Shown here piece after piece: positions 1 through 64,000 of a stretch of DNA of 64,000 nucleotides (position 1 is its first letter; each line of letters begins with the position of its first letter). Position numbers and translations under genes: made by a program. The stretch is taken from contig CP154954.1 of NCBI GenBank assembly GCA_039621445.1, positions 6,583,425 through 6,647,424 of the forward strand, in the 5' to 3' direction. The stretch comes from Euglena gracilis. Taxonomy: Eukaryota. Below the pieces are notes generated by a model, which did not search any database, was not told the origin of the DNA, and saw nothing but the letters and a program-made list of their open reading frames with translations.

Positions 1-367
1 TTACACAAAAACGAAAAGAGCAAAAAAAATGCATTTTTGGATGTTTTTTTTGGACATTTTTTGCAGTTTTTGAATTTGGTAGGATCGAAGTATGCGTGTT
101 CCATGACGAGAGTTTTCAATGAAATTTCCCTAGGCGTGGGGGGGATTTGCTAGTGGGAGCGTCAAACTTTGATCAGTACCCCCCCCTAATTGAACCCCCC
201 AATTGACCAAACGCCCCGGGAATTTTTTACCCCCCCCCCCACAATTGGGATTCCGTGCTGAAGCACCCCTTAATTGACGGTACCCCCCCTTAATTGACGG
301 CACCCCCCCCCCCCCCCAATTGACCCCTCCCCAATTGCCCAAAAGGGGGGTCCCGGGGGGTCCTAGG

Positions 368-1459
368 CGGTAGACTGGGGGGGGGGGGGTCCTGGGTGGT
401 CGGCCGACTAGTCGGCCGACCACCCAATTGGTCGGCCGACTAGGCCTGGTCGGCAGCCAGTCGACGAGACAGGGGGGGGGCGTCCTGGGTGGTCGGCGGA
501 CTAGTCGGCCGACCACCCACTCTAATGTAGTTACGGGCCAGTCTCGCCGACTTTTTATGAAGAAAATTGTGTGCAAACTAGTCGGTGGCTAGTCGGTGGG
601 CATAAAAATTGTCTGTGGCGGGTCCAAACCACCCGGAAATGGTCCGGATGGGGCCAAATAATTGCCTTACACCAACAGGAACACCCTCAGATGGAAATTT
701 TTGGTCGGTGGGGGGTCGGTGGGCCCTTGATGGGGTCCGGAGGGGTAAAAAACCAATGACGAAACAGGGATTACATGAAAATCCTTTAGAAATGCAAGCA
801 TTCTGCATCAGGACAGGCTGAAAACTCCCCCCTCCACCCCCACCCGAGCCCAGATAACAAAATCCCTATGTTGGCAACATACTCGGGGGCTAAGTCGTTT
901 TTGTGGCTCACTTTGGCATAGGCGGGGGGGGGGCGGAGCCCCCCCCCGCACCCCCCCCCCCTCAAATAACAAAATCCCTTCTATGTTGGGGGGGGCTCCG
1001 CCCCCCCCCACCCCCCCCCCAAATAACAAAATCCCTTCTATGTTGGCAATATACTTGGAGGGCTAAGTCCTTTTGTGCAAAATTTGACTAATATTGACTT
1101 ATATGCAACGGAGAGAGGTGTTCTTTTGCCAAAAGTGGCCCAAAATGGACATTTTGCCCCAATTTTTTTTGCATCTTCACCCCCGATTGGGGGGTTCTGG
1201 AGCCATTTGGGTGGGTTTTGACTGGTTTTGGGGTGATTTGGACAAAATTTTTTCTCAGGGGGGGGGCTTAAAAGTCGGCGAAACTGGCCCGTAACTACAT
1301 TGGAGTGGGTGGTCGGCCGACTAGTCGGCCGACCACCCAGGACCCCCCCCCCCCCCTGTCTCCCCGACTAGCTGCCGACCAGGCCTAGTCGGCCGACCAA
1401 TTGGGTGGTCGGCCGACTGGTCGGCCGACCACCCAGGACCCCCCCCCCCCAGTCTACCG
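368..1459. mobile_element. Foldback-like element with ~190-bp inverted repeats
   Basis: 368-~556 is the reverse complement of ~1269-1459; built from GGTCGGCCGAC palindromes; no TSD found. Confidence 0.7.
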
Positions 1460-1758
1460 TTTGCCACTGTCCCGGGGGGGAGGTGGTACCTCGTAAAAAG
1501 GGTGGTTTTTTTTTGGTTTGGAGATGAAACCAATTTCATCAACCAATCATCAACCCGTAGTTGGTGTTTTTTTTAAAAAAAGAACAAAAGAACATGTTTT
1601 TTTTTGGGAAAAAAAGGCCAAAACAAGCATACTACAAAAAAGGGGTGTCGGACGCCGGTTCTGTCCAAAGTCCGGACGCCGGTTCCGTCCTTCGGACGGA
1701 ACCGGCGTCCAGAACGCCGGGCTTTGGACAGAACCGGCCTCCGCCACCCCTTGTTTAA

Positions 1759-2579
1759 AGCGGCGTTTTAGAGACGCCGGGTTCAGGACAGAACCGGCGT
1801 CCCCAACCTTCGGTCAAAGGACACTCCCAGGACCAATCTCCGACCAGTGATCTGCAATGTCACGCCATTTTGCATTTCACCAAATTCCGGCGATCGGGAG
1901 GGTATTTCTGGCTGTGTCAATTGTCCCAGTACAAACTCACCCCTCAATCGAAAACTCTTTTCATCAGACGACTGGCGATCACCACCAAATTCAGCCACGC
2001 CGCCTGGAGCTCTTATTTTCTGTCACCGGGAAACCCTAATTTCAAAACTTTGGTGCCCCCTAGAACCCCTCAGGTGGTCGATTCAAGAGAAAAAATGTTT
2101 CTGTAAGGTTTATTCAGCATCTCAAACCAAAAATCACTGAAAGCTACCACAAGTTTCGACTCAGATTCTGGCCGATCCGACGATCGCGAGCGTATCTCGG
2201 GCTGCTTGCAACGTTTGGGTACCAAGTTACCCCTCGATCGAAAGCTCTTTTCAACAGACGACCAGCGGTGCTCATCAGATCTTTCCACGCTGCACGGTAC
2301 TCTATTTCCAAATCTGGGCCAATTTCCACCAAATTTGGATGTCCACCCCACTGGTCCCCAGATGGCAAAATTCATTGTCCTAGATGGTTGAAACAGTCAT
2401 ACCAGCACCTTAGGGCCACTTTTGGGCACTTTTGGTGACATTTTAGGAATGAAAACCGGACGCCGGGCTTTGGACAAAACCGGCGTTCCTAACGCCGGGT
2501 TTTAGGACAGAACCGGCGTCCGAAAACCCGTGGGGGGGGACGCCGGTTCTGTCCTGAACCCGGCGTCTCAAACGCCGGT
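1759..2579. mobile_element. TIR element flanked by TTAA
   Basis: ~45-bp inverted ends (GGCGTTT..GAGACGCCGGGTTCAGGACAGAACCGGCGTCCCC) with TTAA on both sides; GACGCCGG repeats nearby. Confidence 0.55.
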
Positions 2580-4082
2580 TTAAAAAAAAAGCCACACCCA
2601 CCCCCATCCCCTCCCCCTTCCCCATCCTCCCCCCCAACACATCTCGGAGCCTAGGCAGGGGGGGGGGTCCCGTGGGACCCCCCCCTGAGTTGCGACTCAA
2701 CCGGACCAGTCGAGTTCGAGTGGGGCGGGTCCGGGCATACAGTGCAAAAACTGCTGCCTCCACAAACCTCAGTGGGGTGTGTGGGGTGGGGGTTTAACTT
2801 GAAAAAAAATATCCCTGATCCTATGTGCATTTTCGGAATCGCCGTGTCCAGGACGCCGGTTTGGGCAGAAGCCCGAACCGGGGTCCTGGACACAGTTTTT
2901 TTGAAATCGTGGCTTGAGGGTTCCGGCTTCACGCCCGAACTGGCGGCCAAGGATTCACGGCCAATTTCCCCCCAAATACCCATGTTTGGGACACTTATGG
3001 GCGATTTTGGCCGGAATTGGTCGCCGAAATTGGTAGATTTCACACTTCTGAAGCCATGTTACCCATCAATCGAAAGCTCTTCTGAAGGGATTTCGACAAA
3101 TGGCCACATAATTCAGCCATAATGCATAGAGCTCTTATTTTCAGCGATTGTAAATTTCGATCTAAATTTGTCAAATCCCACGGTTCAGGTGCCATTTAGC
3201 ATATCAATTGAGCAATCTCCCCAAGACCTTTCGCTTGGCACCCACAGAACTCAGCCACATCGCACAGCGCTGGAGGTTAGGCAGTACAGGGGGGGGGGAG
3301 GCTGTAGACCCCCCGGTGAACGTTCACCGGGGGGGGGGGGCACTTTCGGTGGTGAAGTTCACCGGTGAAGTTCACCCATCCCCCCCCCACACCCCCATAC
3401 CCACCGCCGGCGAGGTTACAGCAGGGGGGAACGCAGATGTGTTTTTTGTTTCATACACGTTTTTTCGATTTTGGCAAAATTTTCTTTCTTTGTGCTTGTG
3501 TTTTTCTTTCCCAGCGATTGTTGGATTTGGAGTTGGATGATAAATTCCTCGAGACCAAAAAAATTGTCAAATTTTTGCCATTTTTGCCATTTTTTTTGTT
3601 AAATAAAGCTTATTTTCAGGCAAAATGTAATTTTCCCTAGCAAAGCGGAAAGTTCATCCTAGTCCTCTCCAGTGGAGCAGTGCTCATCCTGGGGGAGCTC
3701 CTGAAGGATTTTACATGGAATTTGCATTTTTTTTGTGTTTTTTTTGTGTTTTTTTTGTGTTTATTTGTGGTTTTTTGCGCCGCCTTTTTTGAGGGTCCGT
3801 GTTCCCCCCCCCCCCCCCCCCCGGCAAAAGAGCTCAGCTCCACGCAAAACCTGGTCTGAAAAGCTTGGGGGGTGTTGGTCAAAGAAAATGACCGTGATGG
3901 TGAAAAATATTGGTTGTTATTTTTTGCCAAAATCGTCCAAAATTTTGCCATTTTTTTGCCATTTTTGGACCGCCCAAGTTTTCCCCAGGTGGCGGGAAAG
4001 TTTCCCCACCATTTTCTCGATTGGTGGGGGCTTCAATAAGGGGGGGTGTGCTTTAGCGTCCAAAATGGCTTTTTACGGGCAT

Positions 4083-4293
4083 TAACGTGACCCCCCCCCT
4101 ACATGGCACCCCCCAGGGAGCGTTTTGACCCCCCATGGCGACAATTAGGGGTGGGTGACAATTAGGGGTGGGGGTACTCAATTTACCCTACATGTCCATG
4201 GGTCCATGGGCACCCCCACCCCTAATTGTCGCCCCCCAATGGGGGGGGGCGACATTAGGGGTGGGTGACATATAGGGGGGGGGGGTCACGTTA
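4083..4293. mobile_element. Small MITE, possible 9-bp TSD
   Basis: TIR TAACGTGACCCCCCCCCTA; flanks TACGGGCAT/TGCTGGCAT (7/9). Confidence 0.55.
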
Positions 4294-4555
4294 TGCTGGC
4301 ATGAAAATGAAGGGTCCCAAATTTCCATTGCATAGGGGGGGGGAGAAAGGAGAAAGGAGACCTGAAAGAGACGAGATATATTTTTTTTTAAAGAAAAAGG
4401 TTAAGAACCAAAAAATGTTTGAAAATGGAACGAAAATGTCACAAAAACAAACCCAGAAGGAATCAACCGGTTTGGAGCTTTTTTGTTCCACAGGTGATTT
4501 TTGGCATAACATTTTTATGTTGCACGGATGTTGCTTTCCACTAACTGGAATGTAG

Positions 4556-7500
4556 ATGGCAGCGGGGATTTCTTGCCCCAGCGAGCCAACTGGCGATGGA
4601 GAGGTGAAGGAGAATGAGGAGGGAGATGTTGAAGATGAACAGACCTTGTGAGCACACCTGTTCTCTCCTCGCAACCAAAAACATGACCATCCCCCAACTC
4701 CATCTTGAATTGTTTTGATCCCCCGGTTCAATGTTTTTTTCTTGAAGACCCCTGGGTACCAAATATTTTTATCACTCAACCAGGGCATTTTTGACCTAAT
4801 TTCAAACTATTTGCATGCATTCCTTGGAAACGCAGATGCAAAATGCGCAAAATTTGCGAAATGTGCAAAGTATCCACATGCCCAGGACACCTTATCACCA
4901 GATAAGTTTGAATTTCGCCCCTCAATTTGTATTTGTGAAAAAGGAGGGCACCATCAAAACCTTTGTTTTGTCTGTATGATTTTCTGTTGGAACAGTGGTG
5001 CAATTGCCAACGCATTTTGGAAACCGCAGCACTCAAACACGGAAAACCAAAGAATGTTCGCTGAGTTTTTTGTCTGGAGGAAGAGGCTCTGCGTTTTGCG
5101 TAAGGTGTCCCTCAGGCGAGGGTGAGGAGCAGGTTTTTTTGAATTTTGACCCCGGGGAGGCAAGGTTGACAGTTTTTTTCCTAACAAAAACTCGTTGATT
5201 CATTGAAAACATCTGTTCTTTTTTTTTTTAAAAGAAAATATCATTGAAAATGCAGGTAATTTGTTTGAAAGGACTTTTTTGACAGAAATGCTCGATATTC
5301 CTAATTTTTGGTGCCAAACCCCTATTTTCATCCGCCCCCCCCCCCAGGGGGGGGTGGGTAAACCCCCCCAAATAATACCCCCCCGGGGTATTATTTTTTC
5401 GCCCGAAGTCCCGGCCTGAGGGGGGGGTATTATTTGGGGAGGGATAGCAATAGCACCCCAAATTTTTCGAAATTTTTCGAAGTCCCGAAGGAGCCAAAAA
5501 AACCCCCCTTTGGGGTCATTTTTTTGTACTTTCTTATGAAATTTACCATTTTTTTTGGAGGTCCGATGATCCAGAAAAATCGATTTTTTTTGTAATTTGT
5601 TGTCAGAGATTGTGATTTTTACCTGTATTTTCAGGTCAAAATCCGGGCCTTCGGCCGAAACCAGGGGGGGGGGATTAACCCGGTCGCTGAAGTCGGACCC
5701 CAAGGGGGGGTATTATGTGGGGGGGGGGTATTATTTGGGTATTATTTGGGGGGGGTGTTATTTGGGGGGAGGGTTTACCCCAAAGGGATTTTTGGGTTCC
5801 CCGCCGGAGGCAGCCTTTTGGTCATTTTGGCCTTTTTTTTGACACAAAGCGAAGAAAATCTTTTTGAACCCAAAGTTCACCTCCAAAAGTGGTTCCCTGG
5901 ATGAGGTCGGTACGACCAGTCAACTAGTCGATTGCTCGTTCGATCTGAATCTGAATTCAAGTCGCACGCTGCTCTGAAGATGTCGCTGGCCCCTGGAACC
6001 TCGGCTTCAGGAAAGCATTTTCGAAGTGGATGGCTTTCCAAATCATAAGACACCCCCTAAAAACGTTGATTGCTCTTTTTTTTCCCCGGGATGGCAAAAA
6101 CTGTTCACGACTAGTCGTTTCTGGTGTCAACGAATCCTGTTCGGGAGTCTCATCCAGAACAACTGTCTGTTGTCTGGTCACTGGCCCAACTCCATGGCCC
6201 TGGACTGCCCCCAGGGGGAAAATCGATGTCAGAAAAATTGCGGGAAAATTGGGGAAAATTGTGGGAAAATTGGGGAAATCGCAGTTTTCGGAATTAGTTT
6301 TAATCGGGATTGTGTTAAAGAAAAGTTCAAATCCCCGGGTTTCGACTCCGGGAGATGTGAATTTCCCCCCCGAAAAGGGCCAAACCCCCCGTTGCCAGTC
6401 CCTCGCTTTCGAAGCCCCGGCTGTGTTCCCCAGACAGCGTTGCACAGTCCAGGTGAAATTTGGCTTGTTTTAGGCTCTGCAAAATGTCCGTAAAGGGTTA
6501 TCTGCTGAGTCGTCTACAGGGGGAATAAGGTTTTCTGGGGAGAGGCAGTAGGGGGGTTTTTTTTTGAAATGTTTGGCCGGGGAGGGTTTTTTGGAGGATT
6601 GAGAGGTGGTCTACCAGTTTGGAATTATTTTACTTTTGGATTTTGTTTGCCGAGAGTTTCTTAGGTTTTTGAAAAAAATGAGATTTTTTTGACCAGAGAT
6701 TGATCCCTAATTTGAAGTCGTGGAGGGAAGTCGGAGGGGGGGGGAGTCAATTAGTGTTTTTCGATCAAATAGGGAAACCAATGTGCCTTTTGGGGTGTTT
6801 GATGGCCCTGCCGGCACAACCTTTCGGTGGTCCAATTTAGACACCACCCTTTTATTTTTTTTTTTCCCGAAAAGAAGGAAAGAAGTGGTCAAAACAAAGG
6901 GGGCTCATCCAAAGAGCGGCAGACCGAAGGGGCCAGACTACTGATGTTTCGAAGAAATTCGATGTTTCCATTTGAAAAAGGCCATGAGAAGGTCGGGAAA
7001 GAGGAGGGAGAGAGACAGAGATCGAAAGAGATCAAAGATGGAGAGAAGGCTTCCACCCCCCCCACCAACCCTGTTGCTTTCCAGTCATTTGCGAAGATTA
7101 CTCCTTTTTCGCGGAGGGAAAATGGCTTTTTTCAACAGGCTCAAATGAAATGGTGTCCTGGGGGTTGGTGCTTGAGTTGTGGGTGCGAATACGCTCTGGA
7201 TGCTGGCCTGGACCTAGGACCTTCAAAAACTAACGCCCCTGCCCAGATTTGTTCTCGCTTTAAGTGCGGGAGAAACGATGGTTCTTTCCCAAGTTACAGA
7301 AGAAAAGGTGTTGTTTTGTGGACTGGGTCACTCATGGAATGGTGTTGTAAAGGGAAATGTTGAATGGTTTGAATGAAAATGCGAAGATGGGTGAAACAGA
7401 AGCAATTTGTGAAAGAGGAATGTGGAAAATGTCCACGAAATCTCCATAAAGTTCAAAATGCCCGAATGTTGCACATGGTGAGTAGGCGAGATGGGCAAAT

Positions 7501-10500
7501 GAATCTGAGAAAACTTTTGAATTGCCTGACCGTAATGAACACCAAATGCCGTTTGTTTCACCCCCCAGAGAATCTTTTTGATCAAGATTGAGGGGAGGTT
7601 AGATGTGGAGGGTTGAAGGGGTTAAGAGCCCCGGGTGAGGGTTGTAGATGAATCCTAACGATTTTGGTAGAAAGAGCCGGAAGATTCATCTAATCCACCA
7701 TCTCATTTCTCTAATAAAATGTGTTAAATGATTCCAAGAGAGAGAAATGCTGCAATGGGCCCAGAGACAGAAAAAGGACGAGAAAGGTCTCCAATTGCAT
7801 GGAATTTGGAGAACGTCTTCCATGGTTTGTGGTGGCATTTTGGACCTTGTGGGACACTGAGTCAAAAAGCCCCCCTGTCCATTTAGGGGGCAGGGCTGGG
7901 TGACCCCTGCGTTGAGTTTTTCAAGTTTTTTTCTTTTTTTTTTAGGTGGTTGTTTGGTTGTGGTCCATGGTTTTGTGCAAGGTGGAATGGCGTTGTTCAA
8001 AATGTGTGTCCTTCAATGCTCGTTTTTTACTGTGGCTGGTATTTTTGTTTTTGTTTGTAGGTTGCCCTGTGGTTTTGATTGTTGTTGGTTGGCATTTTGC
8101 CGCCCCTTGCCTGGGTTCCTGATTCGAAGAATGGTTTGAAATCGCTGATTTTAGCACGGTTACTGCTTGGGAGCGGCTGGCAGCCCAGCTCGAGCATCTA
8201 ATTCAGCCAGGACAGAACTCGCTGAAAGTTTCTTCCAGCTGTTCTACGTGCCAATGATGTCGTTTTCATGTGTGTGGCCAATGTATTTGCCTTTGTCTCT
8301 AAAACTATGTGCAATGGCAATGCATAGAAATAATAATTTTTTTTATCCTTTCACTCATCCAGAAGTTCAATCTTATTTGTTTATCCTATTTATTATTTTT
8401 TTTATCACATGGCGGAAAGGTTGAAAGGGGTTGCATGCAGTCAGTGAGTGCTTGTTCACTTTTAACCTCGTCTATTATGGTTTACCTTAGTGCAGGGAGG
8501 AACACAGCGAGGTGCTCGTTGTGATTTCAAGGAAGGACAGCAAAGCACCAGCCCATCCCTCATTTTGCAGGCCTGGTGCCGAGCGACATAAAATTACCAT
8601 GCCCCCCCCCCCCCTGAGCTGTTCCCCCCCCGCACTGTTCCCATTTGAAAATGTAGTGCGATGCTGGTCAATCCAAATCCACTTATGGGAGCACCATGTT
8701 TCAAATTCGATGTGTTGCAATGTTCAAAGAGAATTCGCAGGAGATTTGAAAGCAATATTTGTACCTGCTTGCAACGAGCACTTTTCATTTGGGGAAACTG
8801 CATTTCCAGAAACAGAGGGAAACATACAAACAACTGAAAATTTCAGAATTTGTGCCCCCGCCCTCAAATTTAAAAATGTTATTTGCACAATCTGTACATC
8901 TCCTCCTTGCCACAGTACCTGTGTGGACACAAATCATAGAATCTTTTTAAAATGGATGACAGAACATCGCAAAGAGCCCCAAAAAGTGATTGAAAAATAA
9001 TGCCGAAGGCAGGATCATTTGATCATTTTTTATTTCACTTCCCACCCTTTTTTAAAAATGAAATAAAATGAAATATTTTTTTTCAAATTTTAAATTTATT
9101 TTTTTTGTTGTTTCACAGAAGAACACAAAGCACACCCCCCCCCCCCCAAAGGAACCCCCTTCCCTGTACCCCAACGATAAGGGTTCAGGTTGCATCCTTT
9201 CCTCCTTTTCGAACAAGTTACATTTCAAACATTTTTTTTTGTCGTCACCCGGGTTCATATCCTGAGCTGACAGGCTGAGGTTTCTGCTCCAGAGGCTCCC
9301 AGTCCTGAGCTGTCATGGGGAGGGCAGCGCTACGAGCTGCATGCATTTGGGACTCATCAAGACCATCCCTGCTGTGTCCTGGCTCCAACTGTGCGCGTGC
9401 GTTTTACTGCAAGGAAGGGTGAAGAAAGGATTCAACTATTTCTAATATTTGAAAATGTTATTTTTTTTTGCACAATCAGTTTGCCGCACCAATGTTTGTT
9501 GTGTGCTCATCACTAAAAAAAGTTTATTACTTTTGATTCATGAGTTCTCACAAAGAATTTGGGGAAAATGATTAATTTTTGAATTTTCTTCTCAGCTCAA
9601 GTTCGTAGAATTTGCTCATGACCAACCCATATACCAACCCAGAATAAGAGCGCGGTGCGGCGTGGCTGAAATCTGTTGCTGTCTGTCGAAGCCCTCAAGA
9701 AAAGCTTTCAATCGAGGTGTGCAACAGGTTCCTGGGTCTGCAATCCCCAAAATTCCTTGTAAAAATCCCTGGTAATCGTGAATAGCCTATGCACATTTTT
9801 CAGGCAATGCTTGGACCCCCAAATAATACCCTGATAATCAAAAATAATTATTCACAATTAACAAGGTGTTATTTTTTTGGGGCGGTCCAGATAAATAGCA
9901 CCCGCCCTGTATATTTTGTGTTCATGTCCACGAATTACAGGCAGCTGCCGGGCCTCCATTCATGGTTACAAGGGCAATACTTTACCCCCCCCCCTTTACC
10001 CCCCCCACAAAATGCCCTGATGATCACGAACAGAATGTTCATATGGCCTGAAAGTGTGAACAATGAACAACAACAACAACTGCAAAAAATTCCCCGAAAA
10101 CCTTGGTGCAAAGCACGTCAGCCAAATACAGGGCAGGTGCTGGGAATTTTTGTTCATGGTAACAGATACCTTTACATTGGGTTATGCCCATGATTTATAC
10201 ACTTACAATTGAATTAATTACAACTGCACTTGTAATTGGTGGAAATGTCGCCAGCATGATGCCTCCCTTGTGGGGCACAGCACGAAGGCAACCCCACTGC
10301 GAGTCACACCCTGTGGCACATCACATATCTCGATTGCGCAGCTGCAACAGCAGCACCTCGAGGTCATTGACTGGTTTTCGGAGTGGCAGCTTATTTTTGG
10401 GCTCGGGAGCCCCTCACCATCAGGCACTGGCTGCGCTTTTGTCTCCAGTTCGAGCACAGGTTTCTTATGCTCGTCCACGGCAGACCTTTGGCGTAAATGA

Positions 10501-13500
10501 CAGTCTGTCCGACGTGACCTGTAGGTGGGGCGTGGGTCATTGAGGGAGCAGGTGACGCGGGAATCGCTCAGCAGTTGTGTGCCGCCGATATTTCTCTCTC
10601 CCCCGCCTTCTGCTGCTCCGCCCGGTCGCCCTCGCCAACGGGGACCGGGCGGCCATGTGGCTGGGGGCGCTGGTCTATGCCTGTGGCTGTGCCAAGGTGG
10701 ACTGGCCGTGCTTTGTGGAGCAGGTTTGCCGTCGCATCGCTGCATCGGCAGTGCTCTCCAAGTGTCTGGTCATAATGACCGGTTTCGGCCCAGCACGATA
10801 CGCTGCCGAAATCCCTCCCAAATCCACCCAAATGTCATTTCTGGGGTAACTTTTTTTGGACAAAAAATAAACGTGCCAATTTTTTGGTGCGAAGAGCCGA
10901 AAGGGAAAAAAAATGACCTTTTTGGGGGTCCCCTGTCCCCCTTTGACCGGGGGGATCCAGACCCCCCCCTTCCTGTCTAGGGGGGTCTGGTCCAACCAGG
11001 GGGGTGTGCACCCGGGGACAGCTTCCTGTATTGAACCCTGCCTTCAGCACAGGACCTTGGCTGAATGCCCCCCCCCAATTCAGCCTGTTATTGCCGTATC
11101 ATTTTACAATTGAACTCAAAAAACACCAGCAGGAGATTGATTATCATCAAATTTATGCAGATATAATATATTAATACGTAATACATAGTATGTTCTATGT
11201 ACCATATACCATAAACTATGTACTGTATAATTCATGCATATTATATACATGATATATATAATATATATTATGCAATATACATGTATTATATTATATTTTA
11301 TATAATATATGTTATGTATAATGTAATATATATATTATAATATATTATGTATAATGCATGATGAATTATGGAAAATGTCCAATGCACATTCATATGGCAG
11401 CATCAACCACTGTCCCCCCCCCCCCGGGGGGGAGCCCAGTAGTTTGACAGGGGGCCCACTTTCTTGAACGCAAGCCGATGGGGGCTTCATATTTTTTTGG
11501 CATTTTATGTTATTATATACTTTTTGGAATAGTGTCAGGGTTGCGGTTAGGGTGAGCCAAAGTTAGAAAATTAGACCGAATTCGGGCCTAATTCAGGCCT
11601 CATTTAGGCCTAATTTTTGGCCTAACTTGGCCTAAAACCTCACCCTCTTATCCCAACTCTTATCCTTACCCTGACCCTGAACTTAAGCCTGGAGCCTCCC
11701 TCCTTGAGGCTGGAAGGGTGGGTTTTGGTATTGCAACCCGGCCTCCAGCGGAACTCTGGGGGGATCTCTATCCCCATCTCCTTAAAAAGAGTTGGGTGCT
11801 TCCTGAAGGGAACCTCAAAGTTGCGGTCCTCACAAACTCTGTGAATTTTTTTCTACACACCTGTGCATCTATGTCCATTTTGTTGCGCACAAAAAAATAA
11901 CAATCTGAAAAAGATGCAACAGCTCGACCTTATGTTGATCGCGCTGATCTGGATGGCCAGATGATCAACGGGGATGAACTGGCAATTCGATGGCGCATTT
12001 ATGCATTTATCACCACTGCAAAAATGGCACAGGTTTCTGATGTGTGTTTGTTGAGAACTGTCCACATCTTAGAAATGGGGTCAAGCTCAAGCTCAACAAG
12101 ACCCGCCTCCCATTTCTGCCGCAGGGGGCACAACCCCACTTGCACAGCTTGGGCCACAGCCGCTTGGCGCAGCACACCATCCGCTACCGCGTCGAACATT
12201 TCTCAACCCCTCCCCCTGAGTGCAGTAAGCTCGGTGGGCTGCAACGCCTCTTCAGCCCATACCGCTGTTTACGGGGAGAGGACTTTGAGTTTGGGTGGGT
12301 GGGTGGTGGCGGGGTGGGGGAACATACACACACACACACACACACATTTTTTTGTCACGCTATTTTTTTTAAGGTGGTTTTCAATTTTGCCAAAAATTTC
12401 ATTTTTATTTTACGGTGAGTTTGTGCCGTGGCACCCCCTGACACCTCCCCCTGTGTCCCCCCCCCTGCGTCGAAGTTTGGTGCATGAAGAAGCCTGCAAG
12501 GCTGACCGACTGAGAAGACAAAGCGATGAACCAACCTGATTTGAATGGAGGAGCATAGGCAGCGTCCACTGAGGTGGTGTGGCCGCGTCCCAAATGTGAT
12601 CAAAGCGGACAAGCGGTCCCACCTCTCCCCGAACAGCAGCTTGCCCAAGCCGCCTTCTGGGCGGGGGGCCCCCTCCCCCGTTGCTGGTCTCGGCGCAGCA
12701 CTCGTACAGCATCGCCGGCTACGCTGCCGAGGACTGGCAGGAGGTCACCTGCCCCTTGGGCTCCGTGCCGGTGTGCAAACCGTGATGTGCCAGTGGGAGA
12801 CAGTGAAGCGGAAAGGCCGCGAGACTGACACACAGCTGGGTATAAGTTCTGAATCGTAGCACTCGATCAACCCAAGAAAGAGGTGCAATATGAAAAGCAA
12901 AAAAATTGTTTAGGCAGTTGTTTCTGCATTTGTCGGATTGCAGTAACCCCCATCATTCGGGTTATGTGATCCATTTTGATGGTCTGCCTCCTCGGAGGGG
13001 GGATCGTTGATAAGGCGCTGTAAAATGTCCGAAACCAGCAGTGTTGCAGCATGTATTTCGTTTCTTCTGGTGTTCAGGCAGAAAATTATCTTTTGACAAT
13101 TCACAAGACAGACTGTCACACACAGAATAATTTGTTTATATGCTAGATTTTTGATTCCATTTTTTTGGGGAATATCCATCACCCACCTGGCCAAAGTTCC
13201 AAACCACCTTCTCACAGAAGCGAAATGGTTAGTTTTAAAGCAGTGTCCCCCCAAATAATGCATCATCTCCGCCTTTCCTCCTTCATTTTTGTTTCGTTTT
13301 GCCAGCTTGGTCTTTTGAGACTCAGGAGACTCAGCGAACGCGTGCGCTCACCGCACAGGGCCGCTCCCCCGCCCCAGGCCTGCAGCCTGTCGATGACCTG
13401 GGGCACGACCGCCGACCCCATCGAGCAGCTGCGCTGCGAGCTCCGCTGGCCGGCCCTGCCGAACGACTCCCCGCACATCGTCGCAGCCCAGGGTTTTAGC

Positions 13501-16500
13501 CAAGAGCCTCAGTGATGGATGGGATCGCTCCTCACCCCCTTTTGATGCAGAACCTGCAGGGAAGGGTGATTCCGGTGAGATAACCCCAAAATAACCTCCC
13601 GACCACAAAAAAAATTGAAACAGTCTCCTTTCCACTGTTTGCGTGTTGTGTGTGTGTGTGTGTGTGTGTCCATTGCGTTGTGTTATGTGTGTGGTGGATG
13701 CATATGTTGTGTGCGTGCTTGTGTGCGTGCGTGCAGTTTGAACTGTGCTGCAGGAACAAAAAATAATGTGATACTTTCTGGATAGTTTTTTTTTTTAGCA
13801 TACAGCCGCTGCTGGACCAATGGACAGGGAGATTGGGTCTGTCCAGCTTGTTCTCCCTGCACAAATGACTTTAAAAGGCGCGTTCTGGAGAAGTTCCTGA
13901 ACCCCTGCTGCGACCAACTGCACGCCATTGACCCTGCCACGGTCGCCATTCAGGTGCGTGGCGCCTGTTTGCAACGGCCCACGGTTGCAACACCAGTGTC
14001 CCCTGAAGCGTTCAAGACCTGAAAGTGGAAAGAAGTTTTCAAATCAACCTGAGATCTGTGCTTCTTTAAACTCCTTCTTCCTAAAAGTTTGAGAGCGGGT
14101 GGGTGGGTCCATTTCGGAATTTTTTTGTGCAAAGAATGTTTTCACTTTTTTTCGACCCTCGATATAGAAAGCGCATCTCACAGTGATTCCAAAAATGCAT
14201 ACAGGAACAGGATTTTTTTTTTTGGGTTTACCCCCCTCCCCACATTGCCCCCACTGAGGCCAGTGGGGCGCCAATTTTTGCAATATACAACAAAATCTTT
14301 CAAGCACACATGAAGCAGAAAAGACTGAGAGAAACGTCGCAGAAATTTTACAAAAAGAACACATTCTGTTTCCTGCGACATTTTTCCAAGTTCCTAACGA
14401 CACAACCAGCATTGCTGGAAAAAAAAAACAGGAAAAACTTCACAGAAAACGGGGGGACTCGAATTGGAGAACCATCTGAAAAACACCCACTCTGTTTCCT
14501 ATCTCCTAAATCACTTTCCGCAAAGATGGAGAGTCAGATCTGGACGTCTGGTTACCCCCCATCACCCCCCACTAAGGCCAGTGGGGGTGCCAATTTTTGC
14601 AACATGATTTTTCCCAAATAATGCACCCCCTCCCCAAAATATACCCCCGAACCCCGACTTCAGATCCCCAAATGCATATGGGTGTATGATTTTTGCGGTG
14701 CTTAGGCCACACACAGCAATTCGGGACATCGTTTGACAACGCGAGTTTTGCCCTGGGGGGGGGTGCCGTGGGTCAGTCAAGCCCGGTTGAATGCCGGACT
14801 GCAAAAGATATACAGAGGCTTGAGTTTTGGGTGGGTTTTGGGTGGGTGGGTGTGCGTGTGTGGGTGGGATTTCAAAGAAAGTGCGCAGGTGGTTTTTGGC
14901 CTGGGAAAAAGCCCCCCCCCCCCCCTGCTGGGAGGGACGCTAAGTTCAACTGTGATCAGGACTTAGACCCCCTACCTGGCAGCCTCCGCCTCCGGCCGCT
15001 TCCAGAGTGCGGCCGGCGAGGTCGGTGTCCTCCTGGGTGACCAGGTCCGCGAGTTCCTCAGTGGGAGGTCCCACGGTCCCGTGCGTCCCCTTCTGACCCC
15101 CCCCCCAATGACTCCTGCCCTTTTTCAAGAGCAACTCAACCTTCAACCTACCAACTGTATTCACCAATTCCCCCCCCTCCACCCCCCTGGACTAGAGTTT
15201 CAGTGGGGCTGTGCCAGACATGATTTGCGCTGTGGGGAAAACTGCATTTTTGACCATTTCAAGAAATCTACACTTGTTTGCCACCACCAGGGCTACATTG
15301 TCCATCCCATGGGGGGGGGATTAGCCCAATAATCCCGCGAGCCACTTGCTCTTCCCTTTCTTCAGCATTCGCCAGTTTCGAAAGACGCAAGTCAGGAGTT
15401 CACCCCGATCGATTCCATCACCATGCCTCCCTTTGAAACGCCAGGGGGGTTTTGGAGCTCACACTTCTCATGTGCGCCGTGGGGGTTGTGCCTGTTCCGT
15501 GAGACGCCCCGCCACGGATGTGGTGCTGGAGCACCAGTACCAGGCGCAGGGGCTTTCGGATCGCGATTTCCGGCCCGGCGGGGACCGCTCTTGGGTAGCC
15601 CGGGCAAAGGTTCTTGTCTATGGAGTCATGGCCAGTCCCCCCCCCCCCCCCAGGACTCCCCCAGGACCCCCCCAGGACCCCCCCAGGACCCCCCCAGGAC
15701 AGGGTCATGGGGGGGGAAACTGGCCATAAGTGTGTCTATGGCTGCGCTGGGCAATCAAGTGCGTCCACTTGATTGACGGACTCAATCAAATGTTCCCCCT
15801 TTAGGCAACCTTTGGGAACAAACCGACCGACACCCAAATGCAAGAAACCCCAAAAATGAAGAAAAAGGAATTCAAAGGAGAAGCCATGAGCGACCAGTGC
15901 CATTCCAAGCTGTGCTATTCAAGGCTCTAGGTTTCTTTTGGGGGGGGGGAGTGCTGGTGTGGGACGAGTGTTCTCGCTTTCAAATTGTGTTTTCCCCAAT
16001 CGTTCTTCTTCATTGGGACGAAGTAGCGAAGTGAAGCGAAGTCGAAGCGAAGCGAAGTTGTTTCGCTGTTTGGATCAAAATGAAGGACACGCAGTCGCGC
16101 AGAAAACCAAATCCGGCTCCTCCCATGAATTGGCAAACTCTTTTGGGCAGATTTTTCTGAAACCCCAAATAAAGCAATGGATTGGGGGGGGGGCTCTCGC
16201 TCTGGATGTGTTCAATAAACTGTCCGATTTTTGACATATGATTTTGTGACAGCAACCAATCCTGCAAGGAAATGGTAAGACAAAAGTGCCACATGCCCAC
16301 CGTGCTCCACCTCATGCAGTGCAACTAACAATTCAACTCACTCTCCCATCTCTGCATCCACGCATGATTTTTTTGATAATAATTGTCAATTCTGTGTGGT
16401 TTAGGATACGATGAAAAAATTAATTAAACGGTTAAAATTGAATTGAATATTTAATATTTTTGTATCCTAATTCGTATAATTTTTTTGGTGTATTCTTTAC

Positions 16501-19500
16501 TATTTTTTCCAGGATGAGTAAAAAACATTATTAATGTGACTGACTTTTTTTCATGTTGTTTTTATTCATATATATATATATATATATATTACATATTACA
16601 TATTACATATTACATATTACATATTACATATTACATATTATAGATTATGCATTTATATATTATGTAATATATATCTCATTATACCATCCATTATATGACA
16701 TATATTATATATTACATACTACATTATATATTATAATTGTATTATATATTACATGTTATGTATTATTATATATATTTAAATTTTTTTAATACATTATATA
16801 TTATATATTATTAATACTATACATTATTATATATAAATTATGCATTATCCATGAAACATTATACATTGTACATTATATATTATGCATTATACATTATACA
16901 TTTTCCATTGCACATTATACATTATACATTATACATTATATATTTTGCATTAAATTTCATGTTTTATATTAAATATTATCTCCTGTATATTATATATTAT
17001 ATATTATATATTATACATATAATATTATATATTATATATTATATATTACGTATCATATATTAAATATCATATATCATATATTATATATTATACATTCTGT
17101 ATCATGTATTATGTATTATACATTATATATTATATCATGTTTTTATGTAACATATATTATATATTGTAAAATTTATGTTAAAAATATTATATATACATGT
17201 ATATATTTCTGGCTGATTTGCGCATTTAGGATCATTGGTTTCCCTGCCCGCCCGATCCACCGCGAGTGCGTTTCCCCGCCTGAGATGTTTCTTTCCCGGC
17301 GCAAGCAGTGCGACGTGCTGGTGGCCACCGGGCGGGACGCCGGGGCACTGGTGCTGCGGGTGGGCACCCTGCTCGCCCACCACCAGACCCACCTCCTGAC
17401 CGAGGAGCAGGTGCCCCCCCCCCCGTGACCATTGTGTCTCAAATGCTTTCCCCCAAAGAGAATCTTCCTTTTTTTTATTATTATTTTATTTTTAACATTT
17501 CGGATATTCCCGACCTTGCACATTGCAGGCTGTGCACGGCCGAGAAATGATATCCCGTTCCAACGGCCCCGGCAGCAGGATGCTCTTAGGCGGCCTAATT
17601 CGCACTTAAGCTTTTTTCGTTTGATGCGCGCACTTGCGCAAATTTACGATTTTTTTGATCGTGCTCTGTTTTGGCTGTGACGGTCAGGGGGGTTTGAAAA
17701 CACGGCAACAAGAGAGTGCAAAAAACGAGCGAAATTCTGATTTTGGCTGGGAGACCCCCGGGACTTTGGCAAAAAACAGTGATTTTGGGGGGTGTCGGGA
17801 AGGACTTTGTGGGCCGAAACCTACGGGACCCTGCCGGCCCACCCCGAAAAAAAACGCAAAAAAGCACCATGGGAACGGGACCTTTCCTGCCCCTGTTGCT
17901 CCTTTCGGCTGTGTCCCCGGGAGTGTCCGAGCTGCCGGCGGTGTGCGTCCTGGGTTTTTGTCGGACTGCTTTGCTTGCGGCGCATTGGTGTGGTGTTCTG
18001 GGGCTGTTTGTTGATATGCAGGGAGGAAGGTCGGGGGGTGTGGGTGACGTGTGACCGAGCCGGAAGGAGGGACGCTGGGGAAGGAAGGTGAGTGCGGGGT
18101 GTTTGGGAAGGGAAGCGCAGAGTGGGAAGAAATGGGGTCCACAGGGAATGAAGGAAATGAAGGGGACGAGTGTGTCCCACTCGGCTTATACCCGGGATGC
18201 ACACAACCAGTTGTGTGGCAAAGAACCCAGCAGAAGAAGCCCAACACTAGAAGGACAAAATTGCGTTTGATGCGCGCAATTGCGCGCACCAACATGTTTA
18301 TGTTGATGCACGCAATTGCGCGCATCAAACGCAATTTTGTCCTTCAAGGATTGGGCTTTGGTACCCACGAACTGATGCTGTTGATAAACGGTGTGACAAA
18401 GAGGCCGTGACGGCACGGACTGACGGGCCATCCAGCTGGTGGGTTTGTCACACTGTTTGTGAACACGCAAGCTTATGGGCGCAAATGCGCGCACCAAACA
18501 CAAAACATGTTGATGCGCGCATTTGCGCAAATGCGCGCATCAACATAATTGTGTTTGATGCGCGCATTTGCGCAAATAAACAAAGAAGAACGGTGTGACG
18601 GAAACACAGCCGTCAAACGGCGACAGCGGAAGTGGTTTACTTGCGCAGTTGCGCGCATCACGTTGTTTGTGGGCGCAAATGCACAAATAAACCAGATATA
18701 CATTGTTCAGTTTACATCTGTTTTATTTGCGCATTTGCACAAATAAAACAACGTGATGCGCGCAAATGCGCAAATAAACCACCAATGGAGGAGCAATAAG
18801 TGACTTCATTTGGCCCTCCTACAGCTACACTTTGTGGCTTCTGACTTTGTGGCTTCATGACTACACCGTCCCCTCCGGGATATGGTGTTAGGGTGCCATT
18901 TTTTCACCATTGACAGGTCCCACAAAAGATGGAGACATAGCATCTTTTGAAGGTGGGTTCACAGCCACCCAGTAACGGTTCACCTCCACCGGCACCAATT
19001 TTTGGTTCCCAAGGGCCCTGCGGCTGGCCTGCAGCTTCGGCTCCGCTGCTGCAGCCCCATCAGCGGCTGATGCTTCAGCATCCAGCAGGCCGGCATCGAC
19101 CTCCCCGGTGCAACGACACCCACCACAGCGGCCACGTTATACCCAGCAACCGGGGTGTAAGACTGGGGGGACGACGTGGTGCCAGTGCATGGCAACCAGC
19201 AGCTGGAGAGAGGTGGCCCTCAAACACCCGTTACTTTGGGTACAAGGAAGTGGTGAACCATTACCCCTGCATTGGGTGCATCAAAGCGGTGGGACCCACT
19301 CCCCCCAAATTATGCACAAAAACCGGTGGTTTTTACGTTTTTCAAGGGAAAATGACAAAGAAAACCGTAAAACGGACTCCGGCCGGACACGTCCCAGGCA
19401 TTTCAGGTGCCAAATTTTGTCTTCCTGTAACGCAGTCCTGTTGCAGAAAAGGTGTCAAACAGTCTCAGGTCGTTTGCATGTCATCAATTCATCACATTTA

Positions 19501-21588
19501 ACTGCCAAACAGATGACGCCAAAACAACAGACCGTTCGGGCCTGGTAACAGCAGTGCAAATGTATACACATAAGGCAGGCAAATTTTGGCCAGTCTCATG
19601 CCGTGTTCCAGTGAACACTCCACACTGCCTCTCACCACAAGTTTCATCGCCACGTAAACGTGGTGCAAATCATTGGTTGACGTGAGGAGTTGCGTTCACC
19701 AGCTGTCACGGAGCAGGAGATGGTATCGCACAACTCATGTGTTTTGATGCGCGCATTTGCGCAAATCAACAAACTTTGTTTGTGTGCTCTAAGGGCCCTA
19801 CAAACACATTATTTTGAAGCGGTTTATAACATGTTGATGCGCGCATTTGCGCAAATGCGCGCATCAACATAATTGTGTTTTATTTGCGCAATTGCGCGCA
19901 CCAACACGTCCATCACGTTTTTAAACCTTCTAACTCATGGTCCTCATTGGTGTCTTTTAACATGGAACGTAAACATACGTGTTGATGGGCGCAAATGCGC
20001 GCACCAAACACATTTGTTGGTGTGTGCATTTGCGCAAATGCGCGCATCAACAATTATGTTGATGCGCGCATTTGCGCCCACCAACACGTCATTTTATCAT
20101 CATCGATGTACATTTTATTTGCGCAAATGCGCGCACAAACACAATTGTTTTTATTTGCGCAATTGCGCGCACAAACACACATCAATTGCGCGACGGCTGC
20201 CTCACGTAGTCTGTGTGTCTGTGGTGTTGTGATCTAATGAGGCTCAGTGTGTTCTCACTGGTGGCGGTAGTATCCAAGCCAGTTCAGGCAGCACGTCAGC
20301 ACCGTTTCCAAGTATCGTAACAAGGGGTGTGTGCCTCTCTCCCGTTTGGTGTACAACAGCACCAGTCTCACCCCCAGCCCTATTAACGTCACCCGGTGAG
20401 CAGCATGCACACCAGACCACTGGGAGTTAATCCCCTCCAATAGAGGGGTGTAACGGTTCTTAAATTGTGTTCCGGGCTTCAGGGTACAGGGTCCCAGGGG
20501 TTACAAAAAAATCGTAAATTTGCGCAATTGCGTGCATCAAAAGTAAAACAGATTAAGTGCGAATTCGGCCGCCTAAGATGCTGGTTCAGGTCGGGCCACT
20601 AAACTCTCACTGTAAGACTGTCTTCCGACCTTTTCAGAAACCATGAATATATATATATATATATATACATACATATATTATATATTATATTTGTATAATA
20701 TAATAAAAATTGTGTGGAGCAAACTGTAAGTGTCGGGATCGTGTCGGTTTGGCGCGTATCACCCACCCACCCCGGCGTGTCGTTACGGTGGGCTCCCCCG
20801 GCCCTTCTCCCCCGTCTCAGGCGCTGGAGTACGTCCAGGCCGTCTTCTCGCCCTCCCTCCAGTGCCTGCCCCCCGAGGGGCCGCCCGGCCTGGCCAGCCC
20901 CGCCCTCTCCCTCTACGCCCCGGACACCATGCCGGCCCAGGCCCCGGACCCCCCGCAGGGACTCAAACTCAGGCCCGGTGAGTTTTGGTTGGGCTGCTTT
21001 GCACCGCATTTTCCTAATTGTCTTTCTCCGCCACCTCTAACCCACTCCGCTCCCCACCCACCCGCCGCAGAGAGACCCCCCAAGAGAACTGCCCAGGGAA
21101 TATATTGTTTGGGCATCCAAAGCGTGGTGCAGGGGATTCAAAAACTGAAAAAAAGACCCTCAAAATGCACATTAAAAAACCAAATATTTTGAAGAATTTC
21201 GATTCTTTAATCTTTTTTGACGTCAATGCTGTTCAATTTGTTGTACCAATTATTTTTGTATTATATGCTGTTTTCAACAGGAAATCAATGGGTTTTTTAT
21301 TTTTTACTTTCACTGTGGAGGGGGGTGTATTATTCAGAAATCCCAGACACAGGCAGACAGGGTGAAATACCCCGATGAGTATGCCTGCTACGTGCACGCA
21401 CCCCATATCACAAGGCCCCCCCCCCCCCCCCTTCGTGTTGCATTCACTCGTTCAACTGGTTTACTCTTGAATTTGACTGATCCAGGCAGGTTGGTTGGTC
21501 AATACTGTGGTCGGGGGGGGCAAAACATTTGCACATGGACAGGTGAATAGCTGCACCACAAAGCAACTCCACAAAAATGCAAAAATAT

Positions 21589-21634
<46 letters not shown>

Positions 21635-24600
21635 AATATGCAAAAAAGACAAAAAAATACAAACAGCTTGTTTCCCCCTCCTCCCCCACGGACTGCGCCA
21701 TCTTCCAATGATGCCCCTTCGCCCGGGGTCTGCTCATGCCCTGCTGGCGTACCAGGCTGCCCAGGTGGTCGCCCTCCGGCCAATGACCACTCCTGTTCAC
21801 ACCCAGATGGGTGTAAGCAGGCTGGATTTTGGCCTGGCCGACCCCACCAGTCACCAGTGGGGGCATGTCTGCTTCAAAGGGTGGGGGAGACGTTTTTGCG
21901 TTTTTCAACTTTTGCCAATTTTGCATCCCCCCCAAGACCAAAACTTTTTACCATTTTTTTGTCATTTTTTGGGGAATTCCCCCCCAACAAATCACATAAT
22001 TTTGGAATCAGGCTTTTCCAAAAGCTGATCAAAATACAGACATAACAACACATACATGCATGTACAAAATAAATATTCATTTAATTTTGATTTGCACGTG
22101 AAAAAGTTCCCCAGAGCAGGTGAAAAATTTTAGTCCTCTGCAGCACAAAAAATGTGCTTCCTGGGGTACTCCTGAGTTTACATGAAACCTGGGTTTGCAT
22201 TTTTTTTTTGCATTTTCTTGCATCGCGTTTTTCGATGTTCCATGCTGCATCCCCCCCCCCCTGCTTCCCTGGGCAGGCACCCCAAAGTACCCAGATTCGA
22301 CCCCCTCGGCAAAGTGCTGTTGGGCTCTCCAGCACCGAGGGCACCAAAATTCCATACAAATGCAGTTCAGGCAATTTCTCTCCACGCCCTGGCAGGCACG
22401 ACCCTCCTTCCGTGACAAGTGCCCCAGGGCACCCCAAGACTCCAAGACCCAGGGCTGCACGGGAACCCCCAAACCCTTGTGGTCGGACCCCCCCCACCAG
22501 GCCTTCCCATGTTTCCGGGGCCGCCGATTTCTGGGCCAACGCTTTCCTCCGGCCCCAAAGGACTTTTCCCTTGGCGGTGCTTGTGGTGGGTGGTGGCGTG
22601 GGTGTCCGGAAATGGGTTAGTGAGGTCGACCCACGCACACCCCCCCCAACAGGCCTTCCCGCACTGCCCTGGGGGGCCAACCAACCATTTCGTTTCCGGC
22701 CCGCCCAACCTTGTCTGGCCACTGGAGGCGGGGCCGGGGGGTCGAACGGAGGCCGTTGCCCGCAGCAGAGCTCCGCGGCGGACAGCGTGGCGGCGGTGCT
22801 GCGGCTGTGGCGGCGCTTCGCGGAGGCGGTGCGGCTGTTCTGGGAGGCGGGGGAGACGCTGCTCCCCCACGTCCACCCCGGCCCCCCGGACTGGAGCTCC
22901 TGCCTCCTCCACCAGGCGTGTGCCTGCCCGCCAATGGCATGAATCATGGCCACCAACCCCTGGCCACCAACCCCTGAGAAATTTCTTGGAGCAATTCAAA
23001 AGCTCAAGGCATGAGAATTCAATTTGTTCCGCCCAAGGTTTTTCATATTTCCATGGTTTGAAGTCTTTGTCTCTTTTCTTGGGGGGAAAAATAAAAACAG
23101 AAAATGACAAAAAACTGCAGGTGCTACGATTTGCTCCCCCTTTTTCAATTTGCATGTGTGGATGATTTGTTCAAATTGAACCGCCCTTGATCTGTTGATG
23201 AGGATGTTGTGGTGCAGGAGCATGACTTCGCGCTGTATCACGCACTCTTGACGGGAAATTTGCTCCCCATGTGCTGGGTGCCTCCAAACGCCCCCGTGCT
23301 AATTCGTTCTCCAGCCCGGTTCTCCGGCCCATCGCACACACAGAAGCTGCAGATGGTGAACGCATGCATTGCACAACAGCGGACGGTGGTTCCCGTGCCA
23401 TGGCTGCCATGAGCTGTGGGGCGAGAGGCAGTCGAAACGTGCATTTCTCGCAGCTTGCCGCGTGGAGAGGGCTTCCCCTTCAGGTTGGGAAAGCCTCCCT
23501 CCTGTGGGAATGCAATCGCAGAGTTCGCACAAGTGGTCTGGTTCCGTAATTGTGAATCATGGTTCTTTTACTTGACAATTAGAATGAACGGAGGGGGAAC
23601 CCCTTGGGTAAACCGCCATCTCCCAGGAGAGTGCTGTACTGTTGTCCAGACAGCTTGGTGTTGACATGGGGGGGGGGGCGCAAATGCGTCTTTTTTGTGT
23701 TTTTTTTTTGCTGTTTTTGATTTCGTACAATTTGCGTTTTTTTTCTCGTTTTTTTGATTTTGTTTATTGCTTTTATTTTATTTTTTTGCGTCGCTTTTTT
23801 GAGGGTCCATGTCGCGCCCTCCACGGAGGGCCCCTCTTCTTTGCCATTGCAGCTTTCTTGCTCATTCCTAAGTTTGCTCTTCGCTAAGGGACGCCTGTGC
23901 CTGTCGTCTCATCTTGGCCTTGGCCCCTTCCCAAGGCAGCCATCCCCCAACCCCACTCACCAGCGAAACGGACGGATGGGACCTTGATTTGGGGGACGAG
24001 GACATCGAGGTGTGCACTCCCCCCCCCCCCGTGTTGGAGACGAACATTAGTGGCGTTGGACAACGGCTGAAGGGGGAGGGGGTATCTGCCTACACCCCTG
24101 AAGCACGGCAAATAAAACTCAACCAAAATATTGGTTGCAGCACCTTTCTTTGTGAAGCCTCTTGTACAGTATACAATTCTGCCCATTTCCGCAGCACATT
24201 TCCACCACCTTTTTAGACATGCCAACATCAGATGAGAACATGCCCCCTCCCCCCTCCCCTCGTGTCAGGAGGGTTGGCCCTTTTGGTGGGACCGACCGAC
24301 CTTTTAATTAGCTTGGGTAGAACCCTCCATCACTCGAAACAGGTGTCTACCTGTGCCAATGCAGGTTAACTAGTCCCAGAAAAGTATCGAACCTATCTTT
24401 GCCTTGTCTCGATGACAGCAGAATGAACCCTCAGAGGAAGTTGCACGGTGGGGGGATGGTGCAGGTTTCCATCCAAAGAGAAACACGCCCCTGAATGCAC
24501 GAAATTCCCCCCCCCCCCCCTCCCAACCCCTTCAATGCACACCATTCGGACTTTTTTTTGTGCACTGCAATGGTTTGGCTGGTCTGAGCTGGATCCAGCT

Positions 24601-27600
24601 TTTCTCAGTCAACTCCGGGCCTCAGACCTGCCGGGCTGCTGACTCGGAAACAGGTGCTGGCCGGCTAGACCACCGCACTCCACAGGGTTTCGATCCCCCC
24701 CCCACCCAACCACGCTTCTTTTTAAGTCCCCCCCCCCCGGGTGGGCAGTCATGGGCAGACACCCCATAGCACAAAAAAAAAGGCACCCCCCCTCTCCCCG
24801 GGTAGTTCAAAAGTAGCTTTTACCCTCCCAACACAACACACGTACACACAGCGCACAACACAACACACGCCCACCCCCCGCCCGCACCGCCACCCACCCC
24901 CACGCACCCACACACCACACACACACACACACACACCACACACACACACCACACACACACACACCACACCACACACACACACGCGAACCGCACACACCCA
25001 CACGCACACACACAATCCACACCCACCACACACACCCACACACACACGCCACCACCCACACACACACACACCACACACCACACCCACAACACACCCACAC
25101 ACACACACACACACACCACACACCACACACCCGCACACACCACAACACCCACACACACACTCACCTCACACTCACACTCACACTCACACTCACACTCACA
25201 CTGCACACTCACCACTCACACTCACACTCACACACACACTCACACTCACTCACACTCTCTCTCTCACCGCACTCTCACTCTCACCTCTCCCTCTCACACT
25301 CCTCACTCACGCACACGCACTCTCACTCGCACTCTCACTCTCACTCTCCACGCACCGACACACTCAGCACACTCTCACGCCCCCACTCACCACCGCCCTC
25401 TCACGCTCACTCTCGCACGCAGCACCGCTCGCCTCTCTCCACGCGCCTCCCCTCTCAAGCTCCCTCTCTACTGCGCACGCACTACTACTGCAGCACGTCT
25501 GGCGCGACAGCGCACTTGAAATCGCGCACCTCGCAGAGCATGCACACTCTCACGCTCGCGCACGCGCCCGCGCACTCGCACGCACGCCACTCGCGCAGCG
25601 CGACGCCCACTCTCACCGCACCTCGCCCTCACCTCACGCGCACGCGAACTCCACTCGCTCACTCTCGCACGCTCCCCGCGCACGCGCACGCGCGCACGCC
25701 CACGCGCACGCGCACTCGCACGCGCACCGTGTGCTCTCCCACTCACTCTCTCCTCTCACCTCTGCGCACTCTCACGCCTCACTCTCACTCTCACACCCAC
25801 ACTCTCGCCGCTCACCACTGAGTCTCACCTCACGCATGCAACGCCTCACGCCGCACCTCACATCTCACTCTCACTCGCACCTCACTCACTCGCACTCTCA
25901 CCACGCTCACCTCACTTTTCTCTCGCACGCACACGCACTCACGTCTCACATCTTTCGCACTCTCACTCTCACGCGCACGCGCACGCGCACGCGCACTCGC
26001 ACGCGCACGCTCACGCACGCGCACTCCACGCACGCGCCCCTCTGCGACTGCACGCGCACCCCGCCGCACGCTCCGCTCTCACTCCTCGCTCACTCCCGCT
26101 CTTTTCGCAGTCTCGCTTCTTTTTAACACTCTCACCACTCACACCCCTGCTCGCCCTCGCACCCTCGCAGCGCACATCGCTCTCCCCACGGCGCGCGAGG
26201 GCTCACCTCCTCCACTCCCTTCAGCGGGGCGCCCGACTGCGCCTCTCCCGCTCCCTTCTCACCGCCTCGCTGGCTCGGGCACTCTGCACCGCTCCCCTTG
26301 CTGGCACGTCTCACCTTTTGCACGTTTCGTGCAGCTGCACTACACCAAGCACGCAGCGCACGTGCATCACACACATGCGCACGCACACTTCGCGCACGTG
26401 TCCATCCTCAATCACACGCACACGCACACACACACCCACACAGACATCTGTGCAAACCCTTCACTCCTCCAGCCCGACAGCGGCAGCCCCACGCAGAGCC
26501 CCTTTCCGGCGGCGGCGACGGGCGGCCCCGCCAGCCCGGCGCCGGCGTTGCACGCGGAGGGCCGGCTGGGGGCGCTGCGGCCGCTGGGCGACGCGGCGCT
26601 GTTGCGGTCTGGCCGCGCGCTTTTCATCCCGCCGAGGGGCCTGCTGCCATGTGGCAAGGTGGCCTGTGGTGTTTGCAAGGTTCGGGGCACAGATGTGCCG
26701 TGGAAGTGGGAACCGGGTTGCACCACCAGAATGGGGCTCAGTTTGTTTTTCGGTCGTAAACCAGTTGACAGGTCCACAGTGATAAAATTGGGAAATTCGG
26801 TGAAGCACACTGCGGCGAAAGGCGCGCGGAACGTCAGTGTCAGTGTCGGTTGCAAGTCACCTGGGTGGGGAATGGACGGCGGGGAATGCTGGTCCGCGGG
26901 GTAGGGTCGGGGCCATTTTCTGAACCGCGCCAGCCCCAGCAGGGTTGCCATGCGGCCAGCTCTTCAACTGTGTCTGAGTGCATGTTTGACCTGCACCCGT
27001 CCTTGTTTTCTGACACAACTCAGGGAATGCCATGGAAGCCCACCGTTTGTCCAAGTTTGGGGATGCTGACATCACTACTGAGGGACGTCCAGTGATGGAA
27101 CCAGCTTCGGTTTTGAGGTTGGTGGTAGCGGGAGGGGTCCCGACAGCCCGACCCGGGAGGGGGGTAAGACGGAGGGTGGTCCAGATCCAATGCTGGGGTG
27201 ATGTGGACCCATCATCTCCACCCCCTTAACCTTAAACCAAAGTCCCAAATTGAATTATTAATTTACTTTTTTTCTCTTCCGGAGCTGCGCGCAGAGGTTG
27301 CAAAAAAACAACAACGAAATTTGTCTCAAATTTTTTTGTTTTCATTTTTCATTTCACTTCGCTCATTTTTTTTGTGCAGATGCTTGCAGGGCCATAATTC
27401 ACTCCTCGACATCCACAGACCCCATTCAACAGCAACAGACCAATGTATTCTTTTCAGGCACAGAAAGTGGTAAAAATAAAAACAAGAAACAAGAAGGAAA
27501 AAAAACAAGAAACAAAGAATGAAGGTATGGTTTAAATAAACAGAAAATGGTGCAAATCACCGAAAACGATGTTGGTGTTCCGGTGCGACCGAGCCTTGGA

Positions 27601-30600
27601 AATGCCGACCTCTCCTGTCGGCTACGCAGCAGCCGCTGCCAGTCACGGAGGACATGGTGGGCCAGCAGCAGGAGGTGTTCTCCCGCCTCGGCACCTCGCG
27701 CGAGGCCCACCGACTGCGGACTCGGCTGCAGACTGGCTCGCTGCAGGCGTGTGCAATTTTGTTTTGGTGTGTGGGCGGCGTTCCTGTTGGTGTGGCATCA
27801 CGGACGATATTCCCACACCCAACAGACAGACAATTGCATTTGCCACCAGTTCCTTTTGTCAGACGGAGCACGCTGCCAATGGCATTGGTGGTGAAATATG
27901 AAATATGAAATGAAATATGAAATGGTATGAAATATGAAATATATGAAATGGTGTCAAGAACCTAAGGCCCGAATGGAATCACATCATTTTTGAAACATGT
28001 GGTTGACGGCTCACTTGTCTTCCAGATTGATGTGTTTTGTTGCCTTTCTTGCTCAGAAGATCGTTCTTGCTTATCGTGTGTGCGTCTGTGCATCTTTTGC
28101 GATGTCTTTTGTGTCCTGTGCCGTATGTTGATACACCATCTTGTAACATGCTATGTGTACGTGTTCCCTGATGAGTCTGCCCCTTGGAAAACCTGCTCAA
28201 CTTCCACACCCGCCCAACTCGCCCAGCTGATCTTACTACTCCTTTCGGGGGGAAAATATGCCCCTTTGCATTTTTTTTGGGTCGCTTTTTTTAGGGTTCA
28301 TGCTGCATTCCTGGTCGTGTCTCGCGTTTGCTGTTTCCTGTTCCCTTCTTCTCAACCACAGTCGGACATGCAGGCGTTCAAGGCGGCCAACCCGTTCGAC
28401 CCGTGCCTCGTCGACTTCGTGCGGTGGTACTCCCCGAAGGACTTCAGTGCCGCCCGGCTGGCAGACTTCGACCGGGAGCATGGCCTCAACACGGGCTGCA
28501 CGGTGGGACCCCACGAGGCCCGGGAGCTGCACTGTGCGCCGCATCCCCGTGGCCTGGGAAGTTGCTCTGAAAAGTCATATGTTTTGTCATTTTCGCGTGT
28601 GTTCTTGTGTTGTTGATTTTTTAATGAAATAAATCGTCCATTGTTACAATTTCAATTATCATGTTACATGCACATATTGGATATTGAATATGAAATAGAT
28701 ACTGTAATTAAAAAAGACAATAGATCAATAGATAATTATGTGATGATTCCATTTTCATTTGCATGTGTCCATGCATATTATGTAAACAGATTTTATGCAA
28801 ATCTCATAAACATCTGAACCTGCTTTTGCTTTCTCGGGTTCTTTGTGGTTTCTCGAGGTTCTATTCGTGAATCTGTTTTCTGTGCTCTCAAACGAGATGT
28901 GGCGGACCGCTTGAGCGCTCGCATGCAGGAGCCTGGCAATGTATGGCAGGTACTATGGGAGGAGTCTGCGGCGCTCCCGGCCTGACCCCCTCCTCGTCCT
29001 CCACATATCACTCCAGGGGATGGCAGCGTGCCTCCAAAATTGTACCACTGTGTTGCGGGGGTCCTCAAAGTAAATATGGTCTAAGGATGCTTGATTTCTC
29101 CATCAGGGTTTTTTTTTAGTCTTGTTAGGGTGGGTGGGTCTGGCCGAGCCCCCCCTCCCTCTCGGGGGGTCCCCCCAGGGGGAGTGGGGTGTACTTTTCA
29201 GCGCCGAAGGCGCCGAAAATTTGAGAAAAGGAGCTATTTTTAGCATTTTTTGCGATTTTTGGCCATTTTCGGGAAAATTGAGTGGGTCCCTCGGGACCCC
29301 CCCGGGGCCCCCAGGGGGTGGGTGGGGGGGGGGGGACTCCCCCCGGTCTTAAAAAAAAGCCCCTGTTCTCCATCTCCCCGTGGTGAAATTCCTTTCTTCA
29401 TAGAGACCCCAAGCCAAGGGGACAATGATGCTTTTTTTTTATTCTGTTCCTGGCTGAGAATTGGCTTAGAGATCGAAGGTCGTTGGTTAGCGATGCGTTT
29501 TTTTTTGGGCGTTATTTTTTCAGTTATGCAATAATTCGAATCGCAGTAAATTTGCGAATGTTGCGAAGTAGTCTCATAAACCAAATGACATTGATACCAA
29601 AGCAAAGGAATGCCAAAGGAATACCAACCGAATAGCTGAAACTGACAACGTGGCAGTTGTCTCAGCCGGCGACGTTGGGGTTCATGCTTATGGAGGTGGA
29701 TGGTGTCCGCACCCCCCCTCCCCCCCAAGCTGGGGCTCCACCCAGGGACCCCATATGGAAAGAAGGCTGTGTCCTCTTTTGGGTACTTCCAGCCAAGGGC
29801 CAATCAGTCAGAATTTTAGACGGACCTCCCCCTAAGAACCCCTTCCCCGAACAAGATAATGATCTTACTGAGGTCGTTAGTCGCCAATTCAGGAGGTGAG
29901 AACCCCCCCCCCCCCAGTCTCCCGGCCATAAACCTATTCATTTGCCCCCCCCCCCCGAATGCTGGGGTGGGGCTGTGGGGGGGGGTCAGCGGCCAGTTTC
30001 AGAGCAGCGGCAGGGGTTCGACGCGGTGCGGGAGGCCAACGTGGCACTGCACTTCCTGGAGCAGCTGCCGGTGCCCGAGGTGTTGCCGGGGCCTGGCGAC
30101 TGGTCTTGGCCGCCCAAGACTTCCGGAATGTGGCGCATACTGCGGTCCGTTCCAGCAGTGAATCTGAAACGCAGCAGAAGGACCGTCGGAGCCCCCAATG
30201 CCTGTTTATTCATCAACTGCTTTGGCCGCTCTGCCTTTTCTCTCTCCTTCAATTTGCCCGCACTCAACTTTCGGCTTGACTAAACCCATCAAACCTGATT
30301 AAAGCTTCAGTTTTTTTTTTTGGCACCGGTGTGCCATTACCCGTCGAAAACCCCCCAAAATTTGAACCTTCACAAAGCCCTCGCGCTCCAAACACTTAAC
30401 CCACTGTCTGCCATGCACAGGTGCTGCAGTGCCTGGCGGACCACTGGGTGGTCATGGCGTTCGCCGCCCTCGCCCACGCCCCCATCACGGCGCTCGTCCC
30501 CCACGCCCGCGCGCACGCCCAGCGCCTCGCGGACGCCCTGACGGCGGCGCTGGTGCCCGGCCGCCCCCTCTCGCTGGAGAGGTGTGCGGGGCGGGGGCAA

Positions 30601-33600
30601 ACATGCTTGGCTTGCCATCCCTCGTCCAAGAGGGTGCGCTGCAATTTCCTTTTCCAGTATTAGTACAGATTTTTCATTCTCTGACTGAAAATGTTTGTCG
30701 CATAGAAGCAAATTCTTTTTAAAATTTTTCGTACATTCTGTGGACATTCAAATGTCCACTTATGTCCGCTTATAAAAGTACCTTTATGTATATGTAACCC
30801 AAAACCGAACCCTTTCCCAAACTCTAACCCTAAAACCGTAACCCTAATCCTAACCCAATCCCAACCAGTATTGATGAATCCCCCTCCCCCGGAGGTAACT
30901 GCTTTCCTCTGGACATGCCAATCCCAACGTTTTATTTGCTGTTTACTTGACTTTGTTTTTGTTTTGTTTTTTTTTGGGTTGAACGATTTCCCTTCCCTCC
31001 AAAATACATAAATTTTTATAAGTAATAAAAAAATAATAATCATAAAATCATAAAAGAAACTACCCACTTAGTTTAGTGCACCGAAGTCGAAGTCCAGGAG
31101 ATTTGGTAGTTTTGGGTGGAAAAGTTACTGTTTGGGCAAGTTTTTCACATGGCCCCTGTTTGCAATTTGGGAATTCTCACACAACACATGCTCCATTCGA
31201 CGTTCATTTCGGTAAAACAGGTGTCCCAAGCCTCCTTCGTCCCCCCCCACCAGGGAGGTTTATTATGCCTTCGTTTTGATTTTGTTGGCCCAGGGGCGTC
31301 ATCCGTGTGTGTGGGGGGTGTGGGCAGGGGGGGAACACAAATGCGGTTTTTTTTGGTTTTTTTGGTTTTTCGAATTTTGGCAAAATTTGTTTTTTGTGTT
31401 TTGTTTTCCTGACACTTTTTGGATTTTTGTTACATCCTGGGGGAGCACCTGAAGGATTTTATATGCAATTTGCGTTTTTTTTTTGCGTTTTGATTGCCCT
31501 TTTTTTTGCCCTTTTTTTGCTTCCTCCCACTGTTGGGGGAGGCATGTTGTCGTGTTTATTAGTGAATTTTCTGCGGTATCTTGTGTAGACGATTCGGGCC
31601 GGCCCGGCTTGGCCCCCACCCGCCTCCCCGACAGGTACGCGGAGGTGTGTGACCGCCTCGATGCGGCAGAGGCCGCCGGCGCCGCCGCGGTGTCCCTCCT
31701 CGCCCGCTTCGGCTGCCCGCCCACTGCCACCCCCGACGCGCCTCTTGCGGACGGGCTTCTTTTAAAGCAGCTATCCCCCCCCCAAATGCCCTGGATTGTT
31801 TTTTTTTTTTTTTTTTTTTTTGTCACCAGGCCGAAGTTCAAGGTGAGTCAGACCCCATCCTAGGGGGGTGACCGCACCCAGATCCGACCCCCCTAGGGGG
31901 TCACATGGCCAACATTGACTGGGCACTTGGCCAAATCACTTCCAGTGCCAAAGGTGCCGGAAGCCCAGAAAAGACCTTTTTTAGGCACTTTTTGGCCCAC
32001 GACTCGACAGGGGGTATTGCCTGCCTGCCCAGACACTCCAGGGCACCCCTCCCCCCTCCCCTAGGGCCGGTCAAACCCAGCCTGCTGGACCCCTCCAGCG
32101 CCGGGCATTACATTGGGGGCGGGCTAAACCTTGTCTGAAGTACGTTGGATGTTGTGGACAATTTTTTTTTGATGCTGTCCCACAACCCCCGGACTGCCTC
32201 CGCGGTGCACAGCAGCCTGCCAGCGTCCCTCGTGTCCCGCATCCTGGACTCCGAGGTGACTAGGCTGTTGGAGGCGACAGTGGAGGAGTGGCACGCGATG
32301 GCCCGGCCGCAGCTGAGCCGGTACCCGATGTTTTTTAATAAGGTTTAGTGACCCGGGAGGTGTGCTGGCTGGCGGGTCTGGGCTGAGCCCCCCCCCCCCC
32401 CCCCTTGGGGCAGGGGGTCGGGCCAAGTGGGTGCCCCCCTGCCCAAGCACCTACAGTAAAAATGGCCGAAAATGGCTGAGAATGGCCGAAAATGAGAAAA
32501 ATTTTGTTGCATTGTTTTCAAGGTTTTTTGTCTGACAGTTGCTTTTTCCCTGAGGGGCAATTTTCAGTGTGACTGATGCTTGTCTCTGTGCAGCCTCTCT
32601 TCTTTTGTTATTATGCCTGGCCCTGCAACACATGCTGCTCAATGAACCACCCCCGAAAGGGTTATTTGGGCCAAAGATTTTGGTGACAAGGGTGACGCTG
32701 GCATTTTTTTTTGTATATTTTGAAGAATTAAACCCATTTTTGGGATAATTTCTCCACAAATCTCCAGTATTACACCCATCTTGGCCAATTTGGATCAATT
32801 TTTGCTAATTTTGGGGATATTTTGCACTGATTTGGCAAATATTGAACTAATTTGGGTCACATTTTATGGCATTTTTGGTCGTTTTGCGCCATTTTAGTGA
32901 TTTTGGGTAATTTTTCACAATTTTTTTTGTGGATATTGTTGGCGTTTTTGGGCAAGTTTAGGTTATTGAAGCCATTTTAGGTCATTTTGGTTGCTTTTTG
33001 GGGCCTTTTGCGGTCAATTTTAGGCTTTTTGTGGTCTTTTTGGGGTTTCTGTGGTCATTTTGCTAGGTTGGGAGCCAGTGGATGCAGAGTTTGCAGATAC
33101 TGGACAAGATGCAATGGATGCAGATGCTGAACAAGGTGCAGACACTGGACAAGATGTCGACACTGGACAAGATGCAGATGCTGTACAAGATGCAGATGCT
33201 GGACAAGATGCAGATATTGGACAAGATGTAGACACTGGACAAGACGCAGATGCTGCACAAGATGCAGATGCTGGACAAGATGTAGATGTTGTTCAAGATG
33301 CAGATGCTGGACAAGATGCAGACATTGGACAAGATGCAGATGCTGGAGAAGATGCAGTGATATAAGTGAAATATTTCAACATTATGGGCCGATCACATGT
33401 TTGCTTTTTTGTTCTGCCGCTCAAGCTGAGCGCACTTTCTCCCAATTTCGCCACATCCAGACGGACGATCGTCTCAACATGACGGATGAAATTTTACATC
33501 AAGGCTTCTTTGAAGTCATGCCTCTCTTGTCCTGCCATTATGCCTGACTGTGGAACACATGCTGCTCAAAGAACCACCTCCGAATGGGGTATTTGGGCCA

Positions 33601-35583
33601 AAGCTGATGGTTTTGATGGCATTTCAGAAAATTGTGGTGACAAGGTGCAACCGGCAAAGTAAGTATGCGAGGTGTTTTTTTCTCTGTTAAAGGTGTGATT
33701 CCTGCATTAGGTTCATTGCACACAAGTGGATGGGATCTAACAGTGCCACCATCAAACAATGTTGCTTGAGGTATCAAGTTGGAATAGGTGAGGGGAAGTT
33801 GTTTGTGAAAAGCATCCACGCCAAGAGGCTTGAAGAGAAAAGCACCAGTTTTGGTGTTGCCACCCACCATTGTGGTTAACATGTCATGTGCCAACCACTC
33901 TCATGAAGCGTCCCAAGAACCCCCAGCAAAAAAGACCAAAGTGGACAAGAGCCTCTCTGGCAAGAAAAAAGAAGCCTATTCCCAAAACCTTGCGTTTGCA
34001 TATTGCAACAAAAAGCTCTTTGACCTCTTTAATCCAGGGTTCGATATAAGGAGGGCGTACATGGTTTAGGTGGGGGGGTGTCCCCCTCCCCCCTCCTGAC
34101 CCGCGGGGGGGTCCGCCCCCCCCCCCCCCCTCACCTGCCAGGGGGGTCCGGACCGACCCGGGGGGGGGGGGTACCCAGGACCCCCCAAAAGGGCAATTTT
34201 TTCCTCCGGCGGAGTTTTTGGTAATTTTTTTTGTTGCAACAGCCAAATGTTTTCTTTCGGCTCCTGCACTGCACGTTTATTTGCTTGTTCTTTTGCAGCC
34301 GATGTCTCGCCAGCTTCCTTTGTTTATGTGCTGCTTGCGCTTTGATTTCGCTGGATGTCAAACTTTTGGCCCGGCGCTTTGCGCCGGGCTGAAAATCGGT
34401 CACCCGGACTGCGCCACTGTTTAGGTGGGGGGGTGTCCCCCTCCCCCCTGGCCCGCAGGGGGGGGGGGTCCGGACCACCCCCCACCTGTCCTTATATCGA
34501 ACCCTGCTTTAATCCCTGAGCACCCATTCCAAAGGACCTCCTTGGATGCGTTAGCTTGTCACGACTGCTTGCATGTTGACTGAATGATCAAAATGCATTG
34601 TTGGTATGAAAGAGTTTTAAGGCAGCTTTACCCCCCACCTATATGGCCGAAAATGGCCGAAAATGGCCGAAAATGGCAAAAATCTGGGGGTCAACTATAG
34701 GTGCTTGCCCCTGCCTAAAGGGGGTTTTTTACCCTTTAAGAGTGGGTCCCCCCCCCCCTGTGTGCCCCTGGGTGTGGATGGGTTGGCCCTCCCCCGGTTG
34801 TGCTGTGCCGGACACAGGGATCGCGCTGGATCCTCCGAGGATGAATTCTTTGCCGGGCCTCAAAGGGCACGCGGTCCTCCGCTGTTGTGGTACATCTTCC
34901 CGGGATGATTAGCGTTGCTTCGGCCGGCAGCCAAGGGACGTCATCGCCCGCCACCCCGTCGTCCGCAACCCGGCCTGAACGTCCTGACCCCCCTACAGAT
35001 CTTCAGCCAAACCGCGGGTTGGGAACGTGTTTCTAGGTATCGCTTAGGAGACGTTTCCCAAACCTTGAACCAGGGAATGGAATGGTGTGGTGCTCCTTTG
35101 GTACCCCCCCCCCCCGCCGGCTTTGTTGCATTTATTAAAAGGGCGTCTCAACATCGCCCCAGAAACCACCATTTTCCACCCCCATCCCATGGTTGCGGTG
35201 GACCATCTGTTTGTCCCGCCTGACTCTTCTTGCCCCTGAGCTTTGGTCTTTGAATGGACCCCGATGAATGCCTTTTTTTTTGGCATGTTTATTTTTGTGT
35301 TTTTTTTTTTCCCCAATTTTTAGCAAAAACCCCGTATTTTTGCGTTTTTTTTTATGGACTCCCCCCCCCTGGTGGGAGAGTCCACCGTCTCCCCCACCAG
35401 GTCTTCCCATGCACTCCGTCTTGGGGCCAACAGCATGCAGCCTGGCGGGACGGGCATGCCCCGGGCCGGGCGGTGCCCCCCGAGGAGCGGGAGTACCGGC
35501 TCGGGACGGAGGACGGGCTGCAGCGGCTGTTCGCCGGCCACACCGCCGCCGGTGTGACCCTCGCCACCGCCCTGGCCTTCTGA
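4556..35583 (+). CDS. RAB3GAP1: Rab3 GTPase-activating protein catalytic subunit, multi-exon. Approximate exons: 4556-4636, 8126-8204, 9269-9390, ~10275-10420, ~10560-10723, 12125-12260, 12643-12770, 13378-13485, 13912-13953, ~14990-15067, ~15515-15575, ~17258-17410, 20821-20940, ~21690-21785, ~22765-22915, 23344-23396, 23949-24009, 26473-26630, 27620-27746, 28362-28533, 28897-28978, 29995-30079, 30421-30581, 31635-~31745, ~32205-32320, 34818-~34870, ~35433-35583
   Basis: Exon translations give Rab3GAP1 motifs in the expected order: FEIADFSTVTAWERL; TWGTTADPIEQLRCELRWP; LWRRFAEAVRLFWE..GPPDWSSCLLHQ|KLQMVNACI; LFIP|ATQQPLPVTEDM..LGTS..LQ|SDMQAFKAANP..DFVRWYSPKDF; LSARMQEPGNVWQVLWEE; EREYRL..QRLF..LATALAF-stop. 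The first exon/start codon and some internal exons are tentative. Confidence 0.9.
7330..7880 (-). pseudogene. Possible decayed non-LTR retrotransposon reverse transcriptase fragment
   Basis: Minus strand gives a frameshifted AF-DSVSH (cf. KAFDSVSH) and a downstream GVKQ; no YADD motif seen. Confidence 0.3.
12261..12642 (+). other. Nonconventional intron
   Basis: T|ACC-GCTGTTTACGGGGAGAGG ... CCTCTCCCCGAACAGC-AGCTT|G; long stem; in frame. Confidence 0.7.
16555..17205. repeat. AT-rich low-complexity ATATT/ACATATT repeat
   Basis: Visible directly. Confidence 0.9.
17585..20577. mobile_element. 3-kb non-autonomous DNA transposon with ~70-bp TIRs and 5-bp TSD
   Basis: TIR CTTAGGCGGCC(T/G)AATTCGCACTTAA...TTGCGCAAATTTACGATTTTTTTG at both ends; ATGCT at 17580-17584 and 20578-20582; internal arrays of TGATGCGCGCATTTGCGCAAAT (~18260-18780, ~19740-20180). 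Confidence 0.85.
23397..23948 (+). other. Nonconventional intron, ATG...CAT stem
   Basis: T|GCC-ATGGCTGCCATGAG ... CCCAAGGCAGCCAT-CCCCC|A; in frame. Confidence 0.65.
24830..26445. repeat. Degenerate CA/CT/CG low-complexity tract
   Basis: Irregular CAC/CTCA/CGCA runs, possibly poorly polished sequence. Confidence 0.85.
26631..27619 (+). other. Nonconventional intron, GAG...CTC stem
   Basis: C|GCC-GAGGGG ... CCTCTC-CTGTC|G; joins LFIP|ATQ, position constrained by Rab3GAP1 homology (LYIPVTQ). Confidence 0.75.
28362..28533 (+). CDS. RAB3GAP1: Rab3GAP1 catalytic-domain exon
   Basis: SDMQAFKAANPFDPCLVDFVRWYSPKDF matches the family signature SDMxxFKAANP..DFVRWxSP; preceded by a pyrimidine tract and CAG. 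Confidence 0.93.
28979..29994 (+). other. Nonconventional intron, CTG...CAG stem
   Basis: C|GGC-CTGACCCCC ... GGGGGTCAG-CGGCC|A; required because an in-frame TGA follows the exon; joins ALP|VSEQRQGFD. Confidence 0.8.
29104..29365. mobile_element. hAT-type MITE
   Basis: Ends CAGGGTTTTTTTTTAG / CTTAAAAAAAAGCCCCTG; perfect 8-bp TSD TTCTCCAT. Confidence 0.9.
33078..33357. repeat. 18-bp minisatellite (GGACAAGATGCAGATGCT-like), ~15 copies
   Basis: Direct tandem repeat visible in the sequence. Confidence 0.9.
34035..34506. mobile_element. hAT-type MITE
   Basis: 18-bp perfect TIR CAGGGTTCGATATAAGGA; perfect 8-bp TSD CTTTAATC (34027-34034, 34507-34514). Confidence 0.92.
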
Positions 35584-36964
35584 CCTCCCCTGCCCTCTCA
35601 CTGACCAGTGCGGTCCGCCGGCTTCCGCTTGCCACTGCAGCGCCGCGTGCCATCCAAGAGCTGTGGGCTGCCCTCCCCCCACAGTCTATTGGCGGATGGA
35701 GCGTGGCAGGGCAGGGGACTGCGCGAGCATCAGTGCGGTGTACAGTGTAGCCGTGGCGAGACACGGGGAGGGTGTTGGGCAGGCATTTGGGCCGGTACAC
35801 GCCAAGCCACGGCCTGAGCATGGCCATGCCCATGCTCTGTCTATCTAGATATCTCTACCTATCTAGCCATGTCCATGGTGTCGGGGGGGGGGGAGGCGAA
35901 TGGCAGTAATTGCCTCCTGTTTGCCAATCCTGTGTTCCGGCCAACACAGCCTCCTGCCCTGCGACAGGTGCGCCGTTGGCACAAATCCTCTGCGACCCAA
36001 TCACGCTGGCTCCAGTGGGCACCCGCAAGGGTTCACGTGCTCAATTGTGTTCTTGGTTTGCGAGAATTTAGGGCTCTCATAATTCATTGCTGCCTGAAGT
36101 GCGGAGTTGAACATGGGTGCCATATTCTTCAACCGTTGCTGGGGAGTCTGCCATTGCCAGTAATATGTTTTGTGTGGAAAAAATTCCCCCGACGGATGAA
36201 ATGTCCTCAGGTGCACTCCACTGTGTCTCCCAAACCATGAAAAAAGCAAACAATGGCCTTTGAATAATCTGCACAGCTAACTGCAGAATAAGGAAGACTA
36301 CAGAATCCAGGAAAGTCTGGATTTCAGTGTGTCAAATCCTGCCCCACTTACAACTCCCTCATTGTTACAGAGTGCGGCTTGGTGTTCGACCCTGATGGGG
36401 TTTTATCGAGAAGATTCAATGCTCCTCTGGAATTTCGACATTTTTGACCACAAAATAGGTCAAAAATGGGCGAAAATGGGTTGGAAAAGGGCTGAGAAGT
36501 AATTGTCAGTTTTTTTGGACATTTTTGCAGTTTCGATTCTTTTTGGTACCTGGTTCGACCCCGGACCCCGGACCCCTGGGGGGGGGTGGAGGGGGGTCAG
36601 CCAGATTTTCCAGCCTCTGAGCTGGACCCCCTGGAAGGGGGGGGGTCGATAAAAAGTGCCCTAGTGGGGAGCGGCTTTCTGTGAGTGGCGTTCATAAGTG
36701 GAAGTGTTTGTGCAGTACATCTGAGTTGGTCAAAAAAGTGTCTCAGTTGTTGCACCACATACCCGAGGCAATGGACAAGACACTTGCATATGCACCTGCG
36801 GGGTTTACAAGACGCAAATCCATAACGAGCAACCTAGTTTCGGGAGAGTTGCCGGAGCGATTTGGGGCAGGTGAGACCGAGCGCTGGACGATACCATTGA
36901 CTTCGACTTAAAATGTTGGTTGCACAATCGCGCAAAGGGACTATTCGCTCAAATGCGCATACGG

Positions 36965-37258
36965 CAGGCTTCTTTTTTCCAACCTGGGGGAGAGGGGGGG
37001 ACGCCATGGGGCATGCCCACAGCAGGAACCCCCCACCCCAGGAGATCGGCTTTGGGTCCCGGTGCTTACCAACTTTCCAATTTTCCCTTGAAAATGACCA
37101 TTTTCAGGCCCCGCGCCGGGGGGCGCGCCGGGGGGGGGGGGTCAATAACAGAAACACCCCAAAAACCTGACCCCTCCGGGGGGTCGAAAGTGTCCTGCCC
37201 CCCCTACCTGCCCATAGCATCCACCCCCTGGGGGTGAACTTCCTTTAAAAGGAGCCTG
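36965..37258. mobile_element. hAT-type MITE
   Basis: Left CAGGCTTCTTTT, right reverse complement CAGGCTCCTTTT; decayed TSD GCATACGG/GCACAGGA; a related end in inverse orientation starts at 48260. Confidence 0.6.
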
Positions 37259-37611
37259 GCACAGGACTACTTGCACAACAGTGGGAACAAAGTGGAGGTT
37301 TTCCACGATTGCGCCAGTGATTCCTTTGCGCATTCAGCTGATGGATTTGCTGCAATTATGTGAATACTTGCACACGATGAATCATTAAAAGTTAAACGTG
37401 ACAAAAGACCCATTTCCTGGGCCCCATATGGGCTGCGGCAATTGAGTCTGTGAAAAACCGTTGCATTACCTCTGACTCTCTCCTGTTCCCTATTCTAATT
37501 TAAAAAACACGGCAATTCAAGATTTTGTTCCTGAAAAAAAAAAGAGTTGAAAAGTGTCCTCCAGTCCCAGCAGGCGCAGTACTCACTCCCCCACCCCTGC
37601 CTGCCACCCGC

Positions 37612-37647
37612 CCACCCCTCCACACACACACACACACACACACGCAG
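37612..37647 (+). promoter_or_regulatory. Putative spliced-leader trans-splice (or 5'UTR intron) acceptor
   Basis: C/CA-rich tract ending in CAG 26 nt before the ATG at 37674; inference from euglenozoan biology. Confidence 0.4.
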
Positions 37648-37673
37648 GCACCCCTCCCCCTCCCCCGGGCGCC

Positions 37674-39800
37674 ATGCCGAAGTACGCCCCGGACTTCTGG
37701 CGCAACAACTACCTCGACATGTCCTCCGCCGGCGGGGGCGACGCGGTGTGGCAGACGATGGGCGCCACCGCGAAGCCCGCCGCGGAGGGCCAGGCCGCGG
37801 GCAGCAGTGCCTACGACACGTGTGCAGGGTGGGGCCAGTCGGAATGTGCGAGTGTCCCTTTTTTGGCACGCAACCCAGCCGACCTTTCCCACTTTCGTTT
37901 CGACAGGATGGAATCCCGCATAAACCTGAATTTTTGTCACCCTTGTGACCACCCTTCGGAAGGAACATGCAGGTCATGTTGGTAAGTACAATTGTTCCAG
38001 GGCAGTTTCTCATTGAGGACAGTTACCCCAGGTGGGGGGAGGTGGGGGGAGGATAATTGAAATGGGTTGTCATAGAATTTGAGGACAGTTGGGGATGGAT
38101 GTTCAGAAAAAGGGGACGGTGCAACGCATTTTGAAGTCCGATTTTTAAACAAGCTGCAACCCGACCAGGGTTTGATATAAGGAGGGTGTTCGGGGTTTAG
38201 GCGGGCCCTCCTGGACCAGAGGGGGGCGTCCGGACCCCCCACCTGCCAAGAGGGGTCTGGACCCACCGGGGGGGGGTAACCGGGACCCCCCCCCCCCAAA
38301 GGTCAACTTTTCCTTCCGGCGCTTCTGCAACCCGACCAGGGTTTGATACAAGGAGGGTGTTCGGGGTTTAGGCGGGCCCTCCTGGACCGGAGGGGGGCGT
38401 TCGGACCCCCCACCTGCCAAGAGGGGTCTGGACCCACCGGGGGGGGGGGGTAACCGGGACCCCTCCCCAAAGGTCAACTTTTCCTTCCGGCGCTTTGCGC
38501 CTTTTTTTTTTGCATTTTTTGACAAATTTTTGCCCAAAAATTGCCCAAAATGGCACTTTTGGCCGTTTTTGGTGGGCCAGACCGAAAATTTTTGGTGCTG
38601 GGCCAAAAATCAGCGACTCCCAGACCGTGCCACTGTTTAGGTGGGGGGGGGGTGTCCCCCACCTGCCCTTTTATCAAACCTGAACCCAACCTGATGATTT
38701 ATGTTTGATTACCGCCAATTTAACATCATTTGCTTTGTGCCACTGATCCACTAGATGATTCATGGACTCGTTGGTGGGTGACGTTGTGTGTGGAAATGTT
38801 TTTGAAGTGTGTCTGGGCAAAGATGACGGGAAACAAAGATGACGGGAAACAAAGATGGCCATCCAGTATTTCTCGTCATTTCTTCCCATCTTTTCTTCCT
38901 GTCTTTTTTTCCCATCAGTTTTTTTCCGTCAGTTTTTTTCTGTCAGTTTCTCCCGTCTTTTTCCTTGCCGTTTTTTTTTTCATGGGTTTTCCAGTCCTTT
39001 TTTTCTGTCAATTTTTCCCGTCATTTTCCCCGTCATTTTTTCCTGTCATTTTTGTCCCCCCTCCCCAGCCTGGGGTCCCTCCGCCCTGGCACCACAAGGG
39101 GCTGCTCAGCCTGGCGAAGACACACGCCGCGGCGGCGGGGCTAGGGGTTTTCTAAAGCTGGAGGGGACCCTACCCCCCCAGGAGCCAGCACCTTTTTTCC
39201 AGCCAGCACCTCCCAGCCCCCCCCCCCCCCCAGGGGGTCCGCTGACAGAAAGTTCAGGCCAGCCGGTGAAGAAGCCAGAATGGCAAACATTCTTGAAAAA
39301 TGAAAAATGGTGGGAAATGGCGTTTTTGGGTGGGTTTGGGGGTTTTCCCTCCAAAAATGCAAACCCAGCTGGCTTTCGGCTTTTTTTTTGGCTTTTTTTT
39401 GGGATACCTGCCGGGTCCAGCTTCCAGCTGGCTGGACCCCCCCACTGGACCCCCACCCCCAGGGGGGGTCCAGCCAACTCCTTCTTCCAGCTGGCCCATG
39501 GGACCCCCCCCCCCCCAGGTCCTTAAGATAACCCCTGGGCGGGGCAGGTGGCGGCTACGAAGGGGACGTGCAAGCGCTGCGGCGCCACAGGCCACCTCAC
39601 GTTCCAGTGCCGCGGTGAGGCCGGCGCCCGGATAGACTGGCCGCTGGTGTTTGCTTTGTATTTCCAATTAACATTCCAAGCCCTAAAGTCACTTCCTCTG
39701 CAAGTTTGCTTCTTCTTCTTCTTCTTCTTCTTCTTCTCTTCTTCTTCTTCTTCTTCTTCTTCTTCTTCTTCTTCTTCTTCTTCTTCTTCTTCTTCTTCTT

Positions 39801-39831
<31 letters not shown>

Positions 39832-42800
39832 TCGTTGTTGCTGTTGTTATGATTCTGATTCTGATTCTGATTCTGATTCTGATTCTGATTCTGATTCTGA
39901 TTCTGATTCTGATTCTGATTCTGATTCTGATTCTGATTCTGATTCTGATTCTGATTCTGATTCTGATTATGATTACAATTATGATAATGATTATGATTAT
40001 GATTACGATCATGATCACGATCACGATCGCGATCGCAATACGATCACAATTTCAATTACAATAACAATTACAATTGCAATTATTATTGTTGGTGTTGTTC
40101 TTGTTCTTGTTATTATTATTGTATATATTGTTTTTACTATTATATTATTATTACATATTTCATTATTACTCACTCAATTTATCATTTTCAATTTTTTTTC
40201 AAAATATAAATTAAAAAAAATTCATAATGATTTCATGCGTTACTTATACTCATTCACGCACAATTATGAAATCACAGGTCTCCACCTGTGATGCTTTTGC
40301 GCCCCTCCCAGCTCTACCGCCTATGGCCCGACGCTTCAAGGGGTGGCGCCTACGCAACGGGCGGGGAAGAGGTGGGGGACGCCTGGACTACCCGCCACGG
40401 CTAACGCGGGAGGGCTGGGGGGGAGTCGGGTGAGGGGAGGCCCTAGGGGCCAACCTTTTAGAAACAGGGGGGGGGGGTGGCCACGCATCGCTGTCTCGCC
40501 TGGTGGGGTGGACGGGGGGTCGTCGGCCGTCCAATCGGCTTGCACCAGGGCCCCGGTTTCCGATACCGCGGGGGAGGGCGTTACGGGCCTGGGACAGGGA
40601 GGCAGGGTTCGGGCGGCCGGACGCCAGGCGGTGCCACTCTCGGTTCGGGGACGTGGGGCGCGGGCGGATCCCCGGGGTCCGCTTCCCCCCTTTCCTGGCG
40701 GGGCACGTGGCGTCTGCCGGAAGGGCGGGTGCAAGAGGCAGGTGGAGGTCCGGCCACGGCCTCTCCTTCCCTGCCAAGGGGAGCATGAGGGCCGCTGCGG
40801 TGGGTCTTTCCGATAGGGGGTATTCCCCCTTCCTCCTTCCTCTCTGGGTTGCAGTTGGTTCTGCCTTTCTTCACCCTCGGTGTCTGATCGGATTCTGTCG
40901 CTCGCTCTCTCCCATCTTCTCTCACTGTCGTCCCTGCACGGACCGGGTGCGGGGGGATTCTCTCTTCTTCTGGAGCACTCTCCTGGCGGGGGGATCTGAG
41001 CTTCTAGCAGCCCTTCTGCCTTCTTTCTGATGGGGAGTTGCTCCCAGGTGTTGGGGAACCTAGGGCTGAGCAGGGATGGGGATGATCCTACGGTCGGGGG
41101 GGTTCTGATCATCCTTCAGGGAGCGGTCCGCCTCTGAACAGGACTGCGCGGGGGGGGATTACAATCATGCGCACGGGCCGCCCAGCGGCGGGCGGGTGGG
41201 TGGCGGGGTGGTGGTGGGGGGTTACGGCCTGGCTGTTCTGTGTTCTGTTATTTTGTTTGTTTTGGCCCTTTACTTTTAATTTTATTACATGGAAAAATTA
41301 TGGGCTGTTTATTTTTCTTTTGATTTAGTTGTTTTTTTTTTCTTGCTCTGTGATGCTTGCAGGTTATTTAAGCTCAGTTCTTCATGGCGCCTCGCCCCGC
41401 AGAGAAGGCAAGACGCTGTGACTTCTTCCCACCCCAGGCCGTTTCAGCCGCCACTTTGGGGCTATGGGTCCCGGCTGGGAAAACCCAATGCGTGGCGGGT
41501 GGGTCGACCCCCCCCCCCCATCCTGGTGGGTGGGTGGATGGGTGGGCAGGGCCAGTCCCCCACCACCCCTTCCTGTGACCCGGGGTTTCTAGGCCACAAA
41601 TGCGGATTCCGTGCCCGGCGCCATCGAGGGGTCGACCGTCCCACCCCCACCCGGCCTTCCCGTACCGCCCGGGTGGTCCCCGGCGGCGGCCTCCCCCCAA
41701 CCACATGCGGCCGTCGGGGCCGGACCGGGCTGCGGAGTCGTCGGGGAAGGCGATGCCGGAGCGGTGGGAGATGCCCAGCAGCACCAGCAGCGTCTCGAGC
41801 GAGGAGGAGAAGGCCCCCGACGCGGCCCAGGCCCCCCCTTTCCGCCGCACGTCCCACGCAGCGTGTAGCTTAAGAAAATTTGCCCCCCCCCCCCTCCGGG
41901 GCGGGGTCTGGCTAGCCAGCAGCCTTTTTCCAGCCTGCCCCCCCCCCTCAATGACATTATTTTATCTTTCCAGCCGCCCTTTGGGCAGCTGGACAGTAAC
42001 GGGTTTTCGTTTTTGGGGGTACAAAAATGGTCCAAAAATGGGGCGAAAATGGGTCAGATTTGGCCTGGCCAGGAAATATTTGGGGTCAAAAAATTGATTT
42101 TTTTTTTTTGCATAAGTGGCAGTTTTTTTGAACGTTTTTGCACTCTCGATTTTTTGGGACCCAGTTCGGCCCCAGGTCGGGTCCAGCTCCAGCCCGGGGG
42201 GGGAGGGAGGTCAGCCAGCAGCCTTTTTCCAGCCAGCCCAAATTTTCCAGCCTCTGAGCTGACCCCCCTCCCCCCGGGGGGGGGGGTTGAAGTTAGCGCC
42301 GGCCATAAACAGACAAGAAGCCTTAGTGCAACTAAGGGGGGGGGGTTGTTAAAAAAACGCCCTGGTCCCACGGTGTCACCGACGCAGAAGGGTTTTAACA
42401 GGTCGGTGCCCCCCTGGACGGCTGGGACGGCTGGGAATTTTGAGTTTAGTTTGGATAGATAATGTTCTATTGATGCCGAAAATCATTTTTCTTCCCCGAG
42501 TTGGGCTGTTTTTTGTTGGCTGGAACTTTGGCGTTTTGTTTTTTGCTCTTTCGGAGTAAATTCTGCTGGTCCGAATTTTTTAAGGTATTTGAAGGCATTT
42601 TGGGGCATTTTAAGGGTTTTTAAGGTGGCTTAAAATGTCATAATGCCTGCGGCGGTCGGCCTGACCACCTACGTCCAACATGGTCGCTGGAGGGGGGCCT
42701 GTGTTCTTGACAGTGATGTTGAGGAGAAGGCCAAACCCCCCGATTGGGTGGCTGCCAGCACCGCGAGCAGCAACGATCTGTGAATTTATTTAAAAACTTT

Positions 42801-45749
42801 TGCTTCGTTTCCTTTGCAGAACACTGCGCAGATTATGCCGACACATGGACACGATTGAGACGTCAAGGCAGGGGGGGGGATGGGGGCGTGGGTGGGTCCG
42901 CCCCCAGGGGGGGTGGAGTCAGGGAGGTGGAAAATATGTACTATACATTTTTTCCAGTTTTTTTTTGCAGTTTTCACGTTTTGGGTTTTTTGCAGTTTTT
43001 TGCAGTTTTTTTGCAACTTTTTTTTGTTCCAGTTTTGAGGAAACCTAAGATGTTTATTTTTTGGTGCTTGTTGTTTTGGCGACAAAGCCACAATTACTCC
43101 CCAACCAAAATTGCTCCCTCTCCAACCTTTGCATTGTAGGAGGTTTGAACAATGTTGAAGGTTGTGAGGGCAGTCGTCAAAGGAGTGCGCAAATTACAAC
43201 AGGTAACCGACATCTTCGTTCCACCCCAATACCTGATGCATATTTTTTTGCGCATGACCTTGCTCTGACCCCGTCTGATGCAGTTGTTGAGTCTGCATTC
43301 AGTCGGCTGAGGATGATTTTGGCAGATCGTCGGTTACGTTGGAGTTCTGACGTTGTTGAGCAGCGCAACAGTTCAGTGCTCGGCGTGCATGCTTCAGGCT
43401 CAAGCGAGCCGACAAAGGCACAAAGCGACGTGCGAAGGGTATGTCTAAAGGAAAAGGCAGACTCAACGTCGATGTGTCAGATGAAGGTTGCTTGCGAGTA
43501 CATTTCGTTCAACAGTAACCTCCACTTCCCCGTCCTCCTCCTCCTTCTTATCTTCATCGTCTGACCTCTCCTCTGATTAAAAGAACCCGATAAAGCATGT
43601 TGCGATGATGTTTTCTTTGCATTGCCATGCCATTCCAATGCTCATCCCATGTCACACCACTCAATGGACCGAAAGTTCCAAATTGAACATCCCCTGCAAG
43701 AATTGAAAGCATCGAATATTTCTGTGTATGGGTTTATGTGCAGTTTTTCCATATTTAGAGAGGAAACCATTTGGCATCATTGTGGGCATGATGGTCGGTG
43801 TGACCCGGCATCCAAACACATGACTTGCATTTCAGTGTATGAAATACCGTATACAGTGTACCTTGATGGACTGCTTCCATTTTTGTCTTCATCAGCTCCA
43901 AAGCTGTGCAAAAAAGTTAGGTCAATTGGGGCGTGCTCATGTGGTCACAATTTACGTTGTTTTGCATATGCACACCATTTCAGCTTGTTTATTGTCTTTT
44001 TTTTGTTGAAGTGCAGTTTTTTGCAGTTTTTGCAGTTTTTTTTTGCAGGTTTTTTTTGCAGTTTTTTGCAGTGCAGTTTTTGACTGGCCCATGCGCAGTT
44101 TCTCCCCCCCCCCTGGTGGAGTTCTGGCCGAGTGGTAGCCCGCTGGAGGGGGGGGTTTCGAAGCGCAAAAACTTTTTGACCCCAAAATTGACCCCCAAAA
44201 GTGGGTCCCTCCAAGCCCTCCCCCGGGTACCCCCAGGGGTGGTGGGTGGGTGGGTGGGTGGGTGGGTGCGGACCACTTTTAATGGAAACAATGCTGTCAA
44301 GGGACAGCGGCTGGAGTGCTGCGGAGCCGCTGCAAGAGTTTCGAGAAACCAGATGTGGGGTACCGCGCCGTGCCAGCACCGTCCAAACGCCATCCTCCCC
44401 CTCATTGCCGGGTGTGTTTGCCCTCTGCCCCGGAGGGTCAACCTCCGCCACGAAACAGTGGGCCAACGCCGCGGAACGCCGGCTTGGCAGGGGCCCGCCC
44501 TCGACGGGCTCCGAGGCCGCGGGGGGGCCCAGTTCCAGCGCGACGAGCAGTACTACGCCCCCCGCCCAGGGCTGCCTGTGTGGAGAGAGAGGCCGAGGAG
44601 GAGGAGGACGGGGTGGCCTCCCCGCCCCCATAGCGGGAGGGAGGAGGCGGAATCGCACGTTTGGATTTCCGGTGGGTGGCGGTGGAGGGGGGTCCCATCT
44701 GGTGGTGGGGTTGGGGGGGGTCACCCACTGCTTCCCAGTTTTACGGTGGCGCCGAAGGAATCGCCCCTTGCAAAGTCCCATTTGGTAGCCTGTCCATCCA
44801 TCTTTCTATGAATCTATGCCACACACCCAGCACAGCACCACACAAGGAAAACGTTGACCTAAAAGTCGGCACCCCCAGAAATTTGGGAAGGCCTCGTTGG
44901 GGGTGGGGGACCCCATCCCTCCAAGGCCCGGGAAAAGCCCCCCCCCCCGGGTCAGTAAGTGAATCTATGGTGTGGGAGTCGACCCCCACCCCACTAGGCC
45001 TTCTCGTACAACGGGTCAGGATAAGCGGCGGAATAGTTTTTTTTTAACCAGCCCCCCCCTGGCCAACATGCAGCCGTGCCCCTGCCGCCCGCCCTCGCCC
45101 CCGCCGCCCCGGGCGGCGGTCCCCGACGACGCGGACGGCACGGAGGTGGTGTTCATCCCGGAGCCCCTGAAGCGGCCAGGGCGGTGGGGTGGGGACCGGG
45201 GCCCGGTCTGCTGCCTCAGACGCCCCAGACGCATTGGGCCCCTGAGGCGCCCCGGGACGCCCGAGGCTCCACTGGCGGCAAGGATGAGGGTTGCAGATGT
45301 CTTGTATATTTTGATATTTAGTATTTTATTAGTTTTAGTATAGATATTTAGTGTTTTATGTTATTATGTCTTATATTTTGGTATATTTTGATATTTCTCA
45401 TGGGAATGTTCATTATTGCCTCAATAAAAACACTACAATGAAGTTCAACTTTTGTATGAACTGAAGTTTAAAGAAATGGCAACTGCGAAAAATGTGGGTT
45501 TGAATTTTTTTTTGGTGTCAAATTATCAAGCCAAGGGGGTGAAGGTTTTCTATCACACGAGAGGTTCTCTCAGACCCTGAACTTGCCATCTTGGTCTGTC
45601 ACCAATTGTCACCAACCCTTTGGTGACAATTTGCAGAAGAGTATCCATGTCAACTGCAATAGGCCTGGCTTTGAGTATACACTACACACACACGCGCACG
45701 CGCGCGCACGCACGCACGCATGCGCGCACGCACACACACATTTGCACAT

Positions 45750-45780
<31 letters not shown>

Positions 45781-48502
45781 TGCACGCACGCACGCACGCA
45801 TGCATGCACGCACACATGCACGCACGCACGCACGCACGCCCGCTCACATGCACACACACACCCACACCCACACACCCACACCCACATTTGTATCTTGGAC
45901 ATTTAATAGATCCAGATTATCGAACCAAGATTTTGCACCACACATCAGATATTTTTTTTGTATTTTAGTGTACATTTTTCACTATCTGAAAAAAAAAGCA
46001 CCAGAAAGTACGGGTAAAAGTCGATCCACCGGTGCACCTGTGAAAGGCTGAAAAGCCTCGCCTTGCCCCACTAGAACCCACCTTTCTGAGGCTGACGACG
46101 GAGCAGCAGCAGCAGCTCAGATGATGGGAGCAGTGAGAGCGAGCAGAGGCGTTCTCAACCCCAGAACATACAATCACTTAGTCACTGGCCGACTTCTCCC
46201 CCCGGGGAGGGTGGATGAGTGATTTTTCAGAGTGACTGACTGGTTATTGGTCCAGACCCCCTACCTCCCGGGTGGGGGGGGGATCAGGAAAATGCCACTA
46301 AAGTGACCCGGCACCAAAGGTGCTGAAAAGTTTTGCCTTTTTTTTTTTTAAGTCTTGTCAATGGACAGGAGATAAATCCATCGCATTTGGTCCAAGATCA
46401 TTGCAGAACAAAAATAGTGCCGGTGACCTGCAGGTTGCAACCTGCAATGTCCAGCGGTGTCAATCATGCGCGATTTGAGTCAGCTGCCGAAAATTCTGTT
46501 TCCTGAGGGAAGAACCCAATGCCCAATTGGGTTGTTCTTTTTTGTAGTCTGGTGCTTCTGCAGATTTTTTTTGCTTTTTTTTTTTTGCTTTTTCTCCCCG
46601 TCATAATGGGTTTTGCTGTTCAAAAAAGGTTGATGCCTTCTCATCCATCATTGAGCTTTAAATTTTCATTTGTAAACCTGGTAAATATTTTCAATGGAAA
46701 GCCAGATTGTTGTGTATTTAGGATTATTGGCCGTCCTTTATTGCATTTTTTTTTGCTTCAATGCCTAAAACTCGGCAACCCATTGGATTTGCAGTTGCAT
46801 ATTCTGGATGGACCCAGGCTTCTTTGCAGGCAAGGGATTTTCTTTGTAGCTGCCCCTGCCCACCAAAATATACACAGCCTTGTTCATATGTTGTGCGCAT
46901 TCCAGCTGAAGGTGTGCTTTGATTCGGGGTGTACCGTTTTTTTCTTAACCGACCACCTTTCCACTCCTCCAGAAACCAGTCAGTCACTCCCCCCCGAAAG
47001 CCAATTAGTCACCCCCTGGAGGGGGGTCGGACACTCTGGAATCCTAGGGAAATTTGACCACAAACGTAGTGCCTTGTGCCGACGTGCAACAGTGCGATGT
47101 CCCCCGCCACTCTTGTTGCCAAGGCCAAGCCATCATCTCAGAACAGGCCACTGCTCAGGGTTCGCAGTACCCGGGGGGCTGGACTGAAGCTAGTCCAAAT
47201 CTGGCCAGCGGAAATCCTAGCGGCGGGGGGTCTGTCAGCAGGGCCAGTTAGTGGGAATTTTTTTTCTGGACCCCCAAACTTGCCAGAAATGCCCATTTTT
47301 GGCCATTTTGGAACAAAACCGCTCAAAAAATGCATCCAATACCTCATTTTCACCTCGACGCGCACGCCAAGGAAATTTTCTTCCAGTTGGAGGGGACCCA
47401 GACCCCCCCCCCCCCCCGAGGCAGGGGGTTTAGCAGTGGCTTTTTTCCAGTGTCCAGCAAATTGGCTGGCCAGTGGAACAACCCCCCCGTGGGGGGGGGT
47501 CCTTAAGCAATGGCCTGTCCCGGAAACTCTATGGGTGGCTGCTTGAAGCGTCGCCCCCCCCCCCCCCCCACCACGCCTTCCCTACATGGAATTGGGCGAT
47601 GCAAGGATGACCACCTGGGGTCCACGCACTCGGCGCACAGCCACCGCCCCCCCCGCCCGGGCGGCCCTGCCAGCAGCGGCGCAGCGCGCCGCAAGAAGGC
47701 GGACAAGGCCAAGAAGCGCCGCCGCAGCTCCGGTTCCAGCTCCAGCTCTGCATCCAAGCAGGCCACTGCTGACCCTCCCCCCCCCCCCCCCCCCCCTTGG
47801 GCCCCGGGTTGTTTAAGGCAACGTGGCCCCCCCCGGTTGGCCCCCCTCGCAGGGTTGAATGCGACTTCTGGAAACTCTATATATGGTCTCTATGGTGGGC
47901 AGGTTTCTCAATAAGGGTTGCTGAACCTCCAGGGGGGGGGGGGGGCTTGACTGCAGCTAGTGCAAACAATGGCCAGTGGAGAATCCAGTGGACCCCCCCC
48001 CCCCCACAGGAGGGGGGGTCTGCTGAGCAGCACTAGCTAGCAGAAGGTGGGTGCTTTTTTTTTTTAATGATGGTCGCACGGTTGTTATGGGTAGGCCGGG
48101 TGGGGAAGGTACGTTCGACTGTTGTGGGAGCTTGTCGGGGTTGGGATGGGTGATGCACAATTCTGGGTGTCGAAGACAATGGGGGTGTGACAATAATCGC
48201 TATCATGGAGAATTCTCCCGCTGACCTGAACGAAGTGAAAGTTTTTTTTGGACCCTCAACAGGCTTCTTTTAAGGGAATTCACACCCCCTGCGGGGGTGG
48301 GTGCTTTGGGCAGGGGGTAGGGCAAAGCCTGCCAATAATGCTCGTTTTTTTTGGCTTTTTTGGGTTTTCTGAAACAAAATAAATATATAATATATAAACC
48401 TCTCAGAAACTCATTAAAACCTGACTTCCAATGTGCCCCCCCCCCCCACCAATTGGGGGACCCCCGGACACCCCCCCCCCCTAACTGAAAAGCAGCAACG
48501 AG

Positions 48503-48589
<87 letters not shown>

Positions 48590-48799
48590 CGCGCGCGCGC
48601 GTGCGTGTGTGTGCGTGCGTGCGCGCGCGCGCGTGTGTGTATGTGTGTGTGCACGCGCGTGCCCTGCAGTGGCGAATGGACCGAGTCCAGCAGCTCCTCC
48701 AGCAGTGGCGACCGCAAGCGGCGGGCGAAGAAGAAGCGCCGCAAGGAGAAGAAGAAGGCCAAGAAGTCCAAGGAGAAGAAGAAGCGGAAGAAGCGCTGA
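37674..48799 (+). CDS. CXIP4: CAX-interacting protein 4-like zinc-knuckle protein with Ser/Lys/Arg-rich tail. Exons approx. 37674-37821, 39094-39138, 39543-39618, 41728-41812, 44533-44563, 45084-45173, 46094-46148, 47641-47755, ~48671-48799
   Basis: Spliced model reads MPKYAPDFW..VWQTMG..AYDTYKGLLSLAK..KGTCKRCGATGHLTFQCR..SSSS..KKKRRKEKKKAKKSKEKKKRKKR-stop, resembling plant CXIP4 (AY..FQGLLALAR..CKKCG..GHLTFQCR). Confidence 0.75.
37822..39093 (+). other. Intermediate intron (GT 5' end, nonconventional 3' end)
   Basis: T|GTG-CAGGGTGGGG ... CTCCGCCCTG-GCACC|A; restores AYDTYKGLL. Confidence 0.8.
38166..38682. mobile_element. hAT-type MITE (same family as 34035) with tandem duplication of its left ~171 bp
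   Basis: Left CAGGGTTTGATATAAGG, right reverse complement CAGGTTTGATAAAAGG; TSD AACCCGAC/AACCCAAC; second left end at 38337. Confidence 0.85.
39139..39542 (+). other. Nonconventional intron that is a hAT-type MITE (element 39142-39537)
   Basis: Left TIR TAGGGGTTTTCTAAAG, reverse complement of right end CAGGGGTTATCTTAAG; perfect 8-bp direct repeat GGCGGGGC at 39134-39141 and 39538-39545; 3+5 excision keeps the frame (AAAG|QVAATKGTCKRC). Confidence 0.85.
39619..41727 (+). other. Probable nonconventional intron (CGG...CCG stem)
   Basis: GA|GGC-CGGCGCCCG ... CGGGGCCG-GACCG|G; in frame QCRGE|AAESSGK. A GT donor at 39615 is an alternative. Confidence 0.5.
39709..39968. repeat. (CTT)n followed by (GATTCT)n microsatellites
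   Basis: Visible directly. Confidence 0.95.
41859..42364. mobile_element. hAT-type MITE, CCAGC-rich family
   Basis: CAGCGTGT... / ...ACGCCCTG ends; perfect 8-bp TSD GTCCCACG; internal AGCCAGCAGCCTTTTTCCAGCC repeats. Confidence 0.85.
42920..44115 (+). mobile_element. Degenerate hAT element carrying a transposase remnant
   Basis: CAGGGAGG.../...CCCCCCTG ends flanked by GTGGAGT direct repeats; TTTTGCAG subterminal arrays; contains a hAT dimerisation-domain-like peptide. Confidence 0.6.
43232..43363 (+). pseudogene. hAT transposase C-terminal dimerisation domain fragment
   Basis: PDAYFFAHDLALTPSDAVVESAFSRLRMILADRRLRWSSDVVEQ fits the Dimer_Tnp_hAT pattern P..A...L..P.S....E..FS.L..I....R.R.S...E. 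Confidence 0.75.
44564..45083 (+). other. Nonconventional intron with near-perfect 8-bp TSD
   Basis: Stem CAGGGCTGCCTGT vs ACATGCAGCCGTG; flanks CCCCCGCC / CCCCTGCC (7/8); C|G and T|G junctions; in frame YYAPR|RPPSP. Confidence 0.7.
45174..46093 (+). other. Nonconventional intron
   Basis: C|GGC-CAGGGCGGTGGG ... CCCACCTTTCTG-AGGCT|G; in frame PLKR|RRSSSS. Confidence 0.7.
47144..47517. mobile_element. hAT-type MITE, CCAGC-rich family
   Basis: Left CAGGCCACTGCTCAGG, right reverse complement CAGGCCATTGCTTAAG; TSD TCTCAGAA/TCCCGGAA (6/8). Confidence 0.75.
48508..48660. repeat. (TG)n/(CG)n microsatellite
   Basis: Visible directly. Confidence 0.95.
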
Positions 48800-49520
48800 C
48801 CCTCCCCCCCATCCTGGCCCGTTGTGCTGCGTGACCACACATGTCACTGCCTCCCTCCCGCCCATATTTTACTTAACCCTAGTGTAACCACTCCCCCCCC
48901 CCCCCCATGGGTGGGTGGGCGTTTTTTTTGAGAGTGGGGGGGTGGGTTGGGCCCGGGCTTTTTTTTAGGAAGGTCGGGGGCCCCTCGGGGGGGGGGGGTG
49001 GGGCACGCAGGGGGGTAGGGCACTTTCGAGGTTGGCCAGGAGAATTTTAAACGGTTTCTTGGCCGATTTTGAATGATTTTGGGTGAATTTTTGATGGGTG
49101 AGTGGGTGGGTGAACCCCCCTGGGGGGGGAGGGTTGTGGGTTGGTGGGGTTTTCAAAGGGCGGGCGGGTGGGTTTCCGCCTGGGGGAAAATGCCCACCCC
49201 CTCCCCGGGAGTCACTAAGTGAATCTATGCTCCCCCGCCCGCCCCCCCCCCCCCTCCCTCTCCACTCACTCCTTTCTTTCTTTCGTCCCTATTGAACGGG
49301 TTTGTCACTGCTCCGGTCTCAGCCAGGCCAGGACTGACCGCATCCGGCCCTTCACACTGAATCATTCCTCTGCACTTGCTTGCACAACGCCGGACCCTTC
49401 CCTTTTTTGGTGGGTTGAGATCCTTGAATTGGCATAGCACCTGGTGTTGCCCCCCCCCCCATTGGGTCTGAAATTCGCTCTTGTGTGTCCACATGTGTCT
49501 GACTGTGTGTTTGCATGTAT

Positions 49521-49635
<115 letters not shown>

Positions 49636-50831
49636 TGCCTGTCTGTCTGCTGTCTGTCTCTCCAGGTGTGTGTCTGTGCGGGCGCCTTCCTTCACATGCT
49701 GTTTTCTCAACTGTGCTCAGAGGTCCATTTGGGACCCAAAACCACCCCCACCAAGCGTTTCAGGCACACCCGGGGTTGAGGCGCTCCCCTCCCTCAGGGC
49801 TTTTGAAAATGAAGCCTCACAGACACTCACATATAATTGTTACAAAACTATTTATGACGATTTGATAAAACTATTCCCGAGTGAACGTTTTCAAAGGCCA
49901 GAGGCTGCAGAGGTGAAGGATAGCTTCGTGAAAACACCCCCTGGCATCCCTTTTGGCATTGAACCAATCAAATCCCTAGAACCCCATCCCAAAGACCCAT
50001 ACACAAACATAGCTGGCAATTTTGCCAGAATGGCTGATTTGTAGTTGCTCCCCCCCCTCCACGGGATTCCTAATTTTGTAATTGAGTGTTCCCCTGTCCT
50101 GTGAACCCCTGTGGTGGTGTTGCCTACCTTGGGAATTTGTCGCCTTGGAGGCTGTCAATTTTGGCTATTTTTCCGGTGGCAGGCAGTCTTTTTTAAGCCG
50201 AAAATTTTCAATAAAATCAAGGCATTTTAAAAGGTATTTTTTAAAAAGTATTTTGAGGCATTTGAAGATTTTTTAAGGTTCTATTTTCCAAAGGCGGGCC
50301 ATCCAGGCATCGAATGAAAATTGTCTGGCCGGTGAAAATAAAGTATATATTTTTTTTACTTTTAAAGCTTTCAGAATTCAGCATGAATGTTGGATTCCTG
50401 AAAAATGGGACTCATGTTCCTCCAGCTCCTTGACCTTTCTCCCACATTTTTCTCCAGATCCCAGATTCCCTGAGGTTCCACAGGTGGCGCACGCAGGCAG
50501 TCCCATCACTGGTCAGTCCCATAATTGGTGAAGGTCTAGTGAATCGTCCAGTGTGAACTGTCTGTCAGACTGCTATGTGCTAGGAACGGCTTCCTGTTTC
50601 TCCCCAGAAGTTGCCCCTCCCCTCTCGTGAGGTTCCCGCCTGGCCAGGGGTCCGGACCAGCCGACTTGTCATGTTGTTGGGAGTTTGAAGTTACCACCTA
50701 GGCTGGCTTGCTTGTCAGGTGATACTTTCCTGGGTGGAAGGGAGGTCTTGTTGTGGTTTCACTCGGAACACTTTTCAGGGCGGTAAAATTGTGGAACGTG
50801 TTGCAACGTCGCCGCGCACCACACATGACCG

Positions 50832-50861
50832 CCCTCCCCTGCCGTGCCCCCCCCCCACCAG
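50832..50861 (+). promoter_or_regulatory. Putative spliced-leader trans-splice acceptor
   Basis: C-rich tract ending in CAG 12 nt before the ATG at 50874. Confidence 0.4.
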
Positions 50862-50873
50862 CCGTGCCACGCC

Positions 50874-52686
50874 ATGAAGTGGGGGGAGGTGCTGTTCCAG
50901 CTCACCTCCACCTCCAAAGAGGTCCGTGCTGGCGTGGTCCAGGCCACCCTCCTGCCCAGGCCTCTGGGGACCCCAATACAGTGTGGGTCGGGAGGCCCAT
51001 CTACAGTCTGGACAAAAATGACGGGAACCAAAAACGATGGGGAAAAAATTGCCAGGAAAAACTGATGGGAAATTTCGATTTGGAAAGATTAATGATGAGA
51101 AGTCCAACTTTTCATGGAAAACGGTGGTAATTTTTCCCACTGGTGATGAAATTTTTCCAGCAAAAAAGGCAACCCAAAATTCCCAAAAATGGTCAAATTG
51201 GCCTTCTGGGTGACTTTTTGTGGTTTTTCATTGAAAAAATACTTCCAAAAATACCCTGGCTTAACAACGTACCCTTCCCCCCAATAGAAGCCCTGGGGTT
51301 TGTAATGGACAAAAGCCCGAGGGGTTTTGAACGTGTCCATTTAGCCGACCCCCAAGGCCTGCCCCCACCGTTCGTCCAGCAGGCCACCGCCCTCAGCCCC
51401 GACGAGGGCAAGGGCGTGGTGGGGGTGGTGCTGGCCTCGGTGCTCGGCTACACCCACGACCGCCGCACCCGGCATCTGCTGGAGCAGGTGCCCACTGTGA
51501 GACGTACCCCCCCCCCAGTCCAAACATTCAATCTGTGGCGCTTCAATATGGCTGCTAATTCTAACCCCTCCACAGAGGGTTTAGGAATGTATCCTGTGAA
51601 AGCCGCCTGCAGCTGAATGTTGGCAGGGTGGGTATTTGATTGGAAACGTAATTCTATCTTTGCACAAGATTCATTGCGTTTCCCGCAAGCTCCTCACTGT
51701 GAATTTCCTTGATGAGTTTAGAGATGAAGTGCAAAGGAATCGCGTCGAACTGTTCTTGCATTTGATTCTCGCCCAACTCATCTGCGGCCAAATGCAACCA
51801 TTTGGGATACCAAAGGTTAATTGATTTGGTGTGATCATTTGGTGCGAATTGCCACCATTTATTGCCACCAAGTGCAATTCACAACACCAAACTTGAACAG
51901 TTTGACACATGTTGGTCAGCAAGTTCTTTGAAAGAGATGCAATTCCAAATGACAAGTTGTCGGGCTCATTCTTTCTTGTCCCCCGAAAGATTGACTACCT
52001 CTCCTCCATCATACGGCTCATTGGTTCATTTTTGCGCACCAGCACAATCACACACACCCTGGCAATGGTGCGAGCACACTCAGAAGCACCCACACACATC
52101 CATAATACAGTCACGCATACACGTGCGCATCTGCATTCACACACAAGCACGTGTGCGCACACATAGCACACGAGAGCACATATCATACATGCATGCACAC
52201 GTGCACACACGAATGCACAGAGGCACTTACACACGCACAGGTGCACATGCACACTCACACGCAGGCACGCATATGCGGACAAATATTTGCGAATATGCGC
52301 CAGGTGGTCACCAAGGCCGCGGCCATCGACGGTGCAGCAGAACACCTGTGCAAGGCGGCAGTGCTCGCTCTCGGACGGGACCAGTTCGCTCCGGAGTCCC
52401 TGGGCCCGGAGGCGAGAGCTGAGGTGTTGGATTGTTTCCAGTCTACCATTATTGTATTTCAGAAATTTTTGAAAACAATGTTGCAGCAAAATGGTTTTAT
52501 TGTCTTATTTTTTTTGTATTTCACATTGGTTCACCAGAACACCAAGGGTTGTTGAATATCTAAATGGAGGAATTGGTGTCTGCAATTATTTTTGCAATTT
52601 CCACATCTTTCCACAATTTCCGCAATTTCTCCGGAATCTTCTGCATTTTTTCCCTTTCCGCACTTTTTTTTGCAACACAACTCACA

Positions 52687-52728
<42 letters not shown>

Positions 52729-55700
52729 ACGTGTCTGCTCGAGCAGGTCAAGCTGCACTCACGCCTGTGTTCACTGGAACCCGCCCATTTGCCCTCCTCC
52801 CCACCACACTCACGCCCCCACCCCCCCCCACACCCGCTCCCTGCCCCGCCCCCCCCCGCTCCCCGCCCGCCCGCCCCCCCCCCCCCCCCGCCCCCGCCGC
52901 GCCCCCCGCCGCCGCGCCCCGCCCGCCCTCGCCCCCCCCCGCCCCCCGCGCCCCTCCCCTCCCCCTCCCCCCCCGGCCCGGCCCGTCCCTCTCCTCCTCC
53001 CCCCCTCCTCGTCGGCCCGGCGGCCTCGTGTGTGTGCTGGCCGGCTCCTTGGTTTGGAAGTCATTGATCTAGTCGTCTCTCAATTGGCCCAAGGTTTACA
53101 GCTGGAAAACATTTGAACCATTTTTCTGTGTCTTGCAAAAAAGTTCGAGAACATTCAAATGGGTGTCCCAGTCCTATTCACAGGTAGTGCAGGTGGATTT
53201 CGCCACAATTACCCATACCTGAAGCCTACCCCGTTCCCGCCCCCAGCCATAATAATAATGACTCCTGTCCAGATTGATGGCGGTCCGTCTTATCTGTATT
53301 GCGTTGAAGCAGGGTTTTTGAACGGTGGTTCATCCAGTGCAGCCTGGCTCCGATGCGGCTCCCGCGGCGCAGCTCTTTGCCATCCGTCCCCAGCTGGTGC
53401 CCTACGCCGTGGCAGTGGTGTGCGCGCGCCATGCGATGTGTTGCGAACAGGGGTTTTTTTTAGTCGTGGACCCCCGGGGGGGGGGGGGGGGGGGAGGGGG
53501 GGTGGGTCCGGCCGCGCCCCCCCCCGGGGGGGGGTGTCCCCCCGGAGGGGGGTAGGATATACTTTTCGGCGCCAAAGGCGCCGAAAAGTGCCATTTTAGA
53601 ACTTTTCGCGATTTTCGGCCATTTTTTTGTGGGTCCCCCAGGACGCTCCCTCCCTGGGGGGGGCCCCCCAGGGGGTGGGTGGGTGGGGGGGACCCCCCCT
53701 CCCCCCGTCTTAAAAAAAAACCCCGGGTTGCGAATGGGTGGGTGGGTGGTGGGTGCCGCTGCATCGCCCTTGATCCAAGGCAGGCGTTTCAATCTCTGTT
53801 GATTCTGTGAGAAGGAATAGACCTGGTGTTGTCGGAGCGCCCTCCCCCCCCCCCCCCACCATTTGCCCATCAGGTGAAAGCTGCAGACCCAGCGGACGCG
53901 GTCCGAGCAGGGCTCTGTTTTTGAGTGTGGCACAATTATTGACCTCCGGAGGCCACAGCGGGTCCGAGGTGGGACCCTGCTTGTGCCCAAAGGAGGGTCA
54001 CCTTTCCTCAACAACCCATGTTCGGATCGTCGCTTTCCTTTGTCAATCAAAGGGTGAAGTTTATGTCAAAAATGGGCATAAGAAATGTTTTTTTTTTCTG
54101 AAGGAATTGCCTGCTTTTGTTTTGTTACCGGTATTCATTTCTGTTCGTTTTCTTTGCTTTTGAACCTGCTTAGAGATTGAGAAGCAGTAAGCAAAGTGCC
54201 CTTTCAGCAATTTTCCTCTCCATATCGCCATCCACCCCAGAATTGTATCCTCCCTGTGAAAGTTGTGATTGTATTGTGGCTTCTGTTCCTTTGTTTCCAT
54301 TTTCATTACATTGCTTTCTCCAGGATGTCCCCTCTATTTGAAGAAGAACATTACCACATGGCTGGTTTTCTTTACAAGTCCCGCTTCTGAAAATTGAACT
54401 TTTTTGCATTTTTCGTTTGAACGTAAATTTCAAATTCGATATTTTTGTTGAAATTTGATACATATTGTTTTGTTTTATTACTTTTTGTTATCACATATTT
54501 TTACATTTTACAATATATATGTATATATAAATATTTTTAAACAAAACCGACGTTCCTGGCTCTCCTGCTTCCTCTGGTGTGCGTGTTGCGGTAAACACAG
54601 CCCCCTGCCCCCGCCTCCTGCCGGCGTGCCTGCTGCTGCTGCCCCGGCCCCCGCCCGCCGGCTCCCCCGCCACGGACGCCGACGCCGCCGCCGCGCCGCT
54701 GCTGGCGGGCGTCGCCGCGGCGCTGCAGCACACGAAGGGGCCGGCGGACTGGGCGGTGTGGCGGCGGGTGGCGGCGCCCCCGGGGCCGTGGGCGGCCGTC
54801 ACGGCGGCGCAGTACGCGGCGGCGCTGCTGCCCGGCATGGCGCAGGTGTGTGGGCCGCGGTCTGGGGGCCCGGGGCCGCGCCGCGCGTCCCGGCCGATTG
54901 CGGTTAGTCGCACGGACACACACCCCCCGCCCCAAATTCGTCCCGTACCGGCTGAAAGAGGCCTCCCAGGGAGTTTGTCATCCGAACTCTGGCGGGGCTT
55001 GGGGGGGGGGGGGGGTAGCGTTGCCGGTCGGCCCACCTCCAGCTGCGGCGCGGCCAATTTCCTTTCCCAGATTTCTCACCCGCCCATATGCGTTCGAGAA
55101 CAGAAGTTTGACACGGGGCACATCACCCGGCACAAGCCCTCGCCCCCCCCCCCCCGCCGCCCCCCCCCTCCCCGCCCAGGCACTGCGCAAGGGCTCGCAC
55201 GGCACCATCCCCGCGGTGGCCGCCGTGCTGCAAGCCCTGCCCCCCGCCCTGCTGAGCCTCCCGCCCTGGCCTTCGCTGGAGGCGGGTGGGCAATGGGCCC
55301 CACTTGGGCCAGGCTGAAGGACCCCCTGTGGAGGAAGGGCCTTCGACCTTGACCAGCTGGTAAGGAAGTTTTTATGGGTAAAATGACAGGAACAAAGAAT
55401 TGGAAAATGGGGCTGAAAATGCGGGAATAAAAATGATAAACGACAGATAGTAATTAAAAATAATACCAAAAAATAGGAGCAAAGTGCATGAGAACTATGC
55501 GTAAAAACAATGTAATCAAAGTGTGTAAAAAATAATACAATGTAATAAGATCAGACAAAAAGTGCGGGAAAAAACCTTGGGTGGCTTCTTCTAGCAAGCA
55601 GCCACCAACGATGGAAACGCTGCCAGACGATCCCCCGCCCAGTGCTGACCCCGCGAAGGCCTTCCCCCGACGAAGGAGCTCGCCCGGCCCCTGGCGCTGG

Positions 55701-57861
55701 GGGTGCGGGAGGCGGACCTCAGCGCCGTGGCCAGCGCCGCCTGCCTCACCCTGTGCTGCGCCCCCGCTGAGCCCGACCTGGCGGCGGTGTGTGCCGGGTG
55801 TTGTTGGTCCTTCTGGGCATGGGTCTGTGGCATACAATCACTTGGTCACGGGCCGACCCCCCCCCCCCCACCCCCAGGGAGGGGGTGGCTGACTGGGTTT
55901 TCAGAGTGACCGACTGGGTTTCGGCCCACACCCCTCCCCTTGGGTGGGGGGTCGGCAATAAACACCGAGGTGACCCGGCGCCGAAGGCACCGATTTTTTA
56001 AAGGCCATTTTCTTCACATTTGTGGCCAATCCCAAAGTGCCCCCCCGGGGGGGGGTAGTGACGGACTGGCTTTTTTATTTCTTCGAGCAAAAAACGTGAT
56101 TGATTGGTTTCCGCAGAGTGACTCCAAGGTCCATGCATGCCTCTCTGTCCTGTTCATAGTGTTGTGTGCATGCGTGCAAACAACTTCGTCATGACCTGTA
56201 ATGATCGTCATGTTGGTGCAACGTCGCGTGTACCCACCAAGGGGAGACCTGGGACGACCCTTGGTGTGACCGAGGGAGTATTCGGGACCACCAAATTTGC
56301 ACTTTTTGCTGAAAAGTTTATTATATATTTCTCTTTTAAACAGAGGTTTTGAGAACACGATTTTTTTTAAAGGCATGTTTGAAGCCTTCTGATTTTTTCC
56401 AGCGCTTGGGGCTGGGGTATCCCTCAAGGGTCTCTTTCACTTCGTACCCAAGGGAGAGAGAGAGAAACGATGAAGAAACACAAGGACAAAATCGGCAGCT
56501 GCTTTCAAGGGGAGTTGGCATTTAGACAAAAAGGAAGTTTTTTCTGGCATAATTCAAAAACATGACAACTGAAAAGTTATGAGAAAATCATCAAATGCCC
56601 ATATGTATAATATATAATATATAATATATATATATATTATACGCATATGTATGTGTATATATCTCTCTCTCACTCTCGTCCGAGCGGAGAAAGAGGCAGA
56701 AAAAACAATGTGGGGGAAACGGCAGGATTCATTGTGCTTGTACTGAAAACAATTCTTCCAAACAGCCGATGCATTTTCCCCAAAAACGCCATGAACTGAT
56801 ATATAAAGAGTCGAGAAACATAAGTCGTCCTTCCCACTTTTCCACGTCCTTCTGGTTTCCCACCATTTTTGTCCGGACTGTGTGGAGGGAAAGGCACCAG
56901 GACGCTGGCATCGCTGCACCCCACGCTGTGCCCGGTCCCGCAGGAGGCCCTCCGGGAGGTGGTGGCGGCGTTCAACGGCTGCAAGGACATCCTGGAGAAG
57001 GTGGCGTGCCTGCGGCTGCTGGCCGCCATCCTGCGCCGCGGGCTGGCCGCCCCGGCCAGCGGTTTTTCGGTTGGCCCCTTTTAAGCCCCCCCCCCTAGTT
57101 CGTTGGTGCTGGCACGAAGACGGTGGTCAAGGATCCAACAAATCGTTTGTTGTCCCCCCAAAGGGAGGAGGAGGCTGACTAAGACTGGCCTACAAAAGTC
57201 ATCTCCTACAACTCTGACTAAACCCCACACCGGTTTGGCCCAATGCGGTCCCACCCTCTCCCCCGCCTCATCCCTCGAAGAAACCTGATCTCAACCGCGG
57301 AGGTCGTGCAGGCAGCCCTGAAGCCCCTGGCGGCCAGCCTCGTCCTGCCGGCTCTGAAGCCGACGGTGACTGGGGCTCCGGCAGAGGTGCGAAGTGAAAC
57401 ACACACCTGCACGTGCGAGCAGCCCTCCCCCTCCGCGTCCAATGCCTCCAAAACAAACATTCACGCACACATTTTTGATGCAGAACACTATCTGTGCGAT
57501 TTTTGGCCCCCAAAAGTGAAATATGCGTGTGAAGCACGTGCGAGATACTCGAGCTGTCTGCCTCCGCTGCTGCTTGCCTGTGGTGGCTTGACAGGCACTG
57601 CAGCACACATCTTATGGGGAGTGACAGCAGCCGTTGTCTTCACCCCCCCCGGATGGTGTGACACAGGTGCGGTTGGTGGCGTACGACGTGCTGCTGGCGG
57701 CCGTGGAGGCAGCTGGGGCGGTGCCAGACTACGCCGGGGCGGCGGTGAAGGACGTGCTGGCGTACGACGACGAGGCGGTGCGCCGGCTGGCGCTGCGCTT
57801 CGCCGGGCGGGCGGCGGGGGCGGAGCCAAAGAAGGTGGGTCTGCATGTACGTGTGTGTGTG

Positions 57862-57910
<49 letters not shown>

Positions 57911-60900
57911 GGGTGTGGGTGCAAGTGACTGAGTGCTCGGTGCGCGCGCGCGCGTGTGTGTGTGTGTGCGCGCGCGCGCGCATGTGTGTGTGTGTGTGTG
58001 GATTGAATTCTGGGTTTGGGGGGCTCAGACACATATTTCAGGCACATGGTTTGTCAGTTGGTGGCATTCGATTTAAAAGCTCTATGCCGTGTCCCCTGCA
58101 TCGACATCCTGGTGGCAGCCTTGAGATCCCACTGCATGGGGCTCCCGGTCGCCATCCAATGGACACCTGCCACCAACGGTATAGCGCAGGGCCGCCAATT
58201 CCTCTGGATCGGAGCGCACACCCCCTGTGTCGAGTCACGGAATCGGTTGCGGGTCACATCCCCGCTGACTGCGTGCCTCGCCCTGCTGGCCGGCGCACTT
58301 CACCCCCGCCAAAAATGGTCAAAAGTGGCCAAAAAGCGGCCAGAAAATGGCCGAAAACAGCCCAAGAAGGCCATATACGCCAGCCGTGGTTACTTTTTGT
58401 CGAACTGGGGCCCACCCCCTTGTCTTGACCAGGGGGTTCTCAGACCCCCCGGTCTGAGATGAACATTAGCTGTTTTAGCAACCGCCCCCCCCCCCCCCGC
58501 AGCCTCAGGCGGCGGCGCCCGCCCCCAAACAGCTGCCGGGCGACTGTGAGCGCAAGGCGTCGTCCCGCCCGGAGGCGGCGCTGGCGTGCCTCGTGCTGGT
58601 CCACTGCAAGGCGGTGGCCAAGGCGTGCCGTGGGCCCCCCTGGGGAAGGGGGGAGGAGGACATGAAAACCGACCAAAATGCCACGAGAAGGCCTTTTGTT
58701 TCGTTTTGGGTCAGATTTGACGAACGATTCCAGACCATCAACCCCCCTCCCCCAAAAGCACACCTTCAGCCCACCAAACCAGCCGTCCCAACGACCTTTT
58801 GAGGCCGAATTCCCTGCAGTTTGGGTGTGGATGGGTGTAGCCGAAAATTTACGGCGCTTTTCACTGGATTTTTTAGATGGGGAAGGGATTTGATGTTTTC
58901 CTTTGAGTTTTTCTTTTTGGGCATTTTCAACTTCGAAATCATCATGGGGGGGGTTGAAAGTAACCTGCAACTGGCCCAAATAAAGTGAGTTAGGAATGCA
59001 CACGAAGAGTTGGGCAGTTTACACCACCTCGTCCATGCTTCTTTCGGCTCTTTTTGGTCGGTTTTGAAGTCTGCGCCCTGCAAACGTGCATTTTTTCCTT
59101 CCTCCTGCAGCGCAGTGTGTCTATCTCTGTGCGCATCTGCACGTTTGTGCATTACTCCCCCTTTGTCTTATGACCACCCCATATGAATGACCACACTCTT
59201 GGTCCTTGGCAGGTCAGGAGGTTGGCGACCCCCCATCCCTGGTTGTTGGCCGCATCGTAGGACACGGATTGGAAGACAGGGGGGGGTTTAAAGAGTCGAA
59301 TCATATTCATTTCTGCACACTGTGCAGATCTCTGAAGGACCCAAGGAAAATCAGTGGAATTAGTGACTTTGCAGTTATGGGACCACTCCCCAAACGACTG
59401 GTTGCCCCCCCCCCTGGGAAACTATCATGCTCGAGAACGCCAGGTAAACCGGTCAGGTTGTCGGGGTCCCTGTGCTGTCGGACCTGCTGGGTGGCAGTTT
59501 TGGGTTTTTGGGTGAGAGGGGCACCTTCGAGACAAAACAAAAGCCTTTGTCTCATCTAACTGAGCCGAGGTACGTGTTTTTTTTTCCTCAAAGGAAATGG
59601 CCAACGACCCGCTTCGCCAACTTTGCAACACCGGCTCTCAGTTTCCTGCTCCTTTTGTTGCTTTGCGGTTATGACGGGAACCCCTGGCCTTGCCCCTCAG
59701 GGGGACGTGTGGTTCCTGAAGGGCCTCCTCGGCCGGGACCCGTTCCTGATCTCCGCGGAGGCGCTGGAGCGGATGGCGGAGGCCCCGGAGCACCTCCTGG
59801 GGGTGGTGGCCCCCCCGCTGCTCCGGGGGCCTTTTTGGGGGGTTTGCCTTGCGGTGTGTTGTCGGATGAATTTTGAAGGAATCGGATGAACAGCCGAAAA
59901 CAACCTTTTTCAGGGATACATTTTCTAGTGGATTCAGCCCAAAGATGGTCCCCATACTGACAAATGAGAAATAAACGAGCGTCGCACACACACCCAGACG
60001 CTGGATGACTGGAATGCCAAGCCAGAGGGACGTTCGGGGGCTACACCGGGATACACAGGGCAAGAGAAGCAGAACATCTTTACAACAGAGTCCTGCGTTT
60101 TCCTTCCTTTGTTTGGGTGCCATCAAACTCCTTTTGCATGTTTCTGCCTCATTGTTCTCCATCGTTGGCACCGAGTTTGCCTGAATCATGCGCAGTTGAA
60201 GACCCTCCCCCTCCTCTTGTGAGCAGTGGTGTGGCTGAGGCGTTGCTCGAAGCACTCCTGCCGCCCTCCGCCTGCCTTGCAAAGGATCTGCTGGACCCGA
60301 TGCAGCAGGTCCGAGGCCCCGCAAACGTCCCGTGAAAGATTGATACAGCGATCATTAAAAATCTGACATTCTCTTTTTTACGTATGTTTGTATATTTAAA
60401 AATTTTAACATTTAAAAATGATTAAATACCTTTTTGAGACGTGTGCTCTTTGAACATGAGTTTTTGAAATCATTTTCTCTTTATGCTTTTTTTGAGTAAC
60501 AACCAATTTTTTTTGATTATCCTTTACAAGGAATTGTTGTTTAATTGATGATTATTGATTGGATTGGATTGGAGGGATTGGATTGATTGGGTTGCCATTG
60601 AATGGAAAGCTTACATGTATTCGGGATGTGTCCCCCATCCCCCCCCCCAAGAACACTACCACACAAACACAACACACACCGCATTGTGGGGGCACAGCAA
60701 ACATGATCACAACACACACCCCGACCCGACACGGCATATGCTCATTCTCACCGGCTGGTTCCGCAGGGGCAGCCGCTGGTCAACGCCCTCCTCCTGCTGG
60801 CCGCCAGCCGGCACGCAGCGGTCCGCGTGCCAGCGAAGCGGGTGCTGGAGACGCTCATGGGGCTGCACCGCAACTACTGCACGATGCCCCGTGCTCCGCT

Positions 60901-63539
60901 TCGGCAGTGATTCTTCCGCTTGGCCCACACACGTGTCGTCAGGGCAAATCCGGCTTTGATATTGAGACCATACGTTCACTTAGTTAGTTACTGCCCCCCC
61001 CCCCCAACAGGATGGGCAACTAGTTTTTTTTTCAGTGTGACTGGCTAACCCCCCTGGGGGGGTCGGCAAAATCCATTACAGTGACCCGGCGCCGAAGGCG
61101 CCAAATTTTTTTTCACCCATTTTGTGGTCATTTTCCCCTTGGATTTCCCCACTGGTTGACATGTTCCCACCCATTAGAAGCCAATTTGTTTCAAAATTGC
61201 TTTTCCGCGAAACGGTAAAAATGCCGCATCGCCGTCGGCAAAACGCCAAAAAAAAACTGTTTCCCCATCAGAAAAACGGCAAAAAGCCGTTTCACCGTCT
61301 GAAAAACGGAGAAAAAGTCTTTTTGCCGTCGGAAAAACGGCGAACAAGCCGGTTTGCCAGCGGAAAAGCCAAAAAGCCGAAATGAAACACATATGGATGG
61401 GAACACACCTTTGGGGGGCATTGACTGATTGGTTTTCCAAAAAGAAGTGGCTGACTTGTTTTGGGAGAGTGGAAGTGACCCCCTCCTCCCCCACCCTGGG
61501 GTTGGTAAAAAAAGTGATTAAGACCTGGTGATGCCAATTGAGTCTCGATCTACCGACATTTTTCTGCTTGTTTCAGCGACAGGTGGGCTGCAATTACTTG
61601 GCTATAGGTGGTGGTTTGGGAGGTTTCTAAGAATAAGGCCACGGATGCTGGCTTTTGCGGGCTGGAAGGAGTGCTTTGCAAAGTTGGAGGAGGAGGTGTA
61701 ATGGGCTCCGTGATATGCATTTGCGATGTGGGTGGCTCAGGCTTCAGTTGGCAGGCCTAGTTTTTCCAGCTCATTTTGTTTACCTAAGAATCTTCCCCTC
61801 CCTGTGAGTTTAAGAGGTTTTGCTCTGCCTGACCAGGGGTGGTCTTATTTTTTTTGAGGAGGTCTTATCCTGAGGGTGTGAGGCATAGATCACATTGGTT
61901 TGGACAAACTGGACGCTGATTAATTGCTCAAATCTTTCCGGCCGACATGGAAGTCACCCCAATACTCGCCCCCGCCATTTTGAGATTCCACGCAAATTGC
62001 TTATTTTTATCAAATCATAGATTGTCATTTTATTTGTTCTGGCGCTCACAGTGTCAAGAAGTCACCTGCAACGGGAAAGGCCAACCTCTCTTCCACTTCC
62101 AACCCCACCACTGCAAAAACATGCACCGGGCGTTTGCGCGCATCTGCTCGTCCCCCACCACACCCCGGCGCACAGGTCGGCGCGGGGAAGGCGGACGCCA
62201 AAGCGGCCGCCAAGCCGACGCCCCCGGCCAAGGGCGGCAAGCCCACCGCCAAGCCCGCCGGCAAACCGGCGGCCGCCGCGGAGCCGGAGCCCAAGCCGAG
62301 CAGCGGCCCCGCGTCGTATGCCTGCCTCCCCATCCCCTGTGTCCGAGTGTTACTCGCATCCTTCTGTCTACAAAATGTACCCGCTGGTGGCTGGAGTTTC
62401 CCTCCGGAGCCCCCCCCCCCTTCAAGCTCCCGGCTGGACTGAAACTGAAATGGAAATCGACCCAATTTGTTGGATTCAGCCGGACGGGGGGAAGGCGCTT
62501 CGCATTCTTGTGGACCTTTTCGATTTTTTTTGGAGCATTTTCCGTTATTTTTTCCAATTGTTCGCATTTTTTTGCAATTTTTTTGCAATTTTTTTTGAAA
62601 ATTTTGAATTTTTTAAAACTGATTATACATGCCATTTTTTTTTTTAGTCGGGTGCCAACCCCACTGGGTGCTAGGGGCAGGCACCCCATAGCACCCCTGC
62701 TGACCCCCCCCCCCCAGGGGGTTTTGGGGGTGGGTTGGGCAGGCACCCCTGTCCACCGATCCCGCTTTCTGAGGACCCACCCGACCCTGGGCACCGCGGG
62801 CTGCCCCCCCCCCCCCGGGGTGTACCTGCTTTGGGCAGACACCCTATAGCATCCACCCACCCCTCGGTAAAAAAAAGCCTGGTGTGTACATATTCCTCAT
62901 AATTACATGTAACATTTGTATCTTTGGTGCCATTTTTGACATGATTTTTTGTGCTTTTTTCCTTCATTTTTGTGAATTTGCGCCTTTTCTCTCAGATTTA
63001 GCACATTTTTGCGCACATTTTTTTCCAGCCTGTTTTTGTGCATTTTTTTTAATCAAAAAATGTGTGTGTTTTTTGCGCATTTTGGATCAAGCCAGCACCG
63101 TTTTTCCAGCCACCGGCCGGAGCTGCTTCGCCGGGGCGTGATTCAGCGCCCTGGGCGGTGATACACCAGGTCATCACTTGATGCCCGAACGACAATATGT
63201 GTCCCCCCCCCTGCCCTGCCCCACACGCAACGGCCTCCACTTGTGGCCAGCCACCAAAACCATTCAGGGCCAGGGCATGGCAGCTGCTGGCCACTGACGG
63301 GAGTTGCTGCCCCGCTGCATGGTTTCCCAGGGTTGCTAGAGCGGGATTATCAGGGCAGAGCAGTCCAGGTTCCAATGACGTGGGCAACGTTCACGGCCGG
63401 GCGTCACGCCCTACCTCCCCCCCCCACCTCCCAGGGCGTTCCCGACGTCCCCGGCCGTGGTGCTGCGGCTGTTCGTCCACATCGCCTCCGCGCTGCTCGA
63501 CCCGGCGGCGCCCGGCCTCGCGAAGCGGGCCCCATGCAG
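50874..63539 (+). CDS. GCN1: Probable GCN1/ILITYHIA-like HEAT-repeat protein, N-terminal part; continues beyond the window. Exons approx. 50874-50953, 51367-51487, 52304-52423, 52747-~52770, ~53340-53417, 53874-53904, 54613-54845, 55180-55285, 55659-55786, 56944-~57053, ~57303-57386, 57667-57834, 58533-58622, 59701-~59820, ~60224-60308, 60767-~60890, ~61640-61695, 62177-~62315, 63435-63539
   Basis: N-terminus MKWGEVLFQLTSTSKEVR..VLASVLGYTHDRRTRHLLEQVV resembles the GCN1 start (ST.S...R...Y.D..SR..L); later ALLLLAASRHAAVRVPAKRVLETL resembles a GCN1 segment; Ala/Leu-rich helical composition throughout. Identification is from memory, not from a search. Confidence 0.62.
50954..51366 (+). other. 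Nonconventional intron
   Basis: T|GCC-CAGGCCTCTGGGG ... CCCCAAGGCCTG-CCCCC|A; in frame ATLL|PFVQ; flanks CTCCTGCC/CCCCCACC (5/8, differences all transitions). Confidence 0.8.
53448..53726. mobile_element. hAT-type MITE (same family as 29104)
   Basis: Ends CAGGGGTTTTTTTTAG / TTAAAAAAAAACCCCGG; perfect 8-bp TSD GTTGCGAA; shares an internal GCGCCRAAGGCGCCGAAAA motif with 29104. Confidence 0.88.
53905..54612 (+). other. Nonconventional intron
   Basis: C|GAG-CAGGGCTCTGTTT ... AAACACAGCCCCCTG-CCCCC|G; in frame DAVR|LLPA. Confidence 0.7.
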
Positions 63540-64000
63540 GCGCGCAGTCGCCCAGTCAAGCGGTCGCAGACCCGACGGAGCCGAAAGATAAAACGACGTT
63601 TGTTCTGCAATTTATGAACGTTTTGAAGCATTCACTGGAATCCGTGCAAATACAGTCAGCGGTTTGTGTTTGCGACATTCCTCTGGAGAGAGAAGGCAGC
63701 TGCACAGGGGCGCAGCTTCATATCACTGTTGAGGTGTAACTATAAAATGAGCCCTTTTTTGTGTCCTGGGACCTCAGTAAAATACCTGCTTTTTTGGAAA
63801 GCAGCACCCAATAACTATCGCGCACTGTCTTTTGTCTCACTGGTTTCCTTTTGACCCGATACTATTTTGCACGGTTTTCAATAAAATATTGGCCTGATCA
63901 GTCTTTAACCCATCCACTTGCCCTCCCCTCCCCCCTAATTGTGCTGGCCCGGACCTCTTCCCTGGTAGGGCTACCAAGGACCCCCCCAGAAGCACATTCT

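Follow-up and report, generated by a model that had tools for sequence, protein, structure and literature searches.

The SREK1IP1-like gene and its second intron

The window (i.e., the whole 64-kb stretch of Euglena gracilis DNA that was analyzed) carries a SREK1IP1-like CCHC zinc-knuckle gene of 10 exons, whose start codon lies at 37674 (Table 1). Exon 1 matched eukprot:EG_transcript_22677, which is labeled Euglena gracilis, at 100%, and exon 3 matched the Pfam domain zf-CCHC_3 (E = 7.7e-6). The exons were placed with the transcript protein P0006, and their junctions are known at protein resolution; several of them slide by 1 to 8 nt, and the joint between exons 8 and 9 requires one mismatch. 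All nine introns have non-GT-AG borders. An exon of the Rab3GAP family is also present in the window, which gave no matches in Rfam or tRNA scans.

Table 1. Coordinates of the gene, its introns, and the miniature elements (MITEs) in the window
Feature	Coordinates	Strand	Remarks
SREK1IP1-like CCHC zinc-knuckle gene, 10 exons	37674..48799	+	Mapping of P0006 (272 aa, PF13917)
Exons 1-5	37674-37821, 39094-39138, 39543-39613, 41699-41824, 42709-42741	+	
Exons 6-10	44503-44563, 45084-45173, 46094-46135, 47670-47755, 48683-48799	+	
Nonconventional intron 2, 404 nt	39139..39542	+	3-nt/5-nt spacer register; P0006 mapping
E4, 396-nt MITE, body of intron 2	39142..39537	+	Unbiased scan: 8-nt flank repeats plus inverted ends
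E4 left target-site duplication	39134..39141	+	GGCGGGGC; 8/8 identical to 39538-39545
E4 right target-site duplication	39538..39545	+	GGCGGGGC
E4 left terminal inverted repeat	39142..39157	+	TAGGGGTTTTCTAAAG; 13/16 ungapped vs. reverse complement of 39522-39537
E4 right terminal inverted repeat	39522..39537	+	Reverse complement, CAGGGGTTATCTTAAG
25-nt internal word in E4	39183..39207	+	Shared with other elements
Copy of the word within E5	42213..42237	+	23/25 vs. E4 word; second copy at 41914-41938
Intron 9	47756..48682	+	Starts with AAG, then CAGGCCACTGCT (E6 left end after 3-nt spacer)
E1, MITE	29104..29365	+	Perfect duplication TTCTCCAT; ends closest to those of E4
E2, MITE	34035..34506	+	16/16 inverted ends; perfect duplication CTTTAATC
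E3, MITE nested in intron 1	38166..38682	+	Flank repeat 7/8; internal 171-nt tandem duplication; related to E2
E5, 506-nt MITE nested in intron 4	41859..42364	+	Target duplication GTCCCACG, 8/8
E6, 374-nt MITE nested in intron 8	47144..47517	+	Ends 13/16; flank repeat 6/8
E7, sister of E1	53448..53726	+	71% over 252 nt; perfect duplication GTTGCGAA; 3' end CGG, not CTG
E8, decayed relative of E5 inner part	36383..36663	+	Limits approximate; ~1 kb upstream of start codon; without 25-nt word

At intron 2, P0006 reads AAAAGQVAAT, and its mapping with 0 mismatches requires the removal of exactly 404 nt. Since the protein joins AAAAG-Q-VAAT, the missing piece is exactly the element E4 plus one of the two duplications that flank it, and the site emptied in this way is in frame (GGG CAG GTG). 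The direct repeats make the junction slidable over 9 equivalent registers (39134-39537 to 39142-39545), none of which has GT-AG or GC-AG borders. The euglenid splicing code, as given in the text of PMC12501133, consists of a 3-nt spacer, C-D-G...C-H-G, a 5- to 6-nt spacer, a purine, and paired ends. In register 39139-39542, intron 2 starts with GGC followed by TAG (+4 to +6), which departs from C-D-G, and ends with CTG (-8 to -6), which conforms to C-H-G, followed by the 5-nt spacer GGCGG; the downstream exon opens with a purine (G at 39543). The ends can pair in a terminal RNA duplex of -22.9 kcal/mol (shuffles, -11.8 +/- 3.0; 0 of 200 shuffles were as good), although they are unpaired in the minimum-energy structure of the whole intron, whose fold is no better than that of shuffles (z = -0.73). 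Intron 2 is a euglenid nonconventional intron and not a spliceosomal introner. Introns of this euglenid class leave the RNA as circles.

Two raw RNA runs labeled Euglena gracilis were used for read depth. In run X21 (both directions summed), depth was 7.5 to 21 in the exon bins (10.8 and 11.2 in those of exons 2 and 3), 0.65 at the unique center of intron 2 (39286-39396), and 0 across 222 bases at the start of intron 1 (37843-38064). Among the joints listed (15 of 468), all of which come from DNA contigs, there was no junction read for intron 2.

The original prediction had likened the intron to introner elements. A GT at 39147, inside E4, and an AG at 39546-39547, just past the duplication, would allow the spliceosome an in-frame, phase 0 cut of 401 nt that leaves one extra codon (G-L-G-V), and codon-adding introners are known from the text of PMC9860276. 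However, P0006 reads G-Q-V without an extra residue; because only 404-nt removals fit the protein, the 39147-39547 cut is ruled out, and none of the other introns of the gene is GT-AG. We therefore regard a spliceosomal introner as highly improbable here.

Anatomy of E4 and of the other elements

The scan that delimited E4 returned 3 strict matches in the window, E4 among them, and none in the reversed control; 40 block shuffles gave 0 perfect-repeat matches. Identity of a random 8-nt pair at the spacing of the E4 flanks has a chance probability of about 1e-4. E4 is a complete MITE that interrupts the coding sequence of the zinc-knuckle gene. A 137-aa ORF runs through it, and a protein search with this ORF for ORFs on other copies found no match.

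CAG...CTG-type ends together with 8-nt flank repeats also characterize six other elements of the window (the repeats match at 8/8 in four of them, at 7/8 in one, and at 6/8 in one), and all six are sited in non-exonic DNA or nested within other introns. With E4 included, all 7 elements thus have duplications of 8 nt, and the termini follow the consensus CAGGG.TTT.TTTAAGGA (CAGGGnTTT over 15 termini). The limits that had been predicted for the MITEs at 41859-42364 and 47144-47517 stood, with flanking 8-nt repeats of 8/8 and 6/8; their description as free copies did not, as both are nested within the zinc-knuckle gene, in its introns 4 and 8. Three pairs (i.e., E5/E8, E1/E7, and E2/E3) are genuine full-length pairs within the window. 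The elements have a G+C content of 0.54 to 0.68 and are rich in G/C homopolymers, which inflate every pairwise score between them. Mononucleotide-shuffle controls, which destroy the homopolymers, are too lenient, and such contrasts were set aside for the pairwise element scores.

Flank repeats were also scored in the 3+5 register at the other introns of the gene. Those of introns 5 and 6 reach 6/8 and 7/8, against a background of 72 non-cognate pairs in which 3 reach 6 or more and 0 reach 7, while those of introns 1, 3, 4, 7, 8, and 9 are not above this background.

Elements of the hAT superfamily produce 8-bp duplications, preferably with T at position 2 and A at position 7 of the target, and have short terminal inverted repeats starting with C/T-A-G/A-N-G. 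Duplications of 8 bp are also made by the superfamilies P, Merlin, Zisupton, and Novosib. E4, with its 8/8 duplication and its termini TAGGG and CAGGG, fits the hAT rule, and it resembles hAT-superfamily MITEs (e.g., Ds-derived ones) in duplication length and in its short C/T-A-G inverted ends. However, those MITEs are AT-rich, whereas the window elements are G/C-homopolymer-rich, and no transposase partner was found for them in the window. Since no transposase domain or family was found in the 125 ORFs of the window, membership in hAT is proposed from duplication length and end motif only. The missing transposase would suit a MITE of another 8-bp-duplicating superfamily, named above or unknown, and so would the duplications, which follow the target preference of hAT only loosely (among 7 left flanks, T at position 2 and A at position 7 are each found in 4). 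The CAGGG/TAGGG ends and the uniform duplication length nevertheless favor hAT, and we consider a different superfamily rather unlikely.

Sequences shared with E4 in the window and in the genome

Introners form many near-identical copies, most of which are introns. Within the 64-kb window, E4 has no full-length homologue and no long match outside short shared stretches. One of these stretches is the 25-nt internal word, which recurs at ~42213 and ~41914 as had been predicted, and also at 63090-63114, a fourth copy that was absent from the first reading; a degenerate 22-mer had 4 matches in the window (0.00 expected from 100 shuffles). The anticipated resemblance between the right ends of E4 (39518-39537) and E6 (47498-47517) was likewise found, with 15 of 20 bases in agreement. 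An exact 9-mer, CTTAAGGAC, is confined in the window to E4 and E6, where it reads on the minus strand at a distance of 10 nt from the end of either element; with one mismatch allowed, it has 4 matches, which is not above chance. A further relative had been reported at ~36540-36663. This sequence is indeed a relative, but of E5 and not of the intron: 36500-36632 matches 42113-42269 (67% over 160 nt; E = 7e-9), and the inner part of E5 is homologous to 36400-36660.

The original prediction had gone on to propose one family that exists both as a whole intron and as a passive insertion. Elements with like ends and 8-nt duplications do lie passively elsewhere, but the four copies do not form a single sequence family: E4 shares only the 25-nt word with E5 and about 15 to 20 terminal bases with E6. 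Since E4 lacks a full-length relative within the window, the term "one family" is too strong; what these elements make up is one terminal-motif, hAT-like group. A family with both roles is seen more cleanly in E6, a passive MITE: its left end (12/12) opens intron 9 after the 3-nt spacer, and this intron holds a 47-nt block that is 83% like E6.

Assembled DNA runs extend these comparisons to the genome. The 36-nt stretch 39183-39218 was found in other flanks of DNA-run contigs (loose ends, 345/234 in X1 and 350/227 in X3). DNA contigs have joints from 36538 to 39183 and from 39207 to 36605; other genomic relatives therefore carry the 25-nt word at that point. A contig join between 39211 and 39424 similarly indicates shorter relatives that carry both arms. 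Summed contig depth was 4.1k to 343k in the E4 bins and about 130 to 180 in unique bins (i.e., ~30 to 2000 times the single-copy level over parts of E4), where summed contig depth does not equal copy number. These data suggest that there are many partial copies of E4 elsewhere in the genome. A metagenome scan with the 22-nt word gave three loci, none with BLAST likeness to the window; they were rejected as relatives, being chance matches in other organisms.

The high repetition of the E4 arms in the DNA runs also argues against an origin without a transposon. In that scenario, the 8-nt repeat would be a product of double-strand-break repair, or a coincidence in a GC-rich, (GCG)n-like exon, and the elements would look alike through low-complexity convergence. 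In line with this, GGCGGGGC sits in a GCG-rich exon, the pairwise scores are inflated as described above, and the text of PMC4770533 invokes break repair to account for the 8-nt repeat in the gapC intron of Euglena agilis. Against it, four more elements have perfect, mutually unrelated 8-nt repeats in non-coding, AT-richer flanks together with CAGGG...CCCTG-type ends, and an 8/8 repeat is rare by chance and did not arise in the controls. We find such an origin very unlikely.

Proposed origin and removal of intron 2

On balance, we think it probable that a MITE inserted into the SREK1IP1-like coding sequence, that it is removed by the nonconventional-intron pathway, and that it belongs to a large MITE population. 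In this model, a non-autonomous DNA transposon, most likely of the hAT kind, would have entered the gene between the codons GGG and CAG, with duplication of an 8-bp target (GGCGGGGC). E4 would then be taken out of the pre-mRNA by the euglenid pathway instead of GT-AG splicing: its inverted ends would pair, and the RNA would be cut 3 nt ahead of the 5' [C/T]AG and 5 nt past the 3' CTG. The removed piece would comprise the element and exactly 8 nt (i.e., one duplication length), and the mRNA would therefore be identical to that of the uninserted gene. U-G wobble could preserve the pairing despite TAG in place of CAG. E4 would be one member of a heterogeneous population with common termini, 8-bp duplications, and shuffled internal words, the other members of which appear to be passive in non-exonic DNA or within other introns. 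The data directly show the anatomy of E4, the lack of exactly 404 nt in a transcript, and the terminal layout that the elements have in common; we infer that an insertion took place, that E4 belongs to hAT, and that it is removed from transcripts of this particular allele.

Removal from this allele is where an insertion polymorphism would differ. The transcript could come from an allele, haplotype, or strain that lacks E4, while the filled allele stays unspliced or is mis-spliced or degraded. P0006 differs from the window exons in at least 3 of 272 residues and therefore derives from another allele, strain, or paralogue, possibly one without the insertion. According to the text of PMC12501133, C is needed in the 5' motif, and defects followed each of the single-base changes tried in CAG or CTG; a 5' TAG, as in E4, was scored as defective in that assay. 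In addition, an X3 contig stops exactly at 39141, the last base before E4, as at a branch point (the X1 contig reaches 39168). However, DNA contigs cross into E4 (X1, 38634-39168 and 39500-39700; X3, 39506-39700), and the right-hand X3 contig is unbroken at 39538, where an empty allele would require a break. No empty-site joint was present among the joints listed (15 of 468), and intron 2 has the right spacing, pairing, and purine in a gene whose introns are all nonconventional. Polymorphism is thus an unlikely explanation, and removal of the inserted MITE from RNA is the reading that we prefer.

The MITE-origin hypothesis for euglenid nonconventional introns was put forward in 2014 (Milanowski et al., PMC3935182, the text of which also cites the de novo Ds intron of maize), and the text of the 2025 study states that their origins "remain unclear" (PMC12501133). 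Transposon-origin introns in Euglena have thus already been hypothesized, and E4 is a clean, concrete example. As described in the texts of PMC3935182, PMC4770533, and PMC12501133, these introns, like intron 2, have no GT-AG borders, a 3-nt 5' spacer, CTG at -8 to -6 with a 5-nt spacer, paired ends, a junction that direct repeats make slidable, and a next exon that starts with a purine. Intron 2 differs from those published there in its 5' TAG instead of CAG, in its full 8/8 repeat at the ends of a recognizable MITE, and in the presence of nearby non-exonic elements with the same layout. A precedent is the gapC intron of E. agilis, which is new, strain-specific, and nonconventional and carries direct repeats of 8 nt (PMC4770533, 2016); beyond it, we found no link between Euglena introns, hAT, and 8-bp duplication in the texts covered. 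Introners of Micromonas, Aureococcus, Symbiodinium, and Polarella, as described in the texts of PMC9860276 and bioRxiv 10.1101/2020.10.14.339549, resemble E4 in being introns made by a non-autonomous DNA transposon that has inverted ends and duplicates its target, and those of Aureococcus and Polarella include classes with 8-nt duplications. In introners, however, the spliceosome uses GT/GC/GA-AG sites from the element or the duplication, whereas E4 has none in any register, and the piece removed with E4, unlike that in introners, is the element plus one duplication.

A broader reading is conceivable, although we hold it only tentatively and would not bet on it: the Euglena code (3 nt before CAG and 5 nt after CTG) may be the RNA image of the transposition of one MITE superfamily, with CAG...CTG as the transposon termini and 3+5 as the 8-bp duplication. 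On this reading, the majority of nonconventional introns would trace back to old insertions of that superfamily with decayed duplications, and the excision machinery may recognize the paired ends that the transposase recognizes or even descend from the transposase. With its own termini and duplication length built into the code, any transcribed copy would be excised scarlessly by the pathway.

At this one locus, the limits of an intron, the limits of a transposon, and an intact 8-nt target duplication coincide, which provides a worked example, and look-alike elements nearby plainly do not interrupt exons. The locus turns the MITE-origin hypothesis into genome-wide tests (e.g., for a peak of sliding distances at 8 nt among introns, of which the slidable ones were set aside in the 2025 study, for families common to intron and non-intron copies, and for an autonomous transposase). 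It bears on both the origin and the removal machinery of euglenid nonconventional introns and, if the proposed origin is true, would explain the tolerance of exon insertions in the Euglena lineage.

Probable nonconventional removal of the E4 intron

Exon 1 (37674 to 37820) of the gene hosting element E4 matches the 272-aa transcript protein P0006 (eukprot:EG_transcript_22677, which carries PF13917) at 100%, and exon 3 has a match to Pfam zf-CCHC_3 (E = 7.7e-6), which identifies the gene (37674 to 48799) as SREK1IP1-like zinc-knuckle. Intron limits were derived by mapping P0006 onto the window. Across the E4 site, the protein reads ...THAAAAGQVAATKGTCKRCG..., which fits only the removal of 404 nt (nine equivalent registers, 0 mismatches). 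None of the nine registers starts with GT or ends with AG. Use of the GT-AG pair 39147/39547 would excise 401 nt and leave G-L-G-V, a reading absent from the transcript; E4 is thus not the spliceosomal introner that the original prediction had implied. GT-AG is missing in all nine introns of the gene, in every transcript-allowed register.

The register 39139 to 39542 reads GGC/TAG...CTG/GGCGG, followed by G. In the available text of PMC12501133, the Euglena nonconventional code consists of a 3-nt spacer, C-D-G...C-H-G, a 5- to 6-nt spacer, a purine as the first base of the next exon, and pairing inside the motifs; CAG is placed at +4 to +6 and CTG at -8 to -6 (PMC3935182 and PMC11282704, available text). 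The E4 intron fits all features of this published euglenid layout except for its 5' motif, TAG. Single CAG changes were damaging in a 2025 assay (PMC12501133, available text), which favors the main rival explanation (i.e., that the transcript on record derives from an allele without the insertion), but the layout of E4 is right and all introns of the gene are of the same nonconventional type. The 25-nt ends of E4 form a predicted duplex of -22.9 kcal/mol (shuffles, -11.8 +/- 3.0; 0 of 200 as good), while the fold of the whole intron is uninformative (z = -0.73 versus shuffles). The point we draw from exact removal is that the pathway takes out the CAG...CTG unit together with 8 nt (3 + 5), exactly the length of one target duplication, so that insertions flanked by 8-bp duplications leave no scar.

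Anatomy and possible origin of E4

Three segments of the window emerged from a scan that required (C/T)AG...CT(G/A) ends, paired termini, and 8-nt flank repeats, namely E1, E2, and the intron E4; the reversed sequence gave 0 matches, and 40 block shuffles gave 0 perfect-repeat matches. The two termini of the 396-nt E4 are TAGGGGTTTTCTAAAG and, reverse-complemented, CAGGGGTTATCTTAAG (13/16 alike), and GGCGGGGC flanks it on both sides (39134 to 39141 and 39538 to 39545). Without E4 and one repeat copy, the site reads GGG CAG GTG, in frame. Seven window elements (E1 to E7) combine 8-nt flank repeats with termini of the CAG...CTG type; at comparable distances, two random 8-nt segments are identical with a frequency of about 1e-4. 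The consensus of 15 aligned termini is CAGGGnTTTnTTTAAGGA, which E4 fits at both ends.

Elements, introns, and depth bins in the window. X21 is a raw RNA run (depth summed over both directions); contig depth is summed over DNA contigs and does not equal copy number. In the 3+5 register, intron limits are set 3 nt before the 5' CAG-type motif and 5 nt after the 3' CTG-type motif.
Feature	Position	Flank repeat	Depth	Other
E1	29104-29365	8/8
E2	34035-34506	8/8		ends 16/16
E3	38166-38682	7/8
E4 (intron)	39142-39537	8/8
E5	41859-42364	8/8
E6	47144-47517	6/8
E7	53448-53726	8/8		3' end CGG
Intron 5	42742-44502	6/8		CCCCCGAT / CCCTCGAC; 3+5 register
Intron 6	44564-45083	7/8		CCCCCGCC / CCCCTGCC; 3+5 register
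Exon 1	bins 37621-37731 and 37732-37842		X21, 7.5 and 21.1
Intron 1, first 222 bases	37843-38064		X21, 0
Exon 2	bin 39064-39174		X21, 10.8
E4 bin	39175-39285		contigs, 310k-343k
E4 centre bin	39286-39396		X21, 0.65; contigs, 4.1k-4.6k	unique centre
E4 bin	39397-39507		contigs, about 62k
Exon 3	bin 39508-39618		X21, 11.2

The simplest reading is that a hAT-like MITE would have inserted into an exon of the zinc-knuckle gene and that the insertion would have been tolerated through exact removal by the nonconventional pathway. E4 is putatively assigned to hAT by its 8-bp duplication and its C/T-A-G-G-G ends, features that we take to follow the hAT rules; no transposase domain was found in the 125 ORFs of the window.

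Introns 5 and 6 of the gene retain flank repeats and therefore resemble earlier insertions of this type, judging from their sequences; among 72 noncognate flank pairs, 3 reached at least 6 matches and 0 reached 7. Intron 6 has the ends CAGGGCTGCC... and ...GCAGCCGTG. Intron 9 starts AAG/CAGGCCACTGCT, where the sequence after AAG is identical to the left end of E6 (12/12), and includes a 47-nt block 83% like E6. Introns 1 and 7 keep the exact layout of 3 nt, CAG...CTG, and 5 nt, with no repeat left, and intron 3 has GAG...CTC at the CAG/CTG positions, both sides being changed and the pairing kept; its start, GGTGAG, resembles a conventional donor. Long intron microsatellites ((CTT)41, (TGATTC)26, CA/CG-type, and (TGCC)n arrays) occur at 39709 to 40082, 45701 to 45865, 48510 to 48660, and 49520 to 49640.

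Copies, reads, and the filled site

The window (G+C content, ~52%) contains many short elements in which runs of G and C abound. As originally predicted, the 25-nt intron word at 39183 matches E5 at 42213 (23/25) and recurs at 41914; an additional copy, missed earlier, lies at 63090, and a degenerate 22-mer has 4 window matches (0.00 expected). The proposed resemblance of the intron's right end to that of E6 also holds (15/20), and no exact copy of the 9-mer CTTAAGGAC occurs in the window outside these two ends. Beyond these short pieces, E4 has no long matches elsewhere in the 64 kb. The copies hence do not form the single family proposed: the sequence families are E1/E7, E2/E3, and E5/E8, and E4 stands alone. 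E8, the suggested relative at ~36540 to 36663, is kin of the inner part of E5 (67%, 160 nt) but not of the intron, and it is without the 25-nt word; it lies ~1 kb upstream of the start codon.

Two of the supposedly free copies, E5 and E6, are nested in introns 4 and 8 of the zinc-knuckle gene, and E3 is nested in its intron 1; all three are thus passengers rather than free intergenic copies. Within E3, a 171-nt unit is present twice in tandem (38154 to 38495; 94% alike). E5 holds the 25-nt word twice, and only its inner and right parts are homologous to the 36.5-kb element; from its sequence, it looks composite, or like one element nested in another. The surroundings of E1, E2, and E7 are not coding-like. 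Two ORFs carry Rab3-GTPase_cat pieces (27540 to 27905, E = 4.6e-6; 27966 to 28613, E = 8.3e-12), so a gene for the Rab3GAP catalytic subunit is predicted here on the + strand; E1 lies just downstream of these ORFs, probably within an intron of that gene.

We placed reads of RNA runs X21 and X24 (same species label) and DNA contig sets X1 and X3 on positions 36400 to 39700 at >=80% likeness. The X21 depth profile agrees with E4 removal. Among the joints listed (15 of 468), all were contig joints and none was an RNA junction. Summed contig depth, which is not copy number, was ~80 to 270 in unique bins of the DNA runs and far greater over E4 (see the table). Hundreds of contigs match 39183 to 39218 alone and then enter other sequence (X1 loose ends, 345 and 234); these and the contig joints are signs of relatives elsewhere in the genome. 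The joints 36538 to 39183 and 39207 to 36605 indicate that members of the 36.5-kb family usually have the 25-nt word, like E5, and the joint 39211 to 39424 (three contigs in each DNA run) represents shorter relatives with both intron arms. The most repeated piece of the examined region is the E3 stretch 38509 to 38619 (ttgcccaaaaattgcccaaaatggcac...; summed depth, again not copy number, ~1.0 to 1.1 million versus ~130 to 180 for unique DNA), where RNA reads from other copies pile up.

P0006 differs from the window at at least 3 of 272 residues, as a transcript from an allele without the insertion might; in exons 47670 to 47755 and 48683 to 48799, it has G for A (exon 8/9 join), KKGRR for KKRRR, and KKRRRK for KKKRRK. 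Another database protein, P0005 (91 aa), corresponds to a read-through from exon 1 to intron 1 and carries an indel compared with the window. These differences indicate allelic or strain variation. However, both edges of the filled site were found in X1 and X3, and the right-hand X3 contig is unbroken at 39538. One X3 contig stops exactly at 39141, the last base before E4, and an X1 contig extends 27 nt into E4; the X3 end could be a branch point (an empty allele or a variant) or just a repeat-induced break.

Relation to known introns

Transposon-made introns are well documented, many transposon orders making them (PMC12130899), and spliceosomal introner classes with 8-nt duplications are described in Aureococcus and Polarella (PMC9860276, 10.1101/2020.10.14.339549). 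For euglenid introns, the proposal of a MITE-like origin dates from 2014 (PMC3935182) and recurs in a 2024 review that mentions TSD-like repeats (PMC11282704); in 2025, the origins of the nonconventional introns were said to "remain unclear" (PMC12501133). In E. agilis gapC, a strain-specific new intron was reported to have 8-nt direct repeats, which were interpreted as a trace of break repair (PMC4770533). In the E. gracilis assembly paper, the repeat share is given as 58.8%, with one third of the repeats unclassified and MITEs unmentioned; for this and the preceding papers, we refer to the available text. Our literature search, which covered text rather than figures and supplements, found no paper in which the 3+5 spacers are linked with hAT, with non-intron copies, or with a duplication of 8 bp.

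The idea of a mobile element serving as a whole intron, with passive relatives elsewhere, therefore survives in spirit, though not in detail. The E4 intron is a clean new example of an already suspected kind, useful in that the suspected transposon origin becomes testable.

What the first reader, a model, noticed from the sequence alone, without database searches (positions are those of the whole stretch)
42913..44123. hAT transposase remnant inside a CAG...CTG element
Seen: peptide LALTPSDAVVESAFSRLRMILADRRLRWSSDVVEQ (43232-43363) lies within an element bounded by CAGGG.../...CCCTG and GTGGAGT direct repeats. Established: the pattern matches the hAT C-terminal dimerisation domain. Inference: it ties the CAG/CTG 8-bp-TSD MITEs to hAT transposases, the candidate mobilising enzymes. 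A speculative extension is that a domesticated transposon-end-recognising factor acts in the still uncharacterised nonconventional splicing machinery.
Basis: partly seen in the sequence, partly recalled or inferred. Interest (0 to 1): 0.75.

Follow-up and report, generated by a model that had tools for sequence, protein, structure and literature searches.

The report
Broken hAT transposon in Euglena intron
A 1.2-kb broken copy of a cut-and-paste (hAT) transposon sits inside an intron of a Euglena-like gene; it is likely an ordinary relic, but it starts with CAG and ends with CTG like this organism's odd introns, which likely arose from related elements.

Summary
The hAT reading holds, but indirectly. 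Element 42920-44115 (CAGGG...CCCTG, TIR 11/15) carries a frameshifted, internally deleted transposase C-terminus (43236-43473). The fragment itself gets no Pfam hAT hit. Its relatives (71-91% identical over 35 aa) do: 7 of 10 hit PF05699. Their profile ranks Hermes first in the PDB, and a full-length relative folds like Hermes (Z 11.9). DNA depth and skip-joints point to a many-copy family of deletion derivatives.

Two claims need trimming. The exact flanking repeat is 7 bp (8 only if one G was lost). The element shares only its first 3-5 bases with the window's 8-bp-TSD MITEs, so the link is at superfamily level.

RNA places the element inside a 1761-nt nonconventional intron; it is not itself an intron. 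In the same gene, a 396-bp MITE plus exactly one 8-bp repeat is missing from mRNA (31 reads), matching the 3+5 splicing rule. An empty allele is not excluded. The scan has noted that geometry many times, including at this site.

Nothing supports a domesticated transposase in splicing. Verdict: new member of a known kind, modest interest.

The parts
42913..42919 (+). Left target-site repeat GTGGAGT (7 bp exact; 8 bp from 42912 if the element's last G is shared)
42920..42934 (+). Left terminal inverted repeat, begins CAGGG; 11 of 15 match to the right end
42946..43036 (+). Left subterminal array of (G/C)CAGTTT-type motifs; likely transposase-binding repeats (inferred)
   Evidence: highest DNA depth
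43152..43231 (+). Short ATG-started stretch in frame with the first transposase piece; possibly the remains of the N-terminus (guess, no homology found)
43236..43256 (+). Transposase piece 1 (MHIFLRM), out of frame with piece 2
43259..43363 (+). Transposase piece 2: hAT C-terminal region with the Glu that aligns to the Hermes SERTFS motif (codon 43289-43291)
43363..43473 (+). Transposase piece 3 (basic tail), in another frame, after a gap of about 21 codons against P0010
   Evidence: 84% over 37 aa
43527..43577 (+). Ser-rich tail like the C-termini of the relatives (weak match)
43580..44010 (+). 3' non-coding part of the family; 43629-43688 also matches P0010 in translation
44013..44100 (+). 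Right subterminal array of the same motif, in direct (not inverted) orientation to the left array
44101..44115 (+). Right terminal inverted repeat, ends CCCTG
44116..44122 (+). Right target-site repeat GTGGAGT
42742..44502 (+). Host nonconventional intron (1761 nt; slidable by 3; TGG/CCG stem at +4/-6) that holds the element
   Evidence: RNA loose ends, 9 reads in 1 of 3 RNA runs
42709..42741 (+). Short host exon just upstream of that intron
39139..39542 (+). Context: intron of the same gene that equals a 396-bp TAGGG...CCCTG MITE (39142-39537) plus one copy of its 8-bp repeat GGCGGGGC
   Evidence: 31 reads, 4 of 4 RNA runs, 2 studies

Best explanation
The 1196-bp element is likely a non-autonomous deletion derivative of a hAT DNA transposon: it keeps both ends and a broken C-terminal piece of the transposase, and it lies inside an intron that RNA reads show is removed. 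Shown: termini, flanking repeat, homology to hAT transposases, breaks in the reading frame, position inside the intron, raised DNA depth. Inferred: an intact P0012-like transposase encoded elsewhere bound the ends and subterminal repeats, cut the element out and pasted it here, duplicating 7-8 target bases; most of the gene was lost by internal deletion, as in many sister copies; the copy is tolerated because it is spliced out with the host intron. For the intron question it is one supporting datum: a hAT-coding element in this genome has CAG...CTG ends. It is probably not the family that moves the intron-forming MITEs of this window.
For: Relatives at 71-91% identity over the 35-aa core; 7 of 10 hit PF05699 at E<=3e-4, 6 of 10 above the curated cut-off. 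A profile built from those 10 alone finds only this place in the window (iE 5e-18 and 8e-9; next 0.06). Profile A2 against the PDB: the top 4 of 12 rows are Hermes or its 'transposase' entries, E 0.016-0.037. P0012 model against 48,161 chains: Hermes first, Z 11.9, rmsd 3.0, 159 aligned; next Z 5.9. Atlas first hits are hAT clusters for the fragment (0.92) and for P0012 (0.93). DNA run X1: flanks about 160, end bins 4.5e5-1.1e6, coding bins 4.8e3-1.8e4, with many internal skip-joints. Host intron.
Against: No direct Pfam hit for the fragment and no PDB hit for it alone. The exact repeat is 7 bp where hATs are described with 8 (PMC3942097). PDB profile E-values are weak, the P0012 model is of low confidence (pLDDT 51, pTM 0.44), and Foldseek gave no match. 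The depth figure is no copy number by the tool's own note, and some skip-joints may come from the same motif standing at both ends. No autonomous copy with ends was seen; the source organisms of P0003-P0015 are unknown. The host intron rests on loose ends in one run.
Confidence: 0.87

Rival explanations
1. One reading: this same transposase family mobilises the 8-bp-TSD MITEs, including the one that serves as an intron at 39139-39542.
For: Shared (C/T)AGGG starts; 4 MITE-like elements with exact 8-bp repeats in the window against 0-1 in 6 shuffles; one is missing from mRNA with exactly one repeat copy.
Against: The ends diverge after base 5 (the MITEs continue T-rich to a TAA(G) motif, this element continues purine-rich to AAA), and blastn finds only a 24-28-nt T-rich match between this element and 2 of the 4 MITEs. 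This copy's exact repeat is 7 bp.
Confidence: 0.15
2. The transposase piece is a passenger: a fragment captured in, or nested into, a CAGGG element of another superfamily.
For: No read or contig spans the left end and the coding piece together in the listed rows; 43040-43230 has no protein homology; other 8-bp-TSD transposons exist in E. gracilis (Merlin, PMC8101967).
Against: Depth is raised without a break from end to end; P0010 joins the coding piece to the 3' non-coding part at about the same deletion as X1 joint 43489-43632; no inner pair of ends with a flanking repeat was found; Merlin ends are 5'-GG.
Confidence: 0.08
3. A domesticated transposon-end-recognising protein acts in nonconventional splicing, and this remnant is a trace of that lineage.
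For: The trans-acting factors are unknown (PMC12501133 Discussion); the splice signal and the element ends share CAG/CTG.
Against: This copy is frameshifted and deleted and belongs to a many-copy family, not a single conserved gene. Artificial 50-bp introns with only CAG/CTG, spacers and a paired stem are spliced, so no transposon subterminal motif is needed. hAT enzymes act on double-stranded DNA (established knowledge).
Confidence: 0.03

Closest known systems
Non-autonomous hAT deletion derivatives (BuT2-derived short copies in Drosophila, PMC3942097, passages seen; Ds of maize, recalled)
   Same: Short TIRs, kept outer parts, lost inner transposase gene, many copies of different length.
   Different: Exact flanking repeat 7 bp rather than 8; subterminal motif arrays in direct orientation at both ends; euglenid-type host, for which no hAT description was found.
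Hermes transposase (PDB 8edg, 6dww, 4d1q, 2bw3)
   Same: C-terminal motif aligns (AVVESAFS with AASERTFS), an RW motif aligns, and the helical insertion region superposes for relative P0012.
   Different: Very distant in sequence (17% in the structural alignment); Atlas neighbours of P0012 are DUF4371/FAM200/ZNF862-type hAT clusters; the window copy holds only about 80 codons.
Euglenid nonconventional introns (code 5'-N3CDG-/-CH'GN5-6|R, PMC12501133; MITE-origin idea, PMC3935182, PMC11282704)
   Same: CAG...CTG ends that pair; 3+5 spacer bases equal an 8-bp duplication; the MITE at 39139-39542 fits that geometry in RNA.
   Different: The hAT element is not an intron but lies inside one; with a 7-bp duplication, a 3+5 cut would remove one base too many.
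Merlin transposons of E. gracilis (PMC8101967, passages seen)
   Same: DNA transposon in a euglenid with 8-bp TSDs.
   Different: 5'-GG ends and an IS1595-type transposase; no match to this element.

Membership tests
hAT superfamily | Transposase with the hAT C-terminal region (PF05699) | tested here: met
   Met through relatives: 7 of 10 hit PF05699, profile hit iE 5e-18. The fragment alone has no Pfam hit.
hAT superfamily | DDE catalytic core of Hermes type | tested here: inconclusive
   The Glu motif aligns to Hermes and is present in the window. The two Asp motifs of P0012 (near 86 and 179) are read by eye; that part of the model is under pLDDT 50; the window copy lacks them.
hAT superfamily | Helical insertion domain as in Hermes | tested here: met
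   For relative P0012 only: Z 11.9, rmsd 3.0, 159 aligned, next row 5.9. Absent from the window copy.
hAT superfamily | Short TIRs (10-25 bp; PMC3942097) | tested here: met
   11 of 15 match, first 5 exact. That hAT ends begin (C/T)A(G/A) is recalled; the paper search for it failed.
hAT superfamily | 8-bp target-site duplication | tested here: inconclusive
   7 bp exact; 8 bp if one G of a G run was lost. One copy only; no empty site seen.
Autonomous hAT element | Intact transposase ORF, 2.5-5 kb | tested here: not met
   1196 bp; three frames, about 21 codons missing inside, N-terminal 500 codons absent.
Same family as the window's 8-bp-TSD MITEs | Shared TIR and subterminal sequence | tested here: not met
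   Only the first 3-5 bases agree; no end-to-end homology.
Euglenid nonconventional intron (the element itself) | Removed from mRNA at its own ends | tested here: not met
   RNA joins exons at 42743 and 44505, around a longer intron. Separate removal from pre-mRNA was not testable at this depth.
Euglenid nonconventional intron (MITE 39139-39542) | N3-stem...stem-N5|purine geometry and removal from mRNA | tested here: met
   Skip 404 = 396+8, 31 reads; 8-pair stem, exon restarts with G. Starts TAG, not the strict CDG. Empty allele in the RNA strains not excluded.
Domesticated transposase | Single-copy, intact, conserved, expressed gene without ends | tested here: not met
   Broken, with ends, many-copy. 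A domesticated copy elsewhere in the genome was not testable.

The most novel reading that the evidence does not exclude
The euglenid nonconventional splicing code is a hAT footprint: CAG/CTG are hAT ends and the 3+5 spacers are one 8-bp target duplication, so hAT families such as the one traced here have been making scarless introns across the genome. The P0012-type enzymes give a first handle to rebuild intron birth in the lab. The further step, a domesticated transposase inside the splicing machine, is not excluded but I put it near 0.03.
Probability: 0.5. Interest if true: 0.8.

Novelty: new member of a known kind. Interest (0 to 1): 0.4.

Why it matters
About 72% of E. agilis introns are nonconventional, and their origin is stated as unclear, with MITEs proposed but no superfamily named in the passages read. 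A CAG...CTG element that still carries hAT coding sequence names a candidate enzyme class and gives protein queries (P0012, P0014) for finding intact copies. The locus itself is a dead relic inside an intron, and it does not show which family moves the intron-forming MITEs, so its weight is supporting, not decisive.

Tried and rejected
Direct Pfam scan of the fragment: only PPL5 and MinE at E 0.12-0.14, taken as chance. PDB search with the fragment alone: 0 hits. P0002 and P0006 (2 of 8 hits) are long tandem-repeat proteins matching by a short motif; dropped before the alignments and counts. DNA context for an intact partner: none in metagenome, viral or prokaryote genome contigs; a 20-nt pattern scan gave 1 locus, L001, that matches by those 20 bases only, so chance. 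No whole genome is held. Cluster membership and source names of the relatives stayed unknown. Single-sequence fold of P0012: pLDDT 37, not used. Foldseek on the better model: no match at E<=0.001. No RNA holder was listed for the element; RNA reads laid on it were mostly 90-95% alike and about 80% ran on into other sequence, so they come from other copies and say nothing on this one. Whole-intron folding of the MITE intron is not above shuffles (z -1.3); only the end stem is informative. The 22-aa zinc-knuckle exon had no Pfam hit. One search used a last-exon start one base too early; one search corrects it. Look-ups of earlier findings by sequence were blank. The paper search for a hAT end consensus returned only unrelated papers; a search for hAT subgroups with other TSD lengths found 0.

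Full report
Observation. The sequence is as described. The element spans 42920-44115, opens with CAGGG and closes with CCCTG; 11 of the outer 15 bases match between the ends, the first 5 exactly. GTGGAGT stands directly on both sides. The exact repeat is 7 bp. Because the left copy sits at the end of a G run, an 8-bp duplication that lost one G at the right junction fits equally well, and one copy cannot decide it. CAG..CTG pairs with a 7-bp repeat are common by chance (10 seen, mean 5.3 in 50 shuffles). With a terminal match of 11/15 or more, the window holds 12 pairs with a repeat of 4 bp or longer: this one (7 bp), three of 8 bp, five of 10 bp from one palindromic cluster at 409-1419, and three of 4-5 bp; 40 shuffles gave none of 7 bp or more. 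My shuffles break repeats up, so they are a lenient control. Both ends carry arrays of a (G/C)CAGTTT motif, 12 copies in the element, all on the + strand.

The peptide. It lies at 43259-43363. Pfam does not recognise it: 3 queries, no hAT hit at E<=10; the PDB search with it alone is blank. The indirect evidence outweighs it. phmmer over 1.84 billion proteins gave 8 hits and the second search 5, 12 distinct proteins; 2 were tandem-repeat proteins and were dropped. The other 10 match the 35-aa core at 71-91% (tblastn; some alignments run longer at 55-69%). Seven of the 10 hit PF05699 at E<=3e-4, 6 above the curated cut-off, 1 weakly, 2 not at all; of two further relatives, P0014 hits below the cut-off and P0015 not at all. 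A profile of the 10, built without the window sequence, hits the six frames of the window at 43256-43363 (iE 5e-18) and 43342-43482 (8e-9), the next hit being 0.06. P0012 is 632 aa. A 7-sequence profile ranks four Hermes/transposase sequences first among 12 PDB rows, weakly (E 0.016-0.037), aligning AVVESAFS to AASERTFS and an RW motif; that this Glu is catalytic in Hermes is recalled. An alignment-based model of P0012 (pLDDT 51) has Hermes as its only match above Z 8 among 48,161 chains (Z 11.9, rmsd 3.0, 159 residues; next 5.9), though Foldseek found nothing and the tool warns that helical models can reach such Z by chance. The Atlas returns hAT clusters for both the fragment and P0012. Together these make the hAT identity secure.

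State of the copy. Nothing upstream matches the first 500 residues of P0012. It cannot encode a working enzyme.

Family. Twenty of 24 listed runs of one organism hold part of the inner stretch, none half of its words. On DNA run X1 the flanks have summed depth near 160, the end bins 4.5e5-1.1e6, the 3' non-coding part 1e5-8e5 over most bins, and the coding bins 4.8e3-1.8e4. The tool says this is no copy number; I read it only as many relatives of the ends and far fewer of the coding piece. Fifteen of 29 joints are shown, most skipping inner parts (65-1042 bases); some may be artefacts of the motif at both ends. P0010 passes from the basic tail straight into sequence matching 43629-43688, about the same deletion as joint 43489-43632, so it is a sister copy and ties the coding piece to the 3' part. 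No DNA context for an intact copy could be had.

Setting. RNA places the element in a gene. In one search, 9 reads of run X22 (1 of 3 RNA runs) cover 42709-42743, with loose ends that match the window up to 41824 and from 44505. One search adds joints 35704-35966, 37821-39094 and 39133-39538, and a loose end from 39613 to 41699 in 4 of 4 runs. The exons from 37674 read as one open frame with a CX2CX4HX4C knuckle; the likeness to CXIP4/SREK1IP1 is recalled, not tested. All 6 introns can be placed with a paired stem starting at +4: five end 5 bases after the stem, one 7; all restart on a purine. Only 1 of 6 meets the strict published code; the others vary the triplet or the spacer. This marks the genome as euglenid (inference; earlier notes call it E. 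gracilis, unchecked). The hAT element lies inside the intron 42742-44502, 178 bases from its start, and is not itself the intron.

The link to MITEs and introns. Four elements with exact 8-bp repeats and matching ends are in the window (29104, 34035, 39142, 41859), against 0-1 in 6 shuffles. The one at 39142-39537 interrupts a coding exon, and RNA lacks 404 bases, the element plus one repeat copy, in 31 reads from 4 runs of 2 studies. Leaving both repeat copies in would shift the frame. This is the geometry of the published code, 3 bases before CAG and 5 after CTG: 3+5 is 8. The hAT remnant shares only its first 3-5 bases with these MITEs. It therefore shows that hAT-coding elements in this genome can have CAG...CTG ends, not that this family moves the MITEs. 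Merlin elements of E. gracilis also make 8-bp duplications but end in GG.

Mechanism, in order. An intact family member supplies transposase (inferred). The enzyme binds ends and subterminal arrays, excises and inserts, duplicating 7-8 bases (inferred from family knowledge; repeat shown). Internal deletions yield many short derivatives (supported by joints and P0010). This copy landed in an existing intron, probably inside an older small repeat, and is removed with the intron (RNA, one run).

Literature. PMC12501133: parts 1 and 3 of 6, the Discussion and search passages seen; it calls the origin unclear, suggests MITE-like sources and says the trans-acting factors are unknown. PMC11282704: section 6 and passages; PMC3935182: passages; in both the word hAT has 0 occurrences in the main text. 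PMC11170887, PMC8101967, PMC3942097: passages. Searches for euglena+hAT+transposase gave 1 paper (Merlin), euglen+'hAT transposon' 0; some searches were seen as listings and showed none on hATs in euglenids. The library lacks most subscription papers, and I opened no supplements; repeat tables of Euglena genome papers may well list hATs.

Earlier findings of the scan. My reading was written before the look-ups (notes 29, 38, 48). The scan has recorded the MITE-intron geometry many times in this genome, including this window's 39134-39545, and one note reports a transposase-coding hAT shaped as an intron, which if right is a stronger case than this one. These are unchecked AI notes and not independent support.

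Verdict. A real but ordinary dead hAT derivative: new member of a known kind. Interest 0.4.

Noticed in passing
window 39134-39545: 396-bp MITE with exact 8-bp repeats inside a coding exon; mRNA lacks element plus one repeat (31 reads). Empty allele not excluded.
   Followed up: yes
window 42869-44296: The hAT element appears to sit inside an older small repeat of about 225 bp with CAG...CTG limits and a 6-bp flanking repeat TCAAGG (7 with a shared G); read by eye.
   Followed up: partly
window 41825-42708: Nonconventional intron with a 10-pair CAG/CTG stem but a 7-base 3' spacer, outside the published 5-6; it holds a nested 506-bp MITE with 8-bp repeats (41859-42364).
   Followed up: partly
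window 39614-41698 and 35705-35965: RNA-supported introns that keep the 3+5 geometry with other paired triplets (GAG/CTC, AGG/CCT), outside the strict code.
   Followed up: partly
window 57335-57693: CAG...CTG stretch with an exact 8-bp repeat between two coding-like pieces that join in frame; weak ends; possibly a second intron with an intact duplication. No RNA laid.
   Followed up: no
window 34035-34506 and 38166: MITE with an 18-bp perfect TIR and 8-bp repeat; a related partial, tandemly doubled copy at 38154-38495.
   Followed up: partly
window 29104-29365 and about 53480-53726: Two related MITE copies, 71% alike over about 250 bp; the first has an exact 8-bp repeat.
   Followed up: partly
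window 368-1459: Long inverted repeat (about 190 bp, 94%) built from palindromic 10-bp units.
   Followed up: no
window 37674-about 47770: Host gene with a zinc knuckle and a Ser/Arg/Lys-rich end; likeness to CXIP4/SREK1IP1 is recalled; exons beyond 44700 not mapped.
   Followed up: partly
window 39709-39968: Long TTC and GATTCT microsatellites inside an intron.
   Followed up: no
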